A stretch of 64,000 nucleotides of DNA from an uncultured Solirubrobacteraceae bacterium (GTDB taxonomy: Bacteria; Actinomycetota; Thermoleophilia; Solirubrobacterales; Solirubrobacteraceae). Below, in pieces: positions 1 through 64,000 of the stretch (the stretch's first letter is position 1; each line of letters starts with the position of its first letter). Below the pieces are notes generated by a model. The model was not told the DNA's origin. It saw only the letters and a list, made by a program, of their open reading frames with translations, and made no database searches. Both the position numbers and the translations under genes were made by a program. The DNA is taken from assembly GCA_963698065.1 (NCBI GenBank), contig OY969117.1:3574329-3638328 (forward strand). Reading direction: 5' to 3'.

Positions 1-1370
1 TAGACGAGGCTCGCCGCCGCGACCGCGATGAGAGGGTGGACGGGCAGGAGCAGGCCGATCGCGACCGCGACACCTCCGGCGAGGGCGACTACGAGGATCG
101 TGCTCGGTCGCAGCTGCACGCCGGGGGCGGCACGCCGCAGTAGGACCGCCTGGCTGACCGCGAGGCCCGACTCGCCCACGAGGGCCGCGAGCGCGGCGCC
201 GCGCGCTCCGAGCGAGGGCGCGAGGATCAGCGTGAGCAGCGCGGAGACCGCGAGGGCGAGGAGGTTGGCGTAGAGCACCTCGCGGTAGCGGCGGCGCATC
301 AGCAGGGGGTATCCGCAGGCGACCGCGGCGAAGCTCCCGATCAGTGCGGGGCCCTGGATGCGCAGGACGACTATGGAGGGATCGTGGCCTGCGATCACAT
401 GGATCGCGAAGCCCGCGCCCACCTCCACGCAGAGCACCAGCCAGGTGCCCGCGAGCAGCGCCAGCTCGAAGATCCGTCCGCTGGCGAAGTCGAAGCGGGG
501 CGAATCCTCGCGCTCGGCGCGGGCGAGGATCGGGAAGGCCGCGCCGATGACCAGTCCCGGGATCGCGACGAGCACTTCGGAGATGCGAAAGGAGGTTGCG
601 AAATATCCGGTTTGTCTCGCGCTCGAGATCACCGACATCAGCACGAGGGCGACACGGAAGTAGACGATGTTGACGGCGGCGATCACCGCCCAGGGAATCG
701 ACTCGCGTAGCAGCCGCCACCAGCGGGAGGGGTGGAAGGAGGGGCGCAGGGAGGTGTAGCGCAGGACCAGGGGGATCGTGAAGAGCAGGGAGACGATCGA
801 GGAGGGGATGGCCACCGCGAGGAGCGGCAGGAGCCCCGCGCCGGCGAGCGCGAGGGCGACGAGCAGCGCGACGTTCACGACCTGGCGCAGGACTTCCACC
901 GCCGAGACCCAGCCGAAGCGCAGTTGCGCCTGCAGGCCGGTGGCGAGGGTGCTCTGCAGCAGCTGGAAGACCAGCCCGATCCCCGCAAGGGCGGTGCCGG
1001 CGACCATCGCGGCGGGATAGCCGACGGCGGCCGCGAAGGCAACCGCGAGCGCGACCCCCACGAGCGTGACGATCAGGCGCATCCCGATCGCGGAGGCCAT
1101 CATCTCGCGTCTGCGCTCCTCCCCGAGGGTGGCGAATTCACGCAGCACGATGCTGTTGAGCCCGCCCTCTGTAAAGCCGCTCACGATCGTCACGAGCGCG
1201 ATCACCGCGGTGTAGCGCCCGAAGCTTTCGTTGCCGAGATGTTCGATCAGGACCCGCGCGGAGATAAGCGAGAGCAGCAGTCCCACGACATAGGAGGCGG
1301 TGCGCAGGACGCTCCCGCGCAGCGCGGCGCGGCCGGCGGCAGGGGTGTCGAGGAGATCGGGGCTGCTCAC
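1..1370 (-). CDS. Polysaccharide/O-antigen flippase (Wzx, MOP superfamily); C-terminus runs off the window
   Basis: My own minus-strand translation from GTG at 1370 gives VSSPDLLDTPAAGRAALRGSVLRTASYVVGLLLSLISARVLIEHLG... It continues as an unbroken multi-TM hydrophobic frame to position 1. It is absent from the ORF track, probably because no stop lies in the window. GTGA overlap with the upstream reductase stop (1367-1370). Confidence 0.7.
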   Translation of the reverse strand, partial: MSSPDLLDTPAAGRAALRGSVLRTASYVVGLLLSLISARVLIEHLGNESFGRYTAVIALVTIVSGFTEGGLNSIVLREFATLGEERRREMMASAIGMRLIVTLVGVALAVAFAAAVGYPAAMVAGTALAGIGLVFQLLQSTLATGLQAQLRFGWVSAVEVLRQVVNVALLVALALAGAGLLPLLAVAIPSSIVSLLFTIPLVLRYTSLRPSFHPSRWWRLLRESIPWAVIAAVNIVYFRVALVLMSVISSARQTGYFATSFRISEVLVAIPGLVIGAAFPILARAEREDSPRFDFASGRIFELALLAGTWLVLCVEVGAGFAIHVIAGHDPSIVVLRIQGPALIGSFAAVACGYPLLMRRRYREVLYANLLALAVSALLTLILAPSLGARGAALAALVGESGLAVSQAVLLRRAAPGVQLRPSTILVVALAGGVAVAIGLLLPVHPLIAVAAASLV

Positions 1371-2302
1371 GGAGACGGCTCGCGCCAGGAGGCGACGGTG
1401 CGCTCGATCCCCTCCGCCAGCGCGTAGCGTGGTGTGAAGCCCACCTCGCGCTGCAGGCGAGCGACATCGGCCACCAGCTCGCGCGGCTCTCCCTCGCGGG
1501 CGGGCAGCGCGCCCCAGCGCACGAGCTCGGGGCGCCCGCAGGCCTCGGCCGTGAGGGTGATCAGCTCGCGGATCGACGTGGGCCGGCCCGAGCCCACGTT
1601 CACGGCTCCCTGCACGGAGCTGTCGAGGATCGCCGCGAAGGCGCCCGCCACGTCATCCACATACATCAGGTCGCGTACCTGGGTCCCCTCGGGTGCAGCC
1701 GCCGGCTCACCTGCCAGCAGCGCAGTGATGATGCTCGGCAGGAGCCGCGCGGGAGCTTCGCCGGGGCCATAGGGGGTGAAGATGCGCCCCCACGCCAGCT
1801 CGATCCCGGCATTGGCCGCAAAGCGCTCGGCCACACGGCGGGTGGCATCCTTGGCCACGCCGTACAGCGTGGCTGGATTCAGCGGCGCCTCCTCGCTGTA
1901 GCGCTCGCGCGACCACTCGTACTCGGCGCACGTGCCCGCCATCACCGCCCGTCGCCCCCCCGCCTCTGCGAAGCAGCGCAGCAGCCTCAGGCTGGCCTCC
2001 ACCCACACCACATTCTCCGGGGCCTGCCAGTAGCGACCGTGCTCCACATACCAGGCCATGTGCAGCAGCCCCTCCGCACGAACGCGCTGGGCGAGCGCTT
2101 CGGCGGCGGCTGGGTCGGTGAGGTCGGCCCGGTGCCAGGTGAGTTGCTCCGTGGCTCCGGCTTCACGCTCGCTCGGTGCAAGCGCCTCGCCTCGAGGCTC
2201 GCCGCGCCCCACCGCGTGGACCTCGTGACCAGCGTCGAGGAGCGATCGCAGCGCGCGGCTTCCAAGGAAGCCTGCGGCGCCCGTCAAAAGCACCCGACTC
2301 AT
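1367..2302 (-). CDS. NAD-dependent sugar epimerase/reductase (extended SDR), probable NDP-4-keto-6-deoxyhexose reductase
   Basis: MSRVLLTGAAGFLGSRALRSLLDAGHEV Rossmann motif begins at ATG 2302. The 83-aa Arg-rich N-terminal extension in the ORF track is rejected. ATGA overlap with the upstream epimerase stop. Confidence 0.8.
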   Translation of the reverse strand: MSRVLLTGAAGFLGSRALRSLLDAGHEVHAVGRGEPRGEALAPSEREAGATEQLTWHRADLTDPAAAEALAQRVRAEGLLHMAWYVEHGRYWQAPENVVWVEASLRLLRCFAEAGGRRAVMAGTCAEYEWSRERYSEEAPLNPATLYGVAKDATRRVAERFAANAGIELAWGRIFTPYGPGEAPARLLPSIITALLAGEPAAAPEGTQVRDLMYVDDVAGAFAAILDSSVQGAVNVGSGRPTSIRELITLTAEACGRPELVRWGALPAREGEPRELVADVARLQREVGFTPRYALAEGIERTVASWREPSP

Positions 2303-2835
2303 GCCACGAAGTCTGGATAGGACGCGTCGCGCTCGGAGATGATCCGCGGCGCGCGAGTGGCCGGCCAGTCGATGGCGAAGGCGGGGTCGTCGAAGCGCAC
2401 GCCGCGCGACGACTCGGGAACGTAGGGGGCGCCCATCTGGTAGAGCACTTCGCAGTCCTCGCTGAGCGTCTGAAAGCCATGGGCAAGGCCGGCGGGGATG
2501 TACAGCGCGAGCCGGTTCTCCGCGCTCAGCTCCACGCCATGCCAGCCGCAATAGGTGGGGGTGCCCGCACGCAGGTCAACGGCCACGTCGAAGATCGAGC
2601 CGCGCACGCAGCGCACGAGCTTGGACTCGCCGTGGGGTTCGGCCTGGTAGTGCATCCCCCGCAGCGTGTCGCAGTGGGCGTTGAAGGAGGCGTTGCACTG
2701 CACCACCGCTGGATTCAGGCCACGCGAGCGGAACTCCTGCTCGTCGAACGTGCGGGCGAACCAGCCGCGCTCATCCCCCAGCAACTCGAGCTCTATGACC
2801 CAAACCCCGGGCAGCGGCGTCTGGATGAAGCGCAT
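2299..2835 (-). CDS. NDP-4-dehydro-6-deoxyhexose 3,5-epimerase (RmlC/RfbC cupin family)
   Basis: MRFIQTPLPGVWVIELELLGDERGWFARTFD...LRGMHYQ...KLVRCVRGSIFDVAVDLR is a typical RmlC-like sequence. Start ATG 2835 overlaps the upstream stop by 1 nt (TGATG). Confidence 0.85.
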   Translation of the reverse strand: MRFIQTPLPGVWVIELELLGDERGWFARTFDEQEFRSRGLNPAVVQCNASFNAHCDTLRGMHYQAEPHGESKLVRCVRGSIFDVAVDLRAGTPTYCGWHGVELSAENRLALYIPAGLAHGFQTLSEDCEVLYQMGAPYVPESSRGVRFDDPAFAIDWPATRAPRIISERDASYPDFVA

Positions 2836-4067
2836 CACGAGATGAGCGTCAGCTCCGGCGTGCGCGCGGCGAAGCGCCCGCCCCACTCGCGGATGAACCC
2901 GAGCTGAGCCACGATCTCGTCCTTGAGGTTCCACGGCAGGATCAGCACCACGTCCGGACGAAGCTCGCGGATCTCCTCGGGAGAGCAGATCGGGATGTGG
3001 CTGCCGGGCAGGAAATGGCCCTGCTTGTGGGGGTTCAAATCGCAGGTGAAGTCCATGAAGTCACGGCCCACGCCGCAGTAGTTGAGCAGCGTGTTGCCCT
3101 TGGCCGGAGCACCGTAACCGGCAATCGAAAGGCCCTGCTCCTTGAGGTCGATCAGGAACGAGAGGATCTGGCGCTTGTCCCGCTCCACCCGCCGCCCGTA
3201 GCCGAGGTAGGTGTCCAGATCCTCATAGCCGGCCGCCCGCTCGCGCTCGCGCAGCTCCCGCGCAGCGCCCGTTTCGGGCTTGCCGCGATCCTCGGCGTGA
3301 GCGCCGTAGATGCGCAGCGAGCCGCCGTGGGTGGGCAGCTCCTCCACGTCGAACAGGCGCAGGCCGTGCGCTTCGAAGACACGGCTGACGGTGAGGAAGG
3401 AGAAGTAGGAGAAGTGCTCGTGGTAGATGGTGTCCCACTGGTTCTCATCCACCAGGCGCATCAGGTGGGGGAACTCCATCGTGATCACACCGTCGTCCGC
3501 CAGCAGGATCTTCATGCCGGCAACGAAGTCGTTGAGGTCGGGCACGTGAGCGAGCACGTTGTTGCCCAGCAGCAGATCGGCCGAGGACTCGCCCGCCAGC
3601 GAGCTCGCCGTCTCTGTGCCGAAGAACTCCACCAGCGTGGGAATGCCCTTCTGCAGCGCCACCTTGGCCACGTTGGCCGCCGGCTCGATGCCCAGCACGG
3701 GGATCTGGCGCTCGTGGAAGAACTGCAGCAGATAGCCGTCATTGGAGGCGATCTCCACCACATGGCTGTCCTCGCCCAGGCCGAGGCGGTCGATCATCTG
3801 CTCGGAGTAGCGGCGCGAATGCTCGATCCAGCTGGAGGAGTAGGAAGAGAAGTAGGCATAGTCGGAGAAGATCGCCTCGGGAGTCTCGAACTCCTCGAGC
3901 TGGACCAGGAAGCACTCGCCGCACACGAGCGCACGCAGCGGGTAGAAGGGCTCCATGCCGTTGGCGCGCTCAGGCGGCAGATAGGAGTTGGCCAGGGGCG
4001 ACATGCCGAGGTCGGCGAAGACGGCCTCGACAGCTGCACCGCAGAATCGGCAGGTGGTCTGGGTCAT
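2835..4067 (-). CDS. NDP-hexose C-methyltransferase (TylC3-like: N-terminal Zn ribbon, SAM MTase core, C-terminal C-methyltransferase domain)
   Basis: [30 protein letters not shown]...VVEIASNDGYLLQFF. Start ATG 4067 has an ATGA overlap with the rfbG stop. The upstream 110 aa of the ORF track are Arg-rich junk. Confidence 0.8.
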   Translation of the reverse strand: MTQTTCRFCGAAVEAVFADLGMSPLANSYLPPERANGMEPFYPLRALVCGECFLVQLEEFETPEAIFSDYAYFSSYSSSWIEHSRRYSEQMIDRLGLGEDSHVVEIASNDGYLLQFFHERQIPVLGIEPAANVAKVALQKGIPTLVEFFGTETASSLAGESSADLLLGNNVLAHVPDLNDFVAGMKILLADDGVITMEFPHLMRLVDENQWDTIYHEHFSYFSFLTVSRVFEAHGLRLFDVEELPTHGGSLRIYGAHAEDRGKPETGAARELRERERAAGYEDLDTYLGYGRRVERDKRQILSFLIDLKEQGLSIAGYGAPAKGNTLLNYCGVGRDFMDFTCDLNPHKQGHFLPGSHIPICSPEEIRELRPDVVLILPWNLKDEIVAQLGFIREWGGRFAARTPELTLIS

Positions 4068-5164
4068 GGCGAGGGAGCAGCGTATTGAAAGGACTCGATC
4101 TGCCCGCGGGTCACCGCCCCCACGTCCTCGCCGGCCTGCAGCGCGCGATACCAATCCACGATGCTCGTCAGGGTTCCGTCGAGGCCCACGAGCGGACGCC
4201 AGCCAAGCCGCGTGCGGGCGCGCGAGGAGTCGAGCTTGAGATAGCGCGCCTCGTGCGGATGCGGTCCGTCGTCGAGTGTCGAGTGCAGATCGCCGGGCCA
4301 CAGCTCGGACAGGCGCTCGACGATCCAGCCCACGGGGCGGGCGTCCTCGTCGGTGGGCCCGAAGTTCCAGCCGCTGGCGTGCTCGGGCGAGTCCCACAGC
4401 GCCTGAGCAAGCACCAGGTAGCCGCTGAGCGGGTTGAGCACGTGCTGCCAGGGACGCAGCGAGTTGGGGTTGCGCACGCGCACCGTCTCCCCCGCCAGAG
4501 CAGCGCGCATGATGTCCGGGACGAGGCGATCCTCGCCCCAGTCGCCACCACCGATCACGTTGCCGGCCCGCGCCGATGCCAGCCGCGGCCCGTCGGGGTC
4601 GGAGAAGAACGAGCGCCTGAAAGCCGACGTGACGAGCTCAGCGGCACCCTTGGAGCTCGAGTAGGGGTCGTGGCCGCCCATCGGCTCGTCCTCGCGGTAG
4701 CCCCACTCCCACTCGCGGTTCTCGTAGCACTTGTCGGAGGTGACGTTCACGACTGCGCGGACGGAGTGGCCGTGCAAGCGCACCGCGTCGAGCACGTTGA
4801 CGGTGCCCATCACGTTCGTTGCGTAAGTCTCCACAGGCTCGGCAAAGGAGCGGCGCACGAGCGACTGGGCGGCCATGTGGATGACCACCTCGGGGTCACT
4901 CCCTGCCAGCGCCGCGGCGAGCGCACCGGGGTCGCGCACGTCGCCCTCGACGCTCGCGCTCATCCCCGACTGCACGTCCGCCAGCTCATACAGCGATGGC
5001 TCAGTGGGGATCGCGTTGGAGAAGCCCGTCACCTGCGCCCCAAGCGTCTGCAGCCACAGCGACAGCCATGCCCCCTTGAAGCCCGTATGGCCGGTCAGAA
5101 GCACGCGTCGGCCGCTCCAGAAGGCGGGATCCACGCTGCCGCTGCCGGGCGCCACGTCGCTCAC
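4064..5164 (-). CDS. rfbG: CDP-glucose 4,6-dehydratase
   Basis: [31 protein letters not shown] signature. I prefer GTG 5164 (GTGA overlap with the rfbF stop). The ORF-track start at 5200 is the alternative. Confidence 0.9.
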
Positions 5165-5931
5165 GACCACGCCCGCCACGGCGCCTGCCCCGAGCGCCAC
5201 AGCTGCTCGAGGTGGTTGCGGTCGCGCAGCGTGTCCATTGCCTGCCAGAAGCCCTCGTGCCGGTAGGAGGCGAGCTGACCCTCGCGGGCGAGGGCACGCA
5301 TCGGCTCCTGCTCCCAGACCGTGGCATCGTCGAGGAGATAGCGGGCGACCCTGGGCGAGAGCACGAAGAAGCCGCCGTTGGTCCAGCCGCCGTCGCCGCG
5401 CGGCTTCTCCTCGAACTCCCGCACACGCTCGCCCTCCACGTCGAGCGCGCCGAACCGGCCCGGGGGCTGCACCGCGGTGACCGTCGCGTCCGTCCCCTGC
5501 TGGCGGTGAAAAGCGATCACCGCGCTGACGTCCACGTCGGATACGCCGTCGCCGTAGGTGAAGCAGAAGTCCTCATCGCCCAGATATGGCAGCACCCTCC
5601 GCAGGCGCCCTCCCGTCATGGTCTCCTCGCCCGTGTCCACCAGCGTCACCCGCCACGGCTCCGTCTCGGAGCGATGGACCTCCATCGCCCCACTGGCGAG
5701 GTCGAAGCTCACATCGCATGTGTGCAGGTAGTAATTGGCGAAGTACTCCTTGATGAGGTAACCCTTGTAGCCGAGGCAGATCACAAACTCCTCGATACCG
5801 TGGGCGGCGTAGATCTTCATGATGTGCCACAGGATCGGCTTGCCGCCGATCTCCACCATCGGCTTCGGGCGCGCAGCAGTCTCCTCGCTCAAACGCGAGC
5901 CGAAGCCCCCGGCAAGGATCACGGCCTTCAC
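5161..5931 (-). CDS. rfbF: Glucose-1-phosphate cytidylyltransferase
   Basis: [70 protein letters not shown] is near-identical in pattern to enterobacterial RfbF. Confidence 0.95.
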
Positions 5932-5964
5932 AGCAGCGCAGCGTAGTGGACGGCCCGCGGTGTG

Positions 5965-7761
5965 TCAGCGGACAGGCGAGCTGCCGAGCACCTGTCCGGC
6001 GGACCCGAGCGCCTGCACGGCGAAATACGGATCGGGGCTCTGCACCGTGATCGCCGTCTCGAAGCCGGTCACTGGGGCTGTGGCTATGGGCACCAGCCCC
6101 GTCTGATGAGCCCCGGCGATCACCCGCCAAGAGCTCACTCCGGTGGCGCCGTTCCAGCTTGCGTAGATGGTTGCCTTTCCCCCCTTCGCGCTGACGGCCA
6201 CGCTGGGGCCACTCGCCGGCACCCCGCTCCAGGGAAAGCGGTAGACGCGATAGGTCTGGCCGGGGGCGGGGATGTGCGCGTCGAAGATCATCTGCCCGGT
6301 GGGGCTGAATTCGGTGAAGTAGGGGTCTTCGCCCCAGCCCACGAACGAGTTGCCGCTCGCCAGCACCTGATCGTCGCCCTGGCTGCCCGTCAACAGCGCG
6401 GGGGCGCGCACGTAGCGGGACACCAGCGTGACCTTCTTGTGCGCGAAGTCGATTCGCTCACGGATCACACGGGACTGCGAGTGCGCCTTGGGCACGGCCC
6501 CGTTGTCGAAGATCGTGAGCGTGCCGTCGGGCTGCCAGACCACGTCGTGTTGGTAGGCGGTGCCCGTGCCGGGACCCATCTTGAAGCTCGAGCGCTTGCC
6601 CCCGAGCCGCCACAGCACCGCTCCGGTGGTGTGGGAGATCTCGTAGGCCGTCCAGGTGTTGCGCGAGGAGACGATGAAGTTGCCGTCGCCGGAGGGGTCG
6701 AGGGAGATGGAGTTCACGTGGAAGAAGTCCCACGGCTGGCCGGGGTTGTAGGTGGAGGGGCGCGCATAGGAGTCGGCCAGTTCCACGTGCCCGTAGGCGT
6801 GCCACTCGAACATCACGAGACCGGTCGGGATATCGATCTCCTGCAGCAGGGAGTCCTGCAGGATCCCGTCGTGCGATCCCCCCACGGAGGACAGGTCGGC
6901 GTCGACGAGGGTGTAGGCGGTGATGAAGGCCGAGCCCTGGGGCGTTATCTGCAGTTCGTGCAGGTCGGCCTGGTAGCCGTTGCCGGCCGACACCGTGGCC
7001 GCTCGCTGATAGGCCGTGTTGTAGATCTCGTCGATCCCGAAGCCCACGCCGAGCTCTTCTGGGATGTGCCCCTGCCACCACGTGAGGACGGGCTGGCCCT
7101 GGTAGTGCTGGAGCTGGAAGTCCTCGGCGACTTCGCCGGAGGGCAGCGGCATGTACCACACGAGACCGCCCCTGTTGTTGATGATCATCGGGCCCGAGGA
7201 GCCGAGCCCATGGCTGGGCGTGAGGAAGATGTCGTCGGTGCTCGCCGCGGGCGAGTTGAGGGTGACGGCCACCTTGGGCGGATGCAGCGTGGGCTCGGAG
7301 GCAAAGCTTTCCACGGTGCCAGCTTTGGCCGGCGCAGGAGCGCCGCTGGGCGGCGGCTTGAAAGCAGCGAGACGAGCGATGTAGAAGGTGCTGCTCACGC
7401 GCTGGGTATGGCCCTTCGGGCCGACCACAGCCGTGGCCGTGACACGCTCGCCCTGTGAGAACTGGTGTGTGGGAACGAAGCTCGCCCCGGGAGCTGTGAC
7501 ATAGCCCTCGAGCTTCCCGGTGTGCCTGCCGCTGGTGGAGCCCACGACTGAAACGCCGGCGATCTCGTTGGACGGGACACCAAGGAAGCTGATCTGCGTG
7601 TAGGGCGACGCGTCAGGCGTGCCGTTGAGGGGCGAGACCGCCACCGCCAACGCTCCTGCAGCGGTTGCCGGCGCGTGCGCCACTGCCACCAGCATCGCTG
7701 CCAGGAGCCACGAGCGGCCCACTCTGCCCCGTACGGCCGTTGTGATCGTCTTCGTCCTCAT
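5965..7761 (-). CDS. Secreted arylsulfotransferase-like (ASST family) beta-propeller protein, paralog 1
   Basis: Signal peptide MRTKTITTAVRGRVGRSWLLAAMLVAVAHAPATAAG. ASST-like core: DFFHVNSISLD...SSRNTWTAYEI...VLWRLGGKRSSFKMGPGTGTAYQHDVVWQPDGTLTIFDNG. GGAGGA lies just upstream of ATG 7761; the alternative ATG is 7791. Confidence 0.7.
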   Translation of the reverse strand: MRTKTITTAVRGRVGRSWLLAAMLVAVAHAPATAAGALAVAVSPLNGTPDASPYTQISFLGVPSNEIAGVSVVGSTSGRHTGKLEGYVTAPGASFVPTHQFSQGERVTATAVVGPKGHTQRVSSTFYIARLAAFKPPPSGAPAPAKAGTVESFASEPTLHPPKVAVTLNSPAASTDDIFLTPSHGLGSSGPMIINNRGGLVWYMPLPSGEVAEDFQLQHYQGQPVLTWWQGHIPEELGVGFGIDEIYNTAYQRAATVSAGNGYQADLHELQITPQGSAFITAYTLVDADLSSVGGSHDGILQDSLLQEIDIPTGLVMFEWHAYGHVELADSYARPSTYNPGQPWDFFHVNSISLDPSGDGNFIVSSRNTWTAYEISHTTGAVLWRLGGKRSSFKMGPGTGTAYQHDVVWQPDGTLTIFDNGAVPKAHSQSRVIRERIDFAHKKVTLVSRYVRAPALLTGSQGDDQVLASGNSFVGWGEDPYFTEFSPTGQMIFDAHIPAPGQTYRVYRFPWSGVPASGPSVAVSAKGGKATIYASWNGATGVSSWRVIAGAHQTGLVPIATAPVTGFETAITVQSPDPYFAVQALGSAGQVLGSSPVR

Positions 7762-7929
7762 TCCTCCCTCTCGTCCCTCGTTGACGCCCATCCTCGATAC
7801 CGAGCAGCGCGACCTACCAATACGCCGTCATCTCGCCAACACCCTCTACGGCGCCCGGTAGCGCGAGGGACGCCTCATGCGCGTAAGAATCGACTTCAAA
7901 ACGCCCGACTGCCGACCCAGCTGCGGCCC

Positions 7930-9627
7930 TCACCGCTCGCTGACGGTGACCGTGTTGGACGCACCTTCGGCAAATGGATAGTCGGACTCCGGTTCGGAGC
8001 GCGCACGGAACTGATAGTCGGCCGGGCCCGGGAACTTGAACCGATAGCTGGCGTGGAAGGCGCCCCGAGCGTTGGTGCGCACGACCTGGAACTCGATCCA
8101 GGAACCTCCCGGCGAGCGAGCCTCGAGCACGAGCTGCTTGCCCTCGGCGGGCACGGGGCCGCCGCGTAGATGTCCGTGGAAGAAGATGCTGCTGCCCACG
8201 CTGGCTGTCCGCGGGGCGATCGTCAGGGCGATGCCCGCGCGCACGGCCAGAGCAAGCGTGCGGGTGGCCACGGGCGTCGCGTCTCCGATGTGATCCCTGT
8301 AAGAGAAGCGCAGCGTGGAGGAGGAGAGCCTGCGAGGGAGGCTGACCGTGAAGCGCCCATCTGCGCCTGTGCGCAGGCCGGCCAGGGTCACGGCTCTCGC
8401 GCCGGCCATCGAGGGCGTTGCCTGCAGATCGATCGTTGCGCCCGCGATCGGCAGACCGCCGGGTGCCGTGAGGCGACCTGTGATCACGTGGGCTGCGCCG
8501 AAAGAGCTGGCCAGACGAGTCCTCGTTGTCCTCTTCCAACGCACTTCCAGGGCAGCACCAGCGGAGGCATTGGTGCCATTCGCAGGGCCGGGCGTGCCAG
8601 GCGGCGGCGGGTTGTAGACCGTGATCTCCCGGTCGAGCACGGGCGCCGAGTTGCCCGCCGCATCGGTCACGCTCACCACCAGGTGGTGAGCCCCATTGGC
8701 GATCCCCGTCGTGTCCAGGCCAACATCGGCGCTCACCGATCCAAGGCACGGCTGCAAGTAGAGGAACGCCGGAGTCCCATCGCTTGTCTGCCCCACATCC
8801 CTGCAGCGACCGCCGTTGTCATCGACCACCGTGCGCTGCACCACCTGCCCGTCCACGCTGAACACAGCCTCGTATACGCCCGCCCCAGGATCGCTCGCGC
8901 TGAAGGTCACGTCACTCGTGCCACCCACCGTCGCAGCGCTCGCCAGTTCCCCACCCACGCCGCTCGCGCTCGGCCCGGCCGTCTGTTCGAGCGTTAGGTC
9001 CGCTGCGTAGAGGTAGATGACCGCGGCGTAGTGGTTGGCATCGCCGACGCCTTCGGGACAGGCTTCCCCCGGGTAGCCCCCACACATCGCGCTCATGTAG
9101 AGGTGCCCACGAAGGTGGCTGGCGCTCACGTCGACCCGGTTTTCTGCGGCTGAGGGCTGACCGATCTGCCCCTTTGGGCGTTCGCACCCGTCAAGTGCCA
9201 CACACGATTCGAAGTAAGAGGTTTCAGCTGGTCCAGCAAGCGTGTATTCATAGCCCGCGTTTTGGGCCCATCCACCCTGAGCGTCGCCCGCGCGCCAAAG
9301 CGTCGCGCCCACCAGCGTCTCGTCCGCTGAGGTCCCGAACGTCCACGAGCCGAAGTTGGCACCTACATCCCGCTGGGTCCTGTCGTCCAAGGCTGCAATG
9401 AGCGCGCCGCCCGGCTGCGAGCAGGTATTGAGAGCATGAGACTTCGCTCCCGAACTAGACCCGCTCCACCCATCCGTAGGTGCAGCTTCCCCATTGGGCA
9501 TCCGGCAGGAGTAGACGTGGAGCGTCCCCGCGTACGCACCGGGCACGGCAAGAGCGACGGTCGCGAGTAGGACCACGCCCGCGGCCCACGACCTCACATC
9601 CCATCTCCGTTGAAGCAGCTCAGCCAT
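7930..9627 (-). CDS. Secreted Cys-rich hypothetical protein with Ig-like middle and carboxypeptidase-regulatory-like C-terminal region
   Basis: Start at MAELLQRRWDVRSWAAGVVLLATVALAVPGAYAG (signal peptide). The upstream 101 aa of the ORF track would overlap the P450 gene. Multiple Cys pairs and a PPPPGTPGP linker. The C-terminal beta-rich segment GRLTAPGGLPIAGATIDLQA...GADGRFTVSL resembles CarboxypepD_reg. Confidence 0.6.
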   Translation of the reverse strand: MAELLQRRWDVRSWAAGVVLLATVALAVPGAYAGTLHVYSCRMPNGEAAPTDGWSGSSSGAKSHALNTCSQPGGALIAALDDRTQRDVGANFGSWTFGTSADETLVGATLWRAGDAQGGWAQNAGYEYTLAGPAETSYFESCVALDGCERPKGQIGQPSAAENRVDVSASHLRGHLYMSAMCGGYPGEACPEGVGDANHYAAVIYLYAADLTLEQTAGPSASGVGGELASAATVGGTSDVTFSASDPGAGVYEAVFSVDGQVVQRTVVDDNGGRCRDVGQTSDGTPAFLYLQPCLGSVSADVGLDTTGIANGAHHLVVSVTDAAGNSAPVLDREITVYNPPPPGTPGPANGTNASAGAALEVRWKRTTRTRLASSFGAAHVITGRLTAPGGLPIAGATIDLQATPSMAGARAVTLAGLRTGADGRFTVSLPRRLSSSTLRFSYRDHIGDATPVATRTLALAVRAGIALTIAPRTASVGSSIFFHGHLRGGPVPAEGKQLVLEARSPGGSWIEFQVVRTNARGAFHASYRFKFPGPADYQFRARSEPESDYPFAEGASNTVTVSER

Positions 9628-9694
9628 CAACCCTATGTAGCTCCCTGGCCTCTCGAGACCCCCCTCCCAAAATTGTTCCAGAAAGTGGGGCCTG

Positions 9695-10969
9695 CTAGAG
9701 CGAGAAGCTGAGGGGCAGCTCGGCGAGGCCGTAGATACCAGAGACGCTCTCGAACGCCGGCTCACCGTCGAGCGCCAGGTCGCGCATTCGTCGCGCCATG
9801 AACTCGAGGCCCTCCTGCAGCTCTGCCCGCGCCAGGTTGGCCCCCAGGCAGTAGTGCACGCCCGCTCCAAACGTGAGGGCACGCGAGCGGCCACGATCAG
9901 CTGTGATGTCGAAGTTGTCGGCGCCGGCATCGCCCGCGTCGTCGTCGCCGAGATCCCGGTTGGCGGTGAAGGCGCAGACCATCACGATCGTGCCCTCGGG
10001 GAATCTCACGTCCCGATACTCCACGTCCTCGGTCAGGATCCTGGCTGTGAACGGAGTGATCGGCTCGTAGCGCAGCGCCTCGTCCACGGCCTGCGCGGCC
10101 AGGCCAGGATCATCCACCAGGGCGGCCCACTGCTCCGGGTGCTCCGCCAGCAGCCTCACGGCGTGCGCGAGCTGGCTCTGGCTCGTGTCCACGCCGCCCA
10201 CCAGCACGTTGAACACGAGGTTGATGCACTCCTCCTCTGATAGACGCTCGCCGGCCTCTTCGGCCGCGATCAGCCTCGAGATCAGGTCGTCCGCCGGGTT
10301 CTCCCGGCGAGTCCGCACGAGCGCCTGGGCATAGTCGTAGAACTCGGCCACAGCCTGCTCGATCCCCTCGATCTCGCTCGCCATGGCCGTCGCGTCGAAC
10401 TGCTTCTGGATCCAGTTGGACCAGTGGTGCAGGCGCGGGGCGTCCTCCAGCGGCGCACCCATCACCGTGGCGATCACCTGCGAGGGGTAGGGCTTGGCGA
10501 ACGCCTCCACGAACTCGCACCTCACGGTTCTCTCCTCCTCCCCCTCCTGTCGTCCGGCGGGAGAGCTCGCCACCGCCTGCTCGAGCAGCCCCTCGAGCGA
10601 CTCGCGCATGGCCGGCCTGTAGCGCTCCACCGCCCGCGGTGAGAGCGCCGGGTTGACCAGGCTGCGTAGACGCGAATGGTCAGGGCCGTTCACATGCAGG
10701 ATGTTTCGGCGCATCTGCTCATACAGCGGCCCCTCCCGCACACCGAAGATCTCAGCGATCTTCATACCCGGGAAGATCGCCGAGCGAGTGCGCAGGAAGA
10801 ACTCCCCCGACTCCCTGTCCAGCGTCAGGTAGCCAAAGGGCCCCTGCGCCAACCAGCCGCTGCTGCGTAGGCGCGCCATCTCCCGATGGAAGCGTTCCCC
10901 GCGCATCGACAGATCCGTGTGGTCGAACGCGGGGAGCTCCAGCTCGGTGACGAGCGCCATGGCAGGCAC
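9695..10969 (-). CDS. Cytochrome P450
   Basis: Heme-ligand loop FGAGVHYCLGANLARAE, EALRY (ExxR), I-helix-like VLVGGVDTS. GTG 10969 or ATG 10960 as start. Confidence 0.9.
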   Translation of the reverse strand: MPAMALVTELELPAFDHTDLSMRGERFHREMARLRSSGWLAQGPFGYLTLDRESGEFFLRTRSAIFPGMKIAEIFGVREGPLYEQMRRNILHVNGPDHSRLRSLVNPALSPRAVERYRPAMRESLEGLLEQAVASSPAGRQEGEEERTVRCEFVEAFAKPYPSQVIATVMGAPLEDAPRLHHWSNWIQKQFDATAMASEIEGIEQAVAEFYDYAQALVRTRRENPADDLISRLIAAEEAGERLSEEECINLVFNVLVGGVDTSQSQLAHAVRLLAEHPEQWAALVDDPGLAAQAVDEALRYEPITPFTARILTEDVEYRDVRFPEGTIVMVCAFTANRDLGDDDAGDAGADNFDITADRGRSRALTFGAGVHYCLGANLARAELQEGLEFMARRMRDLALDGEPAFESVSGIYGLAELPLSFSL

Positions 10970-10979
10970 GGCCGTCTGA

Positions 10980-11264
10980 CTATTTTTTCTTCGGGCTCAC
11001 AGCCTGCTTCAGCGAGGCACCAGCCGAGAACTTGGGGGCCTTGGAAGCTTTGATTTTCACGCGCTCGCCCGTACGCGGGTTGACGCCCTGGCGGGCTGCT
11101 CTTTTGACCACCGAGAACTTGCCGAACCCAGTGATGCTCACCTCGTCGCCTTTTTTCAGCGTCTTGGTAACCGTGTCGAGCAGCGACTCGATCGCGCGCG
11201 CCGAGTCGGCCTTGCTCAGACCGCTGTCTGCTGCGACCGCCTCGACCAGCTGAGACTTGTTCAT
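10980..11264 (-). CDS. hup: Nucleoid-associated DNA-binding protein HU
   Basis: MNKSQLVEAVAADSGLSKADSARAIESLLDTVTKTLKKGDEVSITGFGKFSVVKRAARQGVNPRTGERVKIKASKAPKFSAG. ATG at 11264; the ORF-track extension is rejected. Confidence 0.95.
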   Translation of the reverse strand: MNKSQLVEAVAADSGLSKADSARAIESLLDTVTKTLKKGDEVSITGFGKFSVVKRAARQGVNPRTGERVKIKASKAPKFSAGASLKQAVSPKKK

Positions 11265-11278
11265 GAAGCAACTTCCTT

Positions 11279-12667
11279 TCAGGTAGATGTCACCGGCGAC
11301 CGCGCAGGGTACCGTGCCAGCTTCTTGCCTGGGTTGAGAAGCCCCTTCGGGTCGAACGCACGCTTGATCTCCTCGTGCAGTTGCACCGCCCGCTCGCTCC
11401 ACTGCGACTCGAGTAGCCCGCGCTTCATCCAGCCCACACCGTGCTCGCCGGCGACCGATCCGCCCAGCGCCCCGACCAGCGCAAACAGCTCCTCTGCGAC
11501 CTTCTCCGCCGCCTCCAGCTCAGCCTCGCTGGCAGGGTCCACAAGCACCGTCGCGTGCACATTGCCCTCGCCACCGTGGCCAAAGGCGCACGAGCGCAGG
11601 CCGTGCTTGCCCGCGATCGCCTCGAATCGCTCGAGTGCCTCCGCCAGGTGCTCGCGTGGGAACGCCACGTCCTCGCTCACCTTGGCGCCTCGCACTGATG
11701 TGAGCACGCCGTTGACACCGTCGCGCCAACGCCATAGCGCCTGCGCGTCAGCCGGCTCCTGCACGGCGAGCGCCACCCCCTCGAGCGTCTCGAGCAGGGC
11801 GCCCCGCTGCGCCTGCGCCTCCGCCACCGTGCCGTCCACCTCGACCAGCAGCGCGAAGTCGGCTCCCTCTGGAACCTCGCCCGGATAGGAGCCGGCGAGG
11901 AGCTCCAGCGTCACACCATCCATGAAGTCGAGCGCAGATGGGCGAAGCCCAGAGCCCAGCAGCACCCCCATCGCCTCGCAGCCATCCCTACGCCCGGCCA
12001 GGAACACGACCAGCGCAATCGCTGTCTCGGGCGCGGGCAGTAGCCGCAGCCTCACAGCCGTAATCACACCCAGCGTCCCCTCCGAGCCCACGAGCAGGCT
12101 CTTCAGGTCATAGCCCGCCACATCCTTTCCCGCCCAACCGCCGATCTCCACGAGCTCGCCCGGCGCGAGCACAGCCTCCAGGCCAGCCACCCATGCGCCT
12201 GTCACCCCGTACTTCAGAGCGTGCGGGCCGCCGGCGTTGGTCGCCACGTTGCCGCCAATCTGCGACTGCTCCGAGGCACCTGGGTCGGGGCCGAAGAACA
12301 GGCCGTTCTCGCGCGCCAGGCGCTGCACGTCACGCGTGCTCACACCCGCTTCAGGCAGCATCCGCCACAGCTCCGGCTCGAGCTCTCTGACGCTCCGCAG
12401 GCGCTCCAGCGAGCACACCACGCCCCCGTGCACAGGCACAGCACCACCCGTCAGGCCCGTGCCACCTCCACGCGGGACGATCGGGACGTCGTGGGCGTAG
12501 CACCAGCCCACGACCGACGCCACCTCCGCCGCGCTACCTGGCAGCACCACCGCGTCGGCACGCCCCTCCAGGCCGCGGCGACGTGTGTAGTCGCTGTTGT
12601 AGGGGGAGTCCGCGCCGGGGCGCAGCACGTACTCCGCACCAACCAGTCGGCTGAGCTCGCTGAACAT
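11279..12667 (-). CDS. FAD-linked oxidase (GlcD/D-lactate dehydrogenase family)
   Basis: [15 protein letters not shown]...[40 protein letters not shown] (FAD_binding_4). C-terminal [10 protein letters not shown] and [11 protein letters not shown] motifs. Confidence 0.85.
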
Positions 12668-12710
12668 GGCTGAAAGCGAGGCTAGCGCTACGAGTAGCAT
12701 TGACAGCGCA

Positions 12711-14372
<1,662 letters not shown>

Positions 14373-14484
14373 CTTGGCCAAGAGGCGGCGGGTGCCGCCG
14401 CCTTCGCAACTTCTTAGGCCTTCATCGTGTCCACACCTTAGGATTCTGCTCGTCCCGACGACCCAGCGCCACTCCTGGAGCCCA

Positions 14485-16260
14485 ATGAACCACCTCAATC
14501 GGTCGGCCGTCCTGGTGTCGATCACGGCCGTCCTCGCCGTCCTATCAGCGCCCGGTAACGCCGGGGCAGCCGCCGCCGTCAGCATCTCCCCGCTGCCCGG
14601 CACGCCCACCGCATTGCCGCAAACCCAGATCAGCTTCCTCGGCGCCTCCCCCTCATCGCTCAGCGCAATCTCGGTCTTGGGCACGCGCAGCGGGCGCCAT
14701 CGCGGACGTCTGCGCTCCTACGCCGCGGCCACCGGCGCGAGCTTCATCCCCAGCAGGCCGTTCGTGCCCAACGAGCACGTCACCGTCAGCGCGCGCTGGC
14801 ATGACGGGAGCAGGACGGTGACGCTCTCGACCCACTTCAAGGTCGCCCAGCCAGTCGCCGTGTCGATGACCGGGTTCCCGGCCACACCCGGAACCCCGGC
14901 TGAAGTGCAGAGCTTCAACTCCCAGCCGTCGCTTCACCCTCCCACCGTCGTCGTTCATCAGCCCGCCGGTGCAACCAGCGCCCCCGGCTACATCTTTGCC
15001 GCGCCCTTCCTCGGCCCCGGGCAGGACGGGCCGATGATCTTCGACAGCGCAGGCAACCTCGTCTGGTTCCATCCGGTGGCGGCGGGCGAGGATGCGGCCG
15101 ACTTCCAGACGCAGGTCTACCACGGCAAGAACGACCTGACCTGGTGGCAGGGACGCACGATCGCCCTTGGCTACGGGCTGGGCGAGGATGTGATCGCCGA
15201 CGCCAACTACAGGACAGTTGCCGTGATACGCGCCGGAAACGGCCTGCAGGCCGACGAGCACGAGTTCGACCTGACGCCCCAGGGGACCGCCTACATACTC
15301 GCCTACAGTCCTGTGCAGACCAACCTGACGGCCGCCGGCGGCTCCGCCCACGGCGTGGCCGTCGAGGGCGTGATCCAGGAGATCGACATCCACACAGGCC
15401 TGGTCATGTGGGAGTGGCACAGCCTCGCCCACGTCGGAGTGGCCCAGTCCTACTCCAAGCCCTCCGCCATCGCCTCCACCCCCTTCGACTACTTCCACAT
15501 CAACTCGCTCGCCATCGACAACCAGGGCAACCTCCTGATCTCCGCACGCAACACCTGGACGCTGTATGACCTCAACAGCCGCAGCGGCCAGGTCATCTGG
15601 CGGCTCGGGGGCAAGGCCAGCAGCTTCAAGCTCGGGCCAGGGGTTGCCTTTGCCTACCAGCACAACGCCGCCTGGCTCCCCGACGGGCAGATCAGCCTGT
15701 TCGACGACGAGGGCGCACCGCCGGTCAACCCGCCCTCGCGCGGTGAGGTCATCACACTCGACCAGCACACCAAGACCGCCACGCTCGCCACCCAGCTGGT
15801 CCGCAGCAGCGGCCCGTTGGCAACTGCAAGCCAGGGCGACGTACAGGCGCTCCCGGGCGGAGGCTGGATGGTCGGTTGGGGCGGGCTGCCCAACTTCACC
15901 GAATTCGACGCCCAGGGGCAGATCGTCTACGACGCCCAGCTGCCCGCCGGCGAGAACAGCTACCGCGTCTACCGTCTGCCGTGGGCCGCCCAGCCGCTGG
16001 AACCACCGGCTCTCGCCGCTGTCACGAGCGGCGCCACCACCACCGCCTATGCAAGCTGGAATGGGGCTACCACAGTGGCCTCATGGCAGCTGCTGAGTGG
16101 ATCCAGCGCCACTACCCTCACACCCGTCGCCACCGTCGCCCGTAGCGGTTTCGAGACCGCCGTCGCGGTGCCTGCTGCCCCGCTCGTCGAGGTGCGCGCG
16201 CTCAGCGCCTCGGGCAAAGTCATCGGTACCTCCAAGGCACTCGCGCCGAGCGCCGGCTGA
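14485..16260 (+). CDS. Secreted arylsulfotransferase-like (ASST family) protein, paralog 2
   Basis: GGAG then ATG 14485. Signal peptide MNHLNRSAVLVSITAVLAVLSAPGNAGA. DYFHINSLAIDNQGNLLISARNTWTLYDL...VIWRLGGKASSFKLGPGVAFAYQHNAAWLPDGQISLFDDEG is colinear with paralogs 1 and 3. Confidence 0.7.
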   Translation: MNHLNRSAVLVSITAVLAVLSAPGNAGAAAAVSISPLPGTPTALPQTQISFLGASPSSLSAISVLGTRSGRHRGRLRSYAAATGASFIPSRPFVPNEHVTVSARWHDGSRTVTLSTHFKVAQPVAVSMTGFPATPGTPAEVQSFNSQPSLHPPTVVVHQPAGATSAPGYIFAAPFLGPGQDGPMIFDSAGNLVWFHPVAAGEDAADFQTQVYHGKNDLTWWQGRTIALGYGLGEDVIADANYRTVAVIRAGNGLQADEHEFDLTPQGTAYILAYSPVQTNLTAAGGSAHGVAVEGVIQEIDIHTGLVMWEWHSLAHVGVAQSYSKPSAIASTPFDYFHINSLAIDNQGNLLISARNTWTLYDLNSRSGQVIWRLGGKASSFKLGPGVAFAYQHNAAWLPDGQISLFDDEGAPPVNPPSRGEVITLDQHTKTATLATQLVRSSGPLATASQGDVQALPGGGWMVGWGGLPNFTEFDAQGQIVYDAQLPAGENSYRVYRLPWAAQPLEPPALAAVTSGATTTAYASWNGATTVASWQLLSGSSATTLTPVATVARSGFETAVAVPAAPLVEVRALSASGKVIGTSKALAPSAG

Positions 16261-16266
16261 GCTTCG

Positions 16267-18144
16267 ATGCGCTGGCGCGGGCTACGACCCCTACACAGGT
16301 TCCTTCTCGGTGGCGGGGTGCTCGTGGCGCTCTCTTCGATCGTCACCCTGGCCGTGGCCTCGCAGCGGATCGTCTCCGAGGAGGCCGCTTTCCAGGCCCC
16401 GAGCGTCGGCCGTTGCGAAGCCGAACAGCTGAATCGCTCCGCGGTGCTGCCTGGCACCGGCGTGGCCGTCACACCGCTGCCCGGCTCCTACGATGCCCCA
16501 CCGCGAACGCAGATCAGCCTGCTCGGCGCCCCCGCCGGGGACCTCAGCGACCTGCACGTGAGCGGATCGCAGAGCGGATCGCACTCGGGGCACCTGCGCG
16601 GCTACTCCCAAGGCGACGGCGCCAGCTTCCTGCCCTCGCAACCGTTCTTGGCAGGTGAGACCGTAACCGTGCACGGCCGCATCAAGACCGGCTCCGCCCA
16701 GCATCGCTTCGCATTCCACTTCGTCGTGGCCCGTCAAGACACGCACCTCTACTCGCCCGCCCCCGCCAAAGTCGCCCGTGATGAAAACGAGATGCAGGAG
16801 TTCCATTCGCGCCCCGAACTGAAGGCTCCATCGCTGGCCGTCACCGCGACCTCGCCCGCCACCGCCGGCGGCTACATCTTCGCCGCGCCCTACTCCGGAC
16901 CAGGTCCCGCCGGTCCGATGATCTTCGACGAAGCCGGCAACCTCGTCTGGTTCGACGCGCTGCCCGGCGGCTATGCCGCCTCCAACCTGCAGGTCCAGCA
17001 GGACGGCAGCACGCCCGTGCTCACCTGGTGGCAGGGCACGATCACCGCCCAGGGCTTCGGTGAGGGCGAAGAGATGATCTACAACAGCTCCTACAGGCCG
17101 CTCGGGCGGGTGCACGCCGGCAACGGGCTCAAAGCCGACCTGCACGACTTCCACATCACACCTCAGGGCACCGCGCTGCTGACGGTCTTCGACCCGATCT
17201 ACTGCAACCTTGCCGCCGTCGGCGGGCCCGCCGGGGGGGCGGTCACCGACACGATCATGCAGGAAGTCGACCTGCGCACCGGCCTGGTCAGGCGCGAGTG
17301 GCATAGCCTCGACCACGTCCCCATGGCCGACTCCTACAGCACCGCCACCCACGCAAGCCAGGAATGGCCGTTCGACTACTTCCACCTCAACACGATCGAC
17401 CAGCGCGCCGGCGGCACGACGCTCATCTCGGCCCGCAACACATGGGCGCTCTATGAACTGAACACCCAGACGGGCCAGGTGCTGACACGCATCGGCGGCA
17501 GGCACTCCGACGTCAAGCTCGGCGCCGGTGCCGCCACCGCCTTTCAGCACGATGCCATGACTCTTCCCAACGGGACCATCAGCGTGTTCGACAACGGTGG
17601 CGTTCCTCAGGTCCACCCACAGTCGCGCGGCCTGGTACTGGCCGTCAACCCCGCCGCCAAGTCGGATGTGGTCGTTGCGCAGTACGAGCATCCCGCGCCC
17701 GCGCTCTCGTCGGGTAGCCAAGGGGACATCCAGGCGCTCGCCAATGGCGACATGTTCATCGGCTGGGGCGCAGAGCCCTACTTCACCGAGTTCAGCTCCA
17801 GCGGCCAGGTCCTGTTCGACGCCCACATGCACGGCTCCTACCAGTCCTACCGCGCCTACCGCTTCCCTTGGACGGGCACGCCCAGCGAAGCCCCCGCCAT
17901 CGCCGCCTCGGCGACCGCGAGCGCACCCACGAGCGCCTATGCCAGCTGGAACGGAGACACGCGGACCGCCAGCTGGCGCCTACTGGGCGGCCCCTCTCCC
18001 AGCCAGCTCGCGCCCGTCGCAACGACGGCCAAGAGCGGCTTCGAGACGACCGTCACCGCGCCGGGTCCCGAGGCCTACGTGGCCGTACAGGCGCTCGACT
18101 CCAGCGGCAACGTGCTCGGCACCTCGCGCACGATCAAGGGTTGA
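16267..18144 (+). CDS. Membrane-anchored/secreted arylsulfotransferase-like (ASST family) protein, paralog 3
   Basis: Starts 7 nt after paralog 2. N-terminal TM segment LLGGGVLVALSSIVTLAVA. DYFHLNTIDQRAGGTTLISARNTWALYEL...VLTRIGGRHSDVKLGAGAATAFQHDAMTLPNGTISVFDNGG. Confidence 0.7.
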   Translation: MRWRGLRPLHRFLLGGGVLVALSSIVTLAVASQRIVSEEAAFQAPSVGRCEAEQLNRSAVLPGTGVAVTPLPGSYDAPPRTQISLLGAPAGDLSDLHVSGSQSGSHSGHLRGYSQGDGASFLPSQPFLAGETVTVHGRIKTGSAQHRFAFHFVVARQDTHLYSPAPAKVARDENEMQEFHSRPELKAPSLAVTATSPATAGGYIFAAPYSGPGPAGPMIFDEAGNLVWFDALPGGYAASNLQVQQDGSTPVLTWWQGTITAQGFGEGEEMIYNSSYRPLGRVHAGNGLKADLHDFHITPQGTALLTVFDPIYCNLAAVGGPAGGAVTDTIMQEVDLRTGLVRREWHSLDHVPMADSYSTATHASQEWPFDYFHLNTIDQRAGGTTLISARNTWALYELNTQTGQVLTRIGGRHSDVKLGAGAATAFQHDAMTLPNGTISVFDNGGVPQVHPQSRGLVLAVNPAAKSDVVVAQYEHPAPALSSGSQGDIQALANGDMFIGWGAEPYFTEFSSSGQVLFDAHMHGSYQSYRAYRFPWTGTPSEAPAIAASATASAPTSAYASWNGDTRTASWRLLGGPSPSQLAPVATTAKSGFETTVTAPGPEAYVAVQALDSSGNVLGTSRTIKG

Positions 18145-18266
18145 CTTCGAGCCTGAAGCCGCACCGAGCAGCCATTACATAGAATCGAAACATCCTCCCG
18201 CTCGGCCGCCCAAACGGGGTTTGATACGCTCGATTTTGCTTGATGTCAAGAGGGAGGTTTGAAGAC

Positions 18267-19703
18267 ATGGCGCCCAGCGATGTCACACCCAAGCCGCTCA
18301 GCGACCAGGCAAATGCAGTGGCCGGCGACGAGTCGATGCCCGCGCCGGAGGAGCCCCAGGAGCGCTACCGGCCGCTGCCCACCGGCACCCACGGTCTCGA
18401 CCCCGAGCTCGTCAAGCACGACCAGCGCGAGCGCCTGCGCGGTGCAATGGTCGAGCTGATCGCCGCGAAGGGCTACCCGTCGGTGCGCATCGTCGACCTC
18501 ACCAAGCTCGCCCACGTATCCCAGCCGACCTTCTACACGCTGTTCGCCGACAAGGAAGACCTGTTCCTGAGCGCCTATCAGGAGATCTCTCAGCGCACCG
18601 CGCAGACGATCCTCCAGGCCTACAACGTCGACGCTGGCCAGGACGAGCGACTACGCGGAGCCATGCGCGCCTTCGCCGAGCTGGCCGTCGATGAGCCGGC
18701 CGCAATGTCGCTGTTCATGCTCGGCGCCTTCGGCGCGGGAGCAAGGGCGCTCGATCGTCGCCGGCGAACCCTGGACGCGCTCGAGACGAGCATCCTGGCC
18801 AGCCGCGACCGCGCACCGTCGATGGGCAGCACCGACCTCACCGTCAAGGCGATCCTCGGCGGCATCCGCGAGGTTGGAGCAGCACGCCTGCGCGAGGGGC
18901 GCCAGGATGAGCTCCCCGTTCAGGTGCAAGAACTGGCCACCTGGGCAGCGTGCTACCCACGCCGACTGCCAGACGGGCTGGGGGCACCACCGGTTGCCCG
19001 CAGGCAATCGGCCCCGGCCGCCGAGCAGACCTCGGAGCGCGCACGCCGCGCCGAGGGCCGGCTACCCAGCGGACGCAGCGACCTACCGCGGCAGTTCATC
19101 GTCAAAAGCCAGCGCGAGCGGATCGTCGACGCCACCGCCGCGATCGTTGCCGAGAAGGGACTCGCCGCGCTGACGATTCCAGAGATCGCCAAGCGTGCCA
19201 ACGTGTCCAACCAAACCTTCTACAGCATCTACTCCTCCAAGCACGAGGCGCTGCAGGGGGCGCAGAAGATCGGCATGCACCAGGCGCTGCAGGTCGCCAA
19301 GGAGGCGTACAGCACACACCAGCAGGACTGGTCCCGTGCCATCGCAGCCGGACTAAGAGCGCTGGTCGATTACCTCGCATCCGAGCCTGCTCACGCGCAC
19401 CTCAACCTCGTGGACACCTTCGCCGCGAGCCCCGAGGCGATCGAAATCCGAAACGCCTCCATGCGGGCCTTTGCCACATACCTGCAGCCCGGCTATGAGC
19501 TTGCAGCCGATGAGTCCCCGTCCGAGGTTCCGGCGATCGCCGCCGAGGCCATCACAGGCGGCATCTGGCAGGTCATGCACCACTACGTCGAGAACGAGTG
19601 CGTTGCGCATCTGCCACAGGCGGTGCCACAGCTCACCTACTTCGCGCTTGCGCCCTTCATTGGACCCGACGCTGCAACCGCAATCGCAGGCGAGACGCGG
19701 TAG
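18267..19703 (+). CDS. TetR-family transcriptional regulator with two complete TetR units in one chain
   Basis: GGGAGG lies 10 nt upstream of ATG 18267. Two HTH regions: RERLRGAMVELIAAKGYPSVRIVDLTKLAHVSQPTFYTLFADKEDLF and RERIVDATAAIVAEKGLAALTIPEIAKRANVSNQTFYSIYSSKHEAL. Confidence 0.85.
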   Translation: MAPSDVTPKPLSDQANAVAGDESMPAPEEPQERYRPLPTGTHGLDPELVKHDQRERLRGAMVELIAAKGYPSVRIVDLTKLAHVSQPTFYTLFADKEDLFLSAYQEISQRTAQTILQAYNVDAGQDERLRGAMRAFAELAVDEPAAMSLFMLGAFGAGARALDRRRRTLDALETSILASRDRAPSMGSTDLTVKAILGGIREVGAARLREGRQDELPVQVQELATWAACYPRRLPDGLGAPPVARRQSAPAAEQTSERARRAEGRLPSGRSDLPRQFIVKSQRERIVDATAAIVAEKGLAALTIPEIAKRANVSNQTFYSIYSSKHEALQGAQKIGMHQALQVAKEAYSTHQQDWSRAIAAGLRALVDYLASEPAHAHLNLVDTFAASPEAIEIRNASMRAFATYLQPGYELAADESPSEVPAIAAEAITGGIWQVMHHYVENECVAHLPQAVPQLTYFALAPFIGPDAATAIAGETR

Positions 19704-19706
19704 CGC

Positions 19707-20249
19707 TCAGCCCTCGGCGCCGGCGGCAAGTGCGTAGGCGGCCTTGCCTTCGCGCTTGGCGCGAGTGACCGCTCCCGAGCTGAGCATCCGGCGCAGGTTC
19801 TCGCGGATGTTCTGTCCGCTCATGGCCGTCACCACCGTCAGCTCGCCCACCGTGTGCGATCCATGCTCCAGCGCCGCCAGGATCGCCTGTTGGGCCGCTC
19901 CGCGAATGGCCCGTGCGGGCTTGGCGCCATCGGCCCGTGCAGCTTTGGGCGCAGAGGACCGGGCCCTGCCAATCGTGCCCGCCGCCGAGCCTCGGGGCCC
20001 AGAGGCACGCCGACTCGGGGCGGGCGGCCTCGGCTCCTGCGCTTGCGCCTGCGTGGCTCTCGCGCCGACTTTCGGGCTCGACGCCTGCTTCGCGCGCCGA
20101 CTCCGCGCCGGGGGCGCCGTCGCAGCGTCGCTCAACCCAAGTGCCTCAGCAGCCGACAGCAGGCGCTCGTACTCTGCCAGCACCGGGCGCAGCTCGCCGA
20201 TGCGAGCGTCGATCTCCGCGGTGATGCTCGCCAGCAGATCGCCGGCCAT
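19707..20249 (-). CDS. Hypothetical protein: N-terminal helical segment, basic Ala/Pro/Arg-rich linker, C-terminal winged-helix-like domain
   Basis: Start MAGDLLASITAEIDARIGELRPVLAEYERLL at ATG 20249, overlapping the sulfotransferase stop by 1 nt (TGATG). C-terminus AILAALEHGSHTVGELTVVTAMSGQNIRENLRRMLSSGAVTR resembles wHTH. Confidence 0.55.
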   Translation of the reverse strand: MAGDLLASITAEIDARIGELRPVLAEYERLLSAAEALGLSDAATAPPARSRRAKQASSPKVGARATQAQAQEPRPPAPSRRASGPRGSAAGTIGRARSSAPKAARADGAKPARAIRGAAQQAILAALEHGSHTVGELTVVTAMSGQNIRENLRRMLSSGAVTRAKREGKAAYALAAGAEG

Positions 20250-20989
20250 CAGACGGCCGCTCCGTGCAGGCCGCTGGTCGGACGATCGCGCACGTCCCAC
20301 CATCCGTTCACCGAGTCGAGCGCACCACCGATGATGCCCTCGCGGAAGGACACCGTGTCGTTGAGCCGGGGCAGCGGCTCAACGGGCACGGGAACCTCGA
20401 GGAACTCGCACAGCGGCCCCCAGCCTTCCTTCGGGTTCCACACGAGCAGGCGGTCAGCCGGGACCGTGTCCTTAACGCGCTCGTTCCAGCGCTCCATCGC
20501 AGCGATCAGGCCGGCCTCCGTGGAGGGGTCGCCCGCAAACGCACCGACTCCCTCCTCCCAGTTCATGTGGCTCATCAGCTTTATGTAGCGGCGCCACAAC
20601 GGATCGACGACCGTGCGCGCTTCTGAGACGTAGTGCATTACAGATTCGCCGAAGAACATGCTCCAGATCGTCTCGTGCATGCTTGCAGCCCATTCCTCAC
20701 AACCGCGGACGCTGAGCAGCACCTTCGCCTCCGGGTAGTACTCGAGCAGCTCGCTGTAGTAGCGCGCCGAGGGCCAGTCCACAGTCGAGTTGGCAGCACC
20801 GAAGATGCGATCCCACTCAGGCTTGCCTTCCGCCACGGCCTCCCACAGCGGAAGCTCACCCTCGAGGTTGGCCAGCAGGTCGCGCATGTGGTAACAGGGG
20901 CCGAATCCGAGCTGTTCCAGCGCGAACATCTGCGTGGTGGTGGCCGTGCGCGGGAGCCCGGCGCCGATTACCTTCATGAGGGACTGCAC
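20249..20989 (-). CDS. Cytoplasmic sulfotransferase family protein (PAPS-type P-loop)
   Basis: N-terminal VIGAGLPRTATTT matches the 5-prime-phosphosulfate binding loop of PAPS sulfotransferases. Length and pattern (RYYSELLEYYPEAKVLLSVR) fit the Sulfotransfer_4-like group. Confidence 0.75.
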   Translation of the reverse strand: MQSLMKVIGAGLPRTATTTQMFALEQLGFGPCYHMRDLLANLEGELPLWEAVAEGKPEWDRIFGAANSTVDWPSARYYSELLEYYPEAKVLLSVRGCEEWAASMHETIWSMFFGESVMHYVSEARTVVDPLWRRYIKLMSHMNWEEGVGAFAGDPSTEAGLIAAMERWNERVKDTVPADRLLVWNPKEGWGPLCEFLEVPVPVEPLPRLNDTVSFREGIIGGALDSVNGWWDVRDRPTSGLHGAAV

Positions 20990-21036
20990 ATTTTCATTGA
21001 TGTGTTTTTATCAGGTAGCTCAGTGGGAAGCCGCAA

Positions 21037-21693
21037 CTACCGCGCGACGCGCAGATAGGCGAGCACCGCGAGCACCCGCCGGTGATCCTCGCCGCAGGCC
21101 CCCAGGTCGAGCTTGGAGAAAATGCTCGTGATGTGCTTCTCCACCGCTCCCGGCGTCACCACGAGGGCCTCCGCGATCGCCGTGTTCGAGCGTCCCTCGG
21201 CCATCAGCGCCAGCACCTCCTGCTCGCGTGCCGTCAGGCTTGCGAGCGTCTCACGCTTGGCGCCGTCTCGCGGCGCCAGCAGCTCGGCCACGACCTGCCT
21301 GTCGAGCACCGTGCCGCCGGCCGCCACGCGTCGCAGGGCATCGAGAAAAGCGCGCACGTCCCCCACGCGCTCCTTGAGCAGGTAGCCGATACCGGCCGTG
21401 TCATCGCCGATCAGCTCGCTGGCGTAGGCCGTCTCCACATATTGCGAGAGCACCAGCACGCCCAGCGCCGGCTGGCGTCTACGTGCCTCGATGGCCGCCA
21501 GCAGACCCTCGTCGCTGAACGTGGGGGGCAGGCGCACGTCGACGATCGCCAGGTCGGGTTCGTGGCCCGCGATCGCCCGCAGCAGGCCCGGGCCGTCCTC
21601 CACCTGCGCCACGACCTCGATGTCGTTCTCGCGCAGCAGCGCCACCAGGCCCTCGCGCAGCAGCGCCAGGTCCTCGGCGATCACTACCCGCAA
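21037..21693 (-). CDS. Two-component response regulator, NarL/LuxR family
   Basis: MRVVIAEDLALLREGL...LAIVDVRLPP receiver domain. C-terminal LTAREQEVLALMAEGRSNTAIAEALVVTPGAVEKHITSIFSKL HTH. Confidence 0.9.
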   Translation of the reverse strand: MRVVIAEDLALLREGLVALLRENDIEVVAQVEDGPGLLRAIAGHEPDLAIVDVRLPPTFSDEGLLAAIEARRRQPALGVLVLSQYVETAYASELIGDDTAGIGYLLKERVGDVRAFLDALRRVAAGGTVLDRQVVAELLAPRDGAKRETLASLTAREQEVLALMAEGRSNTAIAEALVVTPGAVEKHITSIFSKLDLGACGEDHRRVLAVLAYLRVAR

Positions 21694-22790
21694 GGCAGCC
21701 TCCCCTCGATGACCGTGCCCTCGCCCTCCGAGCTCTGCACCTGCAGGCGCCCGTCCAGCGCCTCCACGCGCGCCCGCAGTCCCGCCAATCCCGATCCTGC
21801 CGGGTCGGCGCCTCCGCGGCCGTCGTCGCCGACCAGGACCGTGAGCGTCCGGTGCTCGTCGTCGATCACGATCCAGCTGCGCTGCGCCTGCGCGTGCTTG
21901 GCCGTGTTCGTCAGCGCCTCCGCGATCACGAAGTAGGCCGCGCTCTCGACGGCCGGCGCGAGGCCGCGGTGCAGTCTTGCCTCAACCGACGTGCCGAGGC
22001 CGTAGCGGGCAGCCAGCGACTCCACAGCCGCCTGCAAGCCACGATCGGCCAGCAGCGGCGGCACGATCCCACGAGCGAGGTCACGCAGCTCCTCGATCGC
22101 GTGGCGGGCCTCGTGCTGAGCGTCGTTGATCAGGCGCCTGACCTCGGGTTGATCCTGTACCCGCAGCTCCGCCCGCCCCAGCTGGAGCGTCAGCGCAACG
22201 AGCCGGGCCTGCGCGCCGTCATGGAGGTCTCGCTCAATCCGTCTCAGCTCCGCCGCCTGCGCCACCACCGCCTGGCGGCGGGTGTGCGTGAGCATGTCGA
22301 TCCTCGCCCGCAGCGCCCGGCGTCCGTGGGCCACGAGCACGCGGTCGTGCAGAGCGATCAGCGAGTAGGCGCTGCCGGCCGTCGCCAGTCCCAGCAGCGC
22401 CCAGGCCGGCCAGAACGAGTGAACGCCTGCCAGTAGCCACGTCAACAGCCAGGTGAAGATCAGGATCACCGCTGCGGCGCCCACCAACGCCCACACGCAG
22501 GCCACCCGTCTGATGGCGCCCGGTGGATGGCGCCACGCCCAGCCAGCGGTGAAGTCCAGCAGCACCAGATCGCCGAGCCCGAGCCAGGCCCACGCCGGCC
22601 AGAAGTAGCCCTGTCCGCCGATTGCCCAGATCCCCAGCAGCAACAGCGCCGTCAAGAACGCCAGCCGGCGCTCCAGCGAGCGTGCGTATTCGCCGATCGA
22701 CAGGCCCGCCGCAAGCGTCGGCATCCAGCGTCGGGGCGCCTGGCCCGGTGGGAACGGCGCATCGGAGGAGAGCTGCGCGCGTTGATCCAT
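21684..22790 (-). CDS. Membrane sensor histidine kinase (HisKA_3 type, DesK/LiaS-like)
   Basis: Several N-terminal TM helices. H-box ERDLHDGAQARLVAL. HATPase region EALTNTAKHA...VGDDGRGG. I prefer ATG 22790 (MDQRAQL), because the 22886 start would overlap the desaturase gene. 10-nt overlap with the regulator gene. Confidence 0.85.
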   Translation of the reverse strand: MDQRAQLSSDAPFPPGQAPRRWMPTLAAGLSIGEYARSLERRLAFLTALLLLGIWAIGGQGYFWPAWAWLGLGDLVLLDFTAGWAWRHPPGAIRRVACVWALVGAAAVILIFTWLLTWLLAGVHSFWPAWALLGLATAGSAYSLIALHDRVLVAHGRRALRARIDMLTHTRRQAVVAQAAELRRIERDLHDGAQARLVALTLQLGRAELRVQDQPEVRRLINDAQHEARHAIEELRDLARGIVPPLLADRGLQAAVESLAARYGLGTSVEARLHRGLAPAVESAAYFVIAEALTNTAKHAQAQRSWIVIDDEHRTLTVLVGDDGRGGADPAGSGLAGLRARVEALDGRLQVQSSEGEGTVIEGRLPCG

Positions 22791-22834
22791 CCCGGCAATG
22801 GTCTCACGGCCGAGCAGCCGCCGAGCCGTCGCGA

Positions 22835-23833
22835 TCACACCGCCTTGGCGGCTTGGCGCTCGGCGCCCACCCGCTGCACCTCCCACACCAGCCCAGCGCG
22901 CTCCAGCGCCGCTATGACCAATCCCGAGATGTCGATCTCACCGCGGCCCATGCCGTGAAACGCCGAGGTGGGAAACGCATGATGATTGTTGTGCCACGCC
23001 TCCCCGAAAGAGAGCGGCGCGAGCCACAGCAGGTTGCGTGAATGATCATCCGTGCGAAACCTGCGCCGACCGAAGAAGTGACACAGCGAGTTGATGCTGT
23101 AGGTCACGTGGTGGAGCAGCAGGATGCGCACGGCGCCACCCCACAGCAACGCCTCCAGGCCCGCTCCCAGCGTGCCTCCGACGAGCACACCGAGGCCAAA
23201 TGGGATCGCCAGGCCGAGCAGCGACCACAGCACGAAGGTCTTGTCCACAAAGGCGACCACCGGATCGGCCAGCAGGTCGGGCGCAAAGCGTTCCCGCGCC
23301 CCGCGCTGGGTGTGATCGAACAGCCAGCCCACATGCGCGTGGAGCAACCCCCGGAGCGCTCCCCGCCAGCCACCGCCGTGATCGACGTGCGGGCTGTGCG
23401 GGTCACCCAGCCGGTCGGTGTAGGCGTGGTGCTTGCGATGGTCGGCCACCCACGAGATCACCGGCCCCTCGACCGACATCGTGCCCAGCACGGCTAGCAC
23501 GCCTCGCAGCCACGGCGAGGTCTTGAAGCTGCGGTGCGTCAGCAGCCGGTGGAAGCCGACCGTCACGCCGAGTCCCGTGGCCAGATACATGACCGCCAGG
23601 ATCGCCACATCGCGCCAGTGCAGCTCGCGGTTCCACAACTGCCAGCCTGCCAGCACCAGCAAGAGCGGTGGAACCCCTGTGATCAAGCCCGTTATCGCGC
23701 GATCGACATTTTCCAGGACGGGCACCTGGATCTCCTCGGGCGTGGGGCCCTCGGGAGCGCCACCAGGACTCAGCGGCTCGAGATCCACAGGGGCGGGCGG
23801 ATGCTCGAGGACGTTTGCGCCGAGATCGCTCAT
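22835..23833 (-). CDS. Membrane fatty-acid desaturase (stearoyl-CoA delta-9 / DesA3-like His-box family)
   Basis: His boxes HRLLTHRSF, HRKHHAYTD and WHNNHHAFPTSA. Start MSDLGANV at ATG 23833 preferred over 23950. Confidence 0.85.
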   Translation of the reverse strand: MSDLGANVLEHPPAPVDLEPLSPGGAPEGPTPEEIQVPVLENVDRAITGLITGVPPLLLVLAGWQLWNRELHWRDVAILAVMYLATGLGVTVGFHRLLTHRSFKTSPWLRGVLAVLGTMSVEGPVISWVADHRKHHAYTDRLGDPHSPHVDHGGGWRGALRGLLHAHVGWLFDHTQRGARERFAPDLLADPVVAFVDKTFVLWSLLGLAIPFGLGVLVGGTLGAGLEALLWGGAVRILLLHHVTYSINSLCHFFGRRRFRTDDHSRNLLWLAPLSFGEAWHNNHHAFPTSAFHGMGRGEIDISGLVIAALERAGLVWEVQRVGAERQAAKAV

Positions 23834-23990
23834 CCCATTGAATCCTGAGCGCCGACATCCTCCCTGTCGATGCGGTGTCCCACCGACCGAGGCACGGTCC
23901 ACCCCCGACTCGACGCTCGGGATAGCCCCCGCCCACAACTTCCCGTACACCAGGCGCTACTGTGCATGAAGGCATGCGCACGAGGCCGAT

Positions 23991-24896
23991 ATGAGCGCGA
24001 CTGACTCGCTGGAGCTGCATGAGTTGAGCCTCCATGGTCACCGTCTGGCCTACCGCCAGGCCGGCAGCGGCCCCGTGGTGGTCCTGATCCATGGCATCAC
24101 CTCCGACTCGAGCACCTGGCGACGCGTGATGCCTTACCTGGCCAAGCGCTTCACCGTGATCGCGCCCGACCTGATCGGGCACGGGGCCTCAGCCAAGCCC
24201 AAGGGCGACTACTCGCTCGGGGCCCACGCCAGCGCCGTACGCGACCTGCTCGTGGCACTGGGGCACGACAGCGCGAGCTTCGTCGGGCACTCCCTCGGCG
24301 GAGGCATCGCCATGCAGATCTCCTACCAGTTCCCCGAGCGCTGCCAGCGGCTAGTGCTCGTCGACAGCGGCGGGCTGGGCCGCGACGTGAGCCTGCTCCT
24401 GCGCGCCGCCACGCTCCCCGGCTCGGAGCTCGTGCTGCCCCTGCTCGCAGCAACTCGGCTGCTCGACGCAGGACGCCTGGCCGGCAGTGCCCTCGCCCGT
24501 CTCGGTCTCAAAGCAGGTACCGACATCGAGGAGATCGCGCGCGGGCACGCCTCGCTATCGGACGCCGAGGCCCGCGGCGCCTTCATCAACACCCTGCGCT
24601 CGGTCGTCGGTCCCGGCGGCCAGCGTGTCAACGCATCCAACCGGCTGTACCTCGCCAAGCACCTCCCGCTGCTGCTCTTGTGGGGCGAGCACGACTCGCT
24701 GATACCGGTCTCGCACGGGCGCACAACGCACGAGCAGCTTCCCGACAGCCGCCTGGAGGTGTTCGCCGACTCCGGGCACTTCCCGCAGCTGGATGAGCCC
24801 GAGCGCTTCCTCGACGTGCTGCTCGACTTCATCGACTCGACCGAGCCGTCAACGCTCGACGCAGGAGGGTGGCGCGAGCTGTTGATGGCGGGTTAG
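23991..24896 (+). CDS. Alpha/beta-fold hydrolase
   Basis: GPVVVLIHGITSDSSTWRRV..., nucleophile elbow VGHSLGGGIA, C-terminal SGHFPQLDEPERF. Confidence 0.85.
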   Translation: MSATDSLELHELSLHGHRLAYRQAGSGPVVVLIHGITSDSSTWRRVMPYLAKRFTVIAPDLIGHGASAKPKGDYSLGAHASAVRDLLVALGHDSASFVGHSLGGGIAMQISYQFPERCQRLVLVDSGGLGRDVSLLLRAATLPGSELVLPLLAATRLLDAGRLAGSALARLGLKAGTDIEEIARGHASLSDAEARGAFINTLRSVVGPGGQRVNASNRLYLAKHLPLLLLWGEHDSLIPVSHGRTTHEQLPDSRLEVFADSGHFPQLDEPERFLDVLLDFIDSTEPSTLDAGGWRELLMAG

Positions 24897-24917
24897 GCAG
24901 CGTCTCGGTCCTCACGC

Positions 24918-25310
24918 CTATGCGGCCTTGATGCCCTCGCGCCTGGCGGCCTTCAGGACCTTCTGATCGAAGGATGAGACCGCCGAGCTAGTGTGCTTTG
25001 CGGTCGCGAGGCAGTAGGCGTCGGGGAGACTGATCGGGTGCCGCTGTCGCAGGCGCGCCGCCTCCACCCCGATCGCCTCGTTCGGCTGGTGTACGCTGAC
25101 CCCGAGGGAGGCGATCGCCTCCCGGGCGGCGGCGAGCTTGGACACGTCTGCCGAGGGAGCGATCAGCACCTCGGTCAGGTTCACGATGCTGACAGCGCAA
25201 GCGTCTTGGTCCTCGCGCCACTTGGTGAACAGCGCGCGAGCGCGATGATGATGCGGGTCGCTGCCGTCAAGCGCTCCGATCAGGACGTCCGCGTCGAGGA
25301 GCAGCTTCAC
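24918..25310 (-). CDS. vapC: PIN-domain ribonuclease toxin VapC
   Basis: MKLLLDADVLIGALDGSDPHH with conserved acidic residues. 130 aa. 4-nt overlap with the upstream antitoxin gene. Confidence 0.85.
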   Translation of the reverse strand: MKLLLDADVLIGALDGSDPHHHRARALFTKWREDQDACAVSIVNLTEVLIAPSADVSKLAAAREAIASLGVSVHQPNEAIGVEAARLRQRHPISLPDAYCLATAKHTSSAVSSFDQKVLKAARREGIKAA

Positions 25311-25528
25311 CGCTGTTCATCGTCGGCGTCGAGCTGCTGGAGATAGCCGACGGGGTAGGTGCCCGTCAGCGTCCCAAACGCATCCTCGAAGGTCGCTGTC
25401 GTGCGGCGGATCAGCAGCTCCCCGTCGCCGGCCGGCTCGACCGTGACGCGCTCGCCTGCGTGCAGCCCGACCTCGTCGAGCGCGGCCACGGGGATCGTGA
25501 TCTGGTTCTTGGCCGAGATTCGCGGCAT
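25307..25528 (-). CDS. vapB: AbrB/SpoVT-type antitoxin VapB
   Basis: MPRISAKNQITIPVAALDEVGLHAGERVTVEP is a swapped-hairpin AbrB-like motif. 73 aa, immediately upstream of vapC. Confidence 0.8.
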   Translation of the reverse strand: MPRISAKNQITIPVAALDEVGLHAGERVTVEPAGDGELLIRRTTATFEDAFGTLTGTYPVGYLQQLDADDEQR

Positions 25529-25529
25529 T

Positions 25530-25550
25530 CCTTTACTTTAGCGGTAAAGG
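25530..25550. promoter_or_regulatory. Perfect 7-bp inverted repeat CCTTTAC-N7-GTAAAGG abutting the vapB start codon
   Basis: Read directly: 25530 CCTTTAC, spacer tttagcg, GTAAAGG to 25550. One arm contains the AAGGA Shine-Dalgarno-like element of vapB. Candidate autoregulatory operator or RBS-sequestering hairpin. Confidence 0.5.
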
Positions 25551-25594
25551 CAGCGCCAGCTCACCGGGGCCGGCGATACGCTCCTGGCGAGCCC

Positions 25595-26587
25595 TCAGTC
25601 CGTACGCACGTCGAGCACGACCTTGCCAGTGGCACGGCGCTCATCCAGGCACCTCAGCGCATCGGCGGCGCGCTCGAGCGGGAAGCGCGGACCCACGATC
25701 GGCCGGACGAAGCCCGCATCGACCATCAGCCCCACCTCCGCGCCGATCTCGCGGTTGACCTCGGGCTTGCCCAGCACGTAGGCGCCCCAGCCGGCGCCCA
25801 CCACCTCGGTGTTCTTGAGCAGCAGCCGGTTGACCTTGACCTCGGGGATCGACCCGCCGGTGAAGCCGACCACGACCAGGCGTCCGTTCTCGCGCAGCGA
25901 GCGCAGGCTGTCGGTGAAGCGGTCGCCGCCCACCGGGTCGAGCACCACGTCGACGCCGCCGCCCGAGAGCTCTTTGACCTCGTCCTTCCAGCTCTCGCTC
26001 AGCATCACCACGTGATCGGCGCCGGCCGCCGCTGCCACGCTGCGCTTCTCCGCGGTGGAGACCAGCGCGATCGTGCTGGCGCCAACCGCCTTGGCGACCT
26101 GCAGGGAGGCCGTGCCCACGCCACCGGCAGCGCCGTGAACGAGCACGCTCTCGCCCTGTTTCAGGCGCCCGCGCAGCACCAGCGAGAAGTAGGCCGTGTG
26201 GTAGTTGAGGACCAGCCCCGCACCCTGCGCGAAGTCGAGATCGTCGGCGAGCGGGAAGGTGAAGTAGTCGGGGGCGACCGCCGTCTCGGCGAAGCCGCCG
26301 AGCGCGCAGAAGGCCGCCACCCGATCGCCGGGTGCCACGGTGGCCCCAGGGGGAGCGCTGCGCACGATCCCAGCGACCTCGCTGCCCGGCACGAACGGCA
26401 GCGGCGGTTTCATCTGGTACTCGCCACGCGTCTGCAGCAGCTCGGGGAAGGACACGCCGGCAACGTGAACGTCGACGAGCACCCCCTCGCCGGGCGTGAG
26501 CATGTGCGAGGCCTCCGGCTCGGGTATGTCAACGAGAGCCAGCGCGCTGTCCGGTCCCGTCTCGGCGACTATCTGGATAGCTCTCAT
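25595..26587 (-). CDS. NADPH:quinone oxidoreductase / zeta-crystallin-like medium-chain dehydrogenase
   Basis: MRAIQIVAETGPDSALALVDIPEPE..., HGAAGGVGTASLQVAKAVGA cofactor motif. ATG 26587 preferred over 26641. Confidence 0.85.
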   Translation of the reverse strand: MRAIQIVAETGPDSALALVDIPEPEASHMLTPGEGVLVDVHVAGVSFPELLQTRGEYQMKPPLPFVPGSEVAGIVRSAPPGATVAPGDRVAAFCALGGFAETAVAPDYFTFPLADDLDFAQGAGLVLNYHTAYFSLVLRGRLKQGESVLVHGAAGGVGTASLQVAKAVGASTIALVSTAEKRSVAAAAGADHVVMLSESWKDEVKELSGGGVDVVLDPVGGDRFTDSLRSLRENGRLVVVGFTGGSIPEVKVNRLLLKNTEVVGAGWGAYVLGKPEVNREIGAEVGLMVDAGFVRPIVGPRFPLERAADALRCLDERRATGKVVLDVRTD

Positions 26588-26661
26588 GCGGTTGATTATG
26601 TCCGAGCGCGCCGGGGTAGGGCGCGTGCTCGGTCCTGACATCGTCGTACACTCGGATGTAG

Positions 26662-27180
26662 ATGAGAAGCACAGCTGTAGCGATCACGACTTTGCTGGCG
26701 GGCTTCCTGCTCGCGAACATGCTCGGCGTCGCCGTGGCCGAAGCGCCCGCCCCCACCGCCCCCCGCACGATCAGCGTGGAGGGGGTCGCCTCGGTGCCGA
26801 TCGGCCAGGCCGACAACGCTGCGAGCGCCACGGCGGTCTATCGCCAGGGGATGGCCGGCGCCGTCGCCGACGGTCAGAGCAAGGCTGAATTCCTCGCGGG
26901 CAAGGTGAGCGCGACGCTCGGCGCCGTGCAGAGCCTCGGCGAAGGGGGCGGTGAAATCTCCTGCACCGCTAGCGAAGCCTCGGGTTACGCGGAATATGAA
27001 GGCGAACAACCGGACTTCGGCTCGGTCTCGCAGGGTGGCGTCACCTACGCCGCCACGCCCAAGGCCGCCCATGTCGTGAAGCCACGGTCGAAGTCCAAGT
27101 CGCGTCCCGTGGCAAAAAAGGCGTCGGTCGGAAGCTGCACGCTGACGGCTCGCGTCTCCGTCGTCTACGCGATCAGCTGA
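26662..27180 (+). CDS. Secreted hypothetical protein, possibly SIMPL/DUF541-like
   Basis: Signal peptide MRSTAVAITTLLAGFLLANMLGVAVAEA. RTISVEGVASVPIGQADNA... resembles the SIMPL fold start. Family assignment is weak. Confidence 0.5.
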   Translation: MRSTAVAITTLLAGFLLANMLGVAVAEAPAPTAPRTISVEGVASVPIGQADNAASATAVYRQGMAGAVADGQSKAEFLAGKVSATLGAVQSLGEGGGEISCTASEASGYAEYEGEQPDFGSVSQGGVTYAATPKAAHVVKPRSKSKSRPVAKKASVGSCTLTARVSVVYAIS

Positions 27181-27192
27181 GCGACTGGCGCG

Positions 27193-27849
27193 TCAGGGGC
27201 GCCGCGCCACGCCCAGGATGTGCGGGGCCGGCGGTAGATAGCGAGCCGGGCTGAACGCAAAGCGCTCGCAGCTCTCGAGCTCGAACCCGGCAGCCGTGAT
27301 CGCCGCGGCGGTGTCGCGACCGAGGTGGCAGCCGCCGGCCAGCCGCGGCCAGAGGGTGGCGTCGGCCAGGTCCTGGATGCGAGCCTCGCCGCGTCTGGGG
27401 GCACGAACGTGCTCATAGAAATGGAGCGTCCCGCCGGGACGGATCACGTTGAACAGCTCCGTGAGCGCCTGGTGCTGATTGGGAACCGTGCACAGCACCA
27501 GCGAGACGACCCCGACGTCAAACGATCCCTCCGCGAAGTCAAGGGCGCCGGCCCTCGCGTCGTGGACGGACACGCGCATCCCTACCTCGGCGGCGGCGCG
27601 CACCGCGCGCTCGCGCAGGTGACGCTCGGGCTCGACCGCGACGACCTCATCGACCGTGTCGGGGTAGTGCGCGAAGTTCGAGCCTGCCCCCGCGCCGAGC
27701 TCGAGCACGCGGCCGCTCGTTGCCTCGAGCAGGGCGCGGCGGTGCTCTGCTCCCCCGCGCGATTCGGCCGCTCGCGCCAGGCGCGCATAGACGCGCGCGA
27801 ACACCGGGTGGTGAACCGCCTCGCCCGAGTGCTCGGACTGCTGACTCAT
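27193..27849 (-). CDS. Class I SAM-dependent methyltransferase
   Basis: Motif I VLELGAGAGSNFAHY, post-I VVAVEPE, LRPGGTLHFYEH. ATGA overlap with the upstream dehydrogenase stop. Confidence 0.8.
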   Translation of the reverse strand: MSQQSEHSGEAVHHPVFARVYARLARAAESRGGAEHRRALLEATSGRVLELGAGAGSNFAHYPDTVDEVVAVEPERHLRERAVRAAAEVGMRVSVHDARAGALDFAEGSFDVGVVSLVLCTVPNQHQALTELFNVIRPGGTLHFYEHVRAPRRGEARIQDLADATLWPRLAGGCHLGRDTAAAITAAGFELESCERFAFSPARYLPPAPHILGVARRP

Positions 27850-28775
27850 TCGACGTGGAGCACGGCCTTGCCCGCGACCCTGCGCTCCATCAGCGCCTCG
27901 ATCGCCTCCGCGGCCTCCGTCCAGGAGCTCTCGCGATCGATCGAGCTCTCCAGGCGACCGTCCTCGACGAGCTTTACGAGCCTGCCCAGGTCGAGCGTGC
28001 CCGAGCGTTCCCGATCGAGCAGCGCGAACACGAAGATGCCGTGCAGGCGCGCTCCGGGTGCACGGCCGAAGAACGCCCGCGTCGGAAACTCCACCGGCTC
28101 GGGGTCACTGGAAGCAAACGACACGATCGCGCCGAAGGGAGCCACGCGCTGCATGGCGGCCCCCAGCGTCGCTCCGCCGACGCCCTCGACGATGCCGTGG
28201 AACTCCGGTCCGGAGGGATCGAGCTCGTGCAGCACCTCATCGGCACCCAGCTCCTTCAGGCCCCGTGCGCGCTGGGCATTGGCCGAGACGCCCGTCACGT
28301 GCGCGCCCGCCATCTTCGCCAGCTGAACCGCGAAGCGGCCCACACCACCACTGGCGCCCGTGACCAGCACCCTGCGAGCGAGCACCGGGCCGATGATGTC
28401 CAGCGCCTTCAGCGCCGTGAGGCCCGCGACGGGCAGCGTCGAGGCCTGGGCATCGGTGACCCCATCGGGCAGGACGGCGAGCACGTCGGTGCCGATCGCC
28501 GCCAGCTGTGCCCAGCCGGCGCCGCGGGAGACCCCCACCACACGTGTGCCCGCCGGCGGACCCGTCCCGTCCGCGGCCGCCCGCTCGACCACGCCGGCCA
28601 CGTCCCAGCCGGTGAGCTTGCCGGCTTCCGTGTCAGCCAGACGCCTGGTCTCGCCCCGATTCAGCGAGAAGGCCGTGACGCGCACGAGCGCCTGGCCGGA
28701 CAGCGGACTCGGCTCGGGGACCTCGCGTAGCTCGACGTTTCCAGGCGCTCCAGGCGAGGCGGTGAGAGCGAGCAT
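27846..28775 (-). CDS. Zinc-type/quinone oxidoreductase family (MDR) dehydrogenase
   Basis: VELREVPEPSPLSGQALVRVTAFSLNRGE..., VLVTGASGGVGRFAVQLAKMAGA. Confidence 0.8.
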   Translation of the reverse strand: MLALTASPGAPGNVELREVPEPSPLSGQALVRVTAFSLNRGETRRLADTEAGKLTGWDVAGVVERAAADGTGPPAGTRVVGVSRGAGWAQLAAIGTDVLAVLPDGVTDAQASTLPVAGLTALKALDIIGPVLARRVLVTGASGGVGRFAVQLAKMAGAHVTGVSANAQRARGLKELGADEVLHELDPSGPEFHGIVEGVGGATLGAAMQRVAPFGAIVSFASSDPEPVEFPTRAFFGRAPGARLHGIFVFALLDRERSGTLDLGRLVKLVEDGRLESSIDRESSWTEAAEAIEALMERRVAGKAVLHVE

Positions 28776-28799
28776 GCGCTCGATCCTAGTCCGCTCGCG

Positions 28800-29189
28800 T
28801 CAGCTCTCGGCGTAGCGCGCGACCGTGAAGGAGATCAGCACGGGAACGTGCACCGCGAACACGACCAGCGAGAGCGTCAGAACGACCAGCGGGCCGCCGC
28901 TCAGGTTGTTGCGCAGGAACGCGTACTCGATCATCCCCGCGATCACCACATAGGCGAGCAGCGCCCAGCGGGCTACCTCGAAGAAGCGCCCCCAGGCGAA
29001 GTCGGGCACGCGGGCCAGCGCCGCGAGGTTCCCCGCCAGAAGCAGCGCCGAGGCGCACAGCAGGATCACCGCGGGCGCGAGCGTGACGTGGTTGGGGATG
29101 TGCGAGGAGAGGTAGATACCGGCGGCCACGATCAGGGCCAGCGAGAGCATCCCCACCTGTGTCACCGGGGGTAGCCGCCGCTCGTTCAT
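28800..29189 (-). CDS. Small integral membrane protein (4 predicted TM), hypothetical
   Basis: MNERRLPPVTQVGMLSLALIVAAGIYL... is hydrophobic throughout. ATG 29189 has an ATGA overlap with the upstream gene's stop. The ORF-track N-terminal 153 aa are an out-of-frame shadow of the neighbour. Confidence 0.55.
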   Translation of the reverse strand: MNERRLPPVTQVGMLSLALIVAAGIYLSSHIPNHVTLAPAVILLCASALLLAGNLAALARVPDFAWGRFFEVARWALLAYVVIAGMIEYAFLRNNLSGGPLVVLTLSLVVFAVHVPVLISFTVARYAES

Positions 29190-29806
29190 CCGCTCGCCAG
29201 CTTGGTCATGATCACGAACGTGGCCACCTGCATCGCACCTGTCGCGCCGGCCGTGTAGATGAAGCGTTTCATCAACCGCTCGATCACCTCGGGATTGGGC
29301 CGCGGCTTCTTCATCTCGACCAGCACAGCGATGTTCGCCGGCTCGAGCAACCCCAGGGCGATTACCGCCATGATGCCGACCACGATGTAGCTCGCCACGA
29401 TCCAGCCGTGCAGCGCATAGCTGCTCTGGGTGTTTCCGAGCCTGGTCGCAAGCTGCCAGCCGGCGGACAGCGTGACGATCACGGCCGTGGGCATGATCAG
29501 CACCATCTTGGGCATCAGCTTGGTGGTGAACTCCATCCGCGCCGGAATCGACATGCGTCCGATGATCGGTCCCAGCACGAAGCCGAGGAACAGGTCGACG
29601 ATCGTCCACGTCGCACCGCCCACCACGTGCAGGAACATCAGCGGCCACAGTTCGTTCACAGCGATTCCAACGATCACCACCACGAGCACGAAGGCCACGA
29701 TCGGCAGGCCGGCGCGCGGGACGATCTGGAAGTCCGGTCGCTCCATGGCAGGAGGATGAGCCTCTACCCCAGCCCCCGCTGACGATGGGATGGCAACGCC
29801 CGCCAT
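29186..29806 (-). CDS. Integral membrane protein, hypothetical
   Basis: Hydrophobic helices IVAFVLVVVIVGIAV, VGGATWTIVDLFLGFVLGPII, MVLIMPTAVIVTLSAGW, WIVASYIVVGIMAVIALGLL. Alternative start MERPDF at 29746. Confidence 0.6.
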   Translation of the reverse strand: MAGVAIPSSAGAGVEAHPPAMERPDFQIVPRAGLPIVAFVLVVVIVGIAVNELWPLMFLHVVGGATWTIVDLFLGFVLGPIIGRMSIPARMEFTTKLMPKMVLIMPTAVIVTLSAGWQLATRLGNTQSSYALHGWIVASYIVVGIMAVIALGLLEPANIAVLVEMKKPRPNPEVIERLMKRFIYTAGATGAMQVATFVIMTKLASG

Positions 29807-29815
29807 CCGCGCAAT

Positions 29816-30190
29816 CTAACGCGCTGGGCGGCGAAATGCTAGAGGCGCCAACTCAAGGTCCGGACGCAAGTCGGCGTAGATCCAGCTGGCAGCCGCGGTC
29901 ACGGCCGAGACCACCAGAACCGACGGCCACGCGCCGATGGCGAGCGCAAGCACGTGCGAGGCGACGAACGCAGTGAACGCAACACCTGTCAGTGCAGCCG
30001 CCGTGCGCGGCCCGCGACGTTGAGCCCATGCGCGCATGCACCACACCCCGCCCGCCAGCATCACCACGCCACCAAGTGGCCTCGAGCCGCTGGCCACAGC
30101 CACGCCGAATCCGGCGGTCAGCGAGCCTGCCGCGATGGGAGCGGTGGGAACGGGACGCATCGGTTGAGCGTAGCGCCAAGGCGGCGGCAA
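29816..30190 (-). CDS. Small membrane protein, hypothetical
   Basis: Hydrophobic frame GSLTAGFGVAVASG...VVMLAGGVWCM...AFTAFVASHVLALAIGAWPSVLVVSAV. Start is TTG 30190 (5 nt after the regulator stop) or ATG 30160. No SD seen for either. Confidence 0.45.
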   Translation of the reverse strand: MPPPWRYAQPMRPVPTAPIAAGSLTAGFGVAVASGSRPLGGVVMLAGGVWCMRAWAQRRGPRTAAALTGVAFTAFVASHVLALAIGAWPSVLVVSAVTAAASWIYADLRPDLELAPLAFRRPAR

Positions 30191-30195
30191 AGGCG

Positions 30196-30876
30196 CTAGC
30201 GGCCCGTGTCGATCAGCCCGCGCTCGAGCGCATAGCCGACGAGCTCGGCGCGCGTGGAGAGTCGCAGCTTCTGCTGGATGTGAGAGCGATGCGTCTCGAC
30301 AGTGCGCACCGACAGGAACAGCTGCTCCGCGATCTCGGCATTGGTGTGGCCGAGGGCGATCAGGCGCAGCACGTCGACCTCGCGCTCGGACAGGTCGTCG
30401 GGCGGTCCCGGCGGCGGCTCGGAGGCGATGCGCGCACCCAGGCGCGGGTTCAAGTAGCTCTCGCCGACCGCGGCGCGGCGCACCGCTTCGACGAGCTCCT
30501 CGTCGGCCGCCTCCTTGAGCACGTAGCCGAGCGCCCCCGCACTAAGCGCCTCACGCGCGAACGCGGGCTCCTGCTGCATCGTCAGCACCACTATCTGCGT
30601 GTCCGGTGACTCCCTGCGGATGACAGGGATCGCCTCGAGGCTAGAGCCGCCCGGCATGTTCAGGTCGAGCACGAGCACATGCGGATGGTGCCCGCGCACG
30701 TAGCGACCCGCGCTGTCCACGTCGCTGGCCTCGGCCACGACTTCGAAATCGCTCTCGCTGTCGAGGAGCATCCGCAGCCCGCTGCGCACGACCGCGTGAT
30801 CATCTGCCAGGACTATTTTGATCGACGCTTGCCCGTCCTCGCTCGCGGTCTCGGCCTGCTGCTCTGGATCGCTCAC
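30196..30876 (-). CDS. NarL/LuxR-family response regulator (DevR/DosR-like architecture)
   Basis: IKIVLADDHAVVRSGLRMLL...HVLVLDLNMPGGS receiver domain. LSEREVDVLRLIALGHTNAEIAEQLFLSVRTVETHRSHIQQKL HTH. GTG start with GTGA overlap on the USP stop. Confidence 0.9.
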   Translation of the reverse strand: MSDPEQQAETASEDGQASIKIVLADDHAVVRSGLRMLLDSESDFEVVAEASDVDSAGRYVRGHHPHVLVLDLNMPGGSSLEAIPVIRRESPDTQIVVLTMQQEPAFAREALSAGALGYVLKEAADEELVEAVRRAAVGESYLNPRLGARIASEPPPGPPDDLSEREVDVLRLIALGHTNAEIAEQLFLSVRTVETHRSHIQQKLRLSTRAELVGYALERGLIDTGR

Positions 30877-31769
30877 GCAGGTGAAGGTACCGATTCTCCC
30901 TGCGGGACGGATGACTGCACCGTCGCCGCCTCGGTGACAGACCGCGGCAGGACCAGCAGCGAGCAGCGAGCGTGGCGCTCGAGGAAGTCTGAGGTGCTGC
31001 CGATCACCAGCCGACGTACCGGTCCGTAGCTGCGCGATCCGACCACGAGAACGTCGACCTCGTCGCTGAAGGCCGCCAGCTCCTCGCCCGTCAGCCCGTA
31101 GACCGCCCGACCCTCCACGCCCTCGAGCTGGCGCAGGCGCGCGCTGGCTTCGGCGAGCATCGCGTCTATGCCCTCGCCGATCGTCGGCGGCATCAGGCCC
31201 GTGTAGGCATAGGTCGGGATCGAGACGACTTCGAGCGCCTTGACCGTCGCGTGGGTCGGCTCGGCGATGCTCCTCGCCACTGCCAGCGCGCCCTTGCTCT
31301 CGGGCGAGTCGTTGTAGCCCACCCCGACCTCGGCGATCGGCTTCGGGTGCAGCGCATAGCCGCGGGCGGCCACTGCTACCGCACAGGGCGAGCCGTTGAG
31401 GGCGGAGCGCGTGTCATCGCCGAGCATCGCCCGTCCGAACGCGCTGCGCCCGCAGGACCCGACCACGATCAGATCGGCGCCCAACTCCTCGGCATGACGG
31501 TGAAGACCGCCGCCCGGCGACGCCGCCACCACGCTCACGAGTTCCGCCTCGATCTCTGCATTTGCCCGCTCGTCCTTCAGGAGCTCCTCGGAGGCCACCC
31601 GCTCTTCCTCCAAGCGGCCGGGCGTTACTGCGTGCAGCGGATGCAGCTCGCCTGGGCGTACATGGGCGAGCGTCAACTTCCCATCGGAAGCGGTCAGGCG
31701 CGAAGCAAGCGCAACGGCATCGTGACCGTTGGAGCTACCGTCAATGCCTACGAGCACGTTCTTGAACAT
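30873..31769 (-). CDS. Tandem-domain universal stress protein
   Basis: [22 protein letters not shown]... and second unit [18 protein letters not shown]...[37 protein letters not shown]. Confidence 0.85.
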
Positions 31770-31834
31770 CTCTCATCTCCTTGAAGTCGCTGAGGACGAT
31801 GCTAAGGGGCCCAGTGAGAGCGCTCCTCCGGAGT

Positions 31835-31848
31835 TCGCACTTGTGCGA
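31835..31848. promoter_or_regulatory. Perfect palindrome TCGCAC-TT-GTGCGA in the usp / xfp divergent intergenic region
   Basis: Read directly from sequence. It lies 65 nt upstream of the xfp ATG (31913) and 66 nt upstream of the usp ATG (31769). Confidence 0.35.
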
Positions 31849-31858
31849 CTGCGGATTT

Positions 31859-31866
31859 CTACGTAG
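31859..31866. promoter_or_regulatory. 8-bp palindrome CTACGTAG upstream of xfp
   Basis: Read directly. The TACGTA core recurs at 52006-52011 and 52354-52359, both also intergenic. Confidence 0.3.
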
Positions 31867-31912
31867 GTCGCAGGTACCTCCAACCGGCTATCAAGTGAGG
31901 AGCACCCACCAG

Positions 31913-34345
31913 ATGGTCGATCGGACTCCCGACACCACGCAGGGCCCGCTCGCCGCCGAGGAGCTTGAGCTTCTGCACGCCTACTGGCGCGCGGCCAACT
32001 ACCTGTCGGTCGGGCAGATCTACCTGCTCGACAACCCGCTGCTGCGCGAGCCGCTGGCGCTCGAGCACACCAAGCCGCGCCTGCTCGGGCACTGGGGCAC
32101 CACCCCGGGGCTCAACTTCGTCTACGCGCACCTCAACCGCGTGATCCGCGCGCGCAAGCTCGACGCGATCTACGTCGTCGGTCCTGGTCACGGCGGCCCC
32201 GGCGTGGTCGCCAACGTCTACCTCGAGGGCACCTACACCGAGGTCTACCCGCACATCGGGCACGACGAGGAGGGGCTGCGCAGGCTGTTTCGCCAGTTCT
32301 CCTTCCCCGGCGGAATCCCAAGCCACGCCGCACCCGAGACGCCCGGCTCGATCAACGAGGGCGGGGAGCTCGGCTACTCGCTGCTGCACGCCTACGGCGC
32401 CGTCTTCGACAATCCCCACCTGCTCGCCTGCTGCGTGGTAGGCGACGGCGAGGCCGAGACCGGCCCACTGGCCGCCAGCTGGCACTCCAACAAGTTCCTC
32501 GACCCGGTACGCGACGGCGCCGTCCTCCCGGTACTGCACCTCAACGGCTACAAGATCGCCAACCCCACCGTGCTCGCCAGGATCCCGCATGAGGAGCTGC
32601 GCAGCCTGCTCGAGGGCTACGGCTACGCGCCCCGGTTCGTGGAGGGCTCCGACCCGCTGGCGATGCACCAGCTGATGGCCGCCACGCTCGACGAGGTCAT
32701 AGAGGAGATCGCGCAGATCCAGCACCGGGCCCGCTCGGGCGAGAGTACGGAGCGGCCGCGGTGGCCGATGATCGTGCTGCGCACGCCCAAGGGCTGGACC
32801 GGACCCAAGGAGGTCGATGGGCTCCCGGCCGAGGGCTCCTTCCGCTCACACCAGGTGCCGCTCGCCGACCTCGCCGCCAAGCCAGAGCACCTGGCCCAGG
32901 TCGAGCAGTGGCTGCGCTCCTACCGACCCGAGGAGCTGTTCGACGAGGGCGGCGCGCTGCGCGAGGAGCTGGCCGCCCTGGCGCCGAGCGGCGAGCGGCG
33001 CATGGGCGCAAACCCGCACGCCAACGGCGGTCTGCTGCTGCGCGAGCTGGAGATGCCCGACTTCCGCGAGCACGCCGTCGAGGTAACCGCACCGGGCGCC
33101 ACCACCAGCGAGGCCACGCGCGTGCTCGGCGGGTTCCTGCGCGATGTGATGAGCCGCAACACAGACAGCTTCCGCGTGATGGGCCCCGACGAGACGGCCT
33201 CCAACCGGCTCTCAGCACTGTTCGAGGTGACCAACCGCGCCTGGGATGCGGAGGTGCTCCCGGGCGACGATCACCTCGCCCGCGACGGGCGCGTGATGGA
33301 GGTCCTCTCGGAGCACCTGTGCCAGGGCTGGCTCGAGGGCTATCTGCTCACCGGCCGCCACGGCCTGTTCAACTGCTACGAGGCGTTCATCCACATCGTC
33401 GACTCGATGTTCAACCAGCACGCCAAGTGGCTGAAGGTGACGCGCGACATCCCCTGGCGCAGGCCGATCGCCTCACTCAACTATCTGCTCTCCTCGCACG
33501 TATGGCGCCAGGACCACAACGGCTTCTCCCACCAGGACCCGGGGTTCATCGACCACGTGGTCAACAAGAAGGCCGAGATCGTGCGCGTGTACCTGCCGCC
33601 CGACACCAACTGCCTGCTGTCCGTGGCCGATCACTGCCTACGCAGCCGCGACTACGTCAACGTGATCGTCGCCGGCAAGCAGCCCGCGCTGGACTACCTG
33701 ACGATGGAGGGGGCGATCGCGCACTGCACGCGCGGTATCGGCGTGTGGGACTGGGCCTCGAGCGACGAGGGCACCGAGCCAGACGTTGTGCTCGCGTGCG
33801 CGGGCGACGTGCCCACGCTCGAGGTCATCGCCGCCACGGCCATCCTGCGACGCGATCTGGGAGAGCTGAAGGTGAGGGTCGTGAACGTCGTCGACCTGAT
33901 GCGCCTACAGCCCGAGAGCGAGCACCCGCACGGGCTTCCCGAGGAGGAGTTCGACGCGCTGTTCACCACCTCGCGACCGGTGATCTTCGCCTACCACGGC
34001 TACCCCATGCTGATCCACCGCCTGACATACAGGCGCGCCAACCACGACAACATCCATGTGCGCGGCTACAAGGAGGAGGGCACCACCACGACGCCGTTCG
34101 ACATGGTGATGCTCAACGACCTCGATCGCTTCCACATCGTGATGGACGTGATCGACCGCGTTCCCGGTCTGGCCGAGCGCGCCTCGCACCTGCGCCAGCG
34201 GATGGCCGACGAGCGCCTGCGCCATCGTGCCTACACGCGCGAATGGGGCGAGGACCCGCCGGAGCTGCGCAACTGGACGTGGCCGATCGAAGACCCCGCG
34301 CCCGACGGCTACGGACAGCGGGGCGGGACCACCGGCGAAGCCTAG
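31913..34345 (+). CDS. xfp: Xylulose-5-phosphate/fructose-6-phosphate phosphoketolase
   Basis: [57 protein letters not shown] precedes ATG 31913. The TTG 31781 extension is rejected. Confidence 0.95.
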
Positions 34346-34347
34346 GA

Positions 34348-35445
34348 ATGCAAGTCCTCACAGTCAACGCCGGCTCGAGCAGCCTGAAGCTGGCGCTGAT
34401 CGACGAGCACGATGAGACGATCCAGGCGCGCGAGCTCGACGCCCCCGGCGCACGTGTCGATCCCACGGAGCTGCGGGAGGCGCTCGCCTCATCGCTTGGA
34501 GAGGCGGACGCGGTCGGCCACCGCATCGTGCACGGAGGCACACGCTTCCGCGAGGCAGTGTTGATCGACGCGGAGGTGGAGAAGCAGCTGCGCGAGCTCG
34601 TCGATCTCGCCCCCCTCCACCAGCCGAAGTCGCTGGCCGCGCTCGACGCCGTCTCCGAGGCGCTGCCCGGCGTGCCCGCGGTCGCCTGTTTCGACACCGC
34701 CTTCCATGCCGGCTTGCCCGCCGCCGCGGCCACCTACGCGCTACCGGCCGAGTGGCGCGAGCGCTGGCAGCTGCGCCGCTACGGCTTTCATGGGCTCTCC
34801 CACGCCTGGGTCTCGCGGCGCGCTCCCGAGCTCCTCGAAGCCGGACCCGAGCAGCTGCGGATCGTCAGCTGCCACCTCGGCGCGGGCGCCTCCCTGTGCG
34901 CCATCGCCGGCGGTGCCTCGATCGACACCACGATGGGTTTCACCCCATTGGAGGGGCTCGTGATGGCCACCCGCTCGGGCAGCGTCGACCCCGGGATGCT
35001 GCTGTGGCTGATGGAGCGCCTGCAGCTCTCCCCCGAGGAGCTGACCGACGCGCTCGAGCACCGCTCGGGAATGCTCGGCCTCGCCGGCAGCGCGGACATG
35101 GCCGAGATCCTCGAGCGTGCCCGCGGCGATGACTCACAGGCCGGGCTGGCGATCGAGGTCTACGTCCATCGACTGCGAGGGTCGATTGCCGCGATGGTCG
35201 CCGCGCTGGGGGGAGTGGACGCGCTCGTGTTCACCGGTGGCGTCGGCGAGCACGCGCCGGAGATTCGCGCCGCGGCGTGCACGGGTCTGGCCTTTCTCGG
35301 CGTGGCAATCGATGACAATCGCAACGTGGCGGCTTGCGGCGACGGCGAGATCTCAGCGGTGGGAGCCGGCGTACGCACGCTCGTGCTCACCGCGCGCGAG
35401 GATCTGGAGATCGCGCGACAGGTCAACTCTCTGCTCGGCGCCTGA
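34348..35445 (+). CDS. ackA: Acetate kinase
   Basis: MQVLTVNAGSSSLKLALID..., VGHRIVHGG, RRYGFHGLSH, CHLGAGASL, FTGGVGEHA. It is the in-frame 3-prime part of the 894-aa ORF-track entry, starting 2 nt after the xfp stop. Confidence 0.9.
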   Translation: MQVLTVNAGSSSLKLALIDEHDETIQARELDAPGARVDPTELREALASSLGEADAVGHRIVHGGTRFREAVLIDAEVEKQLRELVDLAPLHQPKSLAALDAVSEALPGVPAVACFDTAFHAGLPAAAATYALPAEWRERWQLRRYGFHGLSHAWVSRRAPELLEAGPEQLRIVSCHLGAGASLCAIAGGASIDTTMGFTPLEGLVMATRSGSVDPGMLLWLMERLQLSPEELTDALEHRSGMLGLAGSADMAEILERARGDDSQAGLAIEVYVHRLRGSIAAMVAALGGVDALVFTGGVGEHAPEIRAAACTGLAFLGVAIDDNRNVAACGDGEISAVGAGVRTLVLTAREDLEIARQVNSLLGA

Positions 35446-35452
35446 GCGAGCC

Positions 35453-36253
35453 CTAGCTGGGAGGGCAGGGCGCCTTGTACAGGGTGGTGACCGTCTGCTG
35501 GGGCAAGCCCCCGAGTTCCGCAAAGGTCACTTCAGCCTTGACCGGGAAGCCCCCCTTCGGGCACTTCGTCGGCACCCTGCCGTAGTAGACCGTTTCCGTC
35601 GTCTTGTGCCCGCCCTTCTCCTTCACGACTCGGCGGGCCGCCCCGAGCTTGCCGACGATCCTTTCCACCGAGGCATCCGGAGCACCGGGCACCGTTTCCA
35701 CGAGCGGCACCTGGACGATCGCCTTGGGCCCGTAGCCACCGCCGCCGCCGAAGGCGGTGAAGCGTCCCGTCGAGGTGACTTCGATCGAGGCCGGGGTGTG
35801 CCCTTCGACATAGAAGTCGATCCCGCCCCCGGGGGCGAAGAAGGGTTCGATCGCGACCTCCTCCGGGACCCGTTCGCCGCCGAAGACGACGAACCCGAAA
35901 GCATGGCCGGTGGGGCCCGCTCTGGAGCCCTTGGGGCACTTCGCCGGTTCGTGCTGGGTCACGAGCACGCTGTCGGGGCACGTGGGAAAACCGCTCGGGA
36001 ACAGCCTCGTCCCGGTGGGCAGCGAAAGGGTGACGCCGATCACGGGCGGGGGGTAGCCGCCATATTCGGTCCCCTTGATCGTGATTTCCCCTTCCACGTC
36101 GGCGCCCGCGCCGAGGATGTTGCCCGTGTGGGGAAAGCCCGGGATCGGGACCGCCTCGCCCTTGAGCGTTACGACCGGCGTCGCCGCAGCTGTGCCGGCG
36201 AGCATCAGCGCCACGAGGCCGGCCATGGCAAGACAGGCCGCTGATCTACGCAT
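35453..36253 (-). CDS. Secreted hypothetical protein
   Basis: GGAGGGAG then ATG 36253. Signal peptide MRRSAACLAMAGLVALMLAGTAAA. Beta-rich Gly/Pro/Cys-containing mature part with no family recognised. Confidence 0.55.
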   Translation of the reverse strand: MRRSAACLAMAGLVALMLAGTAAATPVVTLKGEAVPIPGFPHTGNILGAGADVEGEITIKGTEYGGYPPPVIGVTLSLPTGTRLFPSGFPTCPDSVLVTQHEPAKCPKGSRAGPTGHAFGFVVFGGERVPEEVAIEPFFAPGGGIDFYVEGHTPASIEVTSTGRFTAFGGGGGYGPKAIVQVPLVETVPGAPDASVERIVGKLGAARRVVKEKGGHKTTETVYYGRVPTKCPKGGFPVKAEVTFAELGGLPQQTVTTLYKAPCPPS

Positions 36254-36386
36254 CGAGCTCTCCCTCCGTGATCGACATTTCCCTACCCCCACAGCCCAAA
36301 GGACCTGGTTCAGCTGACCCGGACCATACCGGGACACAACGCCTCGCTGAGACGATTTAGGAGGCCGGCCCTCGTCGCGGCGTACC

Positions 36387-38447
<2,061 letters not shown>

Positions 38448-38461
38448 GCGGCGGCGCTTAC

Positions 38462-39637
38462 TCAGGCTGCCGGCTGCGCGCCGACAGCCTCCGGCGCGGG
38501 GGCCACAGCAGGCGCCGCGCGCATGAGCATCTCGATGCCGAGCGTGCACACCGCCAGGCTGACCAGGGCAGAGGCGACGATCGCCGTCGCCACGACCGGG
38601 GAGAGCAGGTGCTCGGAGAGCCCCAGCGAGGCCACCGCGGCGGGGACGCCCAGCTGCGCCGTCGCCGCCAGCGCCACGGGCACGCTGCGGCGCAGCGCCA
38701 GCGCTGCGAGCAGGTGGATCGCGACGTTGAGCGCCGCGAGCGAGGCGGCGAGTGCGAGCATGGCCGGGTCGCGCACGAGGCCTGCGAGATCCAGTCGCGC
38801 GCCGAGGACCACGAAGTACAGCGGGATGAAGAAGCCTTCGGCCACGCCGCGCACCTGGGTGGAGAGGCGTTTGGGTCCGCCGATCACGGCCACCATCAGC
38901 CCTGCTCCAAAGCCCGCGATCAGCACGCTCGTGCCACCCTTCACGGCGATCCACGAGAGCAGGAACAGCACCAGCAGCGAGATGCGCAGATCGAGCGCCC
39001 AGTGACGGCGCTTGGAGAGCCGGCGCACGTGGTGGATCCACTCGGCGCCGGCCAGGGCACGCGCGAGGAGCAGCAATGCGATGGCCGCTGCGGCGACGAG
39101 CAGCGCCCCGAGTGCCACGTGTCCCACACGCCCGGGCTGCAGCACGATCGGAACGGACAGGATCGTGATGATGTCCGCGAGCGTGACCTGCGCCATCACG
39201 GTCATCGCCGAGACGCCTTCCAGGCCCAGCTCCTCGAAGGCCGGCAGCAGCACGGCCGCCGAGCCGGAGGCGAGGACGACGGCATAGACGGCCGCGTGCC
39301 CGGTCCCCGCCACGGCCGCGGCGAGCACGCCGGCCGGCAGCGCGAGCACGCACACGAGCCCAGCCAGCAGCGCGCCTGAGCGCAGCGAGGCGGCGAGCCG
39401 GCGATCGCGCAGCGGCAGGTGCATCCCGACCGTGAGCATCAGCATCGCGAAGCCGACTTCGCCGAGCAGCGAGATCGTCTTGCCGCTTGGGTTGACCGAA
39501 CCGAGCACTGCGGGGCCGACGAGGATGCCGGCGATGATCTCCCCCACGACCACGGGGACGAAGCGCTTCCCGGCCAGCCCCAGCAGCGGGCCGCCGAGAC
39601 CCGCGAGCACGATCAGCGCGAGAGTTCCAAAGCTCAC
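38462..39637 (-). CDS. Cation:proton antiporter (Na+/H+ exchanger family, CPA2-like membrane domain only)
   Basis: MSFGTLALIVLAGLGGPLLGLAGKRFVPVVVGEIIAGILVGPAVLG and about 11 further hydrophobic segments. 4-nt overlap with the cydC stop. Confidence 0.8.
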   Translation of the reverse strand: MSFGTLALIVLAGLGGPLLGLAGKRFVPVVVGEIIAGILVGPAVLGSVNPSGKTISLLGEVGFAMLMLTVGMHLPLRDRRLAASLRSGALLAGLVCVLALPAGVLAAAVAGTGHAAVYAVVLASGSAAVLLPAFEELGLEGVSAMTVMAQVTLADIITILSVPIVLQPGRVGHVALGALLVAAAAIALLLLARALAGAEWIHHVRRLSKRRHWALDLRISLLVLFLLSWIAVKGGTSVLIAGFGAGLMVAVIGGPKRLSTQVRGVAEGFFIPLYFVVLGARLDLAGLVRDPAMLALAASLAALNVAIHLLAALALRRSVPVALAATAQLGVPAAVASLGLSEHLLSPVVATAIVASALVSLAVCTLGIEMLMRAAPAVAPAPEAVGAQPAA

Positions 39638-41286
39638 GCGCTCAGTATGCGGTCAAAGCCCTCCAGCACGTCGGCGTCGTGGGTGATGAGCAGCACGCCG
39701 CGCTCACCGCAGGCGTCCATCAGGTTGTGTATTACGCGCCTGGCCAGGGCGGCGTCGAGATGCGCTGTGGGCTCGTCCAGGATCACGAAGCGCGAGCGTG
39801 CGAGTAGCGCCCGCGCGAGTGCGATCCGGGTGCGCTGACCGCCCGATACGAGCTCGCCGTCCTGGCCCACGAGCGTGTCGAGACCACGCGGCAGACCGAG
39901 CGCCCACTCGTCGAGCTCGACCACTGCGAGCGCCTGGCGGAGCTCCTGCTCGGAAGCGTCGCGACGGGCGAGCAGGAGGTTCTCGCGGATGCTCGTGTTG
40001 AACACGTGCGAGTCCTGCGCGCAGAGCACGACCGCACCGCGTACGTCGGCCTGGGCGAGCTCGCGCAGGTCGATGCCGTCGAGCGTCACCCGCCCATCGA
40101 GCGGATCGTGGAAGCGCACGAGCAGCTCCGCAAGGGTGCTCTTGCCGGCGCCGCTGGGTCCCATCAGGGCAACACGCTCGCCGGGCGCCACGCGCAGCTC
40201 GACGTGCTCGAGCACCCACGACCCCGGCCCGTAGCGGAAGCTCACGTCGTGCAGGCGAAGATCGCCAGCCCCGCTCGGCGTGCGGGGATGCGGTGGGTCC
40301 TCGACCTCGGGCCTGGCGCTCGTCACCTCCTGCAGGCGTGCTGCCGCGGTCGCACACTGGCGCGCCGCGCGTGCGGCGGCGGAGAGGGGCAGGATGCTCT
40401 CGTAGGCGCCCAGCAACAGGAACACGAGCGCCGCCAGCAGGACGGGGCTGAGCGATCCGCTGTGGACCGCCGGGATCGCCACGACGAGCAGCGCCAACAG
40501 CCCGAGCCCGGTGAGCAGTTGCCCGGCGCTCGCCGCCGCAGCCGCGGCGAGCGAATCGCTGCGTGCGATCGCGACCAGGCGCCTGTCGCTCGCGCGCAGA
40601 CTCTGCACGCGCTCCTCGCCACGCCCGGCGAGGGTCAGCTCAATGGCGCCGTCGATGTCCTCGACCAGCTCGCTCGTCAGCCGTGCCCGGGCCGGGGCCT
40701 GGCGCCGAGCAACGCGCGCTCCCACCCCTGCGCTCAACGCCGGGAGCGCCAGCGCGCTCGCGGCGAGCGACACGAGCACGACCACACCGGCCACCGGCAG
40801 GATCAGCCATGAGGCAAGCGCGGCGCCCGCTACCACGAGCGCGGCCAGCGCGCCCGGGATGACCACGCGCGGGTACAGGTCGCGTAGCGTGTCGACGTCG
40901 GCCACGAAGCGGCTGAGCAGATCCCCGCTGCGCCTCGTGAGCGTGCCGGGCAGCCGCGGCGCGAGCGCCGCGAAGAAGCTCTGGCGCAGGCGCGCGAGGC
41001 GACGGAGCGCGAGGTCGTGGGAGGCGAGTCGTTCCGCGTAGCGCAGTCCCGCACGCGTTATCCCGAAGCCGCGGACGGCCACGATCGCGACCATCAGCGC
41101 GAGGATCTGCGGCCGCTGAGCCGCGCGTGAGATCAGATAGCCCGAGGTCGCGAGCAGGGCGATCGCCGCGCCCGCCGCGCCGGCCGCCAGCGCGATCGAG
41201 AGGCCGAGGCGAGCGCGCTCACCCGGCTGCGGGCGCGCGAGCGCCACGAGGGCGGGGAGCCCGCCCCGGGCGCCCTCTCGTCTCAT
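39634..41286 (-). CDS. cydC: Thiol reductant ABC exporter subunit CydC
   Basis: Six-TM domain plus NBD with Walker A GPSGAGKST, signature VSGGQRTRIALARAL, Walker B FVILDEPTAHLD. Positioned last in the cydABDC order. Confidence 0.85.
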   Translation of the reverse strand: MRREGARGGLPALVALARPQPGERARLGLSIALAAGAAGAAIALLATSGYLISRAAQRPQILALMVAIVAVRGFGITRAGLRYAERLASHDLALRRLARLRQSFFAALAPRLPGTLTRRSGDLLSRFVADVDTLRDLYPRVVIPGALAALVVAGAALASWLILPVAGVVVLVSLAASALALPALSAGVGARVARRQAPARARLTSELVEDIDGAIELTLAGRGEERVQSLRASDRRLVAIARSDSLAAAAAASAGQLLTGLGLLALLVVAIPAVHSGSLSPVLLAALVFLLLGAYESILPLSAAARAARQCATAAARLQEVTSARPEVEDPPHPRTPSGAGDLRLHDVSFRYGPGSWVLEHVELRVAPGERVALMGPSGAGKSTLAELLVRFHDPLDGRVTLDGIDLRELAQADVRGAVVLCAQDSHVFNTSIRENLLLARRDASEQELRQALAVVELDEWALGLPRGLDTLVGQDGELVSGGQRTRIALARALLARSRFVILDEPTAHLDAALARRVIHNLMDACGERGVLLITHDADVLEGFDRILSA

Positions 41287-42962
41287 GCCGCCACCCCCAC
41301 GCCAAGTCGCGTGCCCTCGATCAGGTGCACCTCGTCGGCGAGGTCGGCGAGCAGTTCCTCGTGCGTGAGCAGGAGCGTGGTGCGTCCACGCGCCAGACGC
41401 TCGATCGCCTCGATTACCACCGTCACGCTCTCACCGTCGAGGTGGGCCGTGGGCTCGTCCATCACCACCAGCGGCCGGTCGGCAAGGAAGGCACGTGCCA
41501 GCGCCACGCGCTGGGCCTGCCCCGCCGACAGCCGCCTGCCACCCTCCCCGACGCGGGTGTCCAGCCCGGCGGGCAGCTCCTCGAGGAACTCGAGTGCGTT
41601 CGCTGCAGCCGCGGCATCTTCGAGCTGCAGCCGGGTGGCGCCTGGGGCGTAGAGAGCGATGTTCTCGGCCACGCTTCCCGCGAACAGCGTGGGGCGCTGG
41701 GGGACCCAGGCGATCGTCGAGCGCCAGCGATCGAGGTCGAGGTCGCGCAGATCCACCCCGCCACAGGCGATGCGGCCTGCGGTCGGATCGGCGAGGCGCA
41801 TGAGCAGCATCGCAAGCGTGCTCTTGCCCGCGCCGCTGGGGCCCACCAGGGCGGCCATCCGACCGGGCTCGAGCGCCAGCTCGATGCCCGCGAGCGCCGC
41901 CTCCTCGCGCCGGGGGTAGGTGTAGCTCACCGCCTCGAAGCAGATCGGGGCGAGCGCGGGATCGCGTGGGGCGCGCGGCATGCTCGGGCGCGACAGTGGC
42001 TCGGGTCCGTCGAGCGCGGAGAAGATCAGCTCGGAGGCAGTGCTCGCGTCGGCGCTCGCATGGAACTGCTGGCCGACTTGGCGCAGCGGCCCGTAGAGCT
42101 CAGGCGCGAGCAGCAGCACGGTCAGCCCCGCCTGCAGACCCAGCGCGCCGTCGACGAGCTGCACGCCGATCGTCGCTGCCACGAGCGCGGTCCCGATCAT
42201 CGCGCACAGCTCGAGCACCAACGCCGAGAGGAAGGCGATCCGCAACGTGGCCATCGTCTCGGCGCGGTAGCGCTCGCCGACTTCGGCCAGCGTTTGCTGC
42301 TGAGCCTGCTCGCGAGCGTATGCTCGCAACGTCTGCAGACCCTGCACCACGTCGAGGAAGTGCGCGCCGAGCAACCCCAGCGCCCGCCAGCGCGAACGCG
42401 CCTGGGAGCGGGCGCCCTTGCCGATGAGCACCATGAATCCGATCAGGATCGGCACTGTCAGCGCGAGGATGCCCGCGGCGATCGGGTCGAGCGTCAGCAC
42501 CCAGCCGATCACGGCCAGTGGCACCGCCGCGGCGAGCACCAGCTGCGGCAGGTAGCCCGCGAAGTAGTCCTCGAGCGAGTCCACACCCTGCACGGCCGTG
42601 CCCGCCAGCTCACCCGTGCGAGCGCCGCCTGGGCGCCGCTCGGGAGCCTTCACCAGCACGCGCTCCACCAGCCGCCCGCGCAGCTCCGACATCACCCGCA
42701 GCGCACCCAGGCGCCCTGACAGCTCGAAGGCGCCGTTGCACACGGCCCGCGCGGTGAGCACTGCAGCGAGCGCGATCAGCTCGGAGCGCAGCGAGAGGAG
42801 CGAGGAGCGGTGCATCGCCACACGGTCGATCACGTATGCCAGCAGCGCTGCCTGTGCCACGATCAACCCGGCGGACAGAAGGCCCACGGTGCCTGCGATC
42901 ACTAGGTGCGTACGTGCTGCGCGGCTCTCGCCGATCAGGCGCCGGTCCACTGGCGCGGCCAT
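41283..42962 (-). CDS. cydD: Thiol reductant ABC exporter subunit CydD
   Basis: TM domain plus NBD with GPSGAGKST, LSAGQAQRVALARAF, LVVMDEPTAHLD. 4-nt overlap with cydC. Confidence 0.85.
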   Translation of the reverse strand: MAAPVDRRLIGESRAARTHLVIAGTVGLLSAGLIVAQAALLAYVIDRVAMHRSSLLSLRSELIALAAVLTARAVCNGAFELSGRLGALRVMSELRGRLVERVLVKAPERRPGGARTGELAGTAVQGVDSLEDYFAGYLPQLVLAAAVPLAVIGWVLTLDPIAAGILALTVPILIGFMVLIGKGARSQARSRWRALGLLGAHFLDVVQGLQTLRAYAREQAQQQTLAEVGERYRAETMATLRIAFLSALVLELCAMIGTALVAATIGVQLVDGALGLQAGLTVLLLAPELYGPLRQVGQQFHASADASTASELIFSALDGPEPLSRPSMPRAPRDPALAPICFEAVSYTYPRREEAALAGIELALEPGRMAALVGPSGAGKSTLAMLLMRLADPTAGRIACGGVDLRDLDLDRWRSTIAWVPQRPTLFAGSVAENIALYAPGATRLQLEDAAAAANALEFLEELPAGLDTRVGEGGRRLSAGQAQRVALARAFLADRPLVVMDEPTAHLDGESVTVVIEAIERLARGRTTLLLTHEELLADLADEVHLIEGTRLGVGVAA

Positions 42963-42964
42963 GC

Positions 42965-44143
42965 TCAGGTGGGGTTGTGCGCAGGTTCGACGGGGAGCGC
43001 CGGAGCGCTCTCGCCGAGCTCCCCGTCGTGGACTCCTGCGCCCCCGTTGCGGGGGCCCACTGTCCCGTTTCCACCACCGACGCCCAGCCGCGTCTGCTCC
43101 AGCACCGCCATCGGCGTGAGCGCGCCCTCGAAGTGATCGCGCCCGAGACGGTGGCGAAAGACCCAGTAGCTCCAGGCCTGATAGGCGAGGACGATCGGCA
43201 CGAACACGATTGCCACCACGGTCATCACGGTCTGGGTGTAGTGCGTCGAGGAGGACGCCACGAGCGACAGGTCGTAGGCGTGGCTCGTGCTCGACGGCAG
43301 CGCGTTGGGGAAGAGGTTTACGAACAGCGTCACGAACAGCAGCGCGATCGCGCCGGCGCTGAGGGCGAACGCCCGCCCGTCGCGCTCACGGGCGACTGCG
43401 AGCGGGACCAGCGCGGCCAGCCCCACCGTCGCAACCGCGAGGATCAGAGCAGAGACCTTCAGGCCACCGGGGCTCGACTGGTCGATTGTCGTCCACAACA
43501 GGAAGCCCGCAAGCAGCGCCGCGCTCGTGAGCGATGCGATCCGGGCAACGGCGCGGGCACGCTTCACCATCTCGCCCTCGGTGCGCAGCGACAGGAAGAT
43601 CGCACCGTGGGCGAGGAACAGCGACAGCGTCACCAGGCCGCCCAGCAGGGCGTAGGGGTGAAGCAGATCCCACAGCGAGGCGGTGACGTTGTGGGCCGAG
43701 CTCATCGGCACGCCGTGGACGATGTCGGCCCAGCCCACGCCCCACAACAGCGCCGCCAGGAAGCTGCCGATCACGGCCGTCCACTCCCACGTCGCGCGCC
43801 AGCGCGACGAGTCTTCCTTGCCCCAGAACTCGAACGAGACGCCGCGTACGATCAGCGCCGCGAGGATCAGGAACAGGGCGATGTAGAAGCCGGAGAAGAG
43901 GCTCGCATACCAGCCGGGGAAGGCTGCGAACGTGGCGCCTCCCGCTGTCAGCAGCCACACCTCGTTGCCGTCCCACACGGGTCCGATCGTGTGGATGATC
44001 ATGCGCTTGTCGGTGTCGTCGCGCGAGAGCGCGCGCAGGAGGATGCCGACGCCGAAGTCGAAGCCCTCGAGCACGAAGTAGCCGATCCACAGCACGCCGA
44101 TCAGTCCGAACCACAGCGTCTGCAGGAAGTTGGGGTCGCGCAT
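42965..44143 (-). CDS. cydB: Cytochrome bd ubiquinol oxidase subunit II (with about 50-aa non-hydrophobic C-terminal tail)
   Basis: LWFGLIGVLWIGYFVLEGFDFGVGILL N-terminus. The tail ...EQTRLGVGGGNGTVGPRNGGAGVHDGELGESAPALPVEPAHNPT goes beyond the usual CydB length as I remember it. Confidence 0.9.
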   Translation of the reverse strand: MRDPNFLQTLWFGLIGVLWIGYFVLEGFDFGVGILLRALSRDDTDKRMIIHTIGPVWDGNEVWLLTAGGATFAAFPGWYASLFSGFYIALFLILAALIVRGVSFEFWGKEDSSRWRATWEWTAVIGSFLAALLWGVGWADIVHGVPMSSAHNVTASLWDLLHPYALLGGLVTLSLFLAHGAIFLSLRTEGEMVKRARAVARIASLTSAALLAGFLLWTTIDQSSPGGLKVSALILAVATVGLAALVPLAVARERDGRAFALSAGAIALLFVTLFVNLFPNALPSSTSHAYDLSLVASSSTHYTQTVMTVVAIVFVPIVLAYQAWSYWVFRHRLGRDHFEGALTPMAVLEQTRLGVGGGNGTVGPRNGGAGVHDGELGESAPALPVEPAHNPT

Positions 44144-44153
44144 GTCCTGCTCC

Positions 44154-45569
44154 TCAGTAGGCCAGTACGAGGTCGGGGTGGGTCGGAGCGGGTGCCTGGC
44201 CTCCGTCGGGCTCCGTGGCGGGCTCAGCTTCGGGGCCGTGCGCGATCTCCTTGAGGAACAGCCGGCCGCCGACGAGCAGCAGGATGCCGTAGAGCACCGT
44301 GTAGCCCACGAGGCTGAGGATGATCGTGCCCGAGCCGACGAGGGGGGAGCGCGCGTCGCTCGTCTTCAGCAGGCCGTAGACGACCCACGGCTGGCGCCCC
44401 ATCTCGGTGAAGATCCAGCCCGTCAGGTTCGCCAGGGGCGGAAGGAAGGCGCCGACGATCGCTGCTCGCAGGAACCAGCGCTTGCGCTCGATCAGCTTGC
44501 GGCGCATGAGCAGCAGGCCGAGCAGCGGGATCGCCAGCAGCAGCACGCCGATGCCGGCCATCAGGCGGAACGTCCAGTAGGTCACGCCCAGGATCGGCAC
44601 GTAGTCGCCCGGGCCGTATTTCTTCTGATCTTCGGCGTTGAGCTGGTTGACGCCCTTGACTTCACCGTTCCAGGAGGCACTGCCCAGGATCGAGAGCAGG
44701 TGGGGGATGCGAATGTCGGTGTTCAGCCGCTTGGGGAAGTGTTCAAAGGGACCGACCGCGAAGATCGACAGGCTCGCACCCTTGGTCGTCTTGTACAGCG
44801 CCTCGGCAGCCGCCATCTTCATCGGCTGCTGTTTCTCCATCAGCATCCCCTGGGTGTGGCCGAAGGCGCCGGTCAGGATCGCGGCACCGAGCGCCAGCGG
44901 CAGCACCATGCGCACCGAGCGCGAGTAGACCTCGTTGCCATGGCCCCGCAGCATCGCCAGCGCACAGATCCCCAGCACGAGGAAGGCGCCCGTGCAGATG
45001 GCCGCGAAGATCGTGTGCGGGAAGGCGAGCAGCAGCGTCGAGTTGGTGAGCACGGCGAAGATGCTCTTCAGCTCAGCGCGGTGCGTGGAGTGGTTGATCA
45101 CGTAGCCCACCGGGTGCTGCATCCACGAGTTGGCCGCGAGGATGAAGTAGGCAGACAGACACGCCCCGAAGGCCGTGAGCCACATCGTGGCGAGATGCAC
45201 CTTCGGCGAGAGGCGCCCCCAGCCGAAGATCCACAGCCCCAGGAAGGTCGACTCCAGGAAGAACGCGGCCAGTCCCTCCATCGCCAGCGGAGCGCCGAAG
45301 ATGTCGCCCACGTAGCGCGAGTATTCAGACCAGTTCATCCCAAACTGGAACTCCTGGACGATGCCCGTGACGACTCCGATCGCCAGCGAGATCAGCATGA
45401 ACTTGCCCCAGAAGCGGGTCATGCGCAGGTAGACCTCATCGCCCGTGCGATACCAGCGCGTCTGGCACCAGGCGACCCACACGGCGAGGCCAATCGACAT
45501 CGGCACGAAGATGAAGTGAAAGACCGTCGTGACCCCGAACTGGAGCCTGGCTAGTTCAAGTGTGTTCAC
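44154..45569 (-). CDS. cydA: Cytochrome bd ubiquinol oxidase subunit I
   Basis: MNTLELARLQFGVTTVFHFIFVPMSIGLAV..., Q-loop region and GWIFTEMGRQPWVV motif. Confidence 0.95.
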   Translation of the reverse strand: MNTLELARLQFGVTTVFHFIFVPMSIGLAVWVAWCQTRWYRTGDEVYLRMTRFWGKFMLISLAIGVVTGIVQEFQFGMNWSEYSRYVGDIFGAPLAMEGLAAFFLESTFLGLWIFGWGRLSPKVHLATMWLTAFGACLSAYFILAANSWMQHPVGYVINHSTHRAELKSIFAVLTNSTLLLAFPHTIFAAICTGAFLVLGICALAMLRGHGNEVYSRSVRMVLPLALGAAILTGAFGHTQGMLMEKQQPMKMAAAEALYKTTKGASLSIFAVGPFEHFPKRLNTDIRIPHLLSILGSASWNGEVKGVNQLNAEDQKKYGPGDYVPILGVTYWTFRLMAGIGVLLLAIPLLGLLLMRRKLIERKRWFLRAAIVGAFLPPLANLTGWIFTEMGRQPWVVYGLLKTSDARSPLVGSGTIILSLVGYTVLYGILLLVGGRLFLKEIAHGPEAEPATEPDGGQAPAPTHPDLVLAY

Positions 45570-45594
45570 GAGGGTGAATCTAAACGGAGACGAA

Positions 45595-45613
45595 AGTGGC
45601 GAAATCAGCCACT
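45595..45613 (-). terminator. Weak hairpin (AGTGGC-N7-GCCACT) followed by a T-containing tract, between treT stop and cydA start
   Basis: Read directly. On the minus strand the stem is followed by TTCGTCTCCGTTT. It could terminate treT or be a cydA leader element. Confidence 0.3.
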
Positions 45614-45626
45614 CTTCCCATGATTG

Positions 45627-46859
45627 CTACGGCAAACTACGCAGCAGCCGCAGCTCGTCGCGCAGCAGCCGTGGCAGCAGGAACTGCTCGCGAACGCGCT
45701 CGTGCCCGGTGCGACCGAGCTCCCGTGCCAGCTCGCGGTCGCGCAGCAGCTCGAGCATGCCGGCGGCGCACTCCTCAGTGCTCGAGACGAGCCGTCCCCC
45801 CGTTCCCGGAGGCATCTGCAGGGGAATGCCCCCGGCCCGCCCGGCAACGACGGGCGTGCGCTTCCACAGCGACTCTGAGACGACCAGGCCGAAGCCCTCG
45901 CGGATCGACTTCTGCACGACGACCTCGGACAGCAGCTGAAAGGCGTTGACCTCGACGTTGCTCACACCCGTGAGGTTGGTGTAGAGGTTGATCAGCGGAT
46001 CGTGCTCGGCCGCCTCGGAGACTTCGCGATACACATCCCAGCCCTCGGGATCGTCGAGGGCCATCGAGCCCACGAGCGCGAGCTGCAGCTCACCGATCTC
46101 AGCGCGCACCAAGCGATAGGCCTCGATCACACCGAGCGGGTCCTTCCACGGATCGAAGCGCGAGACCTGCGTGACGAGTCGGCCGGGGAGCTCGACGCCG
46201 ATCCAGTCGAGTATCTGGCTCGCCGTGCCAATGTCCAGATGGATGTTCTTGGGGCTGAGCGGGTCGATGGCCGGAGCGATCGTCTCGACGCGCGCGACGG
46301 GGAAGTCGGGCGGAACGAACTCGCCCATCGTGAACACGGCCGCGTCATAGTCGGCGAGCAGTGGACGCAGGAAGCTCCACGCCTGGGGGTTGGGCTCGCT
46401 CGTGTCGATGTGACAGCGCCACACCCAACGCGCCCCTCCGCTGCCATGCGCACCCAACAGCCCCGCGGGCTGAGGGTCGTGCACGACGACGAAGTCGTAG
46501 TCGTCGTCGAGTGACTGCGCGTTCTCGCGCACGCAATCGAGGTAGGCGCCCTGCTCGGCGTCGCTGAGCGCGCGCGTGGAGCCCTGCAGGCCGTTGTGGA
46601 GGGCCTTGGTCGCGGCGAAGAAGTCCGGGCTCCCAGCCATGACCTTCCAGTCGACCGCGAGGCCGATGTCGCGCAACAGCGGCACACTCGAGCGCAGGAG
46701 CTCCGAGACGCCGCCGCCGTAGGGGGTGGCGTTCACCTCGAGGATGCGCGCACCGGCGAGCTCGTGCGCCAGCTCCCTGAGCTCCTCGATGATCTCGGCT
46801 GGGGCGATCCCCTCATAGGAGTCGAGCGACCAGCGCCCCACGTTCACCTTTTGCAGCAT
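45627..46859 (-). CDS. treT: TreT-like trehalose synthase / GT4-family glycosyltransferase
   Basis: [55 protein letters not shown] matches the remembered TreT N-terminal signature. C-terminal [26 protein letters not shown] is the GT-B donor motif. Confidence 0.7.
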
Positions 46860-46872
46860 GGGCAGCCTCTCC

Positions 46873-48519
46873 TCATTCGCCGATCAGATCCCGGCGCGCA
46901 AAGGCCCACGACGCGATCGCGCACGCGCCGAGCGCGATCCCGAGCATGACCGCCGCGTCGGCCGCCTTGAACGGCTGCGCGGGCACCAGGCCGACGTGCG
47001 CGAACGGGGTCAGTTCGACGAGCCACTTGGGCGCTGCGAGCAGCGAGCCTACGAGCTGCCACAGGAATGTGACGGTCACCAGCCCGTAGGCGATGCCGAC
47101 GCACGCGCGCGGCATGAGCGCATAGGCAAGCGCGGCGATCCCCAGGAAGAAGAAGGCGACGGGGAGGCAGTTGGCGCCGGCTCCGAGCATGCTCGACAGC
47201 GAGATGGCGACGCCCTGCGAGGCGGCGCCGGCCCACGCGAGCAGTGCAGCGAGGAGCGCGATCGACGCCGCGCCAAGCGCCGCTATCGCGAGCCGCCCGG
47301 CGAGCCACCCGCCGCGGGAGACCGGCAGGGCGAGCAGGGTCTCCAGTCGTCCTTCGGCTTCCTCGTGCCGGGCCACGTTGATCTGCGCGCAGGCGAACAG
47401 GCTCACTACGAGGATCACGAAGATGAAGACGAACGACACGTAGCCGCTCGGCGTGGCGATCGACCCCGAGCCGAGCTTTGCTATCTCGCGCTGCGTCGCC
47501 TTGGAGATCCCAGCCGTTGAGACGCTCTTGGAGACCACGCCGAAGACGAGCGCAAACACGCCTACAGTGCCCAGCCACACGCCGAGGCTGCCCCGCTCGG
47601 CGCGCAGCGCCTGCGCGCTCGTCGAGGAGAGCAGGCGCAGCCGCGGAGCGGCGGTGTCGCGGGACGGGAGCAGGCCGGTGCCGACGTCGCGGCGGCCGGC
47701 GATCTGTGCCGTGAGCACGCACAGCCCGACGCTCGTGGCGGCCGGGAGCAGGAGCACCAGCGGTTGTGCGCCGGTGAACGGGCGCAGCTCCTCCGCCCAC
47801 CCGAGCGGGGTCGCCCAGCGCAGCCAGCCGGCGCCGGCGGCGGTGTCCGCGATCACCCTCAACAGCAGCGACAGCCCAACCGTTGCGGTGCCGAGCTCGA
47901 GCGCCACCCGGCGGGTCGGCGCGAGCTGGCTGGTGAGAGCGCCGACGCCCACGAACACGGGCGCCACGGAGGCGATCGCGAGCGCCAGGTAGGCCGCGCC
48001 GCCCGCCGGCAGACCGCCCAGGAGGAACCCCACGAACGCCCCCGCCCAGAGGAGCACGACACCGACGCCGATCGCGCTCAGCGCCGAGGCCAGCGCGGCG
48101 GTGCGCCCGACCGGGGTGGCGAGGACGAGCTCGCTGCGGCCCGCCTCCTCCTCGGTGCGAAGCGCGCGCACCGCCGCCAGCACGCCGAACACGGCCGCCG
48201 CGATCGCGAGCGTCCCACCCACTCGCCAGGCGCAGTAGCCGCCGACGGTCAGCGGGTCATACGGGTAGCCGTAGAAGAGGCGGATGGCGTCGTTGCCGGC
48301 GAAGCTGTGGACGAAGCCGAGCCTGTCGGTCAGCGTCGGATAGGCGCTGCGATAGCCGACAGGCTGGATGTAGGCGTACAGCGCAAACAGGTAAACGAAC
48401 CCAATCGTGCGTGTCCGCGAGTCGCGCAGCCCACGACGAGCCAGCGCACGCACCGGTCCGAGGGCTGTGAGAATCCGGGACGAGGCGCCGTCGCCGGCGA
48501 GGACCTCGGTGCTAGACAC
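46873..48519 (-). CDS. Large ABC-2-type exporter permease (12 TM, antibiotic-exporter-like)
   Basis: 548 aa with hydrophobic helices throughout. 8-nt overlap with the upstream ATPase gene. Confidence 0.7.
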
Positions 48520-49402
48520 GGCCGTCGGAGGAGTCGTAGTGGTGCAGGAAGATTTCCTCGAGCGACGGCTCGCGGCTGGTGAGCGCGAGCACCTGATGGC
48601 CTGCGAGCGCGGCGATCACGGGCCCCACGCTGCCGCTCACCTCGAGACGCAGGGCGTTCGTGCCGGCGCTCGTGGCATGCACGCCAGGAAGTGTCTCCAG
48701 GTGCGGCGCGGGTCCGTCGAAGGTGACGTCGATCGTCTGCGCGCTGAGGTGGCGCAGCTGCTCGAGCGTGCCCTCGTCGACGAGGCGCCCGCGGCGCAGG
48801 ATCCCGATCCGGTCGCACAGCGCCTCGACCTCGCTGAGGATGTGTGAGGAGAGGAAGATCGTCTGGTCGCGTTCCTTGGCCTCGGTGACGGTCTCCCTGA
48901 ACGCCACCTCCATCAGCGGGTCCAGCCCGGAGGTGGGCTCGTCGAGGATCAGAAGCTCGGCGCGGCTGGCGAAGGCGGCGATCAACTGGATCTTCTGGCG
49001 GTTGCCCTTGGACAATGCCCTGACCCGCTTGCCGGCCTCCAGCTGGAAGCGCTCCACGAGCCGGCTGCGATAGCTCACGTCCGTGCCGCCGCGCAGGTTG
49101 GCGAGGAACTCGAACGTCTCCTCGCTGGTCATGGATGGCCACAGGAAGGGCTCCCCTGCGACATAGGCCACGCGCCTGTGCGCGGTGACGGGGTCGCGCC
49201 ATGCATCGATGTCGAACAGGGCAGCCCGGCCGGCGCTCGGGCGGTGAAGACCCAGCAGCAGCCGGATCGTGGTCGTCTTGCCCGAGCCGTTCGGGCCCAG
49301 GTAGCCGTAGACCTCGCCCCTAGCCACGGACAGGTCGAGGCCGTCGAGGGCGAGCGTGTCGCCGTAGCGCTTGCTCAGGCCTTCGGCGTGGATCGCATTC
49401 AT
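48512..49402 (-). CDS. ABC transporter ATP-binding protein
   Basis: MNAIHAEGLSKRYGDTLALDGLDLSVARGEVYGYLGPNGSGKTT, LSKGNRQKIQLIAAF, LLILDEPTSGLDP. ATG 49402 preferred over 49498. Confidence 0.9.
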   Translation of the reverse strand: MNAIHAEGLSKRYGDTLALDGLDLSVARGEVYGYLGPNGSGKTTTIRLLLGLHRPSAGRAALFDIDAWRDPVTAHRRVAYVAGEPFLWPSMTSEETFEFLANLRGGTDVSYRSRLVERFQLEAGKRVRALSKGNRQKIQLIAAFASRAELLILDEPTSGLDPLMEVAFRETVTEAKERDQTIFLSSHILSEVEALCDRIGILRRGRLVDEGTLEQLRHLSAQTIDVTFDGPAPHLETLPGVHATSAGTNALRLEVSGSVGPVIAALAGHQVLALTSREPSLEEIFLHHYDSSDGRV

Positions 49403-49570
49403 GGGCAGAGCCTCATCTTCGCCGTCCTTCCAGACATCCGGGGTTTTTACGCACGTGGGTGCGGGAGTGCCGTGCCGGTGGGCAATCTCGGGGAGCATCC
49501 GTGCTTTTCCGTGAGCAGGTCACGTGTTTTCCCGGTAGCGCGAGCACCCTGGCGGTACTAGCTTCATCGC

Positions 49571-50263
49571 ATGGCTGCATTCCTACACGTCGCCCCACCT
49601 CTGGGCCAGTCCGATGTGGACCCGGGAACGGTGAGCAGGACCATCCATGTGGTCCTGGCGGACGATCATGTGCCGATGCGCCGGAGCCTGCGTCTGCTGC
49701 TCGATGGGGAGCCGGGACTGGAGGTCGTGGCCGAGGCCGACGACCACTCCTCGGCGACGCGCCACGTGCAAAGCCATCGGCCCGAGGTGCTCGTGCTCGA
49801 CCTCGGCATGCACGACGGCTCGAGCGTCGAAACGATTCGCTCGCTGAGCGAACGCGTGCCCGAGACCCGAATCGTGATCCTCACGATGGAGGACAACCCC
49901 GTGTTCGCCCAGCGTACGCTGACCGCCGGAGCGGTCGGCTTCGTGGCCAAGGATCTCGCCGATGTGGAGCTGCCGGAGGCGATTCGCGCTGCCGCTCGCG
50001 GCGAGGAATACGTGAGCCCGCGCGTCGCCGCCCGCCTGGACACGCTGCACCGGGCGCTGACCGATCACAAGCTCACCCAGCGTGAGGTCGAGGTCCTGCG
50101 CCTGATCGCCTTCGGGCACACGAGCGTCGAGATCGCACGCATGCTGCATCTCTCGCCGCGCACTATCGAGACGCATCGGGCGCACATCCACAAGAAGCTC
50201 GGACTGGCCTCCCGCTCGGAGCTCGTGCGCTACGCGCTGCGCCGCGGGCTGATCGGGGCCTGA
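49571..50263 (+). CDS. NarL/LuxR-family response regulator, paralog of 30196-30876
   Basis: IHVVLADDHVPMRRSLRLLL...EVLVLDLGMHDGS, LTQREVEVLRLIAFGHTSVEIARMLHLSPRTIETHRAHIHKKL. Alternative GTG start near 49641. Confidence 0.85.
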   Translation: MAAFLHVAPPLGQSDVDPGTVSRTIHVVLADDHVPMRRSLRLLLDGEPGLEVVAEADDHSSATRHVQSHRPEVLVLDLGMHDGSSVETIRSLSERVPETRIVILTMEDNPVFAQRTLTAGAVGFVAKDLADVELPEAIRAAARGEEYVSPRVAARLDTLHRALTDHKLTQREVEVLRLIAFGHTSVEIARMLHLSPRTIETHRAHIHKKLGLASRSELVRYALRRGLIGA

Positions 50264-51960
50264 GCGATCGAGGCTGGGCGTGGCTGGCCGGCGCGCCGCG
50301 CCGGGAGCCTTGCCGTCAGCAGGGTCCCGGCCTCGCTCGATTCGACGTGCATGGTGCCGCCCGCAAGGCCCACCCGCTCGCGCATCCCCGCCAGCCCGAA
50401 GCCCTGATCGACGCTGGCGGTGTCGAAGCCCTTGCCATCGTCCTTGACCTCGACCACCAGCTCGCCGTCTGCTTCGCCAATCGATACCGACACGCGCTTG
50501 GCGTGTGCGTGCTTGACGATGTTGGTGAGCGCCTCCTGCAAGAGCCTGTAGACCGTGACCTCGAGCTCGGCGTCGAGCCGCTCGCCTGCGTCCGGGGAGC
50601 GCCCGAGCGTCATCTCGGCCTCGATCTCCAGGCCACTGCGATCGTGGTGGCGGTCGAGCAGCGACTCGATCGCCGCGTGCAGGCCGAGCTCGTCGAGGGC
50701 TGCCGGACGCAGGTCGGTGATGATCGAGCGCAGGTTGCCGATCTCCTGCTCGATGCGCTGCACCGCGTCCCGCATCGCGCCCTGCGCGATCTCGAAGTCC
50801 TCGCGTCGCAGGGCAGCCGAGAGCAGCACCCGCAGGCCGCCCAGTCCCTGCAGCGTCTCGTCGTGGAGCTCGCGCGCCCAGCGACCCCGCTCAGCGTCAG
50901 CTGCGGCCTGGGCGCCGCGCAGGCGGTCAGCCAACACGCTCTGGGCCAGCACGACGGCCGTGGCTGCGCTGGCGGCGAACGTGCGCAGCGTCTGCTCGTC
51001 GTCCTCGGTGAACACGCCCGCGTCCTCGCCCCGGTCGAATGCTGCGAGCACGCCCACGGCATCGCCGCGATAGAGCATCGGCACGAGCAGCGCCGTCTGT
51101 GCGCCTTCGATGCCGAACTCGGCAGGGGCTATCCCCAGGCGCGCTTCGACGTCGACCACACGCTCGGGGCGATGGCGCTCGAGCACCTGCCCGGATGTGG
51201 AGGCGTCGATCGGCAAGCGTGCGCCGCGACCCTCCTGCACGTGGCCGGCACTCGCGTGCACGACCAGATCCTCACCCTCGCGCAACATGATCACGAGGCT
51301 GCGGGCAGCGACCAGCGCGCGTCCCCGCTTCGCGATCAGCTCGAGGACGTGCTCGAGCGCGATCTCTCCGCCGATCGCGACGGCCACGTCACGCGTGGCT
51401 TCCAGGCCACGCACGGCTTTCTCGAGCTCGTGGCGGCGCAGCTCGCTGACCTCGAACAGTCGAGCGTTGTGGATTGCCACGGCGGCCCAGTCGGCGAGGA
51501 TCACAGCGGCCTGCTCGTCGCGCTCGGTGAACTCGCCTCCACCCTCCTTCTCGGCCAGGTAGAGATTGCCCCACACCTCACCCCGTACGGCTACGGGCAC
51601 ACCGAGGAAGCTGCTCATCGCCGGGTGGGCGGCCGGGAAGCCGTAGCTGCGCGGATGCACGCCGACGTCTGCCAGACGCAGTGGCTCTGGATGCTCGATC
51701 AGGACGCCGAGCACCCCCCGCCCACGCGGGAGATCGCCGATCGCACGACGCGTCTCCTCGCCTATGCCGGAGGTGAGGAACTGGGCGAGCTCGGTGCGAC
51801 GCTCGTTGAGGACCCCGAGCGCGGCGTACTTGGCTCCGGTGATCTCACGCGCTGTCGCGAGCACCTGGTCGAGCACCAGGTCGAGGTCGAGCTCGGTTAC
51901 GAGCGACCGGCCCACATCGAGCAGGCGGCGAATCCACAGCTCATCCGGCGTCGAGTCCAT
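50230..51960 (-). CDS. Soluble GAF-GAF sensor histidine kinase (DevS/DosS/DosT-like architecture)
   Basis: Two GAF units (LVLDQVLATAREITGAKYAALGVL...GNLYLAEKE and LEHVLELIAKRGRALVAARSLVIML...). HisKA_3 H-box RWARELHDETLQGL. HATPase QEALTNIVKHA...VKDDGKGF. No TM segments. Confidence 0.85.
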   Translation of the reverse strand: MDSTPDELWIRRLLDVGRSLVTELDLDLVLDQVLATAREITGAKYAALGVLNERRTELAQFLTSGIGEETRRAIGDLPRGRGVLGVLIEHPEPLRLADVGVHPRSYGFPAAHPAMSSFLGVPVAVRGEVWGNLYLAEKEGGGEFTERDEQAAVILADWAAVAIHNARLFEVSELRRHELEKAVRGLEATRDVAVAIGGEIALEHVLELIAKRGRALVAARSLVIMLREGEDLVVHASAGHVQEGRGARLPIDASTSGQVLERHRPERVVDVEARLGIAPAEFGIEGAQTALLVPMLYRGDAVGVLAAFDRGEDAGVFTEDDEQTLRTFAASAATAVVLAQSVLADRLRGAQAAADAERGRWARELHDETLQGLGGLRVLLSAALRREDFEIAQGAMRDAVQRIEQEIGNLRSIITDLRPAALDELGLHAAIESLLDRHHDRSGLEIEAEMTLGRSPDAGERLDAELEVTVYRLLQEALTNIVKHAHAKRVSVSIGEADGELVVEVKDDGKGFDTASVDQGFGLAGMRERVGLAGGTMHVESSEAGTLLTARLPARRAGQPRPASIAQAPISPRRSA

Positions 51961-51977
51961 CTTTACAGAGACTAGTC

Positions 51978-52006
51978 CTATCTACGCATAGGAATTGCAT
52001 AGATAT
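51978..52006. promoter_or_regulatory. Imperfect 11-bp inverted repeat CTATCTACGCA-N7-TGCATAGATAT in an AT-rich intergenic island
   Basis: Read directly; 9 of 11 positions pair. It lies 18-46 nt upstream of the kinase start (51960, minus strand). Confidence 0.4.
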
Positions 52007-52017
52007 ACGTAACTGAG

Positions 52018-52034
52018 AACCCCGGCCAGGGGTT
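52018..52034. promoter_or_regulatory. Perfect inverted repeat AACCCC-GGCCA-GGGGTT overlapping a TTGACC (-35-like) hexamer
   Basis: Read directly. TTGACC at 52033-52038. Candidate operator or RNA hairpin in the kinase / small-ORF divergent region. Confidence 0.4.
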
Positions 52035-52140
52035 GACCTTTCGTCTCGTTTGATGGCTTTGTGATCAGTAATTGACCCACTTCATCGCACGGAACAACCC
52101 CAACGACAGGGCGTTTCCCGCCACCTACGCTGCTGATGCG

Positions 52141-52338
52141 ATGGATCAAGGTCTGTACTGCCACTTCTGTGGAGACTCGATCGGCGTATATGAGCCGCTG
52201 ATCGCGCTCGCTGACGGCGGCGCCTACGAAACCTCGCGGGCAGCTCATGACCACCCCGACAGCCTGCCCACCCCCTGCTACCACCGCGCCTGCTTCGAGC
52301 AACTACAGAGAACGGGCCTCAGGCCGTCCACCGCCTGA
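52141..52338 (+). CDS. Small (65 aa) four-Cys hypothetical protein
   Basis: MDQGLYCHFCGDSIGVYEPLIAL...PTPCYHRACFEQL has a CxxC ... CxxxC arrangement. Third-position GC is roughly 75-80%, which is coding-like but below the neighbours. No clear SD. The TTG 52072 extension is doubtful. Confidence 0.4.
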   Translation: MDQGLYCHFCGDSIGVYEPLIALADGGAYETSRAAHDHPDSLPTPCYHRACFEQLQRTGLRPSTA

Positions 52339-52427
52339 ACGGGCGCGAGGCATTACGTAGTTTTCCCTGGCGCTACGACGGATTTGTTCGGCTGAAGCAG
52401 CCTCACCGGTGCGACTAGCCTCAGGGC

Positions 52428-53570
52428 ATGTCCACTCAACCTCCCCCATCCAAGCTCCGTGTTCTCATCGCCGGCGGAGGCGTGGCCGCGCTCGAGACAG
52501 CAATCGCACTGGCGGACCTCGCCCCTGATCTGACCTCCACAACCGTGCTCGCGCCGAACAGCGAGTTCGTCGAACGGCCGATGCGGGTACGTGAGCCGTT
52601 CGCCTACCCACAGGCACGCCACTTCCCTCTGGATCAGATCGTGCGCGACGCCGGCGCCGAGCTGATCGCAGACGAGCTCGCCTGGATCGATCCGGCCAAG
52701 CGGATCGTGCACACCCAGGCAGGGAGCGAGCTCGAGTACGACGCGTTGGTGCTGGCGCTCGGTGGACGCATCTGCCCGCGCTACAAGCACGCGCTCACGA
52801 TCGACGACCGCAAGCTGGACGAGACGCTTCACGGGCTGATCCAGGATGTCGAGGAGGGCTACGTCAAGAGCCTCGCCTTCGTGGCGCCGGGCCGAATGCC
52901 ATGGCCCCTGCCGCTGTACGAGCTCGCGCTGCTGACCGCCACGCGCGCCTACGACATGGACGTCGAGCTCGCGATCACGCTGATCACCCCCGAGGACAGC
53001 CCACTGGCGATCTTCGGCGCGACCGCGAGCGCTGCCGTCGCCGAGCTGCTCGCCAAGGCCCGCATCACGACGATCACCTCCAGCTACGCCGAGGTCCCGC
53101 ACAACCGCGAGATCGTCCTCAACCCCGGCGACCGTCACCTCAGCGTCGACCGGATCGTGGCGCTTCCCGAGCTGTACGGACCTTCGGTGCGCGGCGTGCC
53201 ACTCAGCGAACACGGCTTCCTACGCGTCGACCGCTACTGCAAGCTGCTCGACGTCGAGGGCATCTACGCGGCCGGCGACGCGATCGAGTTCGCCGTCAAG
53301 CACGGCGGCATCGCCTCCCAGCAGGCCGACACGGTGGCGATGTCGATCGCCGCCAAGGCCGGTGCCCCGGTGACCCCCGAGCCCTTCCGCCCGATCATCC
53401 GCGGGATGCTGCTGACAGGAGGCGAGCCGCGCTACCTGACCGCTCGAATCACCGGCGGGGCAGGCTTCAGCTCGGAGATAACCGACACCCCCACCTGGTC
53501 GCCACCCAGCAAGATCTCCTCCAAGTACCTCGCGCCGTACCTCGAGGAACACGTGCCGGCAAGGACATGA
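52428..53570 (+). CDS. FAD-dependent pyridine nucleotide-disulfide oxidoreductase (SQR / NDH-2-like)
   Basis: LRVLIAGGGVAALETAIALA dinucleotide-binding fold at the N-terminus, YDALVLALGG, IYAAGDAIEF near the C-terminus. Confidence 0.75.
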   Translation: MSTQPPPSKLRVLIAGGGVAALETAIALADLAPDLTSTTVLAPNSEFVERPMRVREPFAYPQARHFPLDQIVRDAGAELIADELAWIDPAKRIVHTQAGSELEYDALVLALGGRICPRYKHALTIDDRKLDETLHGLIQDVEEGYVKSLAFVAPGRMPWPLPLYELALLTATRAYDMDVELAITLITPEDSPLAIFGATASAAVAELLAKARITTITSSYAEVPHNREIVLNPGDRHLSVDRIVALPELYGPSVRGVPLSEHGFLRVDRYCKLLDVEGIYAAGDAIEFAVKHGGIASQQADTVAMSIAAKAGAPVTPEPFRPIIRGMLLTGGEPRYLTARITGGAGFSSEITDTPTWSPPSKISSKYLAPYLEEHVPART

Positions 53571-54010
53571 GCGCCGCCCCTTCCAGCAGCTCGAGCCGGT
53601 GCGTCGTCCTGGGCTACGACCGCTCCGAGGACTCGCGGGCGGCCGCCCACTGGGCCGTCCAGGAGCTGCTCCCCGACGGCAAGCTCGTGATCGTCCACGC
53701 CGGGCGACCGTTGCACGCTCCGCCCTCACCGCTCTCGAGCGCCCACGAGCGCGCCCAGCTCGGACGTGCGATCGTCGACGAGCTGCTGCTGGAGGGAGAG
53801 GACCAGTTGCACGACCTCGACCTCGCCGTCGAGATCCTCGACGAGGACCCTGTCAGCGCCCTGATCGACGCAGCCAAGCGCCACGAGGCGGGTGCAATCG
53901 TAATCGGCGGGCGCTCCCACTCGCGCCTTCACCGGGCCATCGGCGTCGTGACCGACGAGTTGCTCTCGCGCTCGCCGGTTGCTGTGATCGCCGTGCCTCG
54001 CCCGGCCTGA
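53567..54010 (+). CDS. Universal stress protein (single domain)
   Basis: ATG 53567 has an ATGA overlap with the upstream stop. CVVLGYDRSEDSRAAAHWAV...AGAIVIGGRSHSRLHRAIGVVTDELLSRSPVAVIAVPR. Confidence 0.8.
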   Translation: MSAAPSSSSSRCVVLGYDRSEDSRAAAHWAVQELLPDGKLVIVHAGRPLHAPPSPLSSAHERAQLGRAIVDELLLEGEDQLHDLDLAVEILDEDPVSALIDAAKRHEAGAIVIGGRSHSRLHRAIGVVTDELLSRSPVAVIAVPRPA

Positions 54011-54023
54011 GCTTGCTCGACGT

Positions 54024-54590
54024 CTAGCGCAGCGCGCTGCGATGTCTGCGTTCGTAGCTCAAGCCGCCCCGACCCAGACGTCGGATGTAGCCCGAGATAA
54101 CCGCGCCGACGATCAGGTAGACGATCAGCGCAATGCCCCAGTCGATGGTGATCGCGCGCTTGGGGTGCCCGTTGAAGGCGATCAGGCCGGTGAACGAGCC
54201 GGCGAAGAAATTCGCCCCTTCGTGGATGCCTTTGACGATCGTGTTGGAGGCGTTTGCGTCGACGTCGCGCAGGACGATCGCGAGCGCGATCAGCAGCGCG
54301 ATCAGGCTGGCCACGCTCATCACCAGCCGAGCGAGCAGCATCACACCCGACCCCACCGCCCCGACAGCAGCCGCCCCCGCGTCTCGCGTGCGCCAACCCA
54401 TCCCCCGGCGGCGTGAACGCACAGGGCGTTCCTCGGCGGCCACGGGTCGTTCCCGTGGAGCTGCAGGAGCGGACTCCGCCGTGGCACGCGGTTGGCGCTC
54501 AGCCGTGGCGGCAGGGGCGGCGTCGGCGGAGGCCCCGGGTTCAGGCGAGGAGGGTTCCTGTCCGGCTCGATTGCTGCGTTTGAGTTTCAT
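54024..54590 (-). CDS. Membrane protein, hypothetical (charged Ala/Pro/Arg-rich N-terminus, 3 TM C-terminus)
   Basis: GAVGSGVMLLARLVMSVASLIALLIALAIVL and WGIALIVYLIVGAVISGYI hydrophobic segments. Confidence 0.55.
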   Translation of the reverse strand: MKLKRSNRAGQEPSSPEPGASADAAPAATAERQPRATAESAPAAPRERPVAAEERPVRSRRRGMGWRTRDAGAAAVGAVGSGVMLLARLVMSVASLIALLIALAIVLRDVDANASNTIVKGIHEGANFFAGSFTGLIAFNGHPKRAITIDWGIALIVYLIVGAVISGYIRRLGRGGLSYERRHRSALR

Positions 54591-54642
54591 GGGCTGTAGC
54601 TACCCGGCTGGAGGCCGGCCGACACGGTCATTTCGGAATCCC

Positions 54643-55524
54643 CTATGACTTCGACGGCGCGCTGGTGAGGAAGGTGGCGGCCAGATCTTCATCGCCGTGC
54701 TCGGTTACACCCTCCGCGAGGCGCGCGCTGATCGTCCTCACCAGCGGCAGGTCGAGGTCGTGTCGCTCGGCCAGCTCCTGGGCGAGGGCGGCATCCTTGG
54801 CCGCGAGCGCCAGGCGGAACGACGGCTCGAAGTCGCGCTCGATCATCGCCTGACCCTTCATCTGGAGGTAGGGCGCATCAAGGGGTCCGTCCGCGACGGC
54901 CTCGAGGAACAGGCGGGGATCGAGGTCCGCGCCCTCGGCGAGGGCAATCGCCTCGGCCACACCCTCTGCGATCGTGACGATCCAGCTGTTTGCCACGACC
55001 TTCAGGCGGCTGCCCGTGCCGGCGGCCCCGACCCACATGGTCCGCTTGCCGACCGCTCCGAAGACGGGCTCGAGCACCTCCCATGTCTCATCGGGGCCGG
55101 AGGCGAGGACGACGAGCTCGCCCTTCTCGGCCGGCTGCTTGGTGCCCAGCACGGGCGCGTCTACGAACGCGATGCCGTGGCGCTCGGCCAGCTCGTCGCA
55201 GCGCTCCGTTCCCGCAACCCCGATCGTGCTCATCTGCGCCCACACGAGCGAGCCGCTGGCTGTGGAGAGGAAGCCGTCCTCGCCGTCCATCACCTCCATC
55301 ACCGCGTCGGCGTCGGGGAGCATGGTGATCACGACCGCCGCGCCCTCCGCGGCCTGCGCCGGCGTGTCCACGATCGTGGCGCCGTGCTCGGCGAGCGGCT
55401 CGGCCTTCTCGCGGGTGCGATTCCAGGCCCGCAGCGGGATGTCGGCGCGGGCGATGTTTCCGCCCATCCCGAGGCCCATCGTGCCGCCGGCGCCAAGGAG
55501 GGCGACGGTCGCATTCGTGCTCAT
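54643..55524 (-). CDS. NAD(P)-dependent beta-hydroxyacid dehydrogenase (3-hydroxyisobutyrate / 6-phosphogluconate dehydrogenase-like)
   Basis: VALLGAGGTMGLGMGGNI Rossmann motif, FVDAPVLGT, SRLKVVANS. Confidence 0.85.
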   Translation of the reverse strand: MSTNATVALLGAGGTMGLGMGGNIARADIPLRAWNRTREKAEPLAEHGATIVDTPAQAAEGAAVVITMLPDADAVMEVMDGEDGFLSTASGSLVWAQMSTIGVAGTERCDELAERHGIAFVDAPVLGTKQPAEKGELVVLASGPDETWEVLEPVFGAVGKRTMWVGAAGTGSRLKVVANSWIVTIAEGVAEAIALAEGADLDPRLFLEAVADGPLDAPYLQMKGQAMIERDFEPSFRLALAAKDAALAQELAERHDLDLPLVRTISARLAEGVTEHGDEDLAATFLTSAPSKS

Positions 55525-55564
55525 CCGTCACACCTACCCCTGTCGCGCTCGCGGCTAACAGCGT

Positions 55565-56626
55565 TCAGGCGGCGGCTCGCCGCGAGGCTGGCGCATCGGC
55601 CAGCAGCTCACCCACCGCCGCCTCCACGCGGGCACGGATGCGCACGTCGGCCAGGTCGGGGCCCGTCTCGGCAAGCGACCCGAGCGATGCCCGGATCGTC
55701 ACGCCGTCCTGGTAGCGATCGATCACCCGGGGGTCCACGTAGGAGGCCCGGCACACGGCCGGCGTGTTGCCGAGATAGGCCGCCACGGTCTTGATGGCCG
55801 CGGTGATCGTGCGGGCGCTGGGAGCACGCCCGGCCGCAGCCTCCTCGGAGGCCGCCAGGGCAACCGCCGCGAGCACGGTCGCGTTCCATGTGCGGAAGTC
55901 CTTGGCCGTGAAGTCACTGCCCGTGTGCTCCTTGATGTAAGCGTTGACGTCCTCGGGGTGAATCTCCACCCACCGTCCCTGCTCGCGACAGGCCAGCAGT
56001 TGGGTTCCGCTGCGTCTGCGCTTGAGCACGCTCACCACCGCGAGGGCGTCGTGATCGATGATCGCCTGCACTCGCCGCTGACCCGACTTGGCCGGGAAGT
56101 CGAAGACGATCCGATCGTCCTCGATCGTGACGTGCTCGCGGCGCATAGTGGTGAGCCCGTAGGACTCGTTGCGCTCGGCGTAGTCCTCGGAGCCGATGCG
56201 GAAGAAGCCGAGGTCGAGCAGGCGCACCGCACAGGCCAGTACGCGCCGCCGTGAGAGCTCCTCGTCCGCGGCCCCCGCTGTGAAGCGCAGGTCGCGCGCG
56301 ACCCGACGGCGCAGCTTCGCAAGCGCCTCGCCGAAGGCGATCATCGAATCGAACTTCTGCCTGTCGCGATGGGTGCGCCAACGCTCGTGGTAGAGGTACT
56401 GCTTGCGTCCAGCGGCGTCCACGCCGGTGGCCTGGAGGTGACCCAGCGGATCCATGCAGATCCAGACATCGCGCCACGCCGGAGGGATGGCGAGCTCGGC
56501 GATCCGTTGCAGAACCTCGGGATCGTCGATCCGCGCCCCCGCGGGGTCACGGTATTCGAAGCCTCGCCCGCGCCCGCGCCGGGCGATCCCGGGAGCGGCG
56601 CAGCTCGACCGCCTCAGACGGGGCAA
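55565..56626 (-). CDS. Bacterial type IB DNA topoisomerase (poxvirus-like)
   Basis: MPRLRRSSCAAPGIARRGRGRGFEYRDPAG...LAIPPAWRDVWICMDPLGHLQATGVDAAGRKQYLYHERWR...FTAKDFRTWNATV...GNTPAVCRASYVDPRV (catalytic Tyr context). Confidence 0.85.
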   Translation of the reverse strand: MPRLRRSSCAAPGIARRGRGRGFEYRDPAGARIDDPEVLQRIAELAIPPAWRDVWICMDPLGHLQATGVDAAGRKQYLYHERWRTHRDRQKFDSMIAFGEALAKLRRRVARDLRFTAGAADEELSRRRVLACAVRLLDLGFFRIGSEDYAERNESYGLTTMRREHVTIEDDRIVFDFPAKSGQRRVQAIIDHDALAVVSVLKRRRSGTQLLACREQGRWVEIHPEDVNAYIKEHTGSDFTAKDFRTWNATVLAAVALAASEEAAAGRAPSARTITAAIKTVAAYLGNTPAVCRASYVDPRVIDRYQDGVTIRASLGSLAETGPDLADVRIRARVEAAVGELLADAPASRRAAA

Positions 56627-56708
56627 CGTGCGACTCGACTGGGGACTCTGAGCCTCACCGAGGCTACGGATACCCTCGCGCTCATGCGCCGAAACGGCGG
56701 AGCCCCAA

Positions 56709-57269
56709 GTGAGAGAAGTTGCGCCTGCGGGTAGTCAACAGGCCATGGACGCAATCGGTGGGCCCACAGAGGCGCATGCCAACGGCAGCTCTGAGCACGC
56801 GGGGTACGCGCCGCACGAGCATCGTCCGCTGGGGAGCTACGCGGCGCTTACGGGCGTCTTCGGCGCCGGCCTGAGTGGGGCGCTGCTCGCACTGCGCGCC
56901 TCCGGGCGCGAGCTTCCGGAGCGCCTCGGCCTCGCCGACGTGCTGCTCGTGGGGATCGCATCGCACAAGCTCAGCCGCATGACGACCAAGGACAAGGCCA
57001 CGAGCTTCCTACGCGCGCCCTTCACGCGCTTCCAGGCCGATACGGGACACGCTGAGGTGTCGGAGGAGCCGCGCGGCAGCGGTGCACGCCGTGCGATCGG
57101 CGAACTGCTCATCTGCCCCTACTGCCTGGCGCAGTGGATCACGGCGGCGATGAGCGTGGGGCTCGTCGCCGCACCGCGCCAGACGCGCTTCATCGCCGCG
57201 ATCTACGCCGAGCTCACGCTCGCGGACTTCCTGCAGCTGGCCTATCGCGCGGCGGAGGAGCGGGCATGA
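56709..57269 (+). CDS. DUF1360-like integral membrane protein
   Basis: TM helices plus the ICPYCLAQWI motif that I associate with DUF1360. Start is GTG 56709 or ATG 56745. Confidence 0.6.
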   Translation: MREVAPAGSQQAMDAIGGPTEAHANGSSEHAGYAPHEHRPLGSYAALTGVFGAGLSGALLALRASGRELPERLGLADVLLVGIASHKLSRMTTKDKATSFLRAPFTRFQADTGHAEVSEEPRGSGARRAIGELLICPYCLAQWITAAMSVGLVAAPRQTRFIAAIYAELTLADFLQLAYRAAEERA

Positions 57270-57303
57270 TCGCCCGCGTTTCGGAGCAGCGGTCGATGGG
57301 CAA

Positions 57304-57945
57304 TTGGACAGTGTGTCCGAGCCCCGCATTTCGCTCACCTTCGACGACGGTCCCGACGAGACGTGGACGCCGCATGTCCTGGCCGAGCTGGAGCGCTGTG
57401 GCGCGCACGCGAGCTTCTTCGTGATCGCCGAGCGTCTGCGCCTGGCCCCATGGGTTGTGGAAGAGGTGGCGAGTGCCGGACATGAGGTCGCCCTGCACTG
57501 CGAGCGCCATGTGCGCCACACCGATCTGAGCGAGCGCGAGATCGAAGCCGACACGATCGCGGCGCTCGCCTCGTTCGCCGAAGTCGGCGTGCATCCGGTC
57601 CGCTGGCGCACGCCCTGGGGTGTATGCACCCCCGCGAGCATCCGCGTCGCCGAGCGCCACGGACTCGAGCTGGTGCACTGGAGCATCGACACGCACGATT
57701 GGCGTGGAGACTCGCCCGCGGCGATGCTCGACGCGGCGGAGGCCGACCTGGAGGACGGAGCGATCGTGCTGATGCACGACGGCCTTGGCCCCGGCTCCAG
57801 GAGGGACGGCTGCGCGAACACCGTGGCCTTGATCGAGCCGCTGTGCGCCCTCGCCACCGAGCGCGGACTTAGCCTCGTCGGCGAGACGCCTGGCCTCGAG
57901 CAGCCCGACCCGTTCCTGAGCTCCAGCCCGACGACCGGAGGGTGA
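57304..57945 (+). CDS. Polysaccharide deacetylase (NodB homology / CE4)
   Basis: ISLTFDDGPDETWTPHVLAELERCGAHASFFV, HEVALHCERH, IVLMHDG are the CE4 motifs. TTG 57304 or GTG 57313 start. Confidence 0.85.
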   Translation: MDSVSEPRISLTFDDGPDETWTPHVLAELERCGAHASFFVIAERLRLAPWVVEEVASAGHEVALHCERHVRHTDLSEREIEADTIAALASFAEVGVHPVRWRTPWGVCTPASIRVAERHGLELVHWSIDTHDWRGDSPAAMLDAAEADLEDGAIVLMHDGLGPGSRRDGCANTVALIEPLCALATERGLSLVGETPGLEQPDPFLSSSPTTGG

Positions 57946-59024
57946 TCGTGCAGACACTCGCCGAGGAGAGATCCGGGGACGCCCCGGCGGCGCTCGCGAC
58001 CGCGCTCGAGCAGATAGCCGCCTGCGCGGGCGATCTCGACGCCCACCCGCGCTTCCCCACGGAGAACCTCGAAAGCCTGAAGGCGGCGGGGATCGCCCAG
58101 CTCGCGGCCGACCGCGCGCACAGTGCTCTGGCGCAGGAAATCGCACTGGTTCGCGCCGTCGCGAGCGTCGACGCCTCGACGGCGCGCATCCTCGACGGGC
58201 ACTTCAACGGGGTCGAGCGGGTCGCCATGTGCGCACCGGGAGAACTGCGCGAGCGCGAGCTGGCGGAGGTCGCACGGGGCACGATCCTGCTGGGGGTGTG
58301 GGGCGCCGATCCAAGCGGGCGCGAGGGCACTCCCGCGTGGATCGAGCGCGCCACCGACGGTGCGCTGCTGCTCCAGGGCACCAAGAGCTTCTGCTCCGGG
58401 GCGGGCGGCGTCCAGCGCGCGCTCGTGGTCGCGCGCGACTGGAACGACGAGCGCCGGCTCGCCTACGTCGACACGCGCAACGGTCTCGAGATCGATCGTG
58501 GCTGGTATCGCGCGTCGGGGCTGCGCGCGTCGGAGAGCCACCTGGTCCATTTCCACGACACGCCCGTGCTTGCGCTCCTCGGGGGCGCAGACGAGCTCCT
58601 GCGCGAGCCCTACATCTCGGGCGACGGCGTGCGAACCGCGGCGACGTGGGCGGGGATCGCGGACTGCATCCTCGGGCGCACGCTGGCGGTGATCGACGCC
58701 GAGAAGGCAGACGATCTGCGCCTGCATGCGCTCGGGCGGATGCGCGTGGCCCACGGAACGATCGATCGCTGGCTCGAGCACACAGCCACACGGCTGCACG
58801 ACGAGCAGCGCCCGGGCGAGCTGGCGGGTGAATGCCGGGTCGCCGTGGCCGATGCGGCCCGCGTCATCTCCGCCGAAGCCGCGGGTGTGTGCGGCGCACG
58901 CGAGTTGGCGGCGGGCGGCGTGCTCGACCGCGCCCGGCGCGACCTCGACCTGTTCCTGCTGCAGCACCGGCTCGAGCCGAAGCTCGTGGCACTCGGTCGC
59001 AGCGCGCTGCAAACACGCGGATGA
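57942..59024 (+). CDS. Acyl-CoA dehydrogenase-like flavoprotein
   Basis: About 360 aa with the ACAD-like middle and C-terminal pattern (LQGTKSFCSGAGG..., GLRASESHLVHFHDTPV, ...ARRDLDLFLLQH). GTGA overlap with the deacetylase stop. GGAGG favours GTG 57948 as the real start. Confidence 0.7.
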   Translation: MIVQTLAEERSGDAPAALATALEQIAACAGDLDAHPRFPTENLESLKAAGIAQLAADRAHSALAQEIALVRAVASVDASTARILDGHFNGVERVAMCAPGELRERELAEVARGTILLGVWGADPSGREGTPAWIERATDGALLLQGTKSFCSGAGGVQRALVVARDWNDERRLAYVDTRNGLEIDRGWYRASGLRASESHLVHFHDTPVLALLGGADELLREPYISGDGVRTAATWAGIADCILGRTLAVIDAEKADDLRLHALGRMRVAHGTIDRWLEHTATRLHDEQRPGELAGECRVAVADAARVISAEAAGVCGARELAAGGVLDRARRDLDLFLLQHRLEPKLVALGRSALQTRG

Positions 59025-59626
59025 GCCACGCGGAGACGGACACGGCGCGCACTCCGCCGGAGCACTTCGAGGCGCTGTACGAGGCGAGCCCGGACCCATG
59101 GAACTACGACTCGAGCGAGTACGAGCGGGAGAAGTACGCGGCCACGCTGGACGCGGTGGGGCCCGGTCCGCACGGGCGTGCGCTCGAGGTCGGATGCTCG
59201 ATCGGAGCTTTCACGCAACTGCTCGCCCCCCGCTGCAGGGAGCTGGTGGCGATGGACTTCTCCGCGCGGGCGATCGAGCTGGCCAAGGCGCGCCTCGGCC
59301 TGCTCCCGAACGTAGAGGTCATCCAGGGGACCTTCCCCGAGCAGGCGCCCGCGGGGCGCTGGGATGTGGTGGTGTGCTCGGAGGTCCTCTACTACCTGGG
59401 CCGCTCGGCGTTCATGCTGGCGGTGCAATGGCTGCGCCGCCAGCTCGAGCAGGGGACGCGTCTGGTGGCGGTCAGCTGGCGGGGCGAGGGGATGAGTGAG
59501 CCGCTGCGCGGGGATTGGGCGCACGATCGGCTACTCACCGAGTTGCACGACTGGCATGTCCTCGACGGACGCCGGCCGGGCTACAGGCTCGATCGCTTCG
59601 ACGGCCATGGCCCCGATCGCGTCTAG
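59021..59626 (+). CDS. NodS-like SAM-dependent methyltransferase
   Basis: HFEALYEASPDPWNYDSSEYEREKYAATLDAV...ALEVGCSIGAFTQLLAPRC...VVVCSEVLYYL has the NodS-family layout. ATGA overlap with the upstream stop. Confidence 0.8.
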   Translation: MSHAETDTARTPPEHFEALYEASPDPWNYDSSEYEREKYAATLDAVGPGPHGRALEVGCSIGAFTQLLAPRCRELVAMDFSARAIELAKARLGLLPNVEVIQGTFPEQAPAGRWDVVVCSEVLYYLGRSAFMLAVQWLRRQLEQGTRLVAVSWRGEGMSEPLRGDWAHDRLLTELHDWHVLDGRRPGYRLDRFDGHGPDRV

Positions 59627-59630
59627 CTCG

Positions 59631-61388
59631 ATGAACGCGCCCGCCGAGTGCCTGCGCGCGGTCGTCGTGGTCCCGGCCCGCGACGAGGCGCTGCGGATCG
59701 GCGCGTGCCTGCGTGCTCTGGCCGATCAGCGCGAGCTCCCGCCAGACGCCTACGAGGTGATCGTCGTGCTCGACGGCTGTCGTGACGAGACCGCCGAGGT
59801 CGTGGCCCGATTCGCGGCGGGAACCCCTCGGCTCGCCCTGCACGCGGTCGAGCTGGACGCTCCGCGAGGAGTCGGATGGGCACGCCGGCTCGGCATGGAT
59901 CTGGCATGCGAGCGCCTGCTCGGACTCGGTCGCGAGCAGGGCCTGATCGCGAGCACGGACGCCGACAGCGTGGTCGCGCCCGACTGGCTCGCCACCCAGC
60001 TCGAGTTGAGCGGGCAGGGCGCCCGCGCGATCGGCGGCCAGATCGAGCTGGACCCGACCGAGGCGCTGGAGCTCTCGGCCGAGACGCTGAGCGACCGGGA
60101 GCGCGGTCGCTCGGAGCGGATGCGCACAGTGCTCGGCCAGGGTGACGGACACGATCAAACGCACATCGAGCACCACCAGTTCAGCGGGGCTTCGCTCGCC
60201 CTCACCGCCGAGGCATACCGCGAGTGCGGGGGCCTGCCCGTGCGAGCGGCCCTGGAGGACGAGGCGCTGGAGCTCGAGCTGGGGGCGCTCGGCATTCCGA
60301 TTCACCGCAGCCGCAGGGTGCGGGTGATGACCTCCGCCCGCACCGAGGGGCGCGCGCCGCGGGGGCTTGCTCGCGATCTCGCCCGCTCGGATTGGCGAGC
60401 TCGCCGGAGCTATCGTGCGCCGGAGTTCTCCCTGGAGCGGCTGCTCGAGCTCAAGTCGTGCTCGATCGCGCTCGTGCTGCCCGCGCGCGAGGTGGCCGCG
60501 ACGATCGGCCCGATCGTGAGGCTGGCAGCGGGACTGCGCGACGTGGGGCTGCTCGACGAGGTGCTCGTAATCGACGCCGCCTCGGGCGATGGCAGCGCAC
60601 GTGTTGCGAGCGCCGAGGGGGTCCGCGTGGTGCAGGAGAGCGAGATCGCGGAGGAGCTCGGGCCCGCGCGGGGCAAGGGCGATGCGATGTGGCGGGCGCT
60701 CAGCGTCGTAGAGAGCGAGATCGTGGCCTACGTCGACACCGACACCGAGCAGCTCGGAGGGCAGTTCATCACGGGCCTGCTCGGTCCCCTGATCTGCGAG
60801 CCCGAGATCCAGCTCGTGAAGGGGTTCTTCAGGCGACCGTTTCGCGCCGAGGGACAGGTGCTGGCAGAGGGAGGCGGCCGGGTGACCGAGCTGATGGCAC
60901 GTCCGCTGCTGAACCTGCACGCTCCGGAGCTCGCTGTGTTCGACCAGCCGCTCGCGGGCGAGGTGGCGGCTCGTCGCAGGCTGCTCGAGCAGATTCCCTT
61001 CAGCGCCGGCTACGGCGTGGAGATCGCGATGCTGATCGACGCCTGGCGGATCGTGGGCATGGACGGCCTGGCCCAGGTCGATTTGGGCGTTCGCCAGAAT
61101 CGCCACCAGTCGCTGCGCGATCTCTCGGCGATGGCCTACGCCGTGCTGGTTGCAGCCTCATCGCGTCTGCTGGGTGAGGACTTCGCCGACGCTCACGCGG
61201 TCGGCTCGCTGTCGCTGCCGCCCCTGCCGGGCGCAAGTGCGATGGAGTCGAGGCGCGTGCCGATCGAGGAGCGCCCGCCGCTAGCCGTCTACCGGTCCTC
61301 GGCTCCCCACTGCGGCTCCTCGCCCTGGGCGACCTCGCTCGCCTCACCCGTCTCGGCTGAGGCCAGGACGAACACCTCGGCGTTGTAG
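59631..61388 (+). CDS. Two-domain glycosyltransferase: N-terminal GT2 domain fused to a glucosyl-3-phosphoglycerate synthase (GpgS)-like GT domain
   Basis: Domain 1: AVVVVPARDEALRIGACLRALADQ...VIVVLDGCRDET...STDADSVVAPDWL. Domain 2: IALVLPAREVAATIG...VLVIDAASGDGS...ARGKGDAMWRAL...VDTDTEQL...GGGRVTELMARPLLNLHAPELAVFDQPLAGEVAARR...SAGYGVEIAMLID...VRQNRHQSL. ATG 59631 lies 4 nt after the methyltransferase stop. Confidence 0.8.
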   Translation: MNAPAECLRAVVVVPARDEALRIGACLRALADQRELPPDAYEVIVVLDGCRDETAEVVARFAAGTPRLALHAVELDAPRGVGWARRLGMDLACERLLGLGREQGLIASTDADSVVAPDWLATQLELSGQGARAIGGQIELDPTEALELSAETLSDRERGRSERMRTVLGQGDGHDQTHIEHHQFSGASLALTAEAYRECGGLPVRAALEDEALELELGALGIPIHRSRRVRVMTSARTEGRAPRGLARDLARSDWRARRSYRAPEFSLERLLELKSCSIALVLPAREVAATIGPIVRLAAGLRDVGLLDEVLVIDAASGDGSARVASAEGVRVVQESEIAEELGPARGKGDAMWRALSVVESEIVAYVDTDTEQLGGQFITGLLGPLICEPEIQLVKGFFRRPFRAEGQVLAEGGGRVTELMARPLLNLHAPELAVFDQPLAGEVAARRRLLEQIPFSAGYGVEIAMLIDAWRIVGMDGLAQVDLGVRQNRHQSLRDLSAMAYAVLVAASSRLLGEDFADAHAVGSLSLPPLPGASAMESRRVPIEERPPLAVYRSSAPHCGSSPWATSLASPVSAEARTNTSAL

Positions 61389-61714
61389 TCGGGGTCGTGG
61401 TGGCCCGCGCTCATGAAAGCCACGACGTCGCGGTGGAGCTCCTCCTCGATGACCTGCCGGAAGCGCTCGTTCATGACCTCCTGGAGCTCGGCGCGCAGGT
61501 CCATCACCGCGCGTGAGCGCCCCTCTTCGATCAGCGTCTTCTCGGCCTGGGTGTAGCCGCCGCTGAGCAGCACCACGACGAGATCGCCCGAGTAGTAGGT
61601 GCGAGCCTTCGTGGGGCCCTTGCCGTAGTGCTCCTTGAGCAGCCCGACGATGCGTCGCGAGATGGCCGCGAGCGTTGCCCCGTGCTCGTCACGTGTGGTT
61701 CCCCCGTTGCCCAT
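61289..61714 (-). CDS. DUF2294-like small cytoplasmic protein
   Basis: LAAISRRIVGLLKEHYGKGPTKARTYYSGDLVVVLLSGGYTQAEKTLIEEGRSRAVMDLRAELQEVM...AEVFVL. Start MGNGGTT at 61714 preferred. The acidic tail overlaps the convergent GT gene. Confidence 0.6.
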   Translation of the reverse strand: MGNGGTTRDEHGATLAAISRRIVGLLKEHYGKGPTKARTYYSGDLVVVLLSGGYTQAEKTLIEEGRSRAVMDLRAELQEVMNERFRQVIEEELHRDVVAFMSAGHHDPDYNAEVFVLASAETGEASEVAQGEEPQWGAEDR

Positions 61715-61730
61715 GGCGACAAGGTAGCCC

Positions 61731-62213
61731 CTAATGGGCAGGCGTGTGCCCAGCGAGCAGCTCGAGCGCATGCGGCAAGGACTCGGCGATCGCGCCGCCG
61801 GCCTGCTCGATGCTGCGCGGGCTTCCCGGGAAATTGACGATCAGCGTCCTCCCGGCCACGCCCGCCACACCGCGCGAGAGCATCCAGTGGCGCGTGTGGA
61901 TCTTCGAGGCGTCGCGCATCGCCTCGGCGATGCCAGGCGCCTCGCGCTCGATCACCGCGCGCGTGGCCTCGGGCGTCACGTCGCTCGGCGCGAGTCCCGT
62001 GCCGCCGGTGGTCAACACCAGCGCGCAGTCCTCAGCTGTGACCCAGCTGCGCAGGCTTGCTTCGATCGCGCTGCGCTCGTCGCTCACGAGCTCGCGGCCG
62101 GCGATCTCCAAGCCCATGCCCTCGGCGAAGGCGGCGAGTCGCGCTCCGCTCTCGTCCTCCCCACGACCGGCGGCCTTGGATGTGCTGATCGTGAGGATCG
62201 CCGCGCGCATCAT
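61731..62213 (-). CDS. mog: Molybdenum cofactor biosynthesis protein MogA/MoaB (MoCF_biosynth domain)
   Basis: MMRAAILTISTS..., LVLTTGGTGLAPSDVTPEAT, NFPGSPRS. ATGA overlap with the moaC stop. Confidence 0.85.
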   Translation of the reverse strand: MMRAAILTISTSKAAGRGEDESGARLAAFAEGMGLEIAGRELVSDERSAIEASLRSWVTAEDCALVLTTGGTGLAPSDVTPEATRAVIEREAPGIAEAMRDASKIHTRHWMLSRGVAGVAGRTLIVNFPGSPRSIEQAGGAIAESLPHALELLAGHTPAH

Positions 62214-62707
62214 CCGTCCTCCTGCAGTCGGTAGTCGCTGCGCCCGCCGCGCTTCTCGAGCAGCACGACCTCCTCGACCACCACACCGCGCTCGATGCCC
62301 TTGACCATGTCGTAGACGGTCAACGCGGCCATCGCGCACGCGACCATCGCCTCCATCTCCACGCCGGTGCGGGCGATAGTACGCACCTCGGCCACGAGCT
62401 CCACGATCCCCGCCTCCACGTTCACGCTCGCGGTCACGTCGGCGAAGCTCAGGGGGAGCGGATGCGCGAGCGGGATCAGCTGCCCGGTCTGCTTGGCCGC
62501 CATCACCCCGGCCAGCCGGGCCACACCGAGCACCTCGCCCTTGGGCCCGTCGCCGGCCTGCACCGCCCGCGCAGTGGCGGGCGACATCCGCAGCCGTGCG
62601 CGGGCGCGAGCGATGCGCTCGGTGATCGGCTTCTCGCCCACGTCGACCATGCGCGCACGTCCGTCCTCGCCGATGTGGGTGGGACGCTGGGGGATCTGGT
62701 CGCTCAC
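62210..62707 (-). CDS. moaC: Cyclic pyranopterin monophosphate synthase MoaC
   Basis: THIGEDGRARMVDVGEKPITER..., LIPLAHPLPL, TGVEMEAMVA. I prefer GTG 62707 (GTGA overlap with the upstream stop). The ORF-track start is 62734. Confidence 0.9.
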   Translation of the reverse strand: MSDQIPQRPTHIGEDGRARMVDVGEKPITERIARARARLRMSPATARAVQAGDGPKGEVLGVARLAGVMAAKQTGQLIPLAHPLPLSFADVTASVNVEAGIVELVAEVRTIARTGVEMEAMVACAMAALTVYDMVKGIERGVVVEEVVLLEKRGGRSDYRLQEDG

Positions 62708-63414
62708 GTTGACGGCTCCGCGCCGGGGGCCCATCGCTGCGCGCCGTCGGCTTCGTGTTCGCGCTTCCAGATCGGCGCCTCGGCCTTCAGCCTGTCGATC
62801 GCCGCGCGTGCACCGTCGAACGCTTCGGAGCGGTGCGGCGCGGACACGGCCACGATCACGCTGGGCTCACCCAGCCTGACGCTGCCGATGCGGTGCTCCA
62901 CTGCGGCCGCACACAGTCCGTGGGTGGCGATGCACTCGCGCATGATCCGCTCGATGCGCTCGCGCGCCATCTCCACGTAGGCCTCGTAGTCGAGGCGCTC
63001 GACCTCCCTGGTCACGCCCTGGAACGCCACGATCGCTCCGGCGCGAGGGTCGCCGACGGCACGAGCGAGGTCGTCCAACGACAGCGGCTCCTCGGTGATG
63101 CGCACGTGCAGCGCGGTGCGGCCCGGGTCCTCGTTGCTCGCCGAGCCACCGCTCACGGGCGGGATCAGCGCCAGCTCGTCGTGCTCTTGGAGCACCGTCT
63201 CGGGCGCTGCGTACTCGCGGTTGACGGCCAGCTGCACGGGCAGTCGCTCGAGCACGCCTCGCAACGTCTCCAACCTGGAGAGGCTGCGCAGGGCGTCAGC
63301 CACGGTGGCGTTCACGGGCAGCTCCAGCTCGAGGCTCCGAGCGCCGGCGCGTTCGCGCAGGATCGCAAACAGCCGCACCTCGACCCTCATGTGTCCAACC
63401 GCAGGAGAGCTCAT
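62704..63414 (-). CDS. Fused molybdopterin synthase MoaD-MoaE (MoaX-like)
   Basis: MoaD part MRVEVRLFAILRERAG...DELALIPPVSGG ends in the diglycine. It is followed in frame by a MoaE part LSLDDLARAVGDPRAGAIVAFQGVTRE...GEPSVIVAVSAPHRSEAF...LKAEAPIWKRE. ATG 63414 has an ATGA overlap with the moeA stop. Confidence 0.85.
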   Translation of the reverse strand: MSSPAVGHMRVEVRLFAILRERAGARSLELELPVNATVADALRSLSRLETLRGVLERLPVQLAVNREYAAPETVLQEHDELALIPPVSGGSASNEDPGRTALHVRITEEPLSLDDLARAVGDPRAGAIVAFQGVTREVERLDYEAYVEMARERIERIMRECIATHGLCAAAVEHRIGSVRLGEPSVIVAVSAPHRSEAFDGARAAIDRLKAEAPIWKREHEADGAQRWAPGAEPST

Positions 63415-64000
63415 GTGAGCCCTTCTCCCCATAGCGGCTCGATCTGAACGCGCTCGCCCGCGCGCACGCCCGACGAGTCGCTGGGCAGCAGCGCTAGCGC
63501 GTCGGCGGCGAGCATCGAGGTGAGCACGTGCGAACCCTGAGCGCCGGTGGGCTGGGCGTGCCAACCGTCGGCCTGCGTGCTGAGGCGGACGCGCACGGCA
63601 TGCGCGCGCCCGCGTGACTTCTCGTAGTCGACGTCCATCACCGCTGAGCGGCGGGGCCCGTAGGGAGGCAGGCCGAGCATCGAGCGCAGCGCCGGCTGGA
63701 CGAGCAGCACGAACGTGACCATCGCCGAAACCGGATTTCCGGGCAACCCGAAGACAAGCGCTCCGTCGAGCGTGCCGAACCACGTGGGATGCCCGGGCTT
63801 GAGCGCGAGCCCCCAGAACACCTCGCTCGCGCCCAGAGCCGAGAGGCCTCCGCGCACGTGGTCATGGGCTCCCACCGAGACGCCTCCGCAGATGACCGCG
63901 ACGTCGGCGGACGAGACTGACGTGGCGATCGCCGCGGTGGTCTGCCCGGAATCGTCCCCCACCGCTGCCACGCGCACCACCTCCGCCCCCGCTCGCCGCG
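63411..64000 (-). CDS. moeA: Molybdopterin molybdotransferase MoeA, C-terminal part (start beyond window)
   Basis: DVAVICGGVSVGAHDHV...LALKPGHPTWFG...VFGLPGNPVSAMVTF...ERVQIEPL. The frame stays open to the window edge. Confidence 0.8.
   Translation of the reverse strand, partial: RRAGAEVVRVAAVGDDSGQTTAAIATSVSSADVAVICGGVSVGAHDHVRGGLSALGASEVFWGLALKPGHPTWFGTLDGALVFGLPGNPVSAMVTFVLLVQPALRSMLGLPPYGPRRSAVMDVDYEKSRGRAHAVRVRLSTQADGWHAQPTGAQGSHVLTSMLAADALALLPSDSSGVRAGERVQIEPLWGEGLT

Follow-up and report, generated by a model that had tools for sequence, protein, structure and literature searches.

The operon described here is tentatively read, with a probability of roughly 0.4, as the form taken in Solirubrobacteraceae by an ancient pathway of the cytoplasm that would yield a soluble, modified amino-sugar glycosyl-glycerate, possibly related to stress. 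It lies in a stretch of 64,000 nucleotides (hereafter the window). Read directly from the sequence, five forward-strand open reading frames form one tightly packed operon, and both the genes and their junctions were seen where a preliminary description of this DNA had placed them. The features are as follows:

56709–57269, + strand: small membrane protein of the DUF1360 family (PF07098, E = 1.5e-30)
57304–57945, + strand: cytoplasmic CE4 (NodB-homology) de-N-acetylase (PF01522, E = 3e-19)
57942–59024, + strand: ACAD-fold flavoprotein of the DszC/SfnB/MsuC class (profile, motifs and predicted fold)
59021–59626, + strand: NodS-family SAM-dependent methyltransferase (PF05401, E = 6e-20)
59606–59612, + strand: deletion scar with the 7-bp microhomology CATGGCC, at which a 1172-bp segment with a reductase gene was lost
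59631–60365, + strand: N-terminal, soluble GT2 (GT-A) glycosyltransferase domain (PF00535, E = 7e-19)
60366–61388, + strand: C-terminal GT81 glycosyl-3-phosphoglycerate synthase domain of the GpgS/MpgS type (NF010496, 346 bits)

A gap of 34 nt separates the DUF1360 stop codon (57267–57269) from the TTG start of the CE4 gene at 57304, the next two junctions are a GTGA overlap (57942–57945, CE4 to ACAD-like) and an ATGA overlap (59021–59024, ACAD-like to methyltransferase), and the methyltransferase TAG (59624–59626) is followed by the glycosyltransferase ATG at 59631. An alternative in-frame ATG at 59607, made by the deletion, would overlap the methyltransferase stop. At the other end, the last ~100 nt of the GT81 coding region overlap a convergent MpsC-like gene. 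The start/stop overlaps, together with the conservation of the neighbours, support the earlier claim of a single unit, which is translationally coupled and conserved, and the families proposed at that time agree with the profile matches for DUF1360, CE4, NodS, GT2 and GT81, the Pfam match of the ACAD-like protein being weak (PF02770, 20 bits, under the 33.3-bit cut-off). Purifying selection acts on the operon genes, whose pN/pS values of 0.04–0.33 are comparable to those of the flanking housekeeping genes. Every pathway enzyme is predicted to be soluble, as are the enzymes of related modules in every lineage checked.

Using the ACAD-like gene as an anchor, we examined its neighbourhood in 80 species-level Solirubrobacterales genomes. 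The methyltransferase and the GT2 domain were each adjacent to the anchor in 78 of the 80, the GpgS domain in 76 and the CE4 gene in 75, and the ACAD-like marker was found in 444 genomes. The conserved unit is a CE4 deacetylase, an ACAD-fold protein, a NodS-family methyltransferase and a GT2, in an arrangement far beyond chance. Co-occurrence of the core genes, for which the preliminary description had suggested such a check, thus holds, and the pairing of a deacetylase with a NodS-type methyltransferase that it had pointed out is real and conserved. The cassette also recurs amid unrelated flanks, where its genes overlap by 4 nt and a stand-alone GT2 homologue (254–260 aa, 51–57% identical) occupies the corresponding slot. 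Gene fusions also link all the cassette partners to one another: we found CE4::ACAD-like, ACAD-like::NodS methyltransferase, NodS methyltransferase::ACAD-like, GT4::ACAD-like and ACAD-like::PIG-L proteins, those joining methyltransferase and ACAD-like protein occurring in P0248, P0254, P0329 and P0391.

The operon in the window recently lost a sixth gene, encoding a reductase, by deletion between 7-bp repeats. In ~65 of the 80 Solirubrobacterales loci a ferredoxin-reductase-type gene sits between the methyltransferase and the GT2. The lost gene (Pyr_redox_2 plus Reductase_C, ~390 aa) is still present in a 98%-identical contig, L089. Its product is a ferredoxin-NAD+ reductase like HcaD/AndAa rather than one of the classical flavin reductases. 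Window positions 55559–59612 match L089 3–4056 at 98.1% and positions 59606–62500 match L089 5222–8116 at 96.1%, the 1172-bp deletion being bordered by CATGGCC and CACGGCC. A search for a reductase copy across the 64-kb window found none. Among relatives the reductase was lost independently at least ~8 times, with the other operon genes retained and intact, as expected if a flavin reductase is replaceable; that it supplies flavin is our assumption. The recent loss of a gene kept by ~80% of relatives might instead mean that the operon is decaying in the window strain, the oxygenase step having been disabled and a pseudo-operon being in the making. We consider this improbable, given that the remaining reading frames are all intact, that the glycosyltransferase regained an in-frame ATG through the deletion, that pN/pS is as in the flanking housekeeping genes, and that the lineages elsewhere without the reductase (at least eight) keep their other genes intact.

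The CE4 protein matches the NodB model TIGR04243 at E = 5e-31 with 108 bits, under the NCBIfam equivalog cut-off of 240 bits, and is closest to GlcNAc deacetylases; alignment to the peptidoglycan GlcNAc deacetylases 5o6y and 7y51 showed all five motifs to be complete (TFDD, HxxxH, RxPxG, DxxDW and LMH). Its catalytic domain begins at around residue 4, too near the N-terminus for a signal peptide to fit, and a TM-like segment was looked for in the protein and not found. The methyltransferase matches the NCBIfam NodS model at 3e-23 (82 bits, under the 300-bit cut-off) and, in the PDB, 4isc (8e-20) and NodS 3ofj (8e-16).

For the ACAD-like protein, the preliminary description had suggested acyl handling, which we rejected: the protein misses the Pfam ACAD thresholds, whereas profile, motifs and fold are those of flavin monooxygenases, and a reductase gene usually stands beside it. 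It is predicted, from sequence and a structural model, to be a reduced-flavin-dependent monooxygenase that groups with the two-component enzymes of the DszC/SfnB/MsuC/nitrososynthase type. Its best NCBIfam matches are SfnB (9e-11) and DszC (2e-8), far under all equivalog cut-offs, and the family profile aligns over the full length with DszC (4.8e-11) and MsuC (3e-10), with which the protein also has in common a K-x-F-C-S-G-A motif and a C-terminal R-x-x-R-[DN]...Q-H...P...K motif. An AlphaFold2 model (pLDDT 88.6) gave DszC, TdsC, MsuC, DnmZ and KijD3 as top Foldseek matches (TM 0.74–0.83), a likeness in fold that extends to SfnB and ORF36. KijD3, DnmZ and ORF36 are amino-sugar N-oxygenases (nitrososynthases), whereas DszC, SfnB and MsuC, the closest relatives by sequence, oxidise sulfur rather than nitrogen. 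As in two-component flavin monooxygenases, a reductase gene adjoins the ACAD-like gene in most relatives, but it is ferredoxin-reductase-type rather than DszD/SsuE-type, and identity to those monooxygenases is only ~20%. The ACAD-like family is small and distinct (719 clusters at 50% identity with E ≤ 1e-3, out of 1.84 billion). A distant branch of it gives Pfam Acyl-CoA_dh_2 matches, which also favour the monooxygenase assignment.

ACAD-fold dehydrogenases interleave with the oxygenases in the Foldseek list, where similar scores are reached by true ACADs as well as by carrier-protein dehydrogenases (4iv6, 7w0j, ColB1). This, and a reductase that is both unlike canonical flavin reductases and dispensable, would also suit a dehydrogenase or oxidase that attacks the C-N bond of its (methyl)amino sugar, by oxidative deamination or by demethylation, or that desaturates the substrate, the adjoining Pyr_redox_2 protein then being an independent redox enzyme. 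Such an activity seems unlikely to us, however, since DszC, SfnB and MsuC are consistently the best sequence and profile matches, since the FCSGA and C-terminal motifs are shared with DszC and MsuC, and since a motif alignment with the MCAD sequence puts Q341-H342 at what is probably the site of the ACAD catalytic glutamate (YEGT motif).

In the last protein, the DAD and ED motifs of the GT2 domain are invariant among 30 homologues. Its AlphaFold2 model (pLDDT 90.9) found only generic GT2 neighbours in Foldseek (TM ~0.65); neither sequence nor fold reveals the donor or the acceptor. A TM-like segment was sought in it and none found, in line with the earlier description of a soluble enzyme. The additional assignment to the NodC class stands as far as CAZy family GT2 but not beyond, the domain being short, soluble and devoid of a specific structural neighbour, with no QxxRW motif seen when the sequence was read by eye. 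The GpgS-like domain proposed earlier is a genuine GT81 that passes NF010496 (cut-off 262 bits); it matches Rubrobacter xylanophilus MpgS 3f1y at 8e-71 and mycobacterial GpgS at 1.6e-59, and retains the conserved blocks GKGDAMWR, DTD, GGGRVTEL, QPLAGE and RQNRHQ. Its nearest solved relative is reported to accept both glucose and mannose. Unlike GpgS Rv1208 and MpgS, this domain forms the C-terminal part of a protein in which two glycosyltransferases are fused, encoded inside a tailoring operon. No GpgP/MpgP phosphatase was found among the window genes scanned.

The GT81 fusion occurs only in Solirubrobacterales loci, the other cassettes examined having a stand-alone GT2 with no GpgS seen nearby; membership of GpgS in the core is thus not supported, and a glycosyl-glycerate need not be the acceptor elsewhere, or even here. 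Together with the normal GpgS score of the domain, this would fit a core module acting on some other acceptor, for instance a protein, an intermediate linked to a nucleotide or a different small molecule. The GT81 domain would then make ordinary glucosyl- or mannosyl-3-phosphoglycerate as part of compatible-solute synthesis, and its fusion would serve only to co-regulate it under a shared stress. We regard this as rather unlikely, as the in-frame fusion is retained in 76 of the 80 species-level genomes, the two domains have no linker (the GpgS alignment begins at the residue directly after the GT2 domain) and two glycosyltransferases fused into one protein usually act one after the other.

In the following scheme for a glycosyl-glycerate product we infer which sugar is used, what accepts it, in which order the enzymes act and where oxygen is added; the physiological role, too, is an inference. 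The GT81 domain would join an NDP-hexose (glucose or mannose) to 3-phosphoglycerate, and the GT2 domain would then place an N-acetylhexosamine, most likely GlcNAc, on the glycosyl-(3-phospho)glycerate. CE4 would remove the N-acetyl group and the NodS-like enzyme would N-methylate the freed amine, after which the flavoenzyme would oxygenate the product with reduced flavin, the target probably being nitrogen, as in KijD3, DnmZ and ORF36. Most relatives would obtain reduced flavin from the dedicated ferredoxin-reductase-type NAD(P)H oxidoreductase, whereas the window strain would depend on another cellular reductase. With the reductase gone, the oxygenase step may be impaired in the window copy.

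The preliminary description also mentioned an uncharacterised cluster of GT2 glycosyltransferase, LmbE deacetylase, methyltransferase and ACAD in other high-GC bacteria; it exists and is homologous to the window operon. We compared modules of Spirosoma, Leptolyngbya, Novosphingobium, Bradyrhizobium, Sulfitobacter and Deinococcus. The Deinococcus, Spirosoma, cyanobacterial and alphaproteobacterial modules have the same four functions, with specific homologues of the methyltransferase (31–42% identity, five other lineages), the GT2 (32–40%) and the ACAD-like protein (26–30%), and a PIG-L deacetylase in place of CE4. That three enzymes are homologous across phyla while the deacetylase fold switches speaks for de-N-acetylation being indispensable to the pathway, and the constant enzymes would be a soluble GT2, a de-N-acetylase (CE4 or PIG-L/LmbE), a NodS-family methyltransferase and an ACAD-fold monooxygenase. 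In Acinetobacter baumannii, ACICU_02432–02435 (glycosyltransferase, SAM-methyltransferase, LmbE and 'acyl-CoA dehydrogenase-related') are co-regulated as one unit (PMC5660220; PMC6240043). This uncharacterised operon, next to blsA, resembles ours by its four annotation labels alone, and both it and the PIG-L modules differ in having PIG-L for CE4 and in lacking both the GpgS fusion and a neighbouring Pyr_redox_2 reductase.

In Nod-factor synthesis of rhizobia, NodS methylates after NodB, and the same two families stand side by side in the window operon, where de-N-acetylation would likewise be followed by amine methylation, both in the cytoplasm, with a GT2 in the same operon. However, both window proteins score under the NodB and NodS equivalog cut-offs, NodC is membrane-bound and processive whereas the window GT2 is a short soluble domain, NodA has no counterpart, and the operon family has a further constant member, a flavin monooxygenase that a reductase usually accompanies. 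The co-occurrence of CE4, NodS-family methyltransferase and GT2 had led the preliminary description to a Nod-factor-like glycolipid or acylated glycoconjugate, with the ACAD-like protein handling acyl groups and DUF1360 as membrane partner. The DUF1360 gene is co-directional across its 34-nt gap and adjoins the cluster in one of three ways, lying upstream of it, downstream of it or on the opposite strand. The Nod-factor-like reading is nonetheless very unlikely: the operon has no acyltransferase, the ACAD-like protein groups with monooxygenases, the GT2 is not NodC-like, and an envelope glycolipid lacks support because all enzymes are predicted soluble. DUF1360 itself is present in only 11–12 of the 80 related loci and absent from ~68, its arrangement varying among carriers; we rejected it as a core member and as the pathway's membrane partner and regard it as a neighbour at the operon's 5' end that is specific to certain lineages. 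Its likelier start is ATG 56745, which yields a protein of 174 aa, the length called in L089, against which its pN/pS is 0.04.

A literature search found no paper naming the product of this gene set, in agreement with the earlier statement that no characterised pathway combines these functions. A similar logic is that of mycothiol (MshA/MshB) and bacillithiol (BshA/BshB), in which GlcNAc is transferred in the cytoplasm to a small acceptor, either an acid or a polyol, before a dedicated deacetylase frees the amine for further decoration; BshB is the closest match to the PIG-L deacetylase that the sister modules encode, and 3-phosphoglycerate or glycerate would stand where those pathways use malate or inositol phosphate. 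Their glycosyltransferase is a GT4, though, whereas the window operon has a GT2 (GT-A) and a CE4 deacetylase, with a methyltransferase and an oxygenase instead of the MshC/BshC cysteine ligase and acetyltransferase. Catalase genes neighbour some cassettes and, together with the surroundings in the window, provide only anecdotal context for a role in stress.

Five plus-strand ORFs occupy 56709-61388 at the coordinates given in the preliminary description, and reading the window sequence bore out the junctions it had claimed as well, namely a gap of 34 nt, overlaps of GTGA (57942-57945) and ATGA (59021-59024), and a TAG stop codon at 59624-59626 followed by an ATG at 59631. Pfam searches assigned the first gene to DUF1360 (PF07098, E 1.5e-30), the second to the CE4 deacetylases (PF01522, E 3e-19) and the fourth to the NodS-family methyltransferases (PF05401, E 6e-20); the fifth encodes a two-domain glycosyltransferase with an N-terminal GT2 (PF00535) and a C-terminal GT81 domain, and the third an acyl-CoA-dehydrogenase-like (ACAD-like) flavoprotein. 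None of the four enzymes contains a TM-like segment. GC content is uniform across the locus (0.69-0.73), and a Solirubrobacteraceae MAG (L001) is the closest genome, at 94% protein identity. A promoter and terminator scan of 56300-61900 found neither, as expected at such GC with such a scan, while Rfam and tRNA scans over the whole window gave no matches, Moco riboswitch included, and the contig index held no identical copy of the window's ACAD-like protein.

Relatives of the ACAD-like protein are encoded by 444 species-representative genomes, of which the best 80 are all Solirubrobacterales. Using this protein as the anchor for tblastn counts in these 80 loci, we found the methyltransferase and the GT2 domain in 78/80 each, the GT81 domain in 76/80 and CE4 in 75/80, and we consider it very likely that these enzyme classes constitute a single conserved operon. 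For DUF1360 the count was 12 loci, or 11 when an iterative search of higher sensitivity was used; the gene lies upstream on the operon's strand solely in close relatives of the window, and elsewhere it follows the operon (three loci) or is on the other strand (three). Because of this rarity and varied placement, DUF1360, which had been put forward as a membrane partner, was rejected as part of the core: it is a lineage-specific insertion, outside the pathway, between CE4 and the divergent topoisomerase gene listed next.

55565-56626, minus strand: type IB topoisomerase (TopIB; Top1B_N_bact and Topoisom_I domains), divergent from the operon

In 44-53 of the 80 loci this topoisomerase gene is the neighbour conserved on the upstream side, and DUF1360 separates it from CE4 in the window's clade alone. 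When the flanking ORFs of the 80 loci were clustered, nothing but the divergent TopIB gene recurred, in output that was noisy from spurious high-GC ORFs; its recurrence reflects synteny, not function.

About 65 of the 80 loci carry a further gene of ~1.2 kb between the methyltransferase and GT2, whose product of ~390 aa combines Pyr_redox_2 and Reductase_C domains and has the ferredoxin-NAD+ reductases HcaD and AndAa as its nearest families. No copy of this reductase was found anywhere within the 64-kb window. It is retained in L089, a 98%-identical metagenomic contig with the same flanking synteny on both sides and the order TopIB, DUF1360, CE4, ACAD-like, methyltransferase, reductase, GT2::GT81, MpsC-like gene and Moco genes. 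Identity between the window and L089 is 98.1% up to 59612 and 96.1% from 59606 onward, and the overlap of these two segments marks a recent deletion.

59606-59612 (compare L089 4050-5228): deletion scar, 1172 bp gone between the imperfect 7-bp repeats CATGGCC and CACGGCC

The deletion took out the reductase ORF and changed a Thr codon of the glycosyltransferase to an in-frame ATG at 59607, formerly the reductase's own start region. Judging from the sequence, this ATG could start the glycosyltransferase, whose translation may now use the initiation site of the lost gene. Loci without the reductase are interspersed with nearest neighbours that have it, so the gene has been lost at least about eight times, with the remaining cassette kept each time. 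The loss might instead mean that the window copy is decaying, to which we give little credence: all ORFs are intact, and their pN/pS values against L089 (0.04-0.33) span the same range as those of the flanking genes. By this measure the remaining genes look functional, and decay of the ACAD-like gene in particular was rejected on the same grounds.

The ACAD-like protein falls short of the Pfam thresholds for acyl-CoA dehydrogenases. Its sole Pfam match is PF02770, at 20 bits against a cut-off of 33.3 bits, and neither the N- nor the C-terminal ACAD domain is matched. The best NCBIfam matches are SfnB (9e-11) and DszC (2e-8), the same two models that lead for both branches of the family, and the best PDB matches are DszC/TdsC; a 42-sequence family profile found DszC over its full length (4.8e-11) as well as MsuC (3e-10). 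The family shares with DszC/MsuC a K-x-F-C-S-G-A segment and the C-terminal motif R-x-x-R-[DN]...Q-H...P...K, in a region that aligns to these enzymes and in which Q341-H342 is invariant across the family. This motif appears to sit where classical ACADs such as MCAD have the catalytic Glu of YEGT. With an AlphaFold2 model (pLDDT 88.6) as the query, the top Foldseek matches were DszC, TdsC, MsuC, a flavin-containing monooxygenase and the nitrososynthases DnmZ, KijD3 and ORF36. In its fold, best profile similarity and active-site motifs, the protein has the characteristics of the DszC/SfnB/MsuC/nitrososynthase class. Given this likeness in profile, motif and fold, and the replaceable reductase encoded beside it in most of the 80 loci, the protein is most economically read as a predicted oxygenase component of a two-component flavin monooxygenase. 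True ACADs are interleaved among the Foldseek matches, and the flavoenzyme might be a dehydrogenase or oxidase, which the profile matches and the apparently replaced catalytic position make improbable in our view. The acyl-handling role suggested in the preliminary description is abandoned for the same protein, whose PF02770 match is sub-threshold and which groups with DszC/SfnB/MsuC instead. The family is small and distinct, with 719 clusters at 50% identity at E<=1e-3 and 49 at E<=1e-30 among 1.84 billion representatives.

The GT81 domain of the fifth gene passes the NCBIfam glucosyl-3-phosphoglycerate synthase model NF010496 (346 bits against a cut-off of 262) and has the conserved catalytic blocks DTD, GGGRVTEL, QPLAGE and RQNRHQ. 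Its closest match is the mannosyl-3-phosphoglycerate synthase of Rubrobacter xylanophilus (3f1y, 8e-71), followed by the mycobacterial GpgS (7p5l, 1.6e-59), and from these similarities the C-terminal domain should be called GpgS/MpgS-type, Glc and Man being alike possible as donors. The GT2 domain (~245 aa) lacks a TM-like segment and has an invariant DAD plus an ED motif. Its model (pLDDT 90.9) shows a generic GT-A fold, with generic GT2 enzymes at TM ~0.65 as the nearest solved structures and processive synthases far down the Foldseek list. Because the fold is generic and the closest structures reach only this TM value, the donor and acceptor of the GT2 domain cannot be inferred from it, and the same generic neighbours led us to reject the idea that this domain is itself GT81-like. 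The earlier assignment to the NodC class does not hold either: NodC of the Nod-factor pathway is a membrane-bound processive chitooligosaccharide synthase, unlike the short, soluble GT2 domain of the window, in which reading the sequence revealed no QxxRW motif.

Searching with the GT2 domain returned many stand-alone proteins of 254-280 aa that are 51-57% identical to it, one of them labelled Thermoleophilaceae. On the long contigs L081, L083 and L086, and partly on L085, such a stand-alone GT2 gene accompanies CE4, ACAD-like, NodS methyltransferase and Pyr_redox_2 genes, with 4-nt gene overlaps and unrelated flanks. The GT81 fusion is outside this wider core. That the GT81 domain acts independently and the module uses another acceptor is possible, at perhaps one chance in a few, and has to be weighed with the finding that GT81 is contiguous and in frame with GT2 in 76 of the 80 Solirubrobacterales loci. 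At its other end, the last ~30 residues of the window's glycosyltransferase are probably a non-functional extension, because the L001 enzyme ends earlier with a different C-terminal tail. The ORF overlaps a convergent MpsC-like gene by 100 nt (61289-61388), and the same is seen in L089.

61289-61771, minus strand: MpsC-like gene (PF10057)

All five CE4 motifs (TFDD, H-C-E-R-H, R-T-P-W-G, D-T-H-D-W and L-M-H) are present in the deacetylase and align to 7y51 and 5o6y, the Asp-His-His metal triad is complete, and the nearest relatives are peptidoglycan GlcNAc deacetylases. Since the catalytic domain begins at about residue 4, the enzyme is predicted to be cytoplasmic, like NodB. The deacetylase and methyltransferase share with NodB and NodS the family-level domains (PF01522 and PF05401), but not the specific models, with 107.6 bits against a cut-off of 240 for NodB (TIGR04243) and 82.4 bits against 300 for NodS (NF041650). 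No NodA-type acyltransferase occurs in the operon or in the related cassettes examined, and we regard a Nod-like glycolipid as highly unlikely despite the shared domains. The mycothiol and bacillithiol pathways differ as well, as they employ a GT4 GlcNAc transferase, PIG-L and a Cys ligase, whereas the window operon has GT2, CE4 and no ligase. The likeness to their early steps and to NodB/NodS tailoring is one of logic, and the locus is a member of neither pathway.

Outside the Solirubrobacterales, a distant ACAD-like branch (~26-30% identity) is common in Hymenobacter, Spirosoma, Neolewinella, Leptolyngbya and Microcoleus, and in a plasmid collection it occurs on large replicons of Deinococcus (9 records), Nostoc, Methylobacterium, sphingomonads, Bradyrhizobium, Sulfitobacter and Paracoccus. 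Gene maps place the ACAD-like gene with PIG-L and a NodS-family methyltransferase, and a GT2/GT-A gene alongside, in Spirosoma radiotolerans, Leptolyngbya, Novosphingobium, Bradyrhizobium and Sulfitobacter, and reveal a split form in Deinococcus radiodurans. In BLASTP comparisons with the Spirosoma, Leptolyngbya, Novosphingobium, Bradyrhizobium, Sulfitobacter and Deinococcus modules, each window protein matched its counterpart specifically, at 31-42% identity for the methyltransferase, 32-40% for GT2 and 26-30% for the ACAD-like protein, so that homologues of all three lie beside a de-N-acetylase across phyla. All GT2s of these modules are predicted to be soluble, and the PIG-L modules have no adjacent Pyr_redox_2/Reductase_C gene. 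Moreover, fusions in the ACAD-like family connect every partner: CE4::ACAD-like (P0040, P0044, P0253 and others), ACAD-like::NodS methyltransferase (P0248, P0254, P0391) and the reverse order (P0329), GT4::ACAD-like (P0333) and ACAD-like::PIG-L (P0350). On the D. radiodurans 412-kb replicon (L091 4735-7074), the ACAD-like domain is the C-terminal half of a 779-aa protein, whose N-terminal ~400 aa have no Pfam match and differ from the GT4 domain of P0333. The GT / LmbE-deacetylase / methyltransferase / ACAD cluster to which the preliminary description pointed is, by BLASTP, gene maps and fusions, real and related. That three enzymes are homologous across phyla while the deacetylase is swapped for a non-homologous one (CE4 versus PIG-L) is strong sequence-level evidence for N-acetyl removal as an obligatory step.

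The locus is thus a version of a conserved, uncharacterised GT / de-N-acetylase / NodS-methyltransferase / flavin-oxygenase module, set apart by having CE4 in place of PIG-L, a GT81 fusion and a deletion of the reductase. All the enzyme families are familiar, and we found no characterised pathway that joins them; the combination is kept from Thermoleophilia to Deinococcus, Bacteroidota, cyanobacteria and proteobacteria, apparently including the pathogen Acinetobacter baumannii. There, a co-regulated operon adjoining blsA (ACICU_02432-02435) encodes a glycosyltransferase, a SAM methyltransferase, LmbE and an acyl-CoA dehydrogenase-related protein (PMC5660220, PMC6240043), and by its annotation labels alone this operon is apparently the same module. 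The literature found, which includes one paper on a neighbouring DUF2171 gene, describes no product or function for this gene set and leaves that operon itself unstudied. Catalase genes lie beside or inside the module in four non-Solirubrobacterales lineages of different phyla (L081 2978-4456, L093 1-1323, L095 7836-9899 and L088 9791-10588; a Mn-catalase in Leptolyngbya) and next to it in none of the 80 Solirubrobacterales loci. This linkage may be a hint that the catalase genes and the module are regulated together under oxidative or general stress.

Two clues in the Solirubrobacterales are absent elsewhere, as the GT81 fusion nominates an acceptor and the dedicated reductase points to oxygenase chemistry. 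With both in hand, what was an anonymous 'GT / deacetylase / methyltransferase / ACAD' cluster becomes a directly testable pathway. We propose that the GT81 domain would make glucosyl- or mannosyl-3-phosphoglycerate, to which the fused GT2 domain would add an N-acetylhexosamine, most likely GlcNAc because the CE4 and PIG-L deacetylase families typically act on GlcNAc. CE4 would then expose the amine and the NodS-like enzyme methylate it, by analogy with NodS, which acts after NodB. The flavoenzyme would oxygenate the product, with N the likeliest target by analogy with ACAD-fold amino-sugar N-oxygenases, although the enzymes closest to it in sequence oxidise sulfur. Where the neighbouring reductase is present it would supply the reduced flavin, a task that would fall to another reductase in the window strain, and the pathway would end in a soluble modified amino-sugar glycosyl-glycerate. 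Resting on sequence and analogy, the pathway as written has in our estimate a probability of roughly 0.4. Of the preliminary description, the observation stands and so does part of its pathway interpretation, less the acyl-handling, DUF1360-partner and NodC elements.

A bolder, rather unlikely extension is that N-methylated, N-oxygenated (hydroxylamine- or nitrone-type) amino-sugar glycosides form a new class of soluble, redox-active or protective metabolites, glucosyl/mannosyl-glycerate-based in Solirubrobacterales, in bacteria from at least five phyla that tolerate desiccation, radiation or oxidative stress, including D. radiodurans and A. baumannii. Under this N-oxygenated glycoside reading, its chemistry would be unlocked by the fusion and the reductase of the Solirubrobacterales. 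Should the product be a new protective or redox-active solute, it would matter for how soil and clinical bacteria tolerate desiccation and oxidative stress; should it be a minor decoration of glucosylglycerate, compatible-solute biochemistry would gain a modest addition.

Among the window genes scanned we found no phosphatase, sugar-nucleotide enzyme or flavin reductase. The following genes surround the operon, the Moco string directly downstream of it.

20249-20989, minus strand: Sulfotransfer_4 family protein
31781-34345, plus strand: phosphoketolase (XFP)
39634-42962, minus strand: two CydDC-like ABC transporters
42965-45569, minus strand: cytochrome bd subunits I and II
45627-46859, minus strand: TreT-type trehalose synthase
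49571-50263, plus strand: LuxR-type response regulator
50230-51960, minus strand: GAF-GAF-HisKA_3 sensor kinase
61731-63980, minus strand: Moco biosynthesis string of MoaB/MogA-like, MoaC, MoaD-MoaE fusion and MoeA (annotation transferred from syntenic L089)

The sensor kinase and LuxR-type regulator form a pair reminiscent of DosS/DosR, a Usp-domain ORF belongs to the same neighbourhood (39634-51960 and about 53600-54010), and there is a hint that this neighbourhood is stress- or dormancy-related.
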